Below are positions 1 to 52,812 of a DNA stretch of 52,812 bases, in pieces. The stretch lies in contig NC_068994.1 of the NCBI RefSeq assembly GCF_001194135.2, forward strand, positions 25,484,944-25,537,755, written 5' to 3'. How positions within the stretch are numbered: position 1 is the stretch's first letter; each line of letters opens with the position of its first letter. The DNA comes from Octopus bimaculoides (lineage: Eukaryota). The notes below the pieces were generated by a model. The model had not been told where the DNA came from. It saw only the letters and a list, made by a program, of their open reading frames with translations, and searched no databases. Position numbers and translations under genes: made by a program.

Positions 1-783
1 GAGGTGGTGAAGCACGACCTTCGAACATAAAGCCTCACCAAGGCAATGACTTCTGACCGAGACCTTTGGAAATATGTTGTGCGTGAGAAGACCCGGCAAG
101 CCAAGTGAGACCAAAATCCAAGGTCTCTGCCAGGGATGTAGCCAGCCCACTTATGCGTAACATTCCTTCTTTGGACACTAAACTCCGCTTGCGAAGACCT
201 GTTGAGGCAAGTGAAATCGAAATCAAACTAAATTCGTTGACTGGCACCCATGCCAACGTCTTCATTGAACATTAAACTTGGCTTGCGAAGACATGTTGGG
301 GCAAGCGAAAGCGAAATTGTGATGGCACCAGTACCAGTAAATCACTAAGAGCAATGTCTGAGCGTGATCGTTACCACAGCACCAGCTGTCTGGCTTTCAT
401 GCCGGTGGCACGTAAATAGCACCATTTGAGCATGACTGTTACCAACGTCACCTACCTGGCACTTGTGCCAGTGGCACGTGAAAAGACATTCAAGCGAGTT
501 CGTTGCCAGTACCACTGGACTGGCTCCTGTGCAGGTGGCACATAAAATACACCATTTCGAGCATGGCCGTAACCAGTACCTCCTGACTGGCCTTCGTGCC
601 GGTGGCACGTAAAACCACCCACTACATTCTCAGAGTGGTTGGTGTTAGGAAGGGCATCCAGCTGTAGAAACTCTGCCAAATCAGATTGGAGCTTGGTGTA
701 GCCATCTGGTTCACCAGTCCTCAGTCAAATCGTCCAACCCATGCTAGCATGGAAAGCGGCCGTTAAACGATGATGATGATGAT
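1..783 (+). mobile_element. 3' end of RTE-clade LINE (RT C-terminus, 3'UTR with ~65-bp tandem units, (GAT)n tail)
   Basis: Frame 1 reads EVVKHDLRT*SLTKAMTSDRDLWKYVVREKTRQAK* (1-108), matching the C-terminus of the minus-strand copy at 12016. It ends in ...gttaaacgatgatgatgatgat. Confidence 0.85.
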
Positions 784-1315
784 GTATATACACCTGTGTG
801 TGTATGACGACTCATGGAGAAATTGTAGGAGGTAATGGACCCCAAAAAATTAGTAGAACAGATACTATGATAAATGATAACATAATGCAATACTGGCCTG
901 TTTCATTATGGAGAAACATTGTTGAAATAAGAATGATGGCATTGTGTGTATGCATAACAAGAACACTTACACACAATATAAAATCTTCTTTCCAAAAGAT
1001 TTGTGACATTCTGTTCTCAAAAAATATTTTAAAATCGTTCATAACTTGAGAAAATCTTCTTTAAATAATGTAACTGTATCAAGTATTTTTTTGCAAAAAC
1101 TTTTATCTATGTGCGTGTGTGTGCATATAAATATGCATAAATACATATGCACACATATATATTTATATATATGCATGCGTTTATGTATGAATGTAATCCT
1201 ATACATACTCCATCTGAACAAGAAACTTGGTAATTGCAGGTGGAATGTCTTTGATAAAAGGTTTACAGGGCTAAACAACATCAACAAAACTGAAGAAATG
1301 ACATTGAGAACTTAC

Positions 1316-1454
1316 ATTTGATCCAGAATCGACACAATAGTTTTGTGTTCAACTCCTTCAATCCACAGACGGCGTAGTTCATCTCTCTTACAGTGTAAAA
1401 GTGTCTTACAGGAACTGAGATCTTCTTTGATCTTTCGGATCTTGTCTCTAGATT
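1316..1454 (-). CDS. EXOC4: Exocyst complex component 4 (Sec8), internal coding exon, 139 nt, phase 1 to 2
   Basis: Reads (E)[45 protein letters not shown](I), close to the conserved EXOC4 segment [29 protein letters not shown]. Acceptor ttctatactcag, donor AT|gtaagt. Confidence 0.95.
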
Positions 1455-1477
1455 CTGAGTATAGAATATATATAAGT

Positions 1478-1530
<53 letters not shown>

Positions 1531-1588
1531 NNNNNNNNNNNNNNNNNNNNNNNNNNNNNNNNNNNNNNNNNNNNNNNNNNNNNNNNNN

Positions 1589-1631
<43 letters not shown>

Positions 1632-1652
1632 GGGGAGAGAGAGAGAGAGAGA
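1478..1652. repeat. (GA)n/(TC)n microsatellite with assembly gap (N 1531-1588)
   Basis: Seen directly in the sequence. Confidence 0.98.
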
Positions 1653-1899
1653 CCTTGCTAGCATTTGTAAGAGTAGATCTCTTGGGATGGTAAACACCGC
1701 AGATGCTATGAGAGGTGTTGAAGTGCAATGTTGCAGAAGTAGGCAAAGTTGGTAGTTTTTTGAGGCAACCAAAACTCACAAAATTTACTGTTGAGGTACC
1801 ATATTTAAATATATAATGTTGTGTTGAAGAGCAGATAGCAAAGATAAGAATATGACAATGGGTTAACTTTCATGTCAAGTAGTTGTATTTAGTTTATAA

Positions 1900-2660
1900 G
1901 GAGTAGATGGTGGTTTGCATAAGTCATTTTCAAAGAAGCAAGGACATGAAGAATGTTTGGAGGATATTCTGCAGAGTGAGGAGACCTCATAGATGGATAA
2001 AAATTCAGTTGAAAATCACATGGAATATTGTTGTGATGAAGACAGCATTCAAAGAATGTGCCAAAGGCCACAGAAATGAGTTTTTCTTTTTAAATGTGAT
2101 AAAATTAAAGGGAGAAGGAAAAAATAGAAGATTCCTTTTAATGGTGTAGTACAAATCCTGGCTGATGTGTCTGAGATTGAGTATAATAAAGAAAGTGATG
2201 TTTGTAGAATTCAATTGACATATCAGATAAAACAGAGTCCAAGGAGATTAGTGGTGCTCTGATTTAGCAAGATTTGTATTATTAGATAAAAGCAACAGAA
2301 AGAGTACTCTGTAATTGACATGGGGAGTGGAAGATCCAACATTTTGGACAGAGTCTTTTTTCAGGGTCAAGATGATAGGAAGGATAAAAAAGACAGAGTT
2401 TCACATCTCCTGTGTTTGAGAGACTGGCTGCAACTGATGAGGAATGCAAGACAATATGCGCTTGCATATGTAGAGAGGAAATGGTGTGAAAAACAAACTA
2501 AGTGAAAGAGAAATGAAAAGAGACAGGGAGGTGAGCTGAAAGAAGAAATTGAGATGAGAGAGGAGCTGAATCATAAAGATGGGACTGCCGAACAAAGAGT
2601 GGGTGAAGGGAAAAAAATGTTCATTTAAACCCGTTGGTACCATGGTGCCAATTTTGAATA
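1900..2660 (-). mobile_element. Decayed Penelope-like element: GIY-YIG C-terminus plus 3' repeat region
   Basis: Minus strand reads ...KIGTMVPTGLNEHFFPF, a typical PLE endonuclease end. It is homologous to 22880-24330 and carries a hammerhead relic at about 2336-2367. Confidence 0.6.
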
Positions 2661-3179
2661 TTCATATACATTATGTAAAAAAGACAAAAACTGTAGTGAC
2701 TACTCTGTGATTCAATGAGGCTTTGGTAATCGCCAGATTAATGGTACTTACTGACTCCCAAATGATGAAAGATATGCTGTCTCCCTTGTATGGATGATGT
2801 GATGTACTACCAAGAAAGAGATGAGTGAACATGGTGAGGTTAGATCTCAAGATACTGGAACTCATAGAAAAAGTGACATCAGCCAAACTGCAAACTCATC
2901 CAACCCATACCATTGTGGAGAGATAGTTGTTTAAAACAATGAGGTAAAAAATTTGAGTCACCCACCATTCTATACTGTCTCCACTGTTATCAGGGTCCCT
3001 ACTGAGGCAAAAAGAAAGAAGTCCACAAATTTATAACAAAGAATGAGATTTTGTATTGTTCTTTTCTCAGCAGCATTAATGGCATAAATAAAGAGAATTA
3101 GGTTGTTCTCTGGAGTCATCTAACCAATGAACATTGGGCAAAGAAAAACAAGTAACACAATGTAACATTATAGACTCAC

Positions 3180-3242
3180 CATTTACATTCTTGTTAACAA
3201 TACTAAATGTCTGCAAGATCTTCGTCAGTTCTGAATAATTGT
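3180..3242 (-). CDS. EXOC4: EXOC4 internal coding exon, 63 nt, phase 1 to 1
   Basis: Reads (D)NYSELTKILQTFSIVNKNVN(E), aligning with vertebrate [20 protein letters not shown]. Acceptor tcacctacag, donor G|gtgagt. Phases join the flanking exons. Confidence 0.92.
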
Positions 3243-4182
3243 CTGTAGGTGACAAAAATAACAATATTATTAGTAGTATATTAATTTAAGTAGATAATTA
3301 TTATTCATAAAAAAATATTAGCACTATTATTCCAAGTTGACTACCAGGTTTAAGGCACTCAATGGTTGCACAAGAATAAACATGTAAAGTTTGGATGGTC
3401 TGCCTGACATGTTTACATGCCAGATTTGTTCACTACTGCCTTGGCAGATGTTTATCACAACTGTCAGAGCACTACCAAGGAAGGACATGAACAAGGAAAA
3501 CAGCACCATTAATTTTGTGCCAACTACTCAATAAAATACAGAATTACAGATTTTGGCCAAGATGCTTCAACTGAAAGTGCTGGGTTGGTGAAGAAAGTAA
3601 TATCTACATGAAGAGCAGAACATCAGTTTGGCTTGTCCTTTATGTGAAGAGAGTACAGAAACCATTTCCATGCACTCAATGTCACTTATTGCTGACATGC
3701 AGAGTTATATTGACCATCTGTTATCTGTTAGCATACATTGGATACATCTGTCAGCCAACGCCACCCTGAACATGAGCAGGGTAGAGCAGGCAAATCTCTT
3801 GCTGAAAGAAGATATATGAAGAAGATAGAGAAAAATTGAGGATAGTGCTTTTCTTCTAAGGCTATGCCTTTAAGTTGTTATTGTTGTTCATAATAACAGA
3901 TATATGCAGTTAAAATCAAAGGAATAGCAAACAGAAAATAGCTTGAGTTATAAGAACCCAACAGTGACTTTCTAAGGGTCTGGAGAAAAGGGAGGCAGAG
4001 AGGAGCCTTAACCAACTATAAAAAAATTATAACTTCTCTAGAAAAAGTTGCAATGATTACTGGTATCATAGATAGGAACTACAACAGGAGGAAACAAGGC
4101 ACAAAATACTTAAGGACAAGACAGAAGCAGAGATCACAAGATATCTGCACGGGAAGTGGAAAAACTTAGTTGAGATACATAC

Positions 4183-4271
4183 CAGAGACCATCTCAGAAA
4201 GGGTCTTGTCACTCTCCTGGAATGCTTTCTCAATACGAGTCTTCTCATTTTCCCGTTTGTCAAAATCAGAA
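4183..4271 (-). CDS. EXOC4: EXOC4 internal coding exon, 89 nt, phase 2 to 1
   Basis: Reads SDFDKRENEKTRIEKAFQESDKTLSEMVS, aligning with [29 protein letters not shown]. Acceptor ttcatttcag, donor G|gtatgt. Confidence 0.92.
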
Positions 4272-4479
4272 CTGAAATGAATAAAATGATTGGTTGATTA
4301 TTATTTTATGGTTGTTGTATGAATTTGTTAATGCTACGACAGTTTGTAGCCTATCACACAGCATATCATCATAATTTTGATGTCTTTCCATGTTTGCATA
4401 GGTCAGACAAGAGTATATTGGAGCAAAGTTTTTAATAACCAGGGACCTTTCCTGATGTCAACAACCATCTGATTCCAAG

Positions 4480-4826
4480 TCGTAATGTAGGAGCACTCCA
4501 TCAGTTACGATGACGAGGGTCCTAGCTGATACGATCAATGGAACATCTTGCTCAAGAAATTAATGTGCAAGTGGCTGAGCACTCCACAGACATGTGTACC
4601 TTGTACATGTGTACAATGTAGTTCTCAGGAAGATTCAGCGTGACACAGAGTGTGACAAGGCTGGCCCTTTGAAATACAGGTACTACTCATTTTTGCCAGC
4701 TGAGTGGACTGGAGCAACATGAAATAAAGTGTCTTGCTTAAGGACACAACATGTCGCCGGGAATTGAACTCATGACCTTATGATCATGAGCTGAATGTCC
4801 TAAACACTAAGCCACGTGCCTTCACC
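4480..4826 (-). mobile_element. tRNA-derived SINE (cephalopod type)
   Basis: Minus-strand head has A/B boxes (gtggcttagtgtttagg...gagttcaattcccgg) and a central gtgtccttaagcaagacac motif. The 3' tail is shared with the SINE at 15051-15433. Confidence 0.8.
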
Positions 4827-5300
4827 CAAGTTGTAATAACCTTGATACATCAAACAATGAACAGTTTAGACATGGTTACGTGGAGAACTGGAAATAAACA
4901 TTACTATCTGAATGAGCCTTTTGTTTACAAAGACCACACAATATGCCAAAATATGTCATGAACCTAGACAAGCATTCACGATATACAACAGCAAATGTTA
5001 CGGTCTTCATCAATGAAAATAAGGTGGGGTGATAAACTAACTTGTGCACACATGCATGCACATGCACACAATTGGATTCTCTCAGTTTCCATCTACCAAA
5101 TGTACTTGCAAGCCTGGAGCTATACTAGACTCTTGTCCAAGGTGCTATATAGTGGGACTGAACCTGAAACTATGTAAATAGGAAGCAAACTTTTTTACTA
5201 CACAACTTGTTTCAAAGTTTCTAAATTCTTATAATATAAACAACATACAATTCTTGCTGGTAAGAACAAAGCTTATAAAATGGATAGAGAATTTCAAAGG

Positions 5301-5371
5301 GCTGCTTTGATCCAATGGTAGAACATCTGACATGTTTACAGTAGTTTTGGGTTTGAGTCTCACTGGCAGTG
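5301..5371 (+). pseudogene. Decayed tRNA-like sequence (anticodon position TGT, Thr-like)
   Basis: 71 nt with canonical cloverleaf spacing (7-2-4-7-4-1-5-7-5-4-5-7-5-7-1). The acceptor stem is partly paired, the T-loop is TTTGAGT, and a T-run follows. Several stem mismatches. Confidence 0.55.
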
Positions 5372-5811
5372 TTCAACATTTTTTTATCCAAAAAGATTTT
5401 TAACAAATATTCATAGATTTATTTACTTTGAGTTCTACTGAAGGTGAATTAGTTCATGTTCTTTCAAAGTTTCTAAATTCTTATGACATAATATATACAC
5501 ACATGGTTTTTGTTTATAGTACAAAACTATAAAAATGCTCAATACAACTGTCTGATTCATATTTGGAGATAAATACTTTACACTTATACTATGCATTGGC
5601 TCATAATGTGAATCCAGTCTAGTAGTATATACACATCCAGGGATAAAACACCTGATGGTGATCAGAGATTAAACTGATTAAACATTCTATAGAGGTAAAT
5701 AACAATTTTTTAATGAGATAAACTGCCTGGAAAATTACAATTTTAACAAGTGTGTGTTTGTAAAAAATATAAATCAGATAAATGGAATATTCATCTGGAC
5801 ATGTTTTTGAA

Positions 5812-6030
5812 TCATCATCATTTAATGTCTGTTGTCCATGGGGTGGACAGTTTCACCAGGGCTGGTAAGCTGAGGAACTGCATCAGACTCCAGTCTGATT
5901 TAGCATGGTTTCTATGGCTCAATGCCCTGCCTAACGTCAAGCACTCCAGGAGTATAATAGATGATTTTATGTGCCAGTTGCATGACACCAGTATCTGTCA
6001 CAACAACAATTTCACTTGGTTTGATGGGTC
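5812..6030 (-). mobile_element. RTE LINE 3'UTR fragment with (GAT)n tail
   Basis: catcatcatttaatgtc...ccaatgccctgcctaac is homologous to the tails at 620-783 and 11539-11700. Confidence 0.75.
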
Positions 6031-6129
6031 TTCTTTATATTTTAAAACAGGTATGTTTGAAAATAATTTACCAGTATTATTTTTTTTTTAACTTGGGTTT
6101 TGTTGGAACTACTTGAATCTTGTTTGAGT

Positions 6130-6600
6130 ATCTATTCCCATTTTCTTTATGTTCCTCTCAATATCTTTTGATACTGTCCCCCAGGGTCCCAACAATAATT
6201 AGTGCTATCTTCATCTTTTGCATCTTTCACATTTGGGCTATCTCGCATTTATGGGGATTATACACACCTACTTTTTCATCTTCCTTCTGAACTATCTATG
6301 AATCAATTGGGCATACAACACCAGCTGCAGAGCACACATGATTTACTTTGTCCTCCACTACTAAGTTCAGTTTGTTGTGCTGAAGCACCTGGCCCATTTG
6401 AATTAGGAATTTTGCAAGTCTCTGACTCAGTCACTCATTGTGATTTATGATTGTTCCATGTCTTACCTCTCTCTAACCTCCACCTTTCAATTTCTAATAC
6501 AGAGCTTTTGCTACCTCATCATGTTGCTACATCTTGTACTGGTTTCAGGCAAGTTAAGGACACTCATTTACAATATAAGCAATAGTTTCACCAAATTCAT
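6130..6600 (-). mobile_element. Non-LTR retrotransposon remnant with restriction-like endonuclease (RLE; R2/R4/NeSL group)
   Basis: Degenerate translation: ..CP*LA(Q)NQYK..HDEVAKALY*KL...KIALIIVGTLGTVSKDIERNIKKMGID, matching the RHD and IPIVIGALG motifs of RLE LINEs. Many stops. Confidence 0.65.
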
Positions 6601-6899
6601 GACATATTCAGCACAACAGAGACACTTAGTAACTTTTAAGACTGACTTGCAAATTTATGGCCAAAGCTTGATCTTGCACTGCAAGCATAATGCTCTCAGT
6701 CCCAGTTTTAAATGCTCCTTCCTTTAATCAGTCATATCTATGTTCCCCAGCAACTTTAGTTGTGACTACATGAAGTTGTTTGTATACCCCTTTGTTAAAT
6801 AGTGCTTCCTCATGTCCTTGTTTTTTCTCATTATTTCCTAAGGTTCCAAGCTGGCAGAATCATTAGAGCATCAGAAAAATGCTTTGCAGTATTTCTTCT

Positions 6900-7350
6900 G
6901 ATTTTTTACATTCTGAGTTCAAATTCCACTGAGACTGATTTTGCCTTTCATCCTTTTAGGTCAATAAAATTAAGTACCAGTTAAGCACTGAGATGATATA
7001 ATTGACTAGTTCCTTCTCCAAAAATTGTCAGCATTGTGCCAAAATTTTAAATCACTATTGTTACTATTAGCATACAGGACAAAATGCTTAGTGGCATTTT
7101 GCCTGTCTTTATGTTCAGAGTTCAAATTCTGCCAATGTCAACTTTGCCATTCATCCTTTCAGGGTCAATGAAATAAGTGCTACTGGGGTCAATGACCCTT
7201 CTACTATAGGCCTTGTGCCTATAGTAGAAGGGATTACTATTATTATTTTCAAGCAGAATTGTTAGTGTTTTAAACAAAATGCTTAGTGGCATTTCTTCTG
7301 TCTGTAAATTCTAAGTAAAGTTGCTGGTCTTGTGTCAAAATTTGAAACAA
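6900..7350 (+). mobile_element. Three consecutive decayed SINE copies
   Basis: Repeated gagttcaaattc(c)...tttgcc(t)ttcatcctttagggtcaat and aaaatgcttagtggcattt units. Same family as 29490-29696. Confidence 0.65.
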
Positions 7351-7512
7351 TTATTATTATTAATGTTTTAGCATCAACAAAATAACCTTTGAATTGCTCA
7401 TAAGTTTTGCTTGTTCTAAAAGTCTATATTTAAAACTTTTTGCTCTGTATCGTAACTACTGAGAAGCTGGTCAGTTATGTTTCATTTCACTCTTCAGGAC
7501 AGCAAATCAAAC

Positions 7513-9830
7513 CATCATCATCATCATCATTTAACATCCATTTTCCATGCTGAAGAGCTGTACCAGGCTCCAGTCATCTATTTTTGCTTGCTTTCTATGG
7601 CTTAAAACTTCTTAATATCAATAACATTACAGAGTGTACTGTGTATCTTTTACATATCATCGGTATGGATGTTCTTTTACGTGTCACCAGCACAGGTGCC
7701 TCTTATGTGTCACTGGCACAGATGCTTTTTATGTGTCATGGGAACTTTTACATGTCACCAGTACAGATGCCTTTTATGTGTTGCCAGCACTGGCCACAAC
7801 TACAATTTCATTTAACTTGATGTATCTTCTCAAGTACAGCAAATTTACAGAAGTCTCAGTCACATGTTATAGCCGTTGAGAGACTTAACAACCAAAGATC
7901 ATATTTCACCATCACATTATGTCTTCCTGGGTCTACCTCTTCCATAAGTTTCCTCCACAATTAGAGATTAGCACTTCTTTACGCATCTGTCCTCATCTGT
8001 GGTGGTTGTTCGTCCATCGGAATGATGAGGACCATCTGATCATCCTAGAGGGGGGTGGGGAGGTCATCATCGGTGAGTGCGGAGATGGCTGATAAGCCCA
8101 ATCCGCACATGGAAAGATCTACTGCAGTAGGGACAGGGAATGGTAGCAGGTGCCAGGGGCTTCAAAGCATTGTTCTTTCTGTCCTGCCTGCGCTTCTCTG
8201 CAGCAGCTTTCCTGTCACTTTCATATTGGCAGGGCACCGTTGTGAACAGCGGCCCGCCACTTAGTCCTATCTAAAGCTGTCTGCTCCCATGATGACGGGT
8301 CAATGTTGAAGGCCTTCAGTGATACCTTTAGGCTGTCTTTAAACCATTTCCTCTGGTCGCCATGGGAGCGCTTGCCGTGCTGGAGCTCACCAAACAGAAG
8401 CTTCTTGGGTATTCTGTAGTCTGGCATGCGGGCTACATGACCAGCCCAGTGAAGCTGAGTTTTCATCAGGATGATAGGGATGCTTGGGAGCCTGGCACGG
8501 GTGAGGATTTCTGTGTCTGGTATCCTTTCCTGCCAGCTTATGCCAAGTAGTTTCCTCAGCCTGGTGATGTGGAAGTGATTTAGTTTTTTGGCGTGGTGTT
8601 GGTAGACGGTCCACAACTCACATCCATAGAGTAGGGTGGTGAGTACGACAGCTTTGTAGACCTTGATCTTTGTCATGGAGGTGATGCCTCTTCTGTCCGA
8701 AAGCAGCACTTGCTTTGGCGAGTCTGGTGTTGATCTCATCGTCAATGACTACATTGTGGGAAAGCGTACTGCCAAGGTAGGTGAATTTGTCATTCACATT
8801 GAGTCTTTGCCCGTTGATGGAAATGTTGGGTTCTACATATGGTTTTCCTGGAGTGGGTTGGTGCATCACCTGTCTTCTTGGTACTGATTGTGAGACCAAA
8901 GTTGTCACAGGCTTCCGAGAATATGTCTGCACTGTGTTGCATGTCTGTCTCAGAGGTAGCGTTTAGGGCACACTTATCAGCAAACAGAAATTCATTCATA
9001 GTGTCTGTTGTAACTTTGGATTTTGCTCGTAGCCTCCTGAGGTTGAAAACTGATCCATCAAATCTGTAACTGATTCCAATGCCCACGTCAGCGTCTCCGA
9101 AGGCATTCGTCAGCATTGCAGAGAACATGAAGCTGAACAGGGTAGGAGCTAAAACACACCCCTGTTTCACTCCATTTGTGACTTCAAAAGGGTCAGAGGT
9201 CTCACATATCACATGACCATACCAGCGCAGTCTTCTCTCTTGCACACTGTATCAGATGCTTCTTATATTCAGTTTTTCTCTTCAGACACCATATCGTATA
9301 TGCACACTGACATTGCACATCCAGCAGAGCATGCTAGCTTCATTTCTTTCAAGCCTTTGCATGACTTCTGCAGTCACAGCCCATGTTTCACTGTCATGTA
9401 GCATGGCTGTTCACACACAGACATCAAAAATCTGCATTTCACTCTCAGTGAGAAGCCCTTTGTTATCAACAAATGTAAAGCTCTCTGAACTTTGTCCAAC
9501 CTGTTCTTATTCTAGCAGCTACACTGTCAGAGCATCCTTCTCCACTGCTGATTTGGTCACCTGAGTAACGGAAGCTATCTACCACTTCTAATTATCCCAC
9601 TGGGCATTTGACAATGTCTATTTTCTGTACATTCTTAGTGTTTATTGTACCTGCATATCTACCATACACAAGGGCTACTTGCTCTGTTAACTTTCTCTGA
9701 AACTGCTGCACTTCTTTATGAGTCCATAGCTTACACTGGGAACACTTTATGGAGTTTCTACCTACACCTTTTCTGCATATTGAGCAGAGCCATCTCCTTG
9801 AAGGGATTTGTGATTTGTCTGTTTATCTAC
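7513..9830 (-). mobile_element. 5'-truncated RTE LINE interrupted by a BovB-like LINE
   Basis: Tail at 7513, RT C-terminus to about 8000, resuming at about 9200 (QERRLRWYGH...). The intact copy at about 12115-12140 has the two flanks contiguous. Confidence 0.8.
8001..9198 (-). mobile_element. 5'-truncated RTE-BovB-like LINE (RT C-terminal half)
   Basis: ORF pieces GVKQGCVLAPTLFS, EFLFADKCAL, FTYLGSTLS, KIKVYKAVVLTTLLYGCE, QLHWAGHVARMPDYRIPK. The 3' end is gatggacgaacaaccaccac. Confidence 0.9.
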
Positions 9831-9929
9831 TTACAAAGACATGATTTGTAGTTATTTGTATTTGTTTTCCATTAATCCTTACTAGATATTTTTATCTTCC
9901 TCCTCATCAGTTTTATGGCATCTTCTCTA

Positions 9930-10330
9930 CATTTGCATAGGTGGGACAGGTCTTCTCCAACACAGAATTTTATCATTTGTTGTGTTCCTTTGTCATATTG
10001 GTGAATATCCTGAGATCATCACTTTTGCCAGCGTCTTCCTTAATTTATTTCTACTTGAATCTCCTGGTACTTCTCGAACCAACAGCCATCATAATATACA
10101 TTATATGGCTGTACCAATGCAGTTTCTCTCTTGCACACTACAGCCGATTACTTTCATCCCATGTTGATCTCTCAGCTTATCTGTATACATCACTCATGCT
10201 TACTAACATAAAAAATTCAACAGAGGATGCTTGCTTCATTTCTCATTAATCTTTGCATATCCTCTGCCTTCAATGCCCACATCTCACTACCATGCAGAAT
10301 CACACTTTATATACAAGCAATGTACATTAT
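9930..10330 (-). mobile_element. Old RTE LINE C-terminal fragment
   Basis: Homologous to 12016-12360 (ccatgcagaatcacac..., tcttcctggtacttctc). Heavily decayed. Confidence 0.6.
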
Positions 10331-10493
10331 ACCTTTTGTTCAAAGAGAAAACTCTGTTTTTAGAGCACCCTCCTCCACAGCTAATGAGGTAGTCTAAATA
10401 ACAGAAGCTACCAACTTCTATGGAACAAGCATTGAAAAGATGTTATTTCATTAGTGTTCTTACTGCTAACTACTTCTGTATATCTGTCATATA

Positions 10494-11446
10494 GAGGGTG
10501 TTTGGGCTAAATTTGACAGTTTGCATATAGAAATATATGTATGCCCTTCACTGTTTAATATAAATTCCTCAACATACTTGAAGCAATTCTCTCTCCTCCA
10601 GTAGTAGTCAACCACATGTTTGCAAAACACAATATCCCAAACAAAAATAAAAGTATTTTTAAAAAATCAAAAAAATATCAACTAAGTTATAGCTAGGAGA
10701 TAACAATTTACTCAAAGTAGCTGCTCTTAGAAGTCACCACGGCCTCAAGACAGCTCTGAAACCGAGCATATACATTTTTCATTGTGTCCCTGGGAAGATC
10801 TTCAAACACATCCTTGATCTTGACCACCAGCTCGGCCTTCGTGTTGCTGGCAGAACAGTTGGTGTTTTTTTCAACTGTGCACCACGCATAGTAATCAATG
10901 GGATTACAATCGGGGGGAATTAGGAGACCAGAAATGGGGCTGGTGAAGTCGTAGAAATTCTCTGACGACCACTTCTGACACTTTCTGGAGGTATGCTAAG
11001 GAGCCAAATCCTGCAACCTTACATATGGCCTTCTGGTAGCGAACCTCTCCAGTCAGAGATTGACCACAGTCTCCAGTATTTTCACACAGCTGTCTGAACT
11101 GAGCCTAAGGCTCTATTCAAAGATGTAGGGATGAACAGTGTTCCTTCCTACTGGCTATAGTTTTGTGGTCTCCATTGCAGTTGTTCATGTTATGCCTTTA
11201 CAGTGTTCACAGAGCATAGAGTAGCAGTCATGATGTCAGCATTTTGATACCCAATGTGAATCATCATGATACAGGTAACTGTTTACCAATATTCAGATAG
11301 CTTCCAGTCCTCCATATCAGCTGAGATTTTCTCACCTATCACTTTAATCATCATGCTCTCCAATGCTGTTGACTGTTCACCAATACAAACTGTTCCTGAA
11401 AAAAGGAGACATTAAAAAAAACACCAAATTCAGCCAGAACACCCTG
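10494..11446 (-). mobile_element. Tc1/mariner (maT/DD37D-like) remnant
   Basis: Imperfect TIRs gagggtgtttgggctaaatttg and cagggtgttctggctgaatttg. Minus strand reads ...PDCNPIDYYAWCTVEKNTN...ELVVKIKDVFEDLPRDTMKNVYARFQSCLEAV, a mariner-like C-terminus. Confidence 0.75.
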
Positions 11447-11538
11447 CATAAAGTGTTTATTCCCTATCAGCCTGTCTATGACTCCAGTACATCTCTTGTA
11501 CACTTACAATTCATATTGCTTATATCACATTCAAGCTT

Positions 11539-13560
11539 TCATCATCATCATCATCGTTTAAAGTCTGTTTTCCATGCTGGCATGGGTTGGACGGTTTGAC
11601 TGAGGTTTGGAGAGTCAGTGACTGCACTAGGCTCCAATCTGATCTGGCAATGTTTCTACAACTGGATGCCCTTCCTAATGTAGTGGGTGCTTTTTACGTG
11701 CCACTGGCACAGGAACCAGTCAGGTGGACCTGGTATTGATCAAGTTTGGATAGTGCTTTTTATGTGCCACTGGCACTGGGGCCAGTAAGGGGGTACTGAC
11801 ATCGGTTGTGTTCAGGAGACACTGACCACAGCAACAATATTGGTTTTACTTGACTCAACAGGTCTTCTCAAGCATATTGCACGATGCATCAGGGGTACTC
11901 TTAACTAGGCCGGACATGCGTGCCTGCGATCTCACTTTAGTTGCTGGGTCTTCTCAATTACAGAATATCTCCAAAGGTCTCGGTCTCATGTCATTGTTTC
12001 TGTGAGGCCCAATGTTCAAAGATCATGCTTCTCCACCTCATCCCATGTCTTCCTGGGTCTACCTCTTCCACAGGTTCCTTCCATAGTTAGGGAGTGGCAC
12101 TTCCTCATGCAGCTGTCCTCATCCATATGTAACACATGACCATACCAGCGCAGTCGTCTCTCTTGCACACCACATTTGATGCTTCTTATGCCCAACCTTT
12201 CTCTCAGGGCACTTATACTCTGTTGTGTAAGCACACTGACATTACACATCCAGCGGATCATACTAGCTTCATTTCTTTCAAGCTTATGCATATCTTCAGC
12301 AGTTATGGCCCACATTTCACTGCCTTGTAGCATGGTAGTTCACACACATGCATCATACAGTCTACCTTTCATCCTGAGCAAGAGGCCCTTAGTTGCCAGC
12401 AGAGGTAGGAGCTCTTGGAACTTTGCCCAGGCTATTCTTATTCTAGCTGCTACACTGTCAGAGCAACCACCCCCACTACAGACTTGGTCACCTAGGTAGC
12501 GGAAGCTATTAACTATTTCTAGTTTCTCCCCATGGCATGTAATGGAATCTGTTTTCTGTACATCTTCAGTGTTTATTGCCCCTGTGCATCTGCCACACAC
12601 AAAAACTATTTTCCTGGTTAAAAACTAATTTCCTTTGATACTGCTGCACCCTTTATATGTCCATAGCTTACACTGGGTATATCGTATGAAGTTTCTACCC
12701 ACGCCTTTTCTACAGATCGAGCAGGGCCATCTACCTGAGAGGGATTGTGGTTTGACAGCCTTCCTACTTACAAAGACTTTGGTTTTAGCTAGGTTGACCC
12801 TAAGGCCCTTTGATTCTAGTCCTTGCTTCCACACCCTAAAATTTGTCTCTCGTTCTGGTGGTGACTTGGCTATTAGGGCAATGTCATCAGCATAGAGGAG
12901 CTCCCAGGTGTAGCCTGTCTTGAATTCCTCTGTTATTGCCTGAAGGACTATGATGAATAAGAGGGTGCTGAGAACTGATTCTTAGTGAACCCCTACTTCT
13001 ACTCAGAATTCTTCACTATACTCATTGCCAACCCTGACAGAATCCCTGTACAGGGCTTGTACAGCTCTTACCAACCACCCGTCTATCCCTAGTTTCCACA
13101 TTGACCACCAGATAAGGGATCGGGGGACCTTGTCAAAGGCTTTCTCCAAGTCAACAAAAGCCAAGTACAGAGGTTTGTCTCTGGCTAGATATTTCTCCTG
13201 AAGTTGCCTTACCAGAAATATAGCATCAGTGGTGCTTCTGCCTGGCACAAAACCAAATTGCATCTCATCCAGGCTAACTCTCTCCCTAATTAGTTGGGCT
13301 AATGACCCTCTATGTAACTTCCAACACCTGATCCAATAATTTGATACCCCTATATTTATTTCTATCTAAAGCATCATCTTTACCCTTGTAGCAGTTGACT
13401 ATGGTGCTGGCACACCAGTCATTCAGTATGACTCCTTCATGAACTACCTGATTTATGATGCGGGTGACAAGACCATAACCCAAACCACCCAATATTTTAA
13501 GCATTGCAGGCGGTGTGGGTTATGGTCTTGTCACCTGGATATAAACTGATACCAGCAGTA
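11539..13560 (-). mobile_element. 5'-truncated RTE LINE (RT domain to (GAT)n tail) with inverted 5' end
   Basis: ORFs QFGFVPGRSTTDAIF..AFVDLEKAFDKVP, YADDIAL, FRYLGD, RRLRWYGHV, GRGRPRKTW. Several frameshifts. Confidence 0.92.
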
Positions 13561-14049
13561 TAGTGCTGTGAGAATGGCTTTTCTTAATCGTGCATGAATG
13601 GGGAATGGCATTTCTCAAATCTTTTAAATAAACTCAGATGTAAAACTATAATGAATTTTTTTTTTAAAATTCCATCACTTCTATTTTAGTCTTATACTCT
13701 CTGATTTTCTCATCATGTTTCCCCTTCAAGTTGTAGCCAGGTAGATACATATAATGTATAAGGATATGTTGTTTGCATGTGGAATGTTATTTTCAACACT
13801 ATCTTTCAAAACACACTACAGTGCTCAGTGCATCACACACACTTGAAAGTGACAACAAATGAGAAAATTTGCCTTTTTCGTTCTTTATCTTTCACTATTT
13901 GTCACATTTCTCTTTTCACAATGGCCATTGTTGTATTATCTGCTTAGAATAATATTGCTATCATTTTTATATTATTTTACTACATGATGAAGACTCATCC
14001 CACCCTAGTGCAGCTATGAGCAACAGGAGCAATTGTAGATGATAATGCT

Positions 14050-14260
14050 AGATCTAAATGAGACATTGTTCTTTCATCATCATCCTCTTTCCACACTACA
14101 CAGTCCTGCATTGCTGTGTTCAGATCTCTAATATCCAGCCCTGAGTCCTGAGATATAGTATCTAGAAACACTTCCAGAGGGATGCCATAAGACCAGGGAC
14201 GAAATAACCTCTTTCTCTGCTCAATGACAGTGGCCAGCAAATTTCAGTTGGAGATCACAC
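14050..14260 (-). mobile_element. RTE-type LINE C-terminal remnant
   Basis: FLDTISQDSGLDIRDLNTAMQDCVVWK resembles the 'YID.L..DTGL...DL..AM.DR..W' LINE C-terminus. Confidence 0.55.
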
Positions 14261-15050
14261 CCAACACTTAGTAACATCTACAGAAATCTGATACCAATTG
14301 TTCTTTACTGCTGAGGGTAGAAATGGTGGAAGGCAAAAGAATTTAAAAAATTTAAGGCCAGCAAGGGTTACAGAAAATTATCAGAAGACCAAGCTCATGG
14401 GTAAGAGGATTAAACATTTGAGTGGGGTTGAGACTGGTCACAGTTGGCTTTATGAGTCTAACCCTACTGCACTCATCAGGTACATTACTGCAGTGTAATA
14501 CAAGTCATTCAACTGCACACATTTGGTTCACAAGATGCCATCTCTTTTTGAAAAAATTAGCAAAAGAAAATGGCATCATCAAATTGTAAGAAACAAAAGT
14601 ATGAAGATGAAAACAGAAATTTTAAACTAGAGTGGAAGGAAAATTTTGCATTCACTGTTAAAGTAAATCTTTGTACCTTATCTACTACGTCACTTAGTCA
14701 TTGTAAAGTCAGCAATTTGAAATGCCACTATGAAACAAATTACAAAATCTTTTTGCATGATTAATCCACTTAAATCATAATTAAGGTAAAACAAGTTAAC
14801 TGTTAAAATCATTACTAAATAGCTGGCAGTCATCATTAACAATGTTTAGCAATGAAGCCAGTTTTGTTATATCATGGAATATTGCTTATGCTAAATGCCC
14901 ATGTTCTCCTGGTGAATTTCTTAAGAATATAGCTGATATTGTTGAAGTATTAGATTCAAATAACACAAAATATCAGCAACTAATAGCATAAACACCAGTT
15001 TCATGTCCCACTACAGAGTGGTACATCTCTTGGATCAATGCTGATGTTGT

Positions 15051-15433
15051 TGTTGTTGGCACTCCGTCGCTTACGACGTCGAGGGTTCCAGTTGATCTGA
15101 TCAACAGAACAGCCTGCTCGTGAAATTAACGTGCAAGTGGCTGACCACTCCACAGACATGTGTACCCTTAACGTAGTTCTTGGGGATATTCAGCGTGACA
15201 CAGTGTGACAAGGCTGACCTTTTGAATTACAGGCACAACAGAAACAGGAAGTAAGAGTGAGAGAAAGCTGTGCTGAAAGAGTACAGCAGGGTTCGCCACC
15301 ATCCCCTGCCGGAGCCTCGTGGAGCTTTAGGTGTTTTCGCTCAATAAACACTCACAACGCCCGGTCTGGAAATCGAAACCGCGATCCTATGACCGCGAGT
15401 CCGCTGCCCTAACCACTAGGCCATTGCGGCTCC
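15051..15433 (-). mobile_element. Full-length tRNA-derived SINE with 13-bp TSD
   Basis: TSD ATGCTGATGTTGT at 15038-15050 and 15434-15446. A/B-box head (ggcctagtggttagg...ggtttcgatttccag) and (AAC)n tail. Confidence 0.9.
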
Positions 15434-15557
15434 ATGCTGATGTTGTAAGCAAAATGCAAAATGATTTTTAAAATTCCCTTGCATTCAATTTAGGGATTAA
15501 CAAATCAAATGACATACAGGACAACCCACAATTAGTAGTATTTGTTCATTATGTTAC

Positions 15558-18354
15558 TTTTATATCCTGCCACAAGTTGATATAGATGAATTATGCAGTA
15601 GAGGTTTAATCAATGTGTTCACATGATGTATTTTGTGAGACTACCAAAACGCTCTCACTGACCTCTACTCTTTATAAGAGTTCGGCTAGTCTATTCTCCA
15701 ATCTGCCAGGATTGTCAATGGCTCTCGCCACATCTTCCCCTTTTGAGATTGACTTCCATTTGAAGTTAATATTTTTATTTATTCATTTTTCTAGTATCTT
15801 TTACACAATATCAGCCTGGAGTTTGAAATTAGGAATTTGAAATTTTTTTTTTTTTTTTTTTTTACATCGTCACATTTATAGCCTGATGACTCGTTGCCAG
15901 ATGTTGCAATGTAATTGTTACCCAGCTCTTAGGTAGTACTGTTTGCACACAGCACTCTTGTTTTTTATTGTACTAAGCACTCCTGTTTCTCATACTAAGC
16001 ACTCTTGTCTTTCACTCGAAGACATCTCCTCTAGCTGATTAACACTGCACAGCTGCATCCAATATATTGTGAGCAGGAGAAGCGAACCCTTACCACATTC
16101 TAGCGAGAGAACCAACACGCAGTAATTCGAGCAACTACCATTACACCACCTTACGGGTTTGGTGCGAGTTCAACATGCAACTAACACACTGACTCTTACT
16201 GACTTCTAGCAAACTGTCAAATGACTTCTGCTGACTTGCTGCCTTTTCACAGGACATAATAGGTATTTTACTGGTGGTCCTTTGGTTGCTGAACATGCAA
16301 CCTCTACCAGCTTTCACCAATTTCTCAATGTCCCGGTGCATGCAACAGGTTGTATTGCCTAAGAGCAACCTGACCTTTTTAACATGCTCAGCATGCTGAA
16401 CTTGAGATTCACTTTTTATGAGTATGTTGTCAAGGTAAGTTACAGCGAAATTCAAACCTGCAAGCGTAACGTCTATAATTTGTTGGAAATTGCCAGGTGC
16501 TACTTTTATACCAAAGGGGAGTCAATTAAATTTATACAACCCATTATGGTAATTTATTGTCAATAATTTTGAACATTCCTCATCAACTTTTACCTGCAAA
16601 TATGCTTCAGATAGGTCCAACTTTGAAAAAAATTTTCCTCCATTCAACTTCATGAAAATTTCTTCCAGACTTGGTAACAGGTAATTATATGGCATCAAAC
16701 ATTTGTTTAATCCCGTTGAGAAATCAGCACATACTTGGATTTTATTATTTTTTTTCTTGACATAAACTGTAGGGGATGCCCAAATTGTGTAATCAATTTT
16801 TTCAATAACACCAAGCTTTTCTTCGTTGACCTGTTTCACTGCTGCGAAAGGTACTGTTCTTTTTGGTATAAATACCGGTATAGAATTTTCTTTCATTGTT
16901 GTGAATAAACTTCAGGAAATTTTTTTTTTCTTTTTTTAAATTCTCCGACACCTTATTTGTACTGGCAGAAGAACCATTTACACTCTTACAGAAAATATTT
17001 ATTGGTAAGCCTCATAAGTTAAATAGCTTCATCCAAATGCAATTTTTTTCCTGAAACACCTCATGCAATTTTCGAAGTTTCCTTTAATCTAGGTTTTCCT
17101 ATCTTTCTCCATGTCTCTGTATTAATTATTGTGATATCACTGCCCATATCCAATTGTAACTTGATATTCACGTTATTCATTTTTATGGACACAATTTTCT
17201 TAGAACTTTTTTTAGCAATACATTTTTTCTAGAATTTATTTTGTTAGACCCTTTTTTTTTTGTGTTTCGCTATACACTGTGAGCTTTTATGTTCAATTTT
17301 TCCACAAGCAAAGCATTTACGATTTTTAAAAGGACGGTTACTTTTAAAATGTAAACTTCCGCAACCATAGCACAGATTTGGCCTAGACATTCGTTTTTCT
17401 TTTTTCTTATCCGTTTCAGGATGACACGCATGTATCCGAGAGCATTTTATCTGCGTCATGTCTTAAATTTATAATCCAATGGCATTCTTCAGCCACTGCC
17501 TGTAGAGTTAATTCTTGGTCCTGTTCTAATTTTTTTCATATATGGGAACATATATCAGCATCTTTCTTTGCTGTTAACTTCTGAACAAATCTGGGGTTAA
17601 TTCATTTAATTTGAATTTTTCACACTCTCTGTTAATGACCCCAGCATAGGTGACGAAATCTTCATCATCTTTTTTAACGAAATTTAAACATTGCCAACAA
17701 GTATTGAACAGGAAACTTCTTTCACTGAAAATTCTCAATAACAAATTAACCGATTTCTCACCTGATTTCTTCAGCAGAATATAGTTACAGTATTTTTTGA
17801 GTTTAGCAGGGGATAACTTTCTTGAAAGTAGTCGCACCTTCTTTTCATCATTCCAGTTTTTACAATCTCCTTTGATGATTTCTTCATATCTTCTAAAATA
17901 TGAAGAAAAAGTAGTACCTTCTTCTGGGTTATAAATAAATTCTCCAATTGGATTTGCCATGCCATCTGACAAGAATGAACCTGAAGCATTTTCAGTCTTC
18001 TTCAACTTTACTTCCAGTAACTGTTGGTATTGTTGTTGTTGCTATTGTAGTTGTTGCAACTGTACCACACGAGGCAACAAGTTTTCCATGTTAAATAATT
18101 TTTTCTTTGGTTTCGTGCCAAGAAAAAAAATTTAAACATCCTATGCAAGCTTCAAATATCTCGTCGCCACTTTTATATCCTGCCACAGGTTGATATAGAT
18201 AAGTTATGCAGTAGAGGTTTAATCAATGTGTTCACACGACATACTTCGCGAGACTACCAAAACGCTCTCTCCGACTACTACCGACCTCTTTTGTAAAAGT
18301 TCAGCTAGTACATTCTCCAATCCACCAGAAGTGTCAATAACTCTTGCCACAACA
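15558..18354 (-). mobile_element. Internally deleted Ty3/Gypsy (Mag/K02A2.6-like) LTR retrotransposon
   Basis: LTRs at 15558-15732 and 18171-18354, 5-bp TSD GTTAC (15553-57 and 18355-59), PBS TGGCGACGAG (18169-60) and PPT AAAAGGGGAAGA (15744-33). Gag with CYGC..H...C knuckle; RT with FSKLDLSEAYLQ and YLDNIL. Confidence 0.93.
15890..16251 (-). mobile_element. Second-family LTR plus PBS embedded in the Gypsy element
   Basis: Minus strand runs TGT...AATAAA...ttgcaaCA, followed by tcTGGCAACGAG (PBS-like). It is not similar to the host LTRs. Confidence 0.65.
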
Positions 18355-20060
18355 GTTACTTCTGAGGCAATTGTGAAATAAGAAGTGTTAGATTCAGCAG
18401 AATTAAAAGAAACAACTCATGGTGTTGATGAAAAATGTGCTTGACAGAGTTTTGATAAATGCTTGTGTTGCAACAGATAGAGGTCCTACAATGGTGGGTG
18501 AAAATGCAGTTAATTGCACTTATGAAAATGATTCCAGTTTTCCAGAGTTTCTCCCTGCTCATTGTATTATTCTTTGTAAACATCTGGTAGCTAAATATTT
18601 CACATATAAAGATGTTACAAAATCTGTCCTTGAAATTATGAACTTCATACGTACCAACAGTTCAGAAATTTTATTGATGAACTGGAGCTTGAAGGCTCCA
18701 TATATATCTTTCTATTGCATTGTGAGGTGGCTCTCAACCAGCAATGTTTTGAGTAGGTTTGTGGATCTGTTGGAGCCTATTATTACTTTTCTTAAAGAAA
18801 AGAGCCTATCCTCAACTGGAAAATGGTAAACGGATACAAGATCTGATGTTTTTAACTGATATAATGATGAATCATCTGCAAACTCAACTTCACACTTCAG
18901 GTGGAGGATAAGATTATTTGTGATCTAACTCTGAGTTTTCAATTTGCAGAGTAAAATAAGACCTTTTCAAAGAAACATACTGGCAGATTTTAGAAGGAGA
19001 GCAAATACATTCTCTGATACTGAAATAATTGATCATAAATTGGAAGTATACAAGCATAATTTACAAGGACTACTTGATAATTGCCTAATCAGGTTTGATG
19101 GCTTGCAGAAGATGAAGCCCTGTTTCATCTCGCTTGAAAATCCATTTATGGTCGATGTGGTCAATGATGGTTATCCATTTCTCATTCCTCTAGTTATGGA
19201 ATAACTATTGTGGATATATAACTTATGGAATTACACTTTCTAGTTGCATAAGGCATCTCCCTGCGTAAATACTGTGATGTATTCTACAAGCAGTCATTAT
19301 TTGTTCTTTTTTTTTTCTGTCTAGCCTGTTTTATTTAGTGTCCAGCTGTAACTTATTGCTGGGACAGCTAGAATATTGATGCCTTCAACTTTTTTTTTCA
19401 ATTAATTGTTTTATGTATTAATCTAATGAAAATAAGATAAATGCTGGAAAAACCTTTGTGCAACACACACTAGAATGGATAACAACACATTTCTCTAAAC
19501 TCTTTGATTAGTTTCTTTCTTCTATTTGAAAAGAGGAAATTTTCTTGCACTATTATTTAGCAACATACATCAGGCAATACAATATCTTTTCTCTTTTACT
19601 TTGTTTTCATTCCCTGGCATCACCTTACATATTTTGTCTAACTCCTCAACTGCACTGCTCAAAGGGTTTTTTTTAATTGAAACATTTATGTTTTTTTTTA
19701 CATGTATTGAAATATTTAAGCAAATTGCAGTTATTTATAATACTCTATTTGTTTTGTTTGTATGTTATACATTCTTTAATTCACTGGTCTCTAAGTTTTT
19801 GTCTATTTGTGTTTGATTTAATTCTCTTATCTCAGTTTCTTTATCATTTAGTGATATTAATTTTTCTCTTTTCAAATGTAGTGAATGGAACAAAGAGTTG
19901 AGCAGTAGATAAACTACATATCTTTCTTTACATTGTAGTTAAAAACTTGCCTCTATCTTAACTCTACCTTTCACATACACACATACATATACAAACAGAC
20001 ACACATATACATATACAAACAGATACACACATACATATACAAACAAATAAAATATCTTAC

Positions 20061-20101
20061 CTTGAAGACAAAGTCCTCACTATAGTCATCAAGAAATTAG
20101 A
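20061..20101 (-). CDS. EXOC4: EXOC4 coding micro-exon, 41 nt, phase 0 to 2
   Basis: Reads SNFLMTIVRTLSS(S), aligning with SGLLISVIRTLSTS. Acceptor cttctttttacag, donor AG|gtaaga. The phase joins the 4271 exon. Confidence 0.9.
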
Positions 20102-20530
20102 CTGTAAAAAGAAGTGAAACAAATAGAATATATTATTTTCTTCATTTTGTACTTCTTTGTAAAAAACATTTTCATTCTCCCTCTTCTTGAAAATTTGCTT
20201 CGCAATGAAAACCGGTTAGAGAAATCTTTATTAAAATATGCTTCCAGTTTAGCATTCTGCCTTATTATTATTTTTCATTTTCCTATTATTTCTCCACGTG
20301 TGGTTAACACAACCCCACTATTTACTGACTTATATATATATATATATATATGTTCATATAATGATATCTACCAAATGTATTGGTAAGATAAAACATGTAA
20401 TCGTTACCAAAATATCAAAAATTCGTCCACAAAGGTCTATAGTAAACTCCTTATGAATCGATCTCCTTGGTTATATATCAAAAAATTTAAATAAGAGCTT
20501 TGACGCTAAATCCATATATATTAAAGGTTA

Positions 20531-20618
20531 TTACCTATGTATACATTTCTGTATAAGGTCAAATTCAACTCTTAATTCAAGTTAAATAAGTAAATTACTT
20601 TACACATCCTCAGGGTAA
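20531..20618 (-). ncRNA. Type I hammerhead ribozyme (PLE-associated, palindromic stem III)
   Basis: UUACC-CUGAGGA-UGUGUAAAG...CCUUAUACA-GAAA-UGUAUACAU-A|GGUAA: 5-bp stem I, at least 7-bp stem II, and palindromic stem III AUGUAUACAU. Predicted cleavage is between 20536 and 20535. Confidence 0.85.
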
Positions 20619-20933
20619 AAAGTAAACACCAAAAAAGATTTATAATCTCTAAGGCTGATCCATATTCAAAATTCCTCCTGAATAATAGTCCGTCTAAGGG
20701 AGAAAACCCTAATAATATTATTAATTATAAACAATCAAGTAATACAAATTATTGAACACTGGTAATAAATTCTAAACTAATGGAAATCTATATTATATTA
20801 TCTCTAGAAACTTTAGTAAATAAGTACAAATATACAATTAGATTATTAGTAATAAGAAATCATACAGTTAATATATCCTGTCTTTTAAACCTAATATTAT
20901 ATTATAATACCCAATCATACTGAAATTTATAAT

Positions 20934-21823
20934 TTATTTAAACCAGAAAATCGTATGCCTAAGAAAATGGCTACATCTGAAAGCATTATATGTGAGTTTA
21001 TTTATTAACTTACCCTTAGAAAATAATATAAAAAATAATTCTAGATTACACAACGAGCAATATCTCTTACCTTTCTCATAAGGGAAAGACTTTCCAATAA
21101 TTGACCATTCTAATGAATATTGCTTTTTTTGTTCCTTCAGTTCCCAAATAAATTTACTAAGACTAGTATTCGACATTTTACTTCTATCTCTACATGTATT
21201 ATAATGATTTGATATTCGTTTACAAATTTGTCCTGAAGAACAACCCACGTATATGTTAACATCTGTTTGGGTCGTTAGCTTACATTGGTAAACTATATTC
21301 TTCAATCTAGCATTTGGGCCTTCAAACTTCAATCTTCTGGGGTTAACCTCTGTTACTGTAATCCTAGTACGATTATCATTATTATTATTATTATTTATAT
21401 CAGGGTTCTCATCACTATCCTCCCCAATTCCCTTTGATTTAAGTATTTTAAAATTATGAGCTGCAATTATTTGGGCTAAGTTCTTAGTGTTTGAGAAACT
21501 AAACCTAATGCTATGTGTATTAATAATTTTACCATAATGTGAATTCTTTGGGAAATATCTACTTATCACCTCTCTAAACTGTGCAATCAAATTCGATTTA
21601 ACATTTCTACCAAAAGGGATTATGAACCATACATTATTATCTTTAGTGTTATCGCAGTTATTTGTATAATTCTTAAAAAATTTTAAATTACCAATGTTAT
21701 GTTTATGAAAATCTCTGGGTTTATTTTCCATATTTCCTCTAAACTTATTCTTAAACTTATCATTCTTATAAGAATAATATATAAGAATAATAATGATAAG
21801 AATAATAAGTTTAAGAATGTAGT
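20934..21823 (-). mobile_element. Penelope-like element C-terminal region: uninterrupted GIY-YIG endonuclease ORF (265 aa from ATG at 21731)
   Basis: VWFIIPFG...RYFPKNSHYGKIINTHSIRFSFS...IVYQC..YVG...KRISNH...SLSKFIWELK...CSLCNLE...LINK...CSH, the typical PLE linker-plus-endonuclease layout. No stops over about 890 nt. Confidence 0.9.
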
Positions 21824-22007
21824 GTCTGCCTTTTACTCTGAATGAGAGGCCCTTTGTCACCAGCAGAGGTAAGNNNNNNNNNNNNNNNNNNNNNNNNNNN
21901 NNNNNNNNNNNNNNNNNNNNNNNNNNNNNNNNNNNNNNNNNNNNNNNNNNNNNNNNNNNNNNNNNNNNNNNNNATAACACAAAATTCTCATTCTTCAATT
22001 GCATGTA

Positions 22008-22036
22008 ACACGGGCAACGCCGGATATCTCTGCTAG
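22008..22036 (+). mobile_element. Helitron-like 3' terminus
   Basis: GC-rich hairpin (acacgggcaacgccgga) followed about 8 nt later by CTAG then T. The rest of the element is hidden by the gap at 21874-21973. Confidence 0.6.
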
Positions 22037-22042
22037 TATATA

Positions 22043-22350
22043 TATATTAATCAAAGTGTACAATATTATATATCCATTACGGGCAATCTTATCAATCAGT
22101 TTCAGCCTAGGGGTTCAATGGAGTGTTAGGTAACAGTCCAATTATGTAACCCTGCACTCTTCAGAGATGGTATTAGTGGGATAAAATACAGTGACTGCTC
22201 TCTATTGTTCAAGGTGAACAGACACATTCCATAATAGCTCTCTCTGAAGAGCACAAGGTTACATAATTGGACTGTTGAACCGCTAGTGCAAAACTGATTG
22301 GTAAGATCAGCTGTAATAGATCTATAATACTGTGCACATCAATTAATATA
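22043..22350. mobile_element. Fold-back MITE-like element (~310 bp near-palindrome)
   Basis: Arms align across about 120 bp, e.g. aacagtccaattatgtaaccctgcactcttcagaga with tctctgaagagcacaaggttacataattggactgtt. The ends fall in TA-rich sequence. Confidence 0.75.
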
Positions 22351-22879
22351 CCCACTCTACTGACAGATATATGAGGGCATTTTTTCCTGACTTATAGATG
22401 GCTTAGACACATACACACACAACATTGTATTGTGAAATACAGTTACCCAGGGTTTCGTAGTGGGAACATTAATTTATTTCACCCTTTTTTTCAAGCTGAA
22501 AACAAGACTGCCAGTCAGTTGCTTTTAAAGCAAATGACATTTGAACAAGGAACACTTATAAGGAAGAAGACAAACAGAAAAACACAGGGGAGATAACCAA
22601 TGTTACAACAAAACGTTGAAAAATGTAAACAAGATATTAATGGTTTACAATGTGTCTGGTGGCCTATTTTTAAATCCTACCAAGATGTATTTCTTAAGAT
22701 GCAGACATAAAGAAAAAATCTTGTTCCTGGAATTTACATAGCTGTTGGAGACCCTTAAGTTCTTTAAGAGATATAGTTGCTCGAGAGATAACATATGTAT
22801 ATATAAACACACGCACATATGATCAAAATCCAAATAGGTTAATGTAGGTCTGTATTATATAGTATATAGTAAAATTGAT

Positions 22880-24330
22880 ACAATAAGTACAGTGAACTAG
22901 CAGTGGAGAGTGGAAAATTGAACATTTTGGAAGGAGTCCTTCAGGGAAAGGTTGAAAGGAGAGAAATTGAGACAGCAGAGTTTTACATCCTCTTGGTTGA
23001 AAAAAAAAAAAACTGGCTATAACTGCTAAGAAATGCAAGGGCCACATGAGCTTCATCATCATCATCTTTTAATGTCCATTGTCCATGCTGGCATGGGCTG
23101 GACGGTTTGACCAAGGCTGGTAAGCCGAGGGGCTGCACCAGACTCCAATCTGATTTAGCATGGTTTCTATGGCTGGATGCTCTTCCTAATGCCAACTACT
23201 CCAAGAGTGTAGTGGGTGCTTTTACATGCCATCGGCATTTCTTTACACAACTGTACTCGTCCATATGCATCACATAACCATACCAACACAGATGCTTCTC
23301 TTGCACACCACATCTGATGCCTCTTATGCCCAACTTTTCTCTCAAGACTCTTACACTCTCTTGTACATGCACACTGACATTGCACATCCAACGAAGCATG
23401 CTAGCTTCATTTCTTTCAAGCATATGCATATCCTTGGTGGTCACAGCCCATGTTTCACTACTGTGTAGCACAGCTGTTTGCACACAGGCATCATAAAATC
23501 TGCCTTTCATCCTTAGGGAGAGGCCCTTCATTGCCAACAGAGGTAGAAGCTCTCTGTACTTTGCTCAGCCAATTCTTATTCTTGCAGCTATGCTCTCAGA
23601 GCATCCACCACCACTGCTGACTAGATAATGGTAACTATCAACTATGTCTAGCTTACCCCACTGGCATTTGATGGAGTCTATTTTCTGTACACTTTTAGTA
23701 TTTATTGTACCTGTGCACAAAACCTATTTTCCTAGATAACCTTCCTCTGAGATTGCTGCACCTCTTGTGTCCATAGCTTCCACTGGGTACATCTTATGGA
23801 ATTTCTTCTCACACCTTTCCTACAGATTGAGCAGGGCCATTTACCTGAGGGGAATTGTGATTTACATGAAAAAATAGTGGTAGGAGAAACAGTATGAAAA
23901 GGTTGAAGGAAAGAGAAGCAGGCAAAATCAAGAGTGACATGAAGAGGAAAGATAAGGTTAGTGTGAGTTGAAGAATAAGATAGGGTTTAATGGAGTAATA
24001 GGAAGTGAAAGAAAAAGAAAAATGTTTATTTAAACCTGTTGATGATATGGTGCCAAGTTTGAATATGAAATACTGTTACTTCCACTTCCTTGAGAATGTG
24101 GATCCATAATGTGTAGTAATGCTGCACACTGATAAGTGAGTGATGGAATGGACAAGTTGACCTGGCATACATAGTAGTACACTTAAATGTGCTCCTGAAA
24201 GTGATCAACAAAGTGTCAGCCTGTTTCCTCAATGTAAAGGGCACTGCAAATTTTACATATGGTGCAGTATATAAGGATAGACAATGTGTAAAAGGTATTC
24301 TGAGTAATATGATATTGTGACATAAGCCCA
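22880..24330 (-). mobile_element. Decayed Penelope-like element (GIY-YIG plus 3' region), split by an RTE insertion
   Basis: LYIEETG*HFVDHFQEH (YIGETGR.L.DRF.EH motif) and FKLGTISSTGLNKHFSF. Both flanks of the RTE at 23052-23862 align with 2320-2660. Confidence 0.7.
23052..23862 (-). mobile_element. 5'-truncated, internally deleted RTE LINE
   Basis: KGLSLRMKGRFYDACV...LERNEASMLRWMC...LCWYGYV, with a (GAT)n tail. Confidence 0.85.
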
Positions 24331-24564
24331 GTGATAGTTGTAGTGTTGTTAATATAGGTAAGGATATGTATAGATACTTATATATGGATGCACACAGACA
24401 CATTTATAAGTGAATTTGTGTATATGTATATGTGTGTGTGTGTGTGTATTTGATTGTTTATAAACACGTGTAGAGCTATGTGAGTGCTTATATATGTGTT
24501 TGTGCATGCATGAAAGTGTGAAAATGTTATGCACACCTCTGTGTGTGTGTGTGTGTGTGTATAA

Positions 24565-25410
24565 AAGGTGTGGAAGAGCTGCTATGAGAGGCTATTAAAT
24601 GTGGAGAATGAATGGGAGAAAGGGAGTCTCCTCCATGTGAACCCAACAAAAGGACCAACTATCCTAGTTGACAGCAGCATGATAGATAAAGTATTCAAAA
24701 ATATAAAGACAGGGAAAGCCCCTGATCCATCACGAGACACTGCTGAAATGCTTTAGCTGTCTATAAGAGTTAGATATGGTCTAGTCATCCATATAGTTAA
24801 TCAGGTTATTCAGGAAGGTGCAATCCCCAGTGACTGGTGTAGCAGCATCATAGTCAGTTGCTATAAGAGTAAGAGAGCTGCTTTATATAGATTTACAGAG
24901 GCATCAAATTGCTGGACCAAGTGATGAAAGTTGCAGAGAAAGTTATAGCCCAATTAATCAAGAACAGAATGAGACTAGATGAAATGCAGTTTGGCTTTGT
25001 TCAGGAGAAAGCACCACTGATGCTATTTTCATAATCAGGCGACTGCAAGGGAAGTATTTGACATTTGTTGATCTGGAGAAAGCCTTTAACAGAGTACCTA
25101 TATTTGGTGTACCCAGTGCAAGCTATGAATACACAAAGGGTGCAATGGAATAGTAGGAAGGTTAACAGAGAAAATAGTGTTTGTATGTGAAAGATGTACA
25201 GGAACCATAAAGACTACAGGTACATGGGAAACTGATTTCCTCAAATGTCCTAGAGGTGCTCTGGAAGTACTTGATAATTTCTGCTACCTAGGTGACTTAA
25301 TAAAGCAGTGGAGGAGGATGTACTGAAAGTGTAACTACTAGAATAAGATTAACGTAGAGAAAGTTCAGAGAGCTTTTACTTCTATTGGCAACCAAAAGTC
25401 TCTCCCAATT
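24565..25410 (+). mobile_element. RTE LINE fragment (pre-RT and RT pieces)
   Basis: WKSCYERLLNVENEW...GKAPDPS; QFGF; DLEKAFNRVP; NFCYLGD. Confidence 0.8.
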
Positions 25411-28367
25411 CCATTTCCCCCATGCACACCCTCAAAACCCTGGATTCATTTCCCAGCATGTCCATTAAAATCAACCATACCTAAAACCAATTCATCTGCC
25501 TTTTGTAAGTCCCACTCATTTGCCATTTCGTCAAAGAACTGCTCTTTCTCAGCAATCCCTCTTCTACTTTGTGGACCATACCCACAAATCACCCTCACCA
25601 CTTATTCCTCAAATGCCAACACTACTGTCATTACTCTGTCACTCTTTCTCCTGACCTCCACAACCTTCTCACAGATTTCTTCCTTCACCAAAACTCCCAC
25701 ATTTCCAGACCATCACAACTTGTACCTTCTTTCCTTGACCCCCNNNNNNNNNNTGCACCATGGCCCCTCCACCTAACCTCTTGCACACAGCACACATTCA
25801 CCCTCGGCTTCTTCAATTCCTCACACACCTCAGTTCCACTTCCACACAGACTGCCCACATTCCAACTTCACATTCTCACCCCAAGCTTCTCCTCAGGCCA
25901 TCGGCCATCATAAGGCAAGTCATGCTTGTGCAACCCAAGATGAGGGTTTGCACCTTCCTTTTACAGGTAGGCAGGTGCAACTCACACCAACCTTTGGGCT
26001 GGCTAGTGCCCATTCTCCTTTGCTATTTTCTACGGGGAGCATGCCCTTGATTACCCCCAACGTCAGTTTCTAGATATGAGTGGTCCTGAGACCAAGGCCT
26101 CTACGATTTTTAAGAAATGTGGTGGAAAACTAGCTTGGGAAGGCAGGGACGCTACTCCCTGAGACCCCCTATATACATATAAAGGACAGATGGGGCTCCT
26201 TAGCCGTGGTGAAGGCAACCCATCTAGGAGAAACATACTATGATATAAAACCAAGTTTCTGATTACTGAAGGTCCCCTTAACAGAACTCTACCATCAACA
26301 AACCTTGACTCATAGGGTAGACTAGGCTCTCCAGCTTGTTTATAGCAGCTTGTCTAGGAGATGAAGACCTCTGAAAAAAGCCTGAAGTGCATTGTTCTTG
26401 GTATTGTGGCACATATGTACATCATATTCTTGCTATCATCACTTCTGGAAAGTGTTGCTGGTTCTACACAAGCCTTCACTAGTGTGGGTTTTCAGTAGCG
26501 CACAGTTCCACTTGAAAAAAGTCTTCTAGTGAGAGCATGAAAATGGTAGGGACAGGTAAAGGATATAACTGGAAGTCTTTTGCTGGATCTCTACACAGTG
26601 ACCATCGGTTGATGGTTGTTCTAGCACAGAACTCATGAGTAACTGTGCTGTCACTGTCCTTGAATGGTGACAAAGCAGCTTTATTTGAACACAGCTTAGC
26701 TTAGCTTTCCTCAACGGGGATGGGGGGGGGCAAAAAACGGAGCCCTAAGCATTGCTTACTCATCTTTAATTTGGCAGCCCACTGCATCTGTCTGGTTTTC
26801 CAGTAATGCAGTTGAAACATGAAGAACTGTAAAAAGAATACGAGTCTTGGTTCTTGGAACATTCACACTCTCCAAGGAAATCACTCAGCACCAGAACAAA
26901 AAACAGCACTGGTTACCCTTGAATAAAGTACAACATTGACATAGCCACACTCAGTGAAACTCGTCTTGCAGGATCATCACAGTTAAAAGAAAGCAAAGTG
27001 GATACGCATTTTTCTGGTCTAGAAGAAATGAGAATGAGCCATGGCACTCTGATGTTGGTTTCATCATCAGTGCTAAAATAGCCAGATCCCTTTCTTCTCT
27101 ACCCAAAAGTATTTCTGATTGGAACTTGATCAAAACACTTGCTCTACACTTGTCAAGCTATGCTCCATGGTCAGCTCTGAGCAGGGAAAGGGTAACTTTT
27201 ACAACCTACTCCATGATGTTATCTCCAGTTGTCAACATAGGTCTAAGCTTATTCTTATGGGTGACTTTAATGCTCATGTACACTTTATCAAACATGGGAG
27301 AGTGTACTTGGTCGTCATGGTGTAGGTTGAATGAACTCCATCTACAGGAAATTTGGTCTAAGCATCACAAATACCTTCTTTCAACAGCAAAATTGTTGCA
27401 AGATGACCTGGATGCATCCTAGATTTATGGATTGGCATCTCATAGAATATATTATCATTAAGAAGCAAGACATAAAGGACTTTAATACTACGCCTTCCTT
27501 TCATAGCACCTGCTTTCTCCCTGACCATTCTCTTCTTTGTAATAAGGATATGTTCCATCTGGAATACATGACTACAAAAGTCATCAGTGTCTAAGTCCAT
27601 TAATGTTCTGCCTTTGAAAACTGCTGAACTCTATAACATATTGTACACTACACCCAACACTGTTGACATCAGTAATAACATTGAATCATCTTGGAAGGCT
27701 CTGCATGATGCAACACACTCTGCATCTGCAGAGGTTCTTGGACTTCCTGCTCATAAACATCAAGATTAGTTTGATAATAACAACACAGATATCCAAAAGT
27801 TGATAGATAAAATACACAGCTCTCATAAAACATGGATCAATGACAAGAGCTCAACCAGAAAAACGAATGCTGATAAGAAATGCAAAGACTATGTCCAACG
27901 TGCTCTCAGACATGAAAGAGGCTTGGTGGTCATCCAAGGCTACTGAACTCCAAGAAGCTGCAGACAGAAAGGATTCTAAAGCCTTCTATGATGGCCTCAA
28001 GAGTACAGTGTTACTCCTATTTTTTCATCCATTGGAGAGGCACTGTTAGCTGACAAATCTGACATCCTAAAATGATGGAAAGACCACTTTGGAGCTGTGT
28101 TAAACTCTACCTTGGTCACTAATGACGATGATGTAATGTCTATTCTACAGTATGCTGAAATACTGGAATTGTCTCTGAAGCCAATCTTCCTGAAAGTGGT
28201 AAACTCTTTTATACAGATCTTTTCTGGTAAATAGCTGGCAGGGATGCTGTCCCACCTGAAACCTACATGCATGGTGGACAGAAGCTTTTCAAGAACTTGC
28301 AAGACCTATTCATAAATATTTGGAGGGTAGACCATGTAACACAGAACTTTAAGGATGTCTAAGTTTA

Positions 28368-28633
28368 TGTGGTGTTATGGGCTGTGATGAGCTGTGTGTT
28401 GTGGTGGAGAGAGGTGAGGCAAACAGAGGTGAAGCCAGACCGGAAGGGTCAGATCGGAAGTCGGCGACACGCGGTCGAAGGCTAGCACGTTGAGTCAGAT
28501 AACAGAGAGGTTACGAGAAAGACGTGTTCTGATCAGGAGCGATTGTGTACTCTGCTGCAGTCGACAAGGTAAGGTCCAACGTTTCATTCTGTCCTTTTGC
28601 TTCTTGTTGTCTTTTCTCCTCCATCACACCACA
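28368..28633 (+). mobile_element. Solo LTR (266 bp) with 5-bp TSD
   Basis: Ends tgtggtgttatgg and ccatcacaccaca (TG...CA, 13-bp imperfect inverted repeat). TSD GTTTA at 28363-67 and 28634-38. Removing it restores the LINE motif ..LYKKGNRSVCDNHHGISLL. Strand is inferred. Confidence 0.88.
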
Positions 28634-29489
28634 GTTTAACACCTTTATAAGAAAGGAAACAGAAGTGTCTGTGATAATCATCATGGGATATCACTTCTGT
28701 CTATTGCTGGTAAGATTCTTGCTTGACTCATTCAAAATTAAGAGCTGTTCATGGTGTTCGTTGACCTAAGGCCTTCAACACTGTTAACTGACAAGCACTA
28801 TGGAAAGTTCTGAAAAAGCTTAGTATACCTGACAAAATGTTGAATGTTATCATCTTCTTTCATGAGGGAATGAAAGCTGCTGTCTTGTTACAAACAGAAC
28901 AAAGCAAGGTTGTGTCACAGCTCATTTTGTTTGCACTCTTCCTATCAGTGATGATGAAGTATGCTTTTGGTGACTTAGAAAGGGTGTTAAATTCCAGTTT
29001 CAAATTAGTGGACTATTCAGTCATGTGTTTCAATACCAAAACACTGTTACACACCAGTATCATTTGCGATTTGCTTTTTGCAGATGCTGCTGAACTAGTA
29101 GCAGCCTCTTTAGAGGAAACTCAGGAACTTCTAGACCAGTTTTGTGTTGCATGTAAAGCATTTGGTTTGACCATCAACATAAAGAAGACAAAAGTGATCC
29201 ACCAACCTTGCCCTACTCCTAAGCAAATTCGAGGTGTCAAGCAGAGGCTACTGCTTCACAATTTCCAACACTCATATACAGATTGATAGGAAAAACTTAA
29301 AGTGAAGTATTGACATATCTTGATAGTAAAGAGAACTTGAGTGCTTACCTTGATGATGAAATCACCATCCATCTTGCAAAAGCAACCAATGCATTTGGCA
29401 AACTTTGTCATTGCCTATGGAATGAAAGGGACATTAAACTGGACACTAAAGTACAGGTCTATAAAGCTGCTATTATTACTACTCCCTTA

Positions 29490-29696
29490 AGATGGTGAGC
29501 CAGTAGAATTGTTAGTGCACTGTACGAAATACTGAGCAGTATTTCATCTGTTGCAATTGCTCTGAGTTCAAAGTCCGCTGAGGTCAACTTTGCCTTTCAG
29601 GGTTGATAAAATAGGTACCAGTTGAACACTGGGATTGATGTAATCGACCCATCCCTACCTTCCCCCAAGCTGCCCTTATGGCAAAAATTTGAAATA
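29490..29696 (+). mobile_element. SINE with 18-bp flanking direct repeat
   Basis: ATTATTACTACTCCCTTA at 29472-89 and 29697-714, with a B-box (gagttcaaagtcc). Confidence 0.85.
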
Positions 29697-31099
29697 ATTA
29701 TTACTACTCCCTTACATGGCTTGAAATTGTGGACACCCTGTAGGTGGCACATTAACCAACTAGACATCTTTCACGAAGGATGTCTCAGAACAATCTGCAG
29801 TTATTCACTCAATAGCAAGCGTAGGATTGGTGAAATTGAAAGCTTCCTAATACAGTCACAAATGCACTGGGTTGGCCATGTCATCAAAACGAGTGACAAA
29901 AGTATATCCAAAATCCTCATGTACAGCCAATTTGATAATGGGCACAAGAATGTTGGTCAACTATGGCTCAACTATAAGGTCAAGCTGAAGAGTAACCTTT
30001 CAGCAGTCAATATAGCTCCCAACACCTTTGAATAAACAAAATGGAGATTCTTATGTCAAAATGGCATAAGAAACTTTGTTTCAACCAGCATTAATAGGCT
30101 TAGGGTTGCAAATATACTGCCTGCACTGACTTGTAATCTTCATACTTGCAACATTGGCGGGCTTCTTTGCAAATCATTGGCATGACTTAATACGTAAATT
30201 TCACATTTGACATGAGTATTATGACTGACAAAGAAAGTGTAGCTTGTTGGATCCTCATACGTTGAAACTGATAGGAGAGCCCATCGTATGTATGTATATA
30301 TATCTATAAATATAGGTATGTATATAGGTACACACATACATGTGTGTATACATTAAGTATGTAACATAGATGCGACTTTACTTTAATATATTAACTACAC
30401 CAATGTGTATGCCATAAGCTGAAAAACTGGTGAGTCAAAGAAAAGTGCCTAGTGGTATTTAGTTCAGTTACACTGAAATGATCACATTTGATAAAATAAG
30501 TACCAATAAAATACTGGCAGCAATAACATCAACTGAAAAAACTTCAAAGGTAATGTTCCATCATGGCTGCAATGACTGAAACTAGTAAAGAAAATACTAG
30601 TTTATTTTTTTGTTCCAGTGTGATGAAATGGTATGTTTGTCAAGTAGAAACCATGATGAGAAAATGTCAAAAATATTAAATAATTCTAATTAACAAACTA
30701 TGTACTTTATCTGCAAACTAGTTGCTTCTTGAATTCTTTGAAGAAATACCTTACTCAAAGTATTACATATTTCAGTACTATTTTATTCATTTAAAGTTAT
30801 AAAGTGATATTAATACCCACTCACATGAAAAATTTTTAAACAAAATTTTTTATATGATTTAGGAATGTTTTTTTTTCCAAGTGTTCTGCATTAGAGGAAA
30901 GACAGTGACCATAATTTCTTTGATAAACCTGATCTTCAGCTTGAAACTCGTAGGTGGAGATGTTCCAGAGTGAGAAGGTTGCGCATGAGTTTAGTAGAGT
31001 TTTCTGTGTGTCCAGTTACTTTTCTTGGTGGCAGGCATCAGCTAAGTAATCTTTCTAACATGTAATCTTTAACAAACAGCAGTAAGGAATGACACATTT

Positions 31100-31520
31100 A
31101 GAAAAAGAGCTTCAAGATATCACAATCCTCTATCCTCAACTGAATGCTTGCAACAGAGTGATCTCTACTAAGAGCACCCTTAGACTAGAGTGTGTTGGTA
31201 AACCAGATAGCAGGTTGGGCCAATCACACATGAATTTTAACAAGGCACCAGCACATAAGAGCTTATTTTACTGAACTCTGGTTGTTCTACTTTTTAAGCT
31301 ATCATTTTTCATTGCCTTGAGTCACTCTTTCTTCATTGACAATCAGTTTGGATTCCATAGGGCTTGAAGTACCAGGTAATTGTTTCTCTCTGTCAATCAT
31401 TAATGGTCTCATTTTTCCTTTGAAAATTTCATTGAAAGCGGAGTTTATTGCCCTTAACATCAAAGACTTTCACAGCATCTGATGTCAAAATCTTGTAGCT
31501 AACCTGTCTGTCTACTGTTT
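31100..31520 (+). mobile_element. Old LINE RT fragment (clade uncertain)
   Basis: NQFGFHRA..ST and ALNIK(A)FHSI-like RT motifs. Highly degenerate. Confidence 0.5.
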
Positions 31521-32279
31521 TTATGTCTCGCAATGTCGACTTGGGGTTTCTGCCAGATCACTACATTGCAGTGCAGTCTCTGACCTGCATTCATTCAACA
31601 GTTATGTAAAGATGGGAAAAGTATTTAATAATGAGTAAAGAATCTAATTAGAAAACACTAAGTAATTAGTTTTAACCAGCTCAAATAAGGGAGACAACTC
31701 AGGTCTTATTAGGTCAATGGAGCAAACTGTTCTGTCCTTGCCAGTATTGAAAAAGATCATTAAGCAAATACTAATATACTTCTTAATGAAATAAATAATT
31801 TTAATTATTTATGGAATATAAAGTGATGTGTAAGCTTGATCTGTAGTAGCATGGTGGTGACAATATGTATTTCTATAGTCATCTAAGATCTGCAATAATG
31901 GTTAGACTACACTTTGCTAATGAGGTCCAGTAGATTTAATATTCACCAGGAAATTGGATAGACAGCTGGTTGTGAATATCAAGGTTCAGAAAGATAAACC
32001 AAATCTAAAGAAGGAAAATATGGAATCTGAAAGATCCCTCAATCAGATGTAAATTACAGAAAGTAGTAAGTGCAGCCTATGAAAAAGGGCAAGGGGGAAT
32101 TGGGGACCTATAACATAGAAGACAACTGGAAGTTTCTTATGAGACAATCTGCTGCAAGTCACAGACCAGATCTGTGGTTGGAGCAAAATGGAAGTTAACA
32201 TGGTGGTGGAAAGGTTTACTATATGCAGCCACAAAAACTAGACTGTAAAGACTGGAAGAAAGTAGTAGAAAATACCAGG

Positions 32280-33340
32280 TAGGTAAATGAGAAGCTAGAT
32301 GTAAAGGCAGGGAACCATTGATATTCTTTTCTTAAAGACTACATGAGAACATTTTTTTAGCTAAGAGCAAGCCACTGTACCTAGCATATATAAAGAAGTA
32401 TTTGACAAAGTTCCACAATCTGTGGTATAGTCACTAAGAAAACAAGGTGTAGATGAAGTACTTGTGAATGCAGTGAAAACTATGTACATGGTTGTTGTCA
32501 GCAACAAGAGTATGCTACTAGGTGTCCATCAGAGTTGATTTCTCAATCCACTCCTATTAATTATGCTATGTTAAACTTCTTTTATGGCCAGTTCTCCAAG
32601 ATCAACCAGTTAAACATTTAGTGAGAAAATTCCAATTATAGAAATAAACAGAGAATGAAGAGATTTACAGTAATCCTAGCAAAGACAAATGTCTTAGTAT
32701 GGAAGAATACTAAATTCTGTCATTAAGGATAAAGTAGAAAAGGTGCAGGGAGGAATTTTATACAGTATACCTAATATAAACTATGGAGGCACAAGAGATG
32801 CAGTGGGTACCCAAGCAAGCTGACAGAGAAGGACTTCATGTGTATCAGATGCACAGTAGGTGACATAATCATCAGTGGAAGTGATTGTTCTATAAGTATA
32901 GTAGCCAGAGAAAAAAACTGGAAAAGTTCAAGGAACTATTGTTTACTTAAAACAGAGGGATTATCCAAGTGAAAGACAGATTGTATAATGCTTGCATACA
33001 AAGTGTGATTTTGCATAGTAGCAGACCATGGAAACTGATTGCAAAGGATATGTGAAAACAGAGATATAGAAGCCAAATGAGTTAAGAGAAAAATTGTGTA
33101 TATAAGAAATCAGGTGTTGTGGGCAAGAGAGAACACTCAGCTAGTATAGATATGTGGTGTACATAATGGATGGCAAATGGGTAAAGAAATGCCAATGATC
33201 TGAGAGGAAGGAACCGGTTGCAGAAGAGGAAAAACAAGGAAGCTTTGGGAACAAGTAGTGAAAGCTGTCTCAGAATGCTGAGCATAACAAATGGCAAGAT
33301 GTTGTACTGAAGACATGTAATAAGAAAATGGATGCAAAAT
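32280..33340 (+). mobile_element. Highly decayed RTE LINE RT region
   Basis: Homologous to 12000-13300 in the opposite orientation (agcaagccactgtacctagc, ggtgtccatcag, gtacccaagcaagc). Confidence 0.65.
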
Positions 33341-33497
33341 ATTAAGATATGCAAACATCTAAACTAATTTATTTGTATTGCTATAACTATCAACAAGTTT
33401 TTTAAAAAAAGTGAAAGAAAAAGATCAAAAACAAAGTACATTTTAACCAAGTTTTCTTTTTTTTTAGGAATTACACATAAAAAAAATATATCTGATG

Positions 33498-33547
<50 letters not shown>

Positions 33548-33870
33548 CTATATATTTATTATAAGCAGTTATCTCATATTTTAACTGATAAATTAAAAAA
33601 CAAAATAATAAAAGAAACTACATCAATAAATGGATATAAACACATGTAAATTAAGAAAGAGAGAGAGAGAGGAAAAGGAAATTAATTTTCGTATTACAAA
33701 TTAATGACAAAATACATATAGAAAAATATCATTACTGAGTGATATGATAAATTACTATAAGTTAGTTTCTCCAAACTATACTTGTTATTCATCTGATGAG
33801 GTAATTTTTTTCATTAAAATTTTTTTAAAAATTTATTTCAACAGTTAAAATATAAGACAACCTTAGTAAC

Positions 33871-34236
33871 CTATTGCTTTTCATCTTGCTCAATGTTAGA
33901 GTTTCTTTTGTTTCCACTGATTTTCATTTTACTTGTATAATCTGCCAGAATGTCAGCAGTCACCTCGTCATATTTTTTCCAGATCCTTTCCACATTAGCC
34001 TCATAAGTTGCCAGGGAATCTGCAACTCTCTTGTGGTATTCTGTAACAGCTTCTGGAGATTTTTCACTTTCCATTAACATCAAAGCAACCTTTAGTGAAT
34101 TTTCATAAGCTAAACGCAGCACATCCATGTGTTGCTGGTGTTTGTCATACATGACAGAAAGCTTCTGTTCAAACACCTGCCGTGGGCCATGGTAAGAGCC
34201 ACCCCAGCTACGCCATGTGGAAGATTTTTTCATCAT
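33871..34236 (-). CDS. Unidentified 121-aa, largely helical-looking ORF in a spliced terminal exon
   Basis: Strong acceptor (T11-C6-atttccag) opens an exon at 34322. The first ATG in the exon (34236, A at -3) starts MMKKSSTWRSWGGSYHGPRQVFEQKL...DEKQ*. AATAAA lies about 35 nt after the stop. Composition is non-repetitive and protein-like, but no family was recognised. Confidence 0.65.
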   Translation of the reverse strand: MMKKSSTWRSWGGSYHGPRQVFEQKLSVMYDKHQQHMDVLRLAYENSLKVALMLMESEKSPEAVTEYHKRVADSLATYEANVERIWKKYDEVTADILADYTSKMKISGNKRNSNIEQDEKQ

Positions 34237-35814
34237 CTTTATGCTTTCCACCAGGAGTTGTGCAGATGAAAAAAGAATAAGTGTTGAAGATAAAAGTCAG
34301 CAAATATGAAGTTGGTTTAGATCTGGAAATGGGGGGAAAAAAAAAAAATCAAATATTATTATAATAGTTTTACAGTTATATACAAGAATGTGTTTACAAG
34401 AATACACACACACATAATTACATACATTGTCACTCTCATCAATTTTGTCAGTGTACTATGGACAAAAATTTTGTCAACTGAGAAAGACAATTTACATGAT
34501 AAATAAAGGTTTATTTATTTTCTGTTTTATATTTAAAATCCAAGAAAATATTGCTTAGTTTTCTTTTGTTGTTATCATTTAATAATTAAACTTCGTTCAT
34601 GTACTAAGATTATCTTCCATTTTATTCAATGTGATTTTCAGTTCATAGAAAGGATACACTCACATGTGTGTATATTTGTTTTTTTAAATATATTTTGAAC
34701 ATTTGAAATATTAATCTAAATGACTGAAATGTGTGTTATAGAAAAACTTTTTAAAAAGGGTTTTCAAAAAAAGACTTAGAAGGGAAACAATTATACATGA
34801 TGGCAGACCAATGCTGAAATTACCTAATTTGCAAAGTTCCAACAAAGAATGTATCAAACAATTATAGATTAATTTATATGAAAGAAAAAAAAACAAAAAA
34901 ACAACGTTAACTGGAAATGCTAAGCTTAATAAGTTATTTAGTTTAGAAAAAAACTGTTTGAATTGATAAAGGTTACAATGGTATAAATATTCTACATATG
35001 GCCACGCTAAACATGAACATTCCCAAAGACATAAAATCTTTGGTAGATTCACATATATTTACAATTAGATGCACACAAAAGATAGAGCATACAACAGTGT
35101 GATGAAGAAGTTAAAACAGCTATTCTGTGATGATTGACATGGCCATCCGTTGATATGTCCTGCATTATGACAACGTCTTTGTTTAATGGTAGCACGCAGA
35201 CTTATTATAATTATTTTTTGTTCCATACAGAACCAGATTTTTTTTTCTTCAAAATGCTACAGGTAGTACCAGTCTACATTGTTTACTGGTAGCACTACTA
35301 CATATAGTGACCTGACTTAAATCCTTTGCACGGACTTATTATTTTTCACTGTGTGTAGTTCAGTTCTGTGTTAGAGTTCCAGTTTTATCAGACATTTTTT
35401 TTCTTCAGAATCTTTTTTTATATATTTTTCACTGTGTGTAGTTCAGATCCCACCTTGGGATTTTTAACATTTTTTCACTATGTGAGCTCTGAATCCTTGT
35501 TGCTATTATGACGATGTATTTCATCATCTTCATGACTGGCCTGTACAGTGTACCTTGCTGACTGACGCTACTTACTGTGTCTGTCCACTATTTATTAGTA
35601 GTGGACTAGCCCACTCCTCAGCTGAGGGTGTCCACCACAACATCCATACATACAGGCATGTCCTTCACATACACACACACACACATAATCTGTCCTCTGT
35701 TGCACCCACAACCCACCCCACCTATTTCTCTCTCTCTCTCTCTGAATACCTATCTTTCTAATTCTATCTCTCCAGTTCTAATTCTATCTCTCCAGTGTTT
35801 CTTTCCATACAGCT

Positions 35815-36790
35815 GGTAACCCAAACACAAAAAATAGTAGTCAGTACTGAACGTTTACAGAACATTTCGCAACCTCATCTTCCAACACCATTAACCAGGG
35901 CCTGCAACACTGAGATGTCTTTTGAACATTATCAACACATACTAAAGCTGCTATATCACTGTGTGTTTCCATGTTTTGGATGCATAACCCAACGGTTTAT
36001 CTATCTAGAAGTGCAGTTTTCATCCCTGTGCATTACATCAGATAGCACATGCATGTCTTACATAATCAGTATCCTTCCACCAGAGATTCTGTTGGAAATC
36101 CAGGATTTGCTTACTTCTCCAGATGTCATTGTTCTGTATGAAACTCTTAGGTGAGGGTTATTAATTAAATGCATCTAGAGTCTCCCAACAGTAATGGTTT
36201 ATCAGCTTATCATCACAGAGGAATTGAGCAACAGGAAGCCTTCTCAACTTCTGTGGCACATGAAGTGGTTGCTAGGCAACAACACCATGTACTCAGTGAT
36301 ATTCAAGCAGCTAGTCATCAAGCGTTTAGCAACCACCATCCAGTATTTCCTTGCTGCTACAAGAGTCAATGTGCATAGAGGATTTGGCAGAGCTAGTAGA
36401 TAACATTGCAGAAGTATCCACACCTTCAACAGTTGCATGAGTAGCACCGCCCAAGGAACCAATAAGATCTTGTTGTTCTTCTCCTTTCTCTTCATCTCCT
36501 CTGTCTGTTTCTTCAGATTCTTCATCATCTACCAGCTATGTGGTAGTGGCTCTCTGAGCTCAACTCATGAACAGAGATAGATAGATAAGCAGATTATTGG
36601 CATAGATGCAAATCTCACCATACCATAACAGAAGCCATTCACTGAGTGCAGACTTGCAGTGCTCATGTATTCCAAGAACCATTCAAGTGAATATTCACCT
36701 GTGTTGGTGCCACCATACATTTGGCAATAGGGCTCGTAAATGTTTTCCATCCTGTTCATTTTAGTTTATCTTTCAGGAAACAACATCACC
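35815..36790 (+). mobile_element. Ty3/Gypsy gag remnant (distinct lineage)
   Basis: PBS-like TGGTAACCC; EVQF...ITSD...LPPEI..EIQDLL; EELSNRKPSQLLWHMKWLLG; C-terminal LCWCHHTFGNRARKC..SC knuckle. Confidence 0.8.
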
Positions 36791-36914
36791 AAGAACTAGT
36801 GGTGGTGTCTGTACCTGGCTCAATGCATGAAATATCATTGTTCGGCCCAAGGCCCAATGACAAGCCCTCCACAGGAGCTAGCTTAAAAGCCACCTGATAG
36901 GGTGGCTTTTAAGC

Positions 36915-39900
36915 TAGTGCTACATAAATGTGAAGATGGTAACATGAAGGCCATGGTTCATACGTCATGCTTGCTCCTGCAGAAAAATATTACAGCCATG
37001 TTGCAAAAGAGGCTCTAGCGATAATTTTTACTGTAAAAAAAATTTCAGATTTTTATACGGCAGAAATTTTCAATTACAGACTGATCATCGTCAGTTATTA
37101 TCTATTTATGAATAAAAGAAAGGAATTTCATATGCATACTACTAATAGGTTGTAATGCTGGGGTACTATATTACTAAACTATGATCTTAAAATGGAGTTT
37201 ATACCATCTAAGAAATTAGGACATGCTGATTGTTTATCAAGATAGATATAAAAAAATACTGAACCATTTGAGGATATCGTGATTGCTGTGTTGTGAGCAG
37301 AAAATGAAATTAAAAATGTTTTATGTAATGTCATATGTGAATTACCAGTTACATTACAAGACATAAAAGTAAAAGTGGAAAACAAATTTATCGAAAATAT
37401 GAAAGAAATGCTGAGGGCTGAAGAAAAAGATATAAAAATATTCCTTTTGCTAAAAGCAACACAAATACAAACCTGTTCTCAATTTGTGACAATATGTTAA
37501 TGTACACACAACAAGTCATTGTGCCAGCCACACTACAGAAGCATTTACTAAAGGAATTTCACATTGGTCACCTAGGGATTTCAAGAATGAAATTGTTAAT
37601 GCGAAGTTATATATATATTGGCCAAGAATGGACCATGACACTGAAGAACTAGTAAAAGCATGCAAAGGTTGTGCACTAGCAACAAAATCACTTACCACAA
37701 AATGGCAACTGTGGCCAAAAAACAGATATCCCATGGTCCAGACTGCATTTTGATTATGCAGGTCCACTTAATGGTTCATATTACCTGGTTGTGGTAGACA
37801 GTTTTTCTAAGTGGCCTGAAGTGCATAAGTGTAAAAAGCCAACATCTATGGTTACAGTAAGTTTTTTATTGGGCTGGCAACTAAGTTAACGCCGTTTTTT
37901 TAAATTTTGGAATTCATTGCGTTTTTAAAGTTTGGAATCTATTTTTGAATCATTTTGGAATCTTTTTTTTTTTTTCCAAGTTAATTTTAGTTAATTTTTG
38001 TTTATTTTCAGATCATTAAAATGGAATGTCAAATTAAGAAAAACAAGCATTTTCAACACCTCCTTTTTGCTTTTAATCAAGGTTCTAAGGCTGCAAAAGC
38101 TGCTCGCAACATTTGTGCTGTGTATGGAGAGGGTGTCATAGCTGAACGAACCACTCGTGATTGGTATGCCAAGTTAAAAACTGGAAATTTTGACCTCAAA
38201 GACGCACTTCGTTCTGACCGTCCAGTTGAGTTTGATGAAGAGCGATTAAACCAACTTTTGCACGAAAATTCTCGTCAAACAACAAGGGAACTGGCAGAGA
38301 AAATGGAATGCTCCCACACTGCTATAGAGAAGCATCTTCACTCGATGGGAAAGATTCAGAAGTATGGAGCATGGATTCCACATGCTTTAAGTGACAACAA
38401 CAAAAATCAATGAGCCACAATCTCCACTGCTTTGCTTGCTTGTCACCACTCAATTCATGGTCACTAACATTGATTTCTTTACCGAATCGTTACTGGCGAC
38501 GAAAAATGGTGCCTGTACATCAATATGAAGCAGCTTAAAGAATGCCTTCACCCCGGTAAACAAGCGACACCGTGCGTAAAACAAGATCTAAAACGATGTT
38601 GTGTGTATGGTGGGACTGGGAAGGGATTATCCATTATGAATTGCTTGAACAGAACCAAATGGTCAACATGGAACTCTATGTTCAGATGGAACAACTCAAC
38701 ACAGCTATTCAAGAGAAAAGACCTAATCAGCAACATGGAGTTCTTCTGCTGCATGACAACGCCCACCCTCATATCACCAATATGACCAAGGAAGCCATTC
38801 AAATGCATGGCTGGGAAGTGCTGCCACACCCACCATACTCTCCTGATTTGGCACCAATGGATTTCTACCTCTTTCAAATGCTATGCACGGAGTTTCATTC
38901 AATACTGATGCAGAATTGAGAGCTTGGTTGGATCAATTTTCCAAGCCGAAATTGGGTGATTTCTACCAACAAGGTATTGAAAATCTTGTTGAACGTTGGG
39001 AAGAAGTTGTAAACAACAAGGGTGAATACATTATTGATTAATTAGTTGTTATTTTTTTTATTAAACCTTGTAAAAAATAAAAATTTTAAAAAACGGCAGG
39101 AACTTAGTTGCTAACCCAATACATGAACTGTTTGCCAAATATGGTATTTGTGATACCATTATGTCTAATACTAATAATGGAATGTGACCACTCTGCCATA
39201 TCATCCTGGGTCAAATGGACAGGTGGAGTGCTTTGTCAATGCTTTTAAGAGGGCTTTAAAGAAGGTGAACAATGAAGTAATGGATGATCTAGCACTTCAA
39301 CAATTCCTAAAAGTATACCAAGTAACACCTAATCCAAATACCCTACCCTGTCTTGAATGTCACCTGCAGAAGTAATGTTCGCTTGTGAGATGAGATCTGT
39401 CTTTGACAAGTTGTTACCAAGTAAAAAACAGAAAAATGGTGAACAACAATTATAATTCAAACTTTTTCAAGATAGGTGACAAAGTTTTTTGAAAACATAT
39501 AGAAATGGTAAAGCAAGCTGGGAAGATTGTGTAATTATTAAACAAATTGGGAAAATGTTATTCTTGGTAAAAGGAAAAAATTTCAAACATAAAAGACATA
39601 TAAAGCAACTTAAAAAAAGATTTACGGAAGAAATGGTCATGAGAGATGAAATTCCCATGGAAGTTTTTTATGACACCTTTGAGGTACCAACACCCAAACA
39701 AATTGAAACTACACGATCAAGTATCAGAAAAAGGAAAAGAATGGAAATTCTGGAATTAGACCTTAAGCATAAGAGTTATTAAACTCTAGACAGAGTTTAA
39801 TTCTCAAAAAGAGGGAAAGTTATGGAAGGGTCCTGACCACCCCCACATGACTGAAAGTGGACTAATGCATTTCAATAGAATAAAGAAACTGTGTGAACAT

Positions 39901-39971
39901 ATTAATTTGTGAAAGGCAATTCTCGATAATTTATTTGGGTAATACTATTCTTATCTTTGTGCACAACAACA
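36915..39971 (+). mobile_element. Ty3/Gypsy (K02A2.6-like) pol remnant (RNase H-integrase), PPT and probable 3' LTR, interrupted by a mariner
   Basis: YSHVAKEALAIIF; WPRMDHDTEELVKACKGC; HFDYAGP; VDSFSKWPEV; PYHPGSNGQVE. PPT aaaaagagggaaag at 39806-19, LTR about 39820-39971. Confidence 0.85.
37869..39119 (+). mobile_element. Full-length mariner (mellifera-like TIRs), transposase pseudogene at 38021-39041
   Basis: TIRs ttgggctggcaactaagtt and aacttagttgctaacccaa, TA duplication at 37867-68 and 39120-21. Motifs WIPHAL, TGDEKW, HDNA and HPPYSPDLAP are present, with stops and frameshifts. Confidence 0.95.
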
Positions 39972-39986
39972 TACATACATATATGA

Positions 39987-40035
<49 letters not shown>

Positions 40036-40999
40036 TACTTAAATTATATATACATACATACACACACATATATGTATAATTTGTTAAACACCTATAAGGA
40101 GGTGCTTTTCCCTTGGCCAGGAGGAGCCAATGTCATCAGATGGTATCTAATGTTCATCAGTTGTCTCGACTCTGAACCATAACTCCCTCCTATTGGTGGG
40201 TCAGCAGAAGTGGCCCAGTCACTGCTCCTCATCTCCTCCTGGCTTCCAGCTTAACTCATCTCTCTTGCTCCAAAGTCAACAAGAGGCTCTTTCAGCTGCT
40301 TCTCCCATCCTGTGCATAACCACCCTTCACTCCTTACCTCTCATTCCAATACATATATATATACTAACTGACGTACCCGGTAATTCCCAGGAAAGTGGGG
40401 ATTATCCCTTGGTTCCGTTCTCATAATTGTTTCGCTAATCCAGTAACAACAATACAAAATGTGTATTCCTTAAAAGCATTGTACTGGATAAATTGCGAAA
40501 ATAACTCAAATAGTTCAAATACTAAGAAATAAGCATACTCAATTTGATTTATACGAAATTTACAAACTTACAGGAACAACAGTGGTTTATTGACACAGAT
40601 GGTTGTAAATTTTTCCCATATTGAAGTTTGATAAGTTGAAAAAGTTATTTTATAGTTTACAGTTAGCAACTGGGGTTGCTGTGTATGCAAATAATTACCC
40701 AAATGAGGGGTACTCCATTAGCTACTTGTCAAGCCTGACGAGTACCCTCGTTTGGGTAATTACTACTTCCAAGATTCTGCTAGCTAGGAAATATATGTAG
40801 ACTGGATTTTATCCACTCCATCCCCTAAATTAGGATATATATATTTGCAGCAGTGTCTTATCCCTCAAATCTAAGGATTGATTTCTTCTGAATGCATATT
40901 TGGACCATCAATGTCAGTGATGAATGTGGCTAATGAGGTCAATCATTGCATAGAGCTCATGATTACATTGGCCACATGCAAATGGTTGTGGTTGCTGCT

Positions 41000-43800
41000 G
41001 TCTGGCTTTCCATTGCTATTGTTTCTCCTCCTCTTTTATTATTCTTTCCCTTTTAAACAATTTTATGTTATTGTTTATGTTTTGTCAGTAGTCAGAATGG
41101 TTGATTATGGTTGTCTTAAAAGCCAATGGGTTGAAGATAGATTGCTTCAGAGTTGACTGTAGATTGCTTCAGTGTTGAAGAGGGGCTCCTCTTTGTCTTT
41201 TCCCAGTTGGCAGTTCACTAAAGAGGATTTGACAAGGAAGATGTTCATTGTTCATCCTGGTGCCATTGTCAGCCCATCAAAGAATATGTTTGATGATTAG
41301 GGATTCAATGCTCTGGCTATTCACTCTTTCCATTATGGAGTTATTGGAGACATACAAGGTGGTATCAAGAAGTTCCTGGTCTAGTTCTGTAGTACACCAA
41401 CAGATGGCAGCACATGGTTGGGTGCACAGTGAAAACTATCAGTGACCCTCATGAGGTAGTGTGCCGAATGACATTGTGGTGTTTACTTTGCAAGTAGTGA
41501 AATTTGTGTTTTTGCAATCATGTGTATGTAGTCTGTGATTTTTGCCATGGACAGGAAGTTAGAAGAGCCCAATGTGAAATTTTGTGTTAAACTTGGGAAG
41601 TCTGCCACAGAGACATTGAGCATGCTTTGGCAAGCTTATGGCAACAAGGAATGGGTTGTACACAATGTTTGGAGTGGCACAGGCACATGACAGAAATGCA
41701 TCTCAATCAAGAGCATGCTCATTGTTTTTTTTTATATCCATGGTATTGTGCAACGAGAATTCGTCCCCCATAGCTGGACCATCAATCGTGAATTCTACTG
41801 TGACCTTCTGAAGCATTTAAGGGGGGACATTCAGATCTGTGGAGTGCAAAGAATTGGGTTCTTCACAACAACAATGCACCCTTTCACTGAGCTCTTCTTC
41901 CTTGTGAGTTTCTCGCCAAACACAACATGATATCACTTCCAAAATTACCCTAATCACTAGATTTAGCAACTGCAAACTTCCATCTCTTCCTCAAGATGAA
42001 AATGCAGCTCAAAGTTGCTGTTTTAACACCATTGTTGAAATCAACAATGAATTGTTGAAGGTCCTCGACTTGCTTACAGAAATCAACTTCCAGGCCAGAT
42101 TCCGTAAGTGGCAGGAACGCTGGGACTGGTATATTCTGCACAAAGTGACTATTTCAAAGCTTAGATAAATGAGTTATTTTTTTATCAAACATAACTAGTC
42201 CAGGAACTTTTTGATACCATCTTATAGTAAAACCACTTGATGTTCAAAAGAGAGCAAAGTTTTGGTTGATAAAAGTGTTCAAATCTTTTGATGTCACATT
42301 GATACAAAGTTCAAGTTTCACAAACATATAATAGCATGGATATGACAACAGCTTGGTAGACGATAATCTTTGTCTTCAAAGTCAGGTCTTTGTTTTTGAA
42401 TACATGATTTGTTAGTTCACTGAAATCTGAGTAAGCTGATCTGATTATTCATTTCACATCTTGCTTACAATTGCATTTGGTAGAGAGCACACTTCCAAGA
42501 TATACAAAATGATTAACTTACTCCAGTAATGAGCCCAAAATGATGTTAAAGTGCTAAAGGGCAGAATTTGGGGTTGTTTGGGCAAGGACTTGAGTTTTTT
42601 TAGTAGTTACAGTGAGCCTAAAACATAGATATGCATTGATGAAATTATTGACAACTTGTTGCAGTTCTAAGCTTGAGTGACTGTTGTCATCAGTCTACTA
42701 TTCTGAGATTCGCTTGGTACTGGTGAGATTCTTTGACCAAAACCTCACCAGGTTGAAGAGTCTGCCATCAGGCAAGGTATAGGAAGAAAAACATAGGAGC
42801 GAGAATGCAATCTTGTTTCAATCTACATATAATTGGGAATTCTTCTTAGAGTTGATCACAATGATAGACACATCCAGTCATACCATCATGCTTGGATCAG
42901 TGAGATGAAATAATCAGGACAGTTAAAACGATTAAAAACCATCTACATGGTTGGTCTCAGTATGCTGTCAAAAGCTTTTTCTAAATCATAGAAGATAAGG
43001 AAAAAGGATTTTTGTTGTTCTTGACACTTCTGTTGGATTTGTCTGGTACAGAAGATCATGTCTATGACTCCATGGGATGCCTGGAAACCATGCCAAGATT
43101 CTGGAATGACTTCTTTTATGATGACCTGGAAACAGTTCAAGAGCATTTGAGCAAAGATCTTTTCTGCAATAGCAACTAGCAAGATTCCACAATAGTTTCC
43201 ATAGGATCTTTTAACTCCTTTCTTGAATATATTGATGATGATGGTATCTTCGAGATCATTTGGGACCTGATGTGCTTCCCACATATTTAGGAACTGGGTG
43301 AAGAGCTTAGTTTGCAGCAGCAATCTGCTATGTTGCAGCAATTTCAATGGGATATTATTGGGCCCTGGGCTTTTCTTACTTTCATATATTTCATTGCATT
43401 CCAGAACTCTTGATACAACAGGTTGTAATGGATGGAAAGGGACTTTGTTGGTGAAGCAAAGACCTAAATTGTCATTGTTTCTGGTTGGTAAGTATACAGT
43501 TTACTCCATGGACATCATTTTTGTGAAATCAAGCAGAGATTCTGCTTGATTGTGCTTTTTGCATGTCATTCCTGACATTATATCACCTTCTGCCCATCTG
43601 ATGTTAGATGGAATAACAAATTGACAGAGTGTACATCACATCCAGAAAAAAGGAGGAGAAGACCATGCAGAAGTTGGAATAACAACTTTGTCAAATTCTC
43701 TGGCACCTAACATAGATAAATAAACATCAGACTGTGGTTGGTGGAGAGAAAATGCTTTGTCCAGTAGTGGACCAAACATGTGCAAGGATGATGTAACTTG
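41000..43800 (-). mobile_element. Decayed RTE-BovB-like LINE split by a mariner
   Basis: GNYCGILLVAIAEKIFA...GFQASHGVIDMIF...FYDLEKAFDS. Excising the mariner restores LNIKWFY|YVSNNSIMER. The ends are approximate. Confidence 0.8.
41355..42224 (+). mobile_element. Internally deleted mariner (870 bp)
   Basis: TIRs caaggtggtatcaagaagttcctgg and ccaggaactttttgataccatctta, TA duplication at 41353-54 and 42225-26. Motifs NVKFCVKLGKSATET, FFYIHGIV and a decayed PSLDLA. Confidence 0.9.
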
Positions 43801-43819
43801 CATAAGACTATAACATAAT

Positions 43820-43854
<35 letters not shown>

Positions 43855-43855
43855 G

Positions 43856-44115
43856 GCGCAGGTGTGGATATGTGGTAAGAAGCTTGCTTCTCAACCACGT
43901 GGTTCTAGGGCCGACCAAAGTCTTGAGTGGATTTGGTATAGGGAAAGTGAAAGAAGCCCATTATATATGTGTGTGTGTGTGTATCTTTGTCCCCCATCTT
44001 CATCACTGTTTGACAACCGGTGTTGGTGTTTTTATATCCCCATAACTTAGCAGTTTGGTAAAAAAAAATTAAAAAAACGATGGAACAAGTACAGGCTTAA
44101 GAAATAGGTCCTTGG
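43856..44115 (+). mobile_element. tRNA-derived SINE (internally deleted)
   Basis: ggcgcaggtgtggatatgtggtaagaagcttgc head and gggccgaccaaagtcttgagtggatttggta body with internal (TG)n. Confidence 0.8.
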
Positions 44116-45244
44116 AGCAATTTATTCTAATACAAAATATATATATAATATACATATAACATTATATAAATGAGAAACAGTAGAGGTACAGGTGTCAATC
44201 CATTATGACCATTTGGCTGTACACTGCCAGAATATCATTTGGCTGTACTCATGTACCAAGTTTAATATTTACATAATATTGGTGTGTGTATATGATTCCA
44301 GCCTAACGAGGTGCCTCAATTTAAGTAACTAATTCAACTGAATCTTACTCATATGATATTATATTTAGATATAACAGTTTTTATAGCTGTATCACATATT
44401 CAAATGTTGTGTATGTGTGTATACAATACTACTGCTGTACTTGTTTTAAAAAGATGGATATCTTATACAAATTCAAATTAACACAAGAATTGCAGGCTGA
44501 ATCATTGAATAAGGTCTCAAAGCAAATCAATTTACACGAAATTTCCTTTCATAGGTGACTATTGTTTTGCTTTGTAATGGCTTATTTCCAAAAATCAAGG
44601 ACAAGGTTGATTTTCCATGGTTTTTGGAGACTGGAGGATGGGGAAGGGAGAAAGATATCAAGTTATCATTAGATTAAACTAGGTGACGGATTACGACTAC
44701 AATCCAAGAACAGGCACAGTTCATTCAACAGGTTTCCATCTATCTAGTTTCAATCACAAGGCTTAGATTAACCCATAGCTATGGTAGAAGATACCTTTCT
44801 AAGGTGCTCAGCTGGTCACAGGAACTAAATCACTAATTACTGATTTAGTTCCTTTCATCATTTTCATGCCAGTTTGAATTAGAATTAACCTGTATTATTG
44901 TGATGTTGGAGTGGCTATATGGCAAGTATCCTCTACTACAGCCCCGTGTTGACCAAAGCATTGTGAGTAGATTTGGTAGGTGGAAAGAAGCTCATCATAT
45001 CTATGTATGTTTGTGCCTCCTTGTCTTGACGTTGCATAATTGCAAAATGAGAATAAGCAACATCACTCATATCCGATATTCAGTGAAAAAACGTCCAGAC
45101 ATATTCCCTTATTCAAAAACTGGTGAGGTGTGACAACAGGAAGGGCACCTGACCATAGAAAATTTTCAAACTGTCTGATCCGTGTGCATGCAAACGTGGA
45201 CATTACGATAATGATACTAATGATGATGGTGATGTGTGTGTGCG

Positions 45245-45650
45245 TAGGCACAGGCTGTGTGGTTAAGAAACTTACTTTGCAAACAATAAGTACAGGATGT
45301 GTGGTTAAGAATCTTACTTTGCAAACATGTGGTTTTGGATTCAGTACCACAGCTTGGTACCTTGAGCAAGTGTCTTCCACAAGAGCTCCAGACTAATTAA
45401 TCCTTCTGAGTAAATTTGGTAGATCAGAAATTGTGTGGAAGTCTGTTGGATGTGTGTGTGTGTATCTTTGTGTCTGTTTGTCCCCTGCCACCGATTGACA
45501 CAAGCGTTGGTTTGTTTAGGTCTCCAGAACTCACTGGTTCGGTAAAAGAAACCAACAGAATATGTACTAGAGTTGATTTGTTCGATTACACTTCAATACG
45601 GTGCTCAGCATGGTCGCAGTCCAGTGAATGAAACAAGTAAAAGATAAAAG
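45245..45650 (+). mobile_element. tRNA-derived SINE with a ~42-bp tandem duplication in its head
   Basis: acagg(c/a)tgtgtggttaagaa(a/t)cttactttgcaaaca occurs twice, followed by caccttgagcaagtgtcttc and the family body. Confidence 0.8.
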
Positions 45651-46026
45651 ATATGGCTTATATGTTTGTGTTTCTATATATATGCGCGCATGTATAATTT
45701 CCTTCTAGCCAAAATTAATTTATAAATTTGCTTCCCTATATATTGCTCTGTCGTTCCTAAAAAAGCGGAGGAGAAACAAAGTATATTCTGTTGAACTAAT
45801 TATTATGGATTAAATGTTAATTTACTCTCAAATTTATCTTTTGAGTTCTTCATCTGTAAACTTGCCACCCTCCTTATAAATACACACTTATATACACTCA
45901 TATGCATGTGTATCGTAAGCATTCTTATAGAGACGAAAATATCGAGTGCACCCAATATCACAATTTCTTTGGATCTATATATGAAGGAATTGTGTAAATA
46001 AATTATGAGATTTCCGTCACCCTTAC

Positions 46027-46062
46027 CGCAATTTTTCGGCCGTGATCTTTAGTTATTAACAT
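46027..46062 (-). CDS. EXOC4: Candidate first coding exon of EXOC4 (MLITKDHGRKIA, phase 0)
   Basis: aaaATG in a CpG-enriched unique region, with a strong donor GCG|gtaagg. Phase 0 joins the 20101 exon in frame. There is no sequence homology to support it, so this is inferred. Confidence 0.5.
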
Positions 46063-47623
46063 TTTCACATTTATTTTTTAAACATTTCAGGTTATAATAC
46101 TTAAAAACTATGCAGCGAACTTCTTGAAATATGTACCTTTAACCAAAAATCGCCAAATATGCCTAATATAAATCCCGTCCTCCCTCCAAAAATAAATTTC
46201 TGGAAAAATGTCCGGTGGAGGGGACACAAAACGAGGTGCTTTTTCTGCATTTTTGACTTTGAAACACAAAAATAAAATTTTTTTAATGTTCATTACCTTA
46301 CAAAAACTATATCAGCTAAGCAAATGAACCTTCCCTAAATGCATTAAAAGCATAACGACATAATCTGATAACTATTTCAGAAAATTATCACCGTTCTCTG
46401 AGCATATAAAACACAAGTTTGGCGGGGGTAAAACGAGTAAGTCAAGATAAGGTAAACTTGCTGCTTCAATTCTCCAAAAAACAGACTCATACACATCAAT
46501 ATCCATTCCTAGATATCAAAAAGATTAGATATGTAAAAAAAAAAAGAAATGTATATCTAGGTCAAATGAAAGAGGATCAGGGGAAAATGGCACATGGTAT
46601 GAAATCAACGAAACTCGACTAAACAGAAAATAAAACAATTCAACATAAAATATCACCTATAGCTTTTTCACGATCTGCTGAAGTGTCTTTATGATTGATA
46701 CATTTACACACCATGCAGTTAAAGAGAAATTATTGAAATTAGCCATTACTCATTTTACCCCCTTTTAGACATCATTTTGTGAAACTTCAAAATGATCAAA
46801 TTAGACATTAGTGTGGAAAGAAATTGACTTGGAATCCAACAAAAAAGAATATTGATTATTAAACAACAAAAATTATCGGCATAAAAGTTATGACCTCCCA
46901 AAGTCTGGGGGGTAAAACCCTGTAGTTATGCCAAATTTATCTAGGTATTTTATTAGCAATTACAATTACAAAGTTGAAAAATTACTTGGAAAAATAGGAC
47001 CTGCCATTTGACTGTTTCGGACTCTCTCAACATCGTTAACAATAACAATGTTGACTAATTTTTACTTCTAAAGATGAAAACAGTACAAAATGATGATGCA
47101 ATACTTGCAGTGTAATGATTTCAAACAGGTAGAGAGGAAATAACCAGAAATCAAAAGTTTCTCATTTTGCCCCACCCACCTAATGAAGTTTGAGAGAAGG
47201 AAGCAGTTAAAAATTTGAACACGAAACGTGCTAAAAAAAGTTTTTTTCTTTTGTAAATTCCTTATTTATGTATTTGTGATTTTTTTTGGTGCAATATGTA
47301 ATTTTCGACTCTATTCTACAGGAATTTATATGTATGTAATATTATTATTCCAGGAAGTAATAAGTTCAAAAAGTAGGTATGTTTAACCATAGTGAAATAC
47401 AATATATATTTTGCCAAACTAACGATTATATATATATATAATTTATACACAAATATATATATTTACATACACGCACACGTGTGTGTGTGTATGTATATAT
47501 ATATATATATATTCTTAAAACTAACTCTATTCTAAAAGTGGGTGTGTATATAAAACAAAATGCTTCGCAAGTTTAAGCCATAAAAGGAAGGCGATGAAAT
47601 GAATTTATATATACATATATGAA

Positions 47624-47668
<45 letters not shown>

Positions 47669-47692
47669 CACTGTTGAAACTGTTTTCCTTAC

Positions 47693-47790
47693 CGGTATCT
47701 AAAAGTTGCGATCTGAGGATCCAATGCCGTTATATAGCAATAAATTTTCCTGAGACGAACCGCTTTGCGAACACTAGTTTAGAAAACTTG
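47693..47790 (-). other. Candidate non-coding 5' exon in a CpG-containing island
   Basis: Strong donor CCG|gtaagg at 47693, no ATG, and local CpG enrichment. The 5' boundary is unknown. Confidence 0.35.
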
Positions 47791-48206
47791 CCAAGCCCAC
47801 TTACACATTTCTCCTTCTCCCTCCACTCTCTTTCCCTCTCTCTCTCTCTTGTTCAACATAGAAACTTGCTTTTCTCACTCACTCTTTTACTCCCCTCTAT
47901 CTTTCACCTACAAACTCTCTTTTATTACTTTATCTCTAATACTTGTTTAACAAGTACCTCTCATTTTCGCTTAACTTCTTACTCTCCCTTATACTTCTTT
48001 TTGAGTAACATTCAGTCTCTCTCTGTCTGTCTCTTTCTCCCTATCTTTCTTTCTCAAACACTTTAATCTTGTCTAACATCTACGCTCACTCTCTCATATG
48101 TCATTAGCCGCTCTCTAATACTATTTGCTGCTCATTTACTTTTCCTATATCTTATTAATTCTTTGTCACACACACATTCTCTCTCTCTCTAATACTTCTG
48201 AAGTTC

Positions 48207-48248
<42 letters not shown>

Positions 48249-48386
48249 ACACACACACACTCTATTTCACCCTAACTTTCTTACACTCTCACACTGTAAT
48301 TCTCTCATTTTGTACTTTGAGACTTCCGAATTATCGTTACTTACGCTTTATTCGTTTGAGTACGTATGTATAATATATGTATAAGT

Positions 48387-48421
<35 letters not shown>

Positions 48422-49439
48422 CAGAGAAAGAGAGAGAGGAGAGACAAGAACATGAGTGTAGGTTTTTATTAATAATCGGCAGAAGTTAGGGTGACTCAGT
48501 TTCGCACGTAACTCTCACTGTAACATCTACTGATAAAAATAGTGTGTGTGGGGGGGGGGAGAGATTCTCTTCAGTTTTTAGTTATTTGAATTCTTCCTCT
48601 GAGGAAAGAGCTGGTTCCTAACATAGATACAAAACCCCATCGCTGGAAAGTATATGTGGAATCTACATTTTATTTTCCTGGCTGAGATTCGAAACTGAAT
48701 CTTAGAATTCTCGCTCGCCGGTAGCACTCCCTATTTGTTGACCAAGCGGGAAAATCTTTTTGTCCTGTCAAAAGTGATTGATGAGTTTCCACTCGACCTC
48801 CGACCTGGCTGTGTCACAGAAAGTTCAAATGGACAGCAAGTGTGCTAAATGAACATAAGTTACCCTTATGATGGTATATCCATCTTTCTAGTTAGAATGG
48901 GACATTATAAATACCAGTTCTACAGACAGATACAAGCAGTCAGCAGAGTGAGACAAGGGAGACCCGACAGAGCAACAATGTAGAAAGACAACACAGATGA
49001 AGCAATAGGCGAATGCACACACAGATACAAAGTATGTCTTTGTACTGTCTTGTCCCATCAACTTTCTCTTTCCTCCGTTCTACTTTGCACATTTCTCTGT
49101 GTACACAACTTCACCGACTCAAAGTAGTTGGCTGCATTATGTAGTGGCATATTTGTTCATATTTCAAATCAAGCTTTCAGTATCCAACAAGTGAATGCAA
49201 CTGTGACCAAATAAATAATGTAAGCTACATTCCTATTCTTTCTTCATTGTTTTCTTCGATACTGGTCCAACATGCCTAACATCATCTGCTACACCTGGGA
49301 ACTTACACTGATCCCTCAACATCTCATTCTGTTACAAAGATAACAAAAATGTTACCTTTTAAACTTGAGAAAAGTCTTGCATATTTTTACTGTTCCACTT
49401 ACATATTATATTTGTAATGTGCGAGTTAATTGGTTGATT

Positions 49440-49520
49440 TCTTATTTTGAAAACCCTAGTTTATCCAGATAGTTACTTAGGCATTTACTTACAAAGCCGA
49501 GTGCACCAATTATTATTGAT
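49440..49520 (-). mobile_element. RLE-type LINE C-terminal relic
   Basis: FISIIIGALGFVSKCLSNYLDKLGF matches the IPIVIGALG...L..LG motif. Confidence 0.55.
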
Positions 49521-50061
49521 ATAAATGTGAATTTATAATCTGGATATATATATATCATGAAAATACAAATTTCATAACTTGTGAAGTAAACACAGCGATA
49601 TGACTCAGCACAGAGCCTCATGAAGGTCACTGCTAGCTCTCACTACCCTTACAACTGTGTGCTACCATTTGTTAGTGCACTACAGAATTAGTTCAGGAAT
49701 TTTCTGAAACATGTCTGTATATGAAGTATGTGTCTATATATATCTTCATCATCATCATTTAATATCCACCTTCCATGCTGGCATGGGTGGGACTATATAT
49801 ATATATATGTATGGGCAAATTGAGGATATAATGTCCTCCTAAGGGATTATAAAATCCAGAGATCAACTGGTGTTATCAATGATATATTGGGAAAATTCTC
49901 TCAATATATAGGGATAAACAGTCTAATTTACATTTATGAATATAAGAAAATGGAGAAAAAATATTGTGGATACTTATTTTATTCGTATCACAATAAGACA
50001 TAGCAAATAGTTAAATACAAATAAAATTTAAAAGAACATAGATTAACATAAGCATAAAAAA

Positions 50062-50189
50062 TGCCTACACATGTTTCAATCTGGTCACTATGTAAACAGT
50101 ACTTCAGATCCACAAGGTTTGAACCATGTTAAGAGTTTTAGATGTAAGTTCAGATGTGAGTTTGAAAGTGACCAGATATCTTCAGGGCA
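50062..50189 (-). ncRNA. Type I hammerhead ribozyme, near-intact, with long stem II loop
   Basis: UGCC-CUGAAGA-U-AUCUGGUCAC...(79 nt)...GUGACCAGAU-U-GAAA-CAUGUGU-A|GGCA: 4-bp stem I, 10-bp stem II and a GUA cleavage triplet. There is a U-U mismatch at the base of stem II. Confidence 0.7.
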
Positions 50190-50479
50190 GCCTTGTGCTA
50201 ATGCTTACATATTTTTTCACAGGAATTCAAGTTGGTGGTAAAAAATTTATTAGATAAGATGGATCAGGACCACATATTCATATGTTAAGTATTTAAGTAA
50301 TGCAAACATTATGTTGTAAGAAAAGTAAGAGAGGATGTCGGGCATAGTCAACCTTGGCGGAATCTGAACTCAACGTAAAGACGGATGAAATACTGTTAAG
50401 CATTTTGCCAGGCATGCTAACATTTCTGCCAGCTTGGTGCCTTAATAATGACAAATATTTGGCTACATTGGCTACATAA

Positions 50480-51328
50480 CAAATATTCGGCTACAGTGGT
50501 AACATCGACAACACCCCCTCCACATCCTGCAATAACATTACCAACGCCACCCCCACCCCCACCTTTGCCAACACGAACACCAACGGCCTCAGCAACACTA
50601 TCGTTGACTGCAGCACCAGCAACAGTGACATTGTCAATCCCCGCAGCATCATTGTCGACAGCACCTGCAACAACAACAATAACAGCAGCAGCAGCAACAC
50701 TAGTAGCAGTGATGGCAGCAACAGCAGCAACATCAACATCGGCAGGCTTAGTAACACCAACACATGTACCACCAGCAACACACGCAGAGGTAGTAATACT
50801 ACCAATGCAACCACCACCTCCAGTGTCACCACCACCAACAGCCCCAGCTCCAGCAACACCAGAATCAACACCATCAACAGCAGCAGCAGTAGCAGCAACA
50901 ACAACAGCAATGGTAGGCACAGCACCGACTCCACACATCCAAGGAAATACATTGGATGCCCGGGAACTTCCTTTAAGAAACGCCTTTCCAACCATAGATC
51001 CTCCTTCAGGATCCTAGAAAGGAGATGTGCAACATCGCTGGCCAGCCATATCTGGAAACTGAAGGAAGATGGAATTCCATATGCGATAACATGGAAAATC
51101 CTCCATCGTCTGGGTCCATACATAAATGGAACAAAACGCTGCAAGCTATGCATAGCCGAATACATGGAAATCCTGAAAAAGTCACATGTACCAGGGTCCA
51201 TACTGAACTCCAGAACGGAGATATTCGGGCCGTGCTTGCATTTCAGAAGGTTTCTGTTAGTGTTTTGGGAACTGCATAATAGCAATATTAGCGGTATTAA
51301 CAATAATTACACCACAGCTAGATATTGA
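50480..51328 (+). mobile_element. Penelope-like remnant: S/N/T-rich linker fused in frame to the C-terminal part of a GIY-YIG nuclease
   Basis: Open frame of 282 codons with no upstream ATG. YIG at 50948 is followed by CPGTSFKKRLSNHRSSF...SLASHIWKLK...RCKLCIAE...ILNSRTE...CLHF. The GIY half is missing. Confidence 0.85.
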
Positions 51329-51417
51329 TTGCCGAAAGGTGGCATAGCTGAAGGAGGATGACACAGCTGGAAGCCAATGAACAACATCAAAGGGAGATAA
51401 TCCCATTGTTCATATCT

Positions 51418-51507
51418 GTGTACCCTCACTCAGTATACCCTCACTAGGTATACCCTCACCCGGTCTACTCTCACTTGGTATACCCTCACTCAGTATACCC
51501 TTCCCTT
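51418..51507. repeat. 15-bp tandem minisatellite, about 6 units (GTATACCCTCACTnn)
   Basis: Seen directly in the sequence. Confidence 0.9.
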
Positions 51508-51764
51508 CCCTTGATGATGTCAGTCTGCTTTACTCACTTGCCATACCCTCCTCTTCAAGTTAGCATTCTATAAAAATAAATAAATGAAAAATATGATGCT
51601 GATTGTCTGCTGGTATTTGTGTGTGTGTGTGTGTGTGTACATGTGTATGCTGTATGAGACTGTGTTTGTGTTTGTATGTGTACGTAACTGAATGAGACAG
51701 TGTGTTTGTATGTGAGATTAACTGGTAATAACCGAAGTATTATTTCACAAATTGTGAGCAGATG

Positions 51765-52000
51765 ATAGCTATATTCTTTTATTCTTTTACTTGTTTCAGT
51801 CATTTGACTGCGGACATGCTGGAGCACTGCCTTTAGTTGAACAAATCAACCCCAGGACTTATTTTTTGTAAGCCTAGTACTTATTCTATTAGTCTGTCTT
51901 GCTGAACCGCTAAGTTATGGGGACATAAACACACCAGCATCGGTTGTCAAGCGATGTTGGGGGGACAAACACAGACACAAACATATACATACATACATGA

Positions 52001-52042
<42 letters not shown>

Positions 52043-52120
52043 GGCTTCTTTCAGCTTTCGTCTACCAAATCCACTCACAAGGCTTTGGTTGGCTCGAGGC
52101 TATTGTAGAAGACACTTGCC
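51765..52120 (-). mobile_element. tRNA-derived SINE (same family as 43856 and 45245)
   Basis: ctaccaaatccactcacaaggctttggttggctcgaggctattgtagaagacacttgccc, internal (TA)n and the family 3' end. Confidence 0.85.
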
Positions 52121-52202
52121 CATTAATGTACGTTTGTATGTATATATACATGTGTGTATGGATATACATATATATATATATATATATATGTGTATTTCTA
52201 TA

Positions 52203-52244
<42 letters not shown>

Positions 52245-52250
<6 letters not shown>

Positions 52251-52349
52251 GATTGGAGCCTGGTGTTGCCATCCGGTTTCACCAGTCCTCAGTCAAATCG
52301 CCCAACCCATGCTAGCATGGAAAGCGGACGTTAAACGATGATGATGATA
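52245..52349 (+). mobile_element. RTE 3' tail fragment
   Basis: Nearly identical to 683-783, ending in (GAT)n. Confidence 0.85.
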
Positions 52350-52544
52350 TATATGTATATATACATATGTGCTTCCCTTTCTCTCTCACATACACTCACA
52401 GACGTGTGTAAACAGGAAAAGTTGTTAAGAATTATCAACAAAAACAAAGCTGATAAATACACACAGGTGTTGCAAATTAAGTTTAATTACCAATAAATAT
52501 CAGCTTGGATGACACTTTACTCAACTGAATAAAATATATAAGAT

Positions 52545-52812
52545 GTACCCAGTGCAAGCTATGGACACATAAGAGGTGCAGCAATATCAAAGGCAGATTA
52601 ACTACAAAGTTAGTCTTTGTATGTGGCAGATGTTCAGGTGCAATAAACACTGTGAACAAACAGGAAACAACTTCTATCTCATTCCAGGGAGAAAAACTAG
52701 AGGTAGTTGATAGCTTCCGCTATCTGGGTGACCAAGTTAGTAGTGGGGGTGGGTGCGCTGAAAGTGTAACTGCTAGAATAAGAATAGCCTGGGCAAAGTT
52801 TAGAGAGCTCTT
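52545..52812 (+). mobile_element. RTE LINE fragment running off the window
   Basis: CTQCKLWTHKRCSNIKG...SFRYLGDQVSSGGGCAESVTARIRIAWAKFREL. Confidence 0.85.

What the first reader, a model, noticed from the sequence alone, without database searches (positions are those of the whole stretch)
20531..20618. Intact hammerhead ribozyme on the sense strand of an EXOC4 intron, about 430 nt upstream of an exon
All core nucleotides are present (CUGAGGA, GAAA, UH = AUA) with stems I, II and III paired. Stem III is a perfect 10-nt palindrome (AUGUAUACAU), as in PLE minimal hammerheads that can act as dimers. The base of stem II is an unusual U-A pair. Because it is co-oriented with EXOC4, nascent pre-mRNA could self-cleave between the candidate first exon and the 41-nt micro-exon. 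By analogy with the intronic CPEB3 ribozyme this might tune EXOC4 output, or favour the upstream nested terminal exon at 34.3 kb (inference).
Basis: partly seen in the sequence, partly recalled or inferred. Interest (0 to 1): 0.85.

Follow-up and report, generated by a model that had tools for sequence, protein, structure and literature searches.

The report
Retrotransposon hammerhead ribozyme inside EXOC4 intron
The hammerhead motif is real, but it is the standard ribozyme carried at the 3' end of a broken Penelope-like retrotransposon that landed in an EXOC4 intron, so it is most likely an ordinary transposon relic and not a regulator of the gene.

Summary
On the minus strand, 20618->20531 reads UUACC|CUGAGGA|57-nt helix II|GAA|AUGUAUACAU|A|GGUAA. 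It is sense to EXOC4 and lies 430 nt upstream of a verified 41-nt micro-exon (20101-20061). A strict descriptor matches once in the window, against about 6e-4 expected by chance.

The motif is not free-standing. It lies 316 nt downstream of the stop codon of a co-oriented ORF remnant (20934-21731). That ORF is the linker plus GIY-YIG endonuclease of a 5'-truncated Penelope-like element (PLE) of the published "Hydra" clade. A (TA)10 run, this clade's usual insertion target, follows 180 nt further on.

Relatives show the same layout. In 17 of 30 metagenomic Hydra-clade loci a hammerhead of the same architecture sits 66-449 nt after the ORF. The two closest copies found, both in Octopus sinensis, carry hammerheads with the same unusually long helix II (54-55 nt).

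There are caveats:
- Rfam finds nothing here.
- A clade-specific covariance model gives this copy only 7.5 bits.
- Thermodynamic folding puts the GAAA core in a competing hairpin; the hammerhead fold is about 0.03% of the ensemble.

Verdict: a new member of a known kind (PLE hammerhead). The proposed role in tuning EXOC4 is unsupported and could not be tested here.

The parts
20531..20618 (-). Type-I hammerhead motif: helix I 20618-20614 / 20535-20531; CUGAGGA 20613-20607; helix II 20606-20550; GAA 20549-20547; palindromic helix III 20546-20537; A17 at 20536; predicted cleavage 20536|20535
   Evidence: Sequence read directly. Only descriptor match in the window. Chance about 6e-4 per window. 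Clade covariance model R1 aligns it end to end but scores it only 7.5 bits.
20550..20606 (-). Unusually long helix II (57 nt): 7-bp base plus a distal imperfect hairpin
   Evidence: Constrained fold. The two Octopus sinensis relatives have 55-nt and 54-nt helix II. Metagenomic clade members have 10-25 nt.
20540..20555 (-). Competing hairpin UAUACA-GAAA-UGUAUA that sequesters the 3' strand of helix II, the GAAA core and half of helix III
   Evidence: Pair probabilities 0.85-0.98 in the monomer ensemble. The hammerhead fold is about 0.03% of the ensemble.
20934..21731 (-). ORF remnant: linker plus C-terminal GIY-YIG endonuclease of a Hydra-clade Penelope-like element. The RT part is missing (5'-truncated). 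Stop codon at 20934-20936.
   Evidence: 3127 homologues at E<=1e-3, with the match at the C-terminus of ~700-760-aa proteins that carry RWK, DKT and YRDDG motifs. tblastn homology spans 21740-20949. AF2 model pLDDT 78, >90 in the C-terminal half; Foldseek top hits are T4 EndoII, Hpy188I and I-TevI.
20352..20933 (-). 3' untranslated part of the element (the part that forms the pseudo-LTR in tandem copies); contains the hammerhead
   Evidence: Lies between the ORF stop and the (TA)n run. The same layout is seen in O. sinensis copy L001: ORF end, 618 nt, hammerhead, about 190 nt, (TA)n. blastn finds 68% identity between window 20320-20422 and L001 7373-7483, E 5e-8, but this includes the TA run.
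20331..20351 (.). (TA)10.5 microsatellite at the 3' junction: the likely insertion target
   Evidence: Tandem Repeats Finder. Hydra-clade PLEs insert into (TA)n (PMC8557442). (TA)n also follows the hammerhead in L004, L001 and L062.
21767..21818 (.). AT-rich tandem repeat (TATAAGAATAATAA)n at the presumed 5' truncation junction. Sequence of normal GC content resumes at 21819, and a 100-N assembly gap follows at 21874-21973.
   Evidence: Protein homology stops at about 21740.
20061..20101 (-). EXOC4 41-nt micro-exon (SNFLMTIVRTLSS), 430 nt downstream of the hammerhead and 230 nt downstream of the (TA)n junction
   Evidence: tblastn to human EXOC4 residues 21-37. Acceptor ...ttttacag| and donor |gtaag read directly.
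4175..4273 (-). EXOC4 exon (human residues 34-66); fixes the gene orientation
   Evidence: tblastn E 8e-6.
1315..1452 (-). EXOC4 exon (human residues 86-131); fixes the gene orientation
   Evidence: tblastn 65% identity, E 5e-16. Homologues carry Pfam PF04048 (Sec8 N-terminal domain).

Best explanation
The motif is the hammerhead ribozyme that Penelope-like retrotransposons (PLEs) carry in their terminal repeat. This copy belongs to a cephalopod sub-lineage of the 'Hydra' clade of PLEs.

What is in the window (shown): the element, about 21766->20352 on the minus strand, is 5'-truncated. The reverse transcriptase is gone. What remains is the linker, the GIY-YIG endonuclease ORF, the 3' untranslated region with the hammerhead, and the (TA)n target. 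It happens to sit in sense orientation in the EXOC4 intron upstream of the 41-nt exon.

How it works in an active element (inferred from the literature): elements are arranged in partial tandems. Two hammerheads pair through their palindromic helix III to form an active dimer, which is thought to process the long element transcript. Cleavage is weak in vitro, and in one studied PLE it needed the element's own protein.

What follows for this copy (inferred): it is a solo copy with no partner, no RT and no promoter of its own. It is carried passively in EXOC4 pre-mRNA and most likely cleaves little or not at all.
For: 1. A co-oriented ORF ends 316 nt upstream.
- It has 3127 homologues. The match lies at the C-terminus of ~700-760-aa proteins.
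- A model of one full-length relative matches telomerase TERT, LINE-1, R2 and other reverse transcriptases at probability 1.0.
- A model of the window ORF matches the GIY-YIG nucleases T4 EndoII, Hpy188I and I-TevI.

2. Hydra-clade PLEs insert into (TA)n and universally carry hammerheads. Here (TA)10 lies 180 nt 3' of the motif.

3. In 57 metagenomic Hydra-clade loci my descriptor finds 26 hammerheads on the ORF strand and 7 on the other strand in 177 kb.
- 17 of 30 loci with enough flank have one 66-449 nt after the ORF.
- The architecture is uniform and matches the window motif: helix I 4-6 bp, a 9-10-nt palindromic helix III starting with A and ending with U, and H17 mostly A.
- Nine of the descriptor hits, eight of them among the 26 used for the model, have a U after A9 and a non-G-C closure of helix II.

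4. A covariance model built only from the metagenomic hammerheads finds hammerheads at the corresponding place in the two nearest relatives, both from Octopus sinensis.
- L001 scores 22.9 bits, E 5e-5. L062 scores 17.4 bits, E 2e-3.
- Both have a 54-55-nt helix II like the window's 57 nt.

5. Helix I differs between the three copies but stays paired: UUACC/GGUAA, AUUUUC/GAAAAU and CUUUC/GAGAG. Helix III stays palindromic: AUGUAUACAU, ACAUAUGU, ACAUGUGU.

6. The intron also holds other transposon remnants.
Against: - The clade covariance model scores the window motif only 7.5 bits. That is E about 10 over the whole window and 0.03 over 151 nt.
- It deviates at positions that are invariant in the 26 training sequences: 15.2-16.2 is U-A instead of C-G.
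- It has U-A instead of G-C at 10.1-11.1.
- nhmmer with the O. sinensis hammerhead regions does not retrieve it, so DNA-level homology of the ribozyme itself is not statistically shown.
- The 16/22 identity in the distal part of helix II is only suggestive.
- Rfam is negative.
- The window ORF has lost the linker cysteines and lacks the RT. Its assignment to the clade therefore rests on the endonuclease part and on its homologues.
Confidence: 0.85

Rival explanations
1. Domesticated intronic ribozyme. The hammerhead, whatever its origin, has been co-opted. It cleaves nascent EXOC4 pre-mRNA between exon 1 and the 41-nt micro-exon and so tunes EXOC4 output or isoform choice.
For: - Sense orientation and closeness to a micro-exon are verified.
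- The catalytic core is complete.
- There is precedent: retroelement-like type-I hammerheads are conserved in introns of RECK, CTCL and DTNB in amniotes (PMC6155905).
Against: - The motif still sits in a recognisable transposon body with its ORF open, which points to a fairly recent, unmodified insertion.
- It is a solo copy of a dimer-dependent design. Single PLE min-hammerheads showed no detectable cleavage in vitro (PMC4209133).
- Predicted folding puts the hammerhead at about 0.03% of the ensemble, because a UAUACA-GAAA-UGUAUA hairpin competes.
- There are no conservation data.
- In Xenopus, retrozymes are under-represented in introns (bioRxiv 10.64898/2026.07.22.740005).
Confidence: 0.05
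2. Chance match. AT-rich DNA rich in TATACA/TGTATA-type repeats happens to satisfy a loose hammerhead descriptor, and the nearby PLE ORF is a coincidence or has lost its true ribozyme.
For: - Rfam is negative.
- The clade model gives only 7.5 bits, with about 30 equal or better hits in the window.
- nhmmer finds no homology.
- The helix III palindrome is the kind of sequence that local microsatellites generate.
- Fold z-score is only -1.5.
Against: - The strict descriptor is expected about 6e-4 times per window.
- Requiring in addition the correct strand and a position within the 582-nt 3' region of a PLE ORF brings this to roughly 3e-6 (my arithmetic).
- The motif lies where the clade's hammerhead is expected.
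- It shares the rare long helix II with the nearest relatives.
Confidence: 0.06
3. Transposon relic with side-effect activity. The solo hammerhead has no adaptive role but still cleaves a small fraction of EXOC4 pre-mRNA. This could happen through the 3-bp helix III hairpin, through pairing in trans with transcripts of other copies, or with help from PLE protein.
For: - The core is complete and the helices can form.
- In a Poseidon PLE the hammerhead cleaved only when the element's protein was added (PMC11167929).
- Many related copies exist in octopus genomes.
Against: The same folding and dimer arguments as above. No expression data are at hand.
Confidence: 0.12

Closest known systems
Minimal hammerheads of Penelope-like elements (Cervera & de la Pena 2014, PMC4209133)
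   Same: - Type I topology.
- Short helix I (4-6 bp) and enlarged helix II.
- Short palindromic helix III that implies action as a dimer.
- Located in the element's terminal repeat on the sense strand.
- Mostly found as solo motifs next to truncated elements.
   Different: - Helix II is far longer (57 nt).
- The closing pair of helix II is U-A, not the highly conserved G10.1-C11.1.
- The 'extra nucleotide after A9' can pair here.
Hydra clade of C-terminal-endonuclease PLEs (Craig et al. 2021, PMC8557442)
   Same: - Homologues carry RWK, DKT, the CxCX5C linker and a GIY-YIG domain without CCHH.
- Insertion at (TA)n.
- A hammerhead is present.
- Hosts are aquatic invertebrates, including molluscs.
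   Different: - The window copy is 5'-truncated (no RT).
- It and its cephalopod siblings have lost the linker cysteines.
- Their hammerhead has a 54-57-nt helix II, against 10-25 nt in the metagenomic members.
Conserved intronic hammerheads of amniotes (HH9/HH10 in RECK, CTCL, DTNB; reviewed in PMC6155905)
   Same: Type-I hammerhead of retroelement type lying in sense orientation in an intron of a protein-coding gene.
   Different: - Those are stand-alone motifs, conserved across classes of vertebrates, with stable helices and loop-loop contacts.
- This one is still embedded in its transposon, conservation is unknown, and it is predicted to misfold.
CPEB3 HDV-like intronic ribozyme
   Same: A self-cleaving motif in an intron, co-oriented with the host gene.
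   Different: - A different ribozyme class (HDV-like double pseudoknot).
- Monomeric, and conserved across mammals.
- Not part of a recognisable transposon.
Metazoan non-LTR retrozymes (PMC7229834; bioRxiv 10.64898/2026.07.22.740005)
   Same: Type-I hammerheads derived from, or related to, PLE terminal repeats.
   Different: - Retrozymes are short tandem repeats without an ORF that give circular RNAs.
- Here there is a single copy with an adjacent PLE ORF, and no tandem repeat.

Membership tests
Hammerhead ribozyme, type I | Conserved core: C3 U4 G5 A6 N7 G8 A9, G12 A13 A14, A15.1-U16.1, and H17 not G | tested here: met
   CUGAGGA ... GAA A...U A read directly.
Hammerhead ribozyme, type I | Three helices around the core, with helix I open | tested here: met
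   Helix I 5 bp. Helix II 7 bp plus a distal hairpin. Helix III is 3 bp plus a UAUA loop as a monomer, or 10 bp between two copies.
Hammerhead ribozyme, type I | Match to the curated Rfam hammerhead covariance models | tested here: not met
   No match at gathering score or at E<=10 in 751 nt. Related PLE copies are also missed by Rfam, so this test is insensitive for this subclass.
Hammerhead ribozyme, type I | G10.1-C11.1 closing pair of helix II | tested here: not met
   U-A here. 11 of the 26 clade hammerheads used for the model also lack a standard pair at 10.1-11.1, mostly U.U.
Hammerhead ribozyme, type I | Self-cleavage at the UH site | not testable with these tools
   Needs an in vitro or in vivo assay. 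The thermodynamic model predicts the hammerhead fold at about 0.03% of the monomer ensemble.
PLE minimal hammerhead | Lies in the terminal-repeat / 3' region of a PLE, on the ORF strand | tested here: met
   316 nt after the stop of a co-oriented PLE endonuclease ORF, 180 nt before (TA)n. The same holds in 17 of 30 clade loci and in L001, L062 and L004.
PLE minimal hammerhead | Short palindromic helix III / loop 3 (dimer design) | tested here: met
   AUGUAUACAU is a perfect 10-nt palindrome. Clade members have 8-10-nt palindromes.
PLE minimal hammerhead | Significant score with a model of the clade's own hammerheads | tested here: inconclusive
   R1 gives 7.5 bits: E 0.03 in 151 nt, about 10 in the whole window. 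The O. sinensis relatives score 22.9 and 17.4 bits.
PLE minimal hammerhead | Compensatory changes among related copies | tested here: inconclusive
   Helices I and III differ but stay paired among the window, L001 and L062. That is only three copies, and their homology is not shown by nhmmer. Metagenomic set: 88% of cells paired against 61% in shuffles, but those sequences were selected by a pairing descriptor.
Hydra-clade Penelope-like element | RT related to telomerase RT, with RWK and DKT motifs | tested here: inconclusive
   Absent from the window copy (5'-truncated). Present in full-length homologues, whose model matches TERT and other RTs. Pfam RVT_1 does not detect them.
Hydra-clade Penelope-like element | C-terminal GIY-YIG endonuclease lacking the CCHH motif | tested here: met
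   Y..Y.G..R..H..E..N are conserved. Foldseek top hits are T4 EndoII (probability 0.99), Hpy188I and I-TevI. Pfam and PDB sequence searches are negative.
Hydra-clade Penelope-like element | CxCX5C zinc-finger linker before the endonuclease | tested here: not met
   The cysteines are replaced in the window ORF and in its cephalopod-lineage siblings P0001, P0010 and P0026 (P0026 keeps a single Cys). They are present in the wider family.
Hydra-clade Penelope-like element | Insertion into (TA)n | tested here: met
   (TA)10.5 at 20331-20351. An AT-rich repeat lies at the 5' junction, 21767-21818.
Domesticated intronic ribozyme (HH9/HH10- or CPEB3-like) | Orthologous conservation across species, independent of a transposon body | not testable with these tools
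   No cephalopod genome collection can be searched by DNA here. The exact-protein look-up of the window ORF found nothing.
Domesticated intronic ribozyme (HH9/HH10- or CPEB3-like) | Stable active fold as a single copy | tested here: not met
   Monomer MFE is -15.4 against -11.5 kcal/mol for the hammerhead fold. The competing hairpin has probability >0.85. This is prediction only.

The most novel reading that the evidence does not exclude
A solo hammerhead left by a truncated Penelope-like element has been co-opted. It cleaves EXOC4 pre-mRNA co-transcriptionally just upstream of a 41-nt micro-exon. Cleavage could be gated by the competing GAAA-tetraloop hairpin, by pairing in trans with transcripts of sibling elements, or by PLE protein. 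This would be a transposon-derived ribozyme switch for exocyst expression in a cephalopod.
Probability: 0.04. Interest if true: 0.7.

Novelty: new member of a known kind. Interest (0 to 1): 0.22.

Why it matters
The main value is as a correct annotation. Hammerhead motifs in invertebrate introns should be checked for a Penelope-like-element context before any regulatory role is proposed.

Smaller points:
- It documents Hydra-clade PLEs with hammerheads in octopus-lineage genomes. This sub-lineage has a 54-57-nt helix II and has lost the linker zinc-finger cysteines.
- Rfam's hammerhead models miss these ribozymes.
- At least one NCBI octopus protein name ('myb-like protein I') hides a PLE remnant.

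If the rare domestication reading were true, it would be the first host-gene ribozyme described in a cephalopod.

Tried and rejected
- Rfam at gathering and at E<=10, on the window and on related loci: no hammerhead anywhere. Rfam is insensitive to this subclass.
- Pfam on the ORF and on ten homologues: nothing.
- Word-indexed protein search with the ORF alone: nothing. The exhaustive HMMER search was needed.
- PDB sequence searches with the endonuclease and full-length profiles: nothing relevant. Fold comparison was needed.
- My first descriptor missed the O. sinensis hammerheads because their helix II closing pairs are imperfect. The covariance model found them.
- blastn of the region against the window: no second copy of the motif, only (TA)n matches.
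- nhmmer with the O. sinensis hammerhead regions against the window: no hit at the candidate. It gave weak non-significant hits at 6393-6416, 38062-38097 and 40720-40802.
- The 40.7-kb site has CUGACGA...GAAAUAUAUGUA but no helix I. Rejected as a hammerhead.
- Retrozyme (tandem-repeat) reading: rejected. There is no tandem repeat of the unit.
- Naiad/Chlamys PLE reading: rejected. The endonuclease is C-terminal in the homologues, and those clades lack canonical hammerheads.
- Exact-sequence look-up of the window ORF: not on record.
- Logan contigs for P0010, P0045 and P0087: too short to reach a hammerhead.
- Supplementary files of PMC8557442, which list Hydra hammerheads: not held.
- The search for related loci with the 17-sequence alignment failed for lack of a conserved stretch. 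A 5-sequence alignment worked.

Full report
**1. The observation**

On the minus strand, 20618->20531 reads UUACC CUGAGGA (57 nt) GAA AUGUAUACAU A GGUAA. All eleven core positions of a hammerhead are present.
- Helix I has 5 bp.
- The base of helix II has 7 bp starting with U-A, followed by a long distal hairpin.
- Positions 15.1-16.1 form a perfect 10-nt palindrome.
- The predicted scissile bond is 20536|20535.

A descriptor with helix I >=5, II >=4 and III >=3 bp matches this site and no other in the window on either strand. It matched 0 of 400 block-wise dinucleotide shuffles and 1 of 1675 block-wise first-order Markov simulations, about 6e-4 per window. This is rare for one window but not for a whole genome of gigabase size.

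Several results count against the motif:
- Rfam reports no hammerhead, at curated thresholds or at E<=10 in a 751-nt search.
- The unconstrained fold is not the hammerhead: -15.4 against -11.5 kcal/mol, z -1.5.

**2. The host gene**

- It finds an exon at 1452-1315 on the minus strand (residues 86-131, 65% identity, E 5e-16). Database homologues of that exon carry the Sec8 N-terminal Pfam domain.
- Further exons lie at 4273-4175 (residues 34-66, E 8e-6) and at 20101-20061.
- The last one is exactly 41 nt. It encodes SNFLMTIVRTLSS and is flanked by a polypyrimidine tract plus 'acag' and by 'gtaag'.

Exon 1 was not located. The micro-exon has an acceptor site, so the sequence upstream of it is intronic unless exon 1 hides in the intervening 430 AT-rich bases, which I consider unlikely.

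**3. What surrounds the motif**

The motif sits in a 26%-GC block. An ORF on the same strand ends 316 nt upstream of it (20934-21731 from its ATG).
- Pfam and the word-indexed protein search found nothing for this ORF.
- An exhaustive HMMER search found 3127 homologues. The match sits at the C-terminus of ~700-760-aa proteins.
- Those proteins carry RWK, (K/S)ADKT, FDIxxFYPSI, YRDDG and SNHP. They then have IWFxPPF, a CxCX5C linker, and a GIY-YIG-type Y...Y(I/V)G...R...H...E...N domain.
- This is the published description of the 'Hydra' clade of Penelope-like elements: RWK, DKG changed to DKT, CxCX5C linker, C-terminal GIY-YIG without CCHH, short elements, insertion into (TA)n, and canonical hammerheads universally present (PMC8557442).

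Fold comparison supports both halves.
- A model of a full-length relative (pLDDT 86) matches telomerase TERT, LINE-1 ORF2p, R2 and bacterial RTs at probability 1.0.
- A model of the window ORF (pLDDT 78, >90 in the C-terminal half) has the GIY-YIG nucleases T4 EndoII, Hpy188I and I-TevI as its best matches.

Boundaries of the copy:
- It lacks the RT. Protein homology starts at about 21740.
- An AT-rich tandem repeat lies at 21767-21818. Sequence of normal composition resumes at 21819, before a 100-N gap at 21874-21973.
- On the 3' side, (TA)10.5 at 20331-20351 lies 180 nt beyond the motif.

The simplest reading is a 5'-truncated element of about 1.4 kb inserted at a TA-rich microsatellite.

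**4. Relatives carry a hammerhead at the same place**

Locus L004 (ENA assembly) has GUUCGC CUGAUGA U-CGUUCC GUGA GGACG-U GAA ACACAGUGU A GCGAAU. It starts 15 nt after the stop codon, and (TA)n follows about 100 nt later.

A scan of metagenome contigs gave 57 loci encoding Hydra-clade endonucleases.
- In these plus the earlier loci (177 kb), a relaxed descriptor finds 26 hammerheads on the ORF strand and 7 on the other strand.
- 17 of the 30 loci with at least 150 nt after the ORF have one 66-449 nt downstream.
- Their design is uniform: helix I 4-6 bp, helix II 10-25 nt, a 9-10-nt palindromic helix III of the form A-CAG..CUG-U, and H17 mostly A.
- Nine of the descriptor hits, eight of them among the 26 used for the model, have a U directly after A9 and a U before G12 in place of the G-C closing pair. 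The window's 'unusual U-A' is a variation on a recurring feature of this clade.

On the alignment of the 26 hammerheads used for the model (23 on the ORF strand and 3 on the opposite strand, probably inverted copies), 88% of cells pair against 61% in shuffles, and 11 of 14 pairs show double changes. This is inflated because the sequences were chosen by a pairing descriptor.

**5. The nearest relatives**

The closest proteins are from Octopus sinensis:
- P0057, named 'myb-like protein I' by NCBI but in fact the RT thumb plus linker of a PLE;
- P0001.

A covariance model built only from the metagenomic hammerheads (R1) finds a hammerhead downstream of each.
- L001 7165-7250: 22.9 bits, E 5e-5, 618 nt after the ORF, with (TA)n about 190 nt later.
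- L062/L063 4530-4614: 17.4 bits, E 2e-3, 588 nt after the ORF, with (TA)n 46 nt later.
- Both have a helix II of 54-55 nt, like the window's 57 nt and unlike all metagenomic members.

The three copies compare as follows:

| Copy | Helix I | Helix III |
|---|---|---|
| Window | UUACC/GGUAA | AUGUAUACAU |
| L001 | AUUUUC/GAAAAU | ACAUAUGU |
| L062 | CUUUC/GAGAG | ACAUGUGU |

The sequences differ but pairing is kept. The 3' tail next to the (TA)n shows 68% identity between the window and L001, E 5e-8, though this is partly driven by the TA run.

**6. Weaknesses**

- R1 aligns the window motif end to end but gives it only 7.5 bits. That is E 0.03 for 151 nt, about 10 for the whole window, and it does not appear in the whole-window list.
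- The loss comes from the long insert and from 15.2-16.2 being U-A, where all 26 training sequences have C-G.
- nhmmer with the O. sinensis hammerhead regions does not retrieve the site. DNA homology of the ribozyme itself is therefore not statistically shown.
- The 16/22 identity in the distal part of helix II is only suggestive.

My case therefore rests on four things together: a rare descriptor match, the correct strand and position relative to a PLE ORF and its (TA)n target, the shared unusual helix II length, and the documented rule that this clade carries hammerheads.

**7. Likely activity**

PLE minimal hammerheads are thought to act as dimers formed between tandem copies. Single motifs showed no detectable cleavage, and dimers only weak cleavage, in vitro (PMC4209133). 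In a Poseidon element, cleavage needed the element's protein and was dispensable for target-primed reverse transcription in vitro (PMC11167929).

The window copy is solo; no second copy is present. In addition, the 3' strand of helix II, the GAAA core and half of helix III form a hairpin, UAUACA-GAAA-UGUAUA (20555-20540).
- Its pair probabilities are 0.85-0.98.
- The hammerhead fold is about 0.03% of the monomer ensemble.
- The predicted dimer does not use the hammerhead pairing either.

These are secondary-structure predictions without tertiary contacts, so they argue against efficient self-cleavage but do not exclude it.

**8. Verdict**

This is a genuine hammerhead motif. It belongs to a truncated Hydra-clade Penelope-like element, and it lies in an intron that also holds other transposon remnants. 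It is a new member of a known kind.

The EXOC4-tuning hypothesis is not excluded, but nothing supports it beyond orientation and proximity. The decisive tests are orthologous conservation, RNA end mapping, and cleavage assays as monomer and as dimer. None of these can be run here.

Noticed in passing
window 50930-51262 (+): A second Hydra-clade PLE endonuclease remnant (...YIGCPGTSFKKRLSNHRSSF...CKLCIAE...). It is preceded by CAG/CAA-type low complexity and followed by TA/TG-rich microsatellites at about 51960-52250. No hammerhead follows it (best + strand score 5.5 bits).
   Followed up: partly
window 20934-21731 (-); proteins P0001, P0010, P0026: The cephalopod-lineage copies have replaced the cysteines of the CxCX5C linker zinc finger that the rest of the clade keeps (P0026 retains a single Cys). 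The GIY-YIG catalytic residues are retained. Possibly a sub-lineage with altered targeting, or one that is non-autonomous.
   Followed up: partly
L001 5001-6056 (Octopus sinensis CM016882.1): The NCBI protein named 'myb-like protein I' (P0057) is the RT-thumb plus linker part of a PLE copy. The endonuclease continues in another frame at 6107-6547, and a hammerhead follows at 7165-7250. The name is a mis-annotation.
   Followed up: yes
L001 7165-7250; L062 4530-4614; window 20550-20606: The octopus-lineage PLE hammerheads have a 54-57-nt helix II, against 10-25 nt in 26 metagenomic clade members. This variant is not mentioned in the papers I read.
   Followed up: partly
L004, L015, L016, L018, L020, L026, L034, L036, L056: A recurrent subclass of Hydra-clade hammerheads has a U after A9 and a U before G12 (a U.U juxtaposition) in place of the G10.1-C11.1 pair.
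   Followed up: partly
window 19543-19579 (-): UAUUGCCUGAUG... matches the consensus helix I plus 5' core of one metagenomic hammerhead family (11.9 bits, E 0.46) but has no GAAA or helix III. Not significant. It could be a decayed fragment or chance.
   Followed up: partly
window 40720-40802 (+): CUGACGA, 49 nt, then GAAAUAUAUGUA, with a short (TA)n about 35 nt downstream. It resembles the octopus hammerhead layout (nhmmer E 1.7), but helix I cannot form. Possibly a very decayed 3' fragment of another copy.
   Followed up: partly
window 16522-16896 (-), 17574-18005 (-), 28837-29286 (+): Other retroelement remnants in the same gene region: weak RVT_1 matches (E about 1e-3) and a DUF7083 domain (E 7e-14).
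   Followed up: no
window 22043-22350 (+): Nested inverted repeats: 36-nt arms 92% complementary at 22132-22167 / 22241-22276, and 76-nt arms 78% complementary at 22043-22118 / 22275-22350. The structure looks like a MITE and lies just beyond the assembly gap. Window 21974-22048 is 87-88% identical to a repeat in O. sinensis loci L062/L063.
   Followed up: no
window 21874-21973: A 100-N assembly gap lies only about 55 nt from the 5' junction of the PLE fragment. PLE insertions are known to break short-read assemblies (PMC8557442), so part of the element or an inverted partner copy could be hidden there.
   Followed up: no
window 20342-20364, 51970-52217; L001 715-1271: (TA)n and (TG/TA)n microsatellites give sub-threshold Rfam matches to mir-297, mir-3149, mir-466 and mir-1277 (up to 53.7 bits, against gathering scores of 81-100). 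These are low-complexity false positives.
   Followed up: yes

What the first reader, a model, noticed from the sequence alone, without database searches (positions are those of the whole stretch)
33835..34345. Unidentified small gene apparently nested on the same strand within EXOC4 intron 1
A strong acceptor, an 86-nt ATG-free leader, a 121-aa non-repetitive helical-looking ORF and a nearby AATAAA lie between the candidate EXOC4 first exon and exon 2. If the 46027 donor splices here, the EXOC4 start becomes a 13-codon uORF (…ATT GCG|ATC TAA) ahead of this ORF, so one promoter would yield either Sec8 or a different protein. Alternatively the 47693 donor makes two interleaved genes.
Basis: partly seen in the sequence, partly recalled or inferred. 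Interest (0 to 1): 0.75.

Follow-up and report, generated by a model that had tools for sequence, protein, structure and literature searches.

The report
Cephalopod-only small gene beside EXOC4
The 121-codon reading frame is a real, selectively maintained gene for a small two-helix protein found only in octopuses, argonauts and cuttlefish-like cephalopods, but the idea that it shares a promoter and first exon with EXOC4 (Sec8) has no support from relatives.

Summary
These are a T13C6ATTTCCAG acceptor ending at 34323, an 86-nt ATG-free leader (34322-34237), a 121-codon ORF (34236-33874, stop 33873-33871) and AATAAA at 33837-33832.

The ORF is a genuine gene. It is intact in three Octopus species, Argonauta hians and two more distant cephalopods, one of them Sepia esculenta RNA-seq. 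Protein identity runs 98/75/50-53 %, and dN/dS is 0.12-0.18. The CDS is far better conserved than its leader or intron. Sepia contigs show splicing exactly at the homologous acceptor.

No relative was found outside cephalopods, and there was no significant Pfam, PDB-sequence or fold match. AlphaFold2 gives a soluble helical hairpin.

It lies 5' of confirmed EXOC4 exons (20101-20061, 4271-4183, 1454-1316). In Argonauta the annotated EXOC4 start lies downstream of the small gene, so the two are tandem, not nested. The O. vulgaris EXOC4 model does not span the small gene. In Sepia its first exon abuts IFT52 head to head.

The true exon 1 was not found in this window, which has assembly gaps. The nesting and uORF-switch ideas remain untested.

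The parts
34323..34345 (-). Polypyrimidine tract plus CAG 3' splice site in front of the coding exon
   Evidence: Sequence. The same tract+CAG is kept in O. vulgaris, a third Octopus sp., Argonauta and the Sepia-type genomic-like contig L006. Sepia-type cDNA contigs diverge from L006 exactly here.
34237..34322 (-). 86-nt ATG-free 5' leader (untranslated part of the coding exon)
   Evidence: It evolves almost neutrally: 89 % identity to O. vulgaris, and 69 % with 18 gap positions in the alignment to the third Octopus sp., against 98.6/96.2 % and no indel for the CDS. There is an A at -3 of the ATG in all taxa.
33871..34236 (-). Coding sequence of a 121-aa (14.2 kDa) soluble helical-hairpin protein, stop codon included
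   Evidence: ORF. Orthologues. dN/dS is 0.12-0.18, and dN is 0.16 with saturated synonymous sites against Argonauta. Structure. No hydrophobic segment.
33832..33837 (-). AATAAA polyadenylation signal
   Evidence: Kept in O. vulgaris and the third Octopus sp.. Argonauta has AATAAA about 85 nt after its stop.
20061..20101 (-). EXOC4 (Sec8) 41-nt phase-0 microexon encoding SNFLMTIVRTLSS; context, not part of the small gene
   Evidence: All 7 nucleotide differences from Argonauta are synonymous, including codons upstream of the internal ATG. Translation must therefore start in an upstream exon.
4183..4271 (-). Next EXOC4 coding exon (SDFDKRENEKTRIEKAFQESDKTLSEMVS); context
1316..1454 (-). Further EXOC4 coding exon ([45 protein letters not shown]); context
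   Evidence: Fragments matching it carry Pfam Sec8_N and the name exocyst complex component 4/Sec8.
46027..46062 (-).
   Evidence: Sequence. CpG o/e is 1.15 against a window median of 0.23. Largely single-copy. No similarity to a Sec8 N-terminus, nor to Sepia or Argonauta upstream sequence.
47693..47760 (-).
   Evidence: Sequence. CpG o/e is 1.3. Single-copy.

Best explanation
This is an independent, taxonomically restricted protein-coding gene of coleoid cephalopods.

Gene structure. The whole 121-codon coding sequence sits in the last exon. That exon is joined through a conserved 3' splice site (34322) to one or more non-coding 5' exons lying far upstream in Octopus. Those 5' exons were not identified here; candidates are at 47.7 or 46.0 kb, or beyond the window. 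The mRNA ends shortly after the AATAAA at 33837-33832.

Product. The protein is 14 kDa and hydrophilic, with no signal peptide and no membrane segment. It has a conserved, disordered N-terminal motif (MMKKSxxWRxWGG..HGPRQVFEQK), followed by two long antiparallel helices and a conserved SG.KR near the C-terminus. The most likely mode of action (inferred, not shown) is as a small coiled-coil adaptor or subunit that packs its hairpin against partner helices in the cytosol or nucleus.

Relation to EXOC4. The gene lies directly 5' of EXOC4 on the same strand. The most likely arrangement is tandem, with the gene upstream of the true EXOC4 first coding exon, as annotated in Argonauta. It has its own promoter, as in Sepia, where the first exon is head to head with IFT52.
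For: Shown:
- The ORF is intact in six genomes or transcriptomes, with 98, 75 and 50-53 % identity and 50 invariant positions.
- dN/dS is 0.12-0.18 in the three unsaturated comparisons, and dN is 0.16 with saturated synonymous sites between Octopus and Argonauta.
- The CDS is 98.6/96.2 % identical without indels. The leader is 89/69 %, the intron 77/61 % and the 3' flank 91/84 %.
- It is transcribed and spliced. Contig L007 comes from Sepia esculenta RNA-seq run SRR20545809. cDNA contigs L002, L003, L005 and L007 replace the polypyrimidine-CAG seen in genomic-like L006 with exon sequence exactly at ATCT, which is homologous to window 34322.
- An alternative first exon in L003 is contiguous with the 5' end of an intron-less IFT52 CDS on the opposite strand, 73 nt from its ATG.
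- It is single-copy and not part of a repeat.
- No relative appears outside cephalopods among 1.84 billion representatives.
- AlphaFold2 gives a hairpin with mean pLDDT 82. The highest 19-residue hydropathy is 0.83.
- In Argonauta the order is small gene, then annotated Sec8 start, then microexon.
- O. vulgaris lists no EXOC4 range over the small gene.
Against: - No transcript of this Octopus species could be reached, so the use of the 34322 acceptor here rests on homology, and the 5' exon is unknown.
- No homologue of the Argonauta EXOC4 exon 1 was found between 20101 and 33870.
That pattern would fit a nested arrangement in Octopus.
- The annotations of Argonauta and O. vulgaris are automatic gene models whose RNA support I could not check.
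- The function is pure inference from a generic fold.
Confidence: 0.8

Rival explanations
1. Reader's main model. The small gene is nested in EXOC4 intron 1 and shares EXOC4's promoter and first exon (46062-46027). Splicing that exon to 34322 turns the EXOC4 start into a 13-codon uORF ahead of the small ORF. Splicing it to 20101 makes Sec8.
For: - The exon is in phase 0 with the microexon, has an A at -3, a GTAAGG donor, and lies in a CpG-undepleted, largely single-copy island.
- An upstream coding exon is required, because codons before the microexon's internal ATG are under synonymous-only change.
- No other exon 1 was found in the assembled window.
Against: - In Argonauta the annotated, Sec8-like first coding exon lies downstream of the small gene.
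- The O. vulgaris EXOC4 model does not span the small gene.
- MLITKDHGRKIA lowers rather than raises similarity to a Sec8 N-terminus.
- The Sepia first exons are non-coding and belong to a promoter shared with IFT52, not visibly with EXOC4.
- There is no sequence conservation of the exon in Argonauta or Sepia.
Confidence: 0.08
2. Nested or interleaved, but with separate promoters. EXOC4 starts upstream of the small gene in Octopus (for example at 46.0 kb), and the small gene uses another first exon (for example the non-coding exon with donor 47693, or one beyond the window). The small gene's coding exon then sits inside an EXOC4 intron.
For: - Two separate CpG-undepleted islands lie at 45.6-46.4 and 47.2-47.8 kb, and there is none between 20.1 and 33.9 kb.
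- The 47693 exon is non-coding, like the Sepia first exons.
Against: The same annotation evidence from Argonauta and O. vulgaris as above. The assembly gap at 21874-21973 could hide the true EXOC4 promoter and exon 1. Strand and ownership of the two islands are unknown.
Confidence: 0.2
3. The small gene is a diverged partial duplicate of the 5' end of EXOC4, either a Sec8 N-terminal helical region or an overprinted frame.
For: - The leader 34336-34274, read in another frame, gives PPISRSKPTSYLLTFIFNTYS, against Argonauta Sec8 PPVAKSRDTSNFLMTIVRTLS (tblastn E 0.03 in the window).
- The family profile aligns positions 63-92 with human EXOC4 62-90 at 4.8 bits.
- Argonauta's protein hits Pfam Sec8_C at E 0.0046.
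Against: - The leader is not similar in Argonauta, and carries 18 gap positions in the alignment to the third Octopus sp. and near-neutral divergence within Octopus.
- 60 of 2000 shuffles reach 4.8 bits.
- The Sec8_C hit is below the cut-off, occurs in one of five members, and is no better than unrelated hits.
- The two similarities are not collinear in spacing.
Confidence: 0.04
4. It is not a functional gene: a chance ORF, a pseudogene, a transposon fragment, or a long upstream ORF or 5' exon of EXOC4 mRNAs.
For: Many long ORFs occur by chance or from transposons in this window. A GT follows the stop codon in Octopus.
Against: - Conservation with purifying selection holds from Octopus and Argonauta to Sepia-type cephalopods.
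- The gene is single-copy.
- The GT after the stop is absent in Argonauta.
- The Sepia cDNA contigs continue into a 3' UTR.
Confidence: 0.02

Closest known systems
Taxonomically restricted ('orphan') small protein genes of animals
   Same: Short single-domain helical protein. No detectable homologue outside one clade. Annotated only as hypothetical or uncharacterised. Under purifying selection within the clade.
   Different: It is old and well conserved for an orphan: shared from Octopus and Argonauta to Sepia-type cephalopods, with 50 invariant residues. It has a canonical spliced 5' UTR, and its position next to EXOC4 is kept in the two octopod genera examined.
Same-strand nested genes or genes sharing a first exon with a host gene
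   Same: Same strand as EXOC4, lying 5' of confirmed EXOC4 exons, with a long intron upstream of its coding exon. A candidate upstream exon is in frame with the EXOC4 microexon.
   Different: No upstream EXOC4 exon is demonstrated. In Argonauta the EXOC4 start is downstream of the small gene, so there the two are plain tandem neighbours.
Divergent (head-to-head) gene pairs with a bidirectional promoter
   Same: In the Sepia-type transcript contig L003, one first exon of the small gene starts within 73 nt of the IFT52 start codon on the opposite strand.
   Different: IFT52 was not found in the 18.5 kb upstream in this window, nor in the 10 kb upstream in O. vulgaris and Argonauta.
Exocyst subunit Sec8/EXOC4 N-terminal helical region
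   Same: Neighbouring gene; both are long-helix proteins; weak local resemblances.
   Different: No significant sequence or profile similarity. The fold match is generic.

Membership tests
Functional protein-coding gene (as opposed to chance ORF) | Open frame kept in distant species, with substitutions biased to synonymous sites | tested here: met
   Six intact orthologues. dN/dS is 0.12-0.18. CDS identity is 98.6/96.2 % against 61-91 % in the flanks.
Functional protein-coding gene (as opposed to chance ORF) | Transcribed and spliced mRNA | tested here: met
   Met for Sepia esculenta RNA-seq (L007, SRR20545809) and the other cDNA-type contigs. Not testable for the species of the window.
Functional protein-coding gene (as opposed to chance ORF) | Translation: peptides or ribosome footprints | not testable with these tools
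   No proteomic or Ribo-seq resource available.
Taxonomically restricted gene family (coleoid cephalopods) | No homologue outside the clade at profile sensitivity | tested here: met
   A profile search of 1.84 billion representatives returned only cephalopod members plus one tandem-repeat artefact. Pfam and PDB gave nothing above noise. Nautilus and other molluscs could be under-sampled.
Gene nested in EXOC4 intron 1 / sharing its first exon | A host-gene exon upstream of the nested gene as well as downstream | tested here: inconclusive
   Downstream exons are confirmed. The upstream exon is only a candidate. In Argonauta the feature is not met, because the Sec8 start is downstream of the small gene. 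The O. vulgaris model does not span it.
Gene nested in EXOC4 intron 1 / sharing its first exon | Junction reads from one first exon to both acceptors (34322 and 20101) | not testable with these tools
   No Octopus transcript data reachable.
Sec8/EXOC4 family (Pfam Sec8_N PF04048, Sec8_C PF20652) | Score above the family's gathering threshold, or significant profile similarity | tested here: not met
   No Sec8_N hit. Sec8_C scores 16.8 bits against a cut-off of 25 in one member only. The family profile scores 4.8 bits against a human N-terminus, reached by 3 % of shuffles.
Secreted peptide / neuropeptide precursor (considered because of the conserved SG.KR) | N-terminal signal peptide and cleavable G-K-R sites | tested here: not met
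   The N-terminus is basic and hydrophilic. The highest 19-residue Kyte-Doolittle value is 0.21-0.83, and there is no contiguous GKR.
Transposable-element ORF | Multiple copies, or transposon protein domains | tested here: not met
   Single hit in the window and in each relative's locus. No Pfam domain. One protein cluster per lineage.

The most novel reading that the evidence does not exclude
In Octopus, unlike Argonauta, EXOC4 transcription starts upstream of the small gene. One first exon (46062-46027) is spliced either to 20101, giving Sec8, or to 34322, giving the small protein with the Sec8 start demoted to a 13-codon uORF. A housekeeping exocyst gene and a cephalopod-only microprotein would then be alternative outputs of one promoter.
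Probability: 0.08. Interest if true: 0.6.

Novelty: new member of a known kind. Interest (0 to 1): 0.3.

Why it matters
It adds a well-supported example of an old, conserved, clade-restricted small protein in cephalopods. Public annotation carries it only as 'hypothetical', and no paper was found linking cephalopods with EXOC4. Its conserved N-terminal motif and clean helical hairpin make it a tractable candidate for finding a cephalopod-specific partner or complex. Its neighbours, EXOC4 in octopods and IFT52 in Sepia, both act in membrane or ciliary trafficking and give a first place to look. For annotation, it shows that the 5' end of EXOC4 in this assembly is unresolved and that the tempting 12-codon 'first exon' should not be accepted without RNA evidence. 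If the shared-first-exon model were true it would be an unusual alternative-product locus, but present evidence is against it.

Tried and rejected
1. Pfam on the ORF and all family members returned only sub-threshold, mutually unrelated hits. PDB sequence search with the single sequence found nothing. The profile search gave a best hit of DNA polymerase beta at E 0.14, which is noise.

2. Foldseek against PDB found no match with E below 0.3. The top matches are designed helical bundles, and a few axonemal inner proteins appear at E above 1. This is a generic hairpin result.

3. Homology to EXOC4 was rejected on four tests:
- The leader-frame resemblance (E 0.03) is absent in Argonauta, and the leader is indel-ridden within Octopus.
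- The profile against a human N-terminus scores 4.8 bits, p about 0.03 by shuffling.
- The Sec8_C hit is at noise level.
- Short N-terminal constructs gave no Pfam hit at all, so Pfam could not discriminate between exon-1 candidates.

4. Locating the small gene's first exon by homology failed. Sepia exon-1 sequences and Argonauta upstream sequence against the window gave only poly-T or microsatellite matches.

5. Locating EXOC4 exon 1 in the window also failed. tblastn with the Argonauta exon, phase-0 ATG...GT scans and a K-S-K/R-D motif scan found nothing convincing. A candidate at 36999-36964 (MAVIFFCRSKHD) lies in AT-rich sequence with no aligned counterpart in O. vulgaris L001.

6. IFT52 was not found in the window, in O. 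vulgaris +-10 kb or in Argonauta +-10 kb.

7. The second and third protein-database searches, with EXOC4 fragments, returned only exon-sized fragments or nothing. No full-length cephalopod EXOC4 N-terminus was obtained.

8. Hit P0005 of the profile search is a PVMTDYKELLK tandem-repeat artefact.

9. An exact look-up of the window's own protein in transcript assemblies found no record.

10. Rfam found no RNA family in the window.

11. Literature: no paper holds both 'cephalopod' and 'EXOC4'.
Full report
**Observation.** On the minus strand the window reads T13C6ATTTCCAG|ATCTAAACC..., with the exon starting at 34322. An 86-nt leader without any ATG follows, then ATGATG at 34236. The frame is open for 121 codons to TAG at 33873-33871, and AATAAA lies at 33837-33832. 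ORF length by itself means little here. The window has 91 ORFs of at least 70 aa, many from transposon remnants and low-complexity DNA.

**Is it a gene?** Yes.
- A search of 5.8 billion proteins found only four clusters: Octopus vulgaris (98 %, 'hypothetical predicted protein', CAI9732806.1), Argonauta hians (75 %, 'hypothetical protein'), and two clusters known only from assembled sequencing runs (50-53 %).
- A third Octopus species was recovered as genomic contigs L009 and L010, with the complete frame.
- One of the distant clusters comes from Sepia esculenta RNA-seq: contig L007, run SRR20545809, identified through PMC9538352.
- The alignment has 50 invariant positions, concentrated in an N-terminal motif MMKKSxxWRxWGG..HGPRQVFEQK, in YEN, NVER and a C-terminal SG.KR.
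- Nei-Gojobori dN/dS is 0.16, 0.12 and 0.14 among the three Octopus species, and 0.18 between the two distant species. Between Octopus and Argonauta synonymous sites are saturated while dN is 0.16.
- Within Octopus the CDS is 98.6 % and 96.2 % identical with no indel. The leader is 89 % and 69 % (18 gap positions), the upstream intron 77 % and 61 %, and the 3' flank 91 % and 84 %.
- The sequence is single-copy in the window and in each relative's locus.

**Splice site.** The polypyrimidine tract plus CAG is kept 60-86 nt upstream of the ATG in all three Octopus species, in Argonauta and in the Sepia-type genomic-like contig L006. Contigs L002, L003, L005 and L007 share the downstream sequence with L006. 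They replace the tract with other sequence exactly at ATCT, where only the AG is shared, and those sequences end in ...GAAG, as exon ends do. Exon 2 starts with ATCT in both Sepia and Octopus.

**First exons in the Sepia-type species.** Two alternative non-coding first exons are seen.
- Exon '1b' is in L005, L007 and L002.
- Exon '1a' in L003 is contiguous with the start of a complete intron-less IFT52 coding sequence on the opposite strand. That CDS encodes 437 aa with IFT52 Pfam domains, and exon 1a lies 73 nt from its ATG.

The simplest reading is a head-to-head pair with overlapping 5' ends. IFT52 was not detected in this window (18.5 kb upstream), nor within 10 kb in O. vulgaris or Argonauta.

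**The protein.**
- It has no Pfam family, no PDB sequence relative, and no relative outside cephalopods in a profile search of 1.84 billion representatives. The one extra hit there is a tandem-repeat artefact.
- AlphaFold2 on the five-sequence alignment gives mean pLDDT 82 and pTM 0.63. Residues 1-14 and 112-121 are disordered, and two long helices (18-58, 61-118) fold back as a hairpin.
- Foldseek against the PDB returns only generic helical hairpins and bundles, with best E 0.3.
- The protein is hydrophilic (GRAVY -0.9), 14 kDa, with no hydrophobic stretch that could be a signal peptide or membrane segment.

From this I infer, but cannot show, a soluble coiled-coil adaptor or small complex subunit.

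**Relation to EXOC4.** EXOC4 exons lie on the same strand downstream of the small gene.
- A 41-nt phase-0 microexon at 20101-20061 encodes SNFLMTIVRTLSS.
- An 89-nt exon lies at 4271-4183.
- A 139-nt exon lies at 1454-1316.

All seven differences between the Octopus and Argonauta microexons are synonymous, including codons upstream of its internal ATG. An upstream coding exon must therefore exist.

In Argonauta the annotated Sec8 gene (970 aa, Sec8_N and Sec8_C) starts at L008 15316. That is 5 kb downstream of the small gene and 2.9 kb upstream of the microexon. Its first exon ends ...PPPVAKSRDT|. The O. vulgaris locus (+-10 kb, corresponding to window about 42.9-22.9 kb) lists only the small gene and no EXOC4 range across it.

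**What remains open for this window.**
- I could not find a homologue of the Argonauta exon 1 anywhere in the assembled sequence.
- Runs of N lie at 21874-21973 (100 N, about 1.8 kb upstream of the microexon, flanked by repeats) and at 25744-25753.
- CpG observed/expected is 0.23 at the median. Outside young transposons it rises above 0.75 mainly in two places, 45.6-46.4 kb (1.15) and 47.2-47.8 kb (1.3); two weaker single windows at 48.2-48.6 kb (0.76) and 52.0-52.4 kb (0.80) were not examined.
- In Argonauta the whole stretch from just upstream of the small gene to the EXOC4 5' end is CpG-undepleted.

So promoter-like islands do exist upstream of the small gene in Octopus, and the 46062-46027 exon is the best in-window candidate on intrinsic signals. 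Whom these islands serve cannot be decided without RNA data. My probability estimates:
- About 0.65-0.7 for a tandem arrangement, with EXOC4 exon 1 in or near the gap.
- About 0.2 for nesting with separate first exons.
- Under 0.1 for a shared first exon with the uORF switch.

**Is the gene derived from EXOC4?** Three faint resemblances were followed and rejected.
- The leader read in another frame resembles the Sec8 N-terminus (E 0.03). It is not conserved in Argonauta and is evolving neutrally with indels in Octopus.
- The family profile against the human N-terminus scores 4.8 bits, which 3 % of shuffles reach.
- One member hits Sec8_C at E 0.0046, below the cut-off and no better than unrelated hits.

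**Verdict.** The 'nested in EXOC4 intron 1 / one promoter, two proteins' part is unsupported and is contradicted in the closest annotated relatives. The finding is a solid but ordinary kind of object: a conserved clade-restricted small gene next to EXOC4.

Noticed in passing
window 20061-20101 (-): EXOC4 41-nt microexon. All seven differences from Argonauta are synonymous third-position changes, also upstream of its internal ATG, so the true start codon lies in an exon that was not found in this window.
   Followed up: yes
window 45600-46400 and 47200-47800: Two AT-rich but CpG-undepleted, largely single-copy islands (o/e 1.15 and 1.3, against a window median of 0.23). They are likely unmethylated promoter regions; strand and gene are unknown. 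The second has TATATAA and ATTGG about 30-45 nt upstream of the donor at 47693.
   Followed up: partly
window 21874-21973, 25744-25753, 1531-1588: Runs of N (assembly gaps). The first is flanked by repeat-like sequence with an inverted repeat and lies where the EXOC4 first coding exon would be expected from the Argonauta spacing.
   Followed up: partly
L003 264-1650 (Sepia-type transcript contig): A complete IFT52 CDS lies on the opposite strand, contiguous with an alternative first exon of the small gene, 73 nt between the IFT52 ATG and the splice junction. This suggests a head-to-head pair with overlapping 5' ends in decapodiforms.
   Followed up: partly
L004 1-1440 (Sepia-type contig): This contig has the identical CDS, but its upstream sequence diverges inside the leader, 24 nt before the ATG, with no AG at the break. 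It could be a second copy (5'-truncated retrocopy), an insertion polymorphism or an assembly-graph artefact.
   Followed up: no
window 34274-34336 (-): The acceptor and leader, read in another frame, give PPISRSKPTSYLLTFIFNTYS, which resembles the Sec8 N-terminus across its exon 1/microexon junction (tblastn E 0.03). Judged to be chance because it is absent in Argonauta and the leader evolves neutrally.
   Followed up: yes
window 38021-38919 (+): Mariner/Mos1-type transposase remnant (HTH_48, Transposase_1) with high CpG content, so probably a young insertion. It lies within window 36.6-40.5 kb, a stretch with no aligned block in the O. vulgaris locus L001 in my comparison.
   Followed up: partly
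window 8200-9250, 12000-13300, 16100-18000, 23200-23540, 28800-30050, 42900-43350: Retroelement fragments fill the introns. The ORFs at 16522-16896 (RVT_1) and 17574-18005 (DUF7083) gave Pfam hits; the ORF at 8221-8745 was scanned and gave none; the other intervals were judged reverse-transcriptase-like by eye and not scanned.
   Followed up: partly
window 20934-22004 (-): A 356-aa ORF spans the N gap, with no Pfam hit. Its C-terminal part looks like a small nuclease-type domain of a mobile element (by eye only).
   Followed up: partly
window 50400-51300: GC-richer cryptically simple region (CAN-type codon runs) with ORFs of 190-270 aa open in several frames on both strands. There is no Pfam hit and no clean tandem array.
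   Followed up: partly
window 52042-52122; L001 4742-4822; L008 9634-9714: An 80-nt repeat (SINE-like) is shared by Octopus and Argonauta. In Argonauta one copy, which contains a consensus GTGAGT, sits just upstream of the small gene's CpG-rich, CCAAT-box-bearing region.
   Followed up: no
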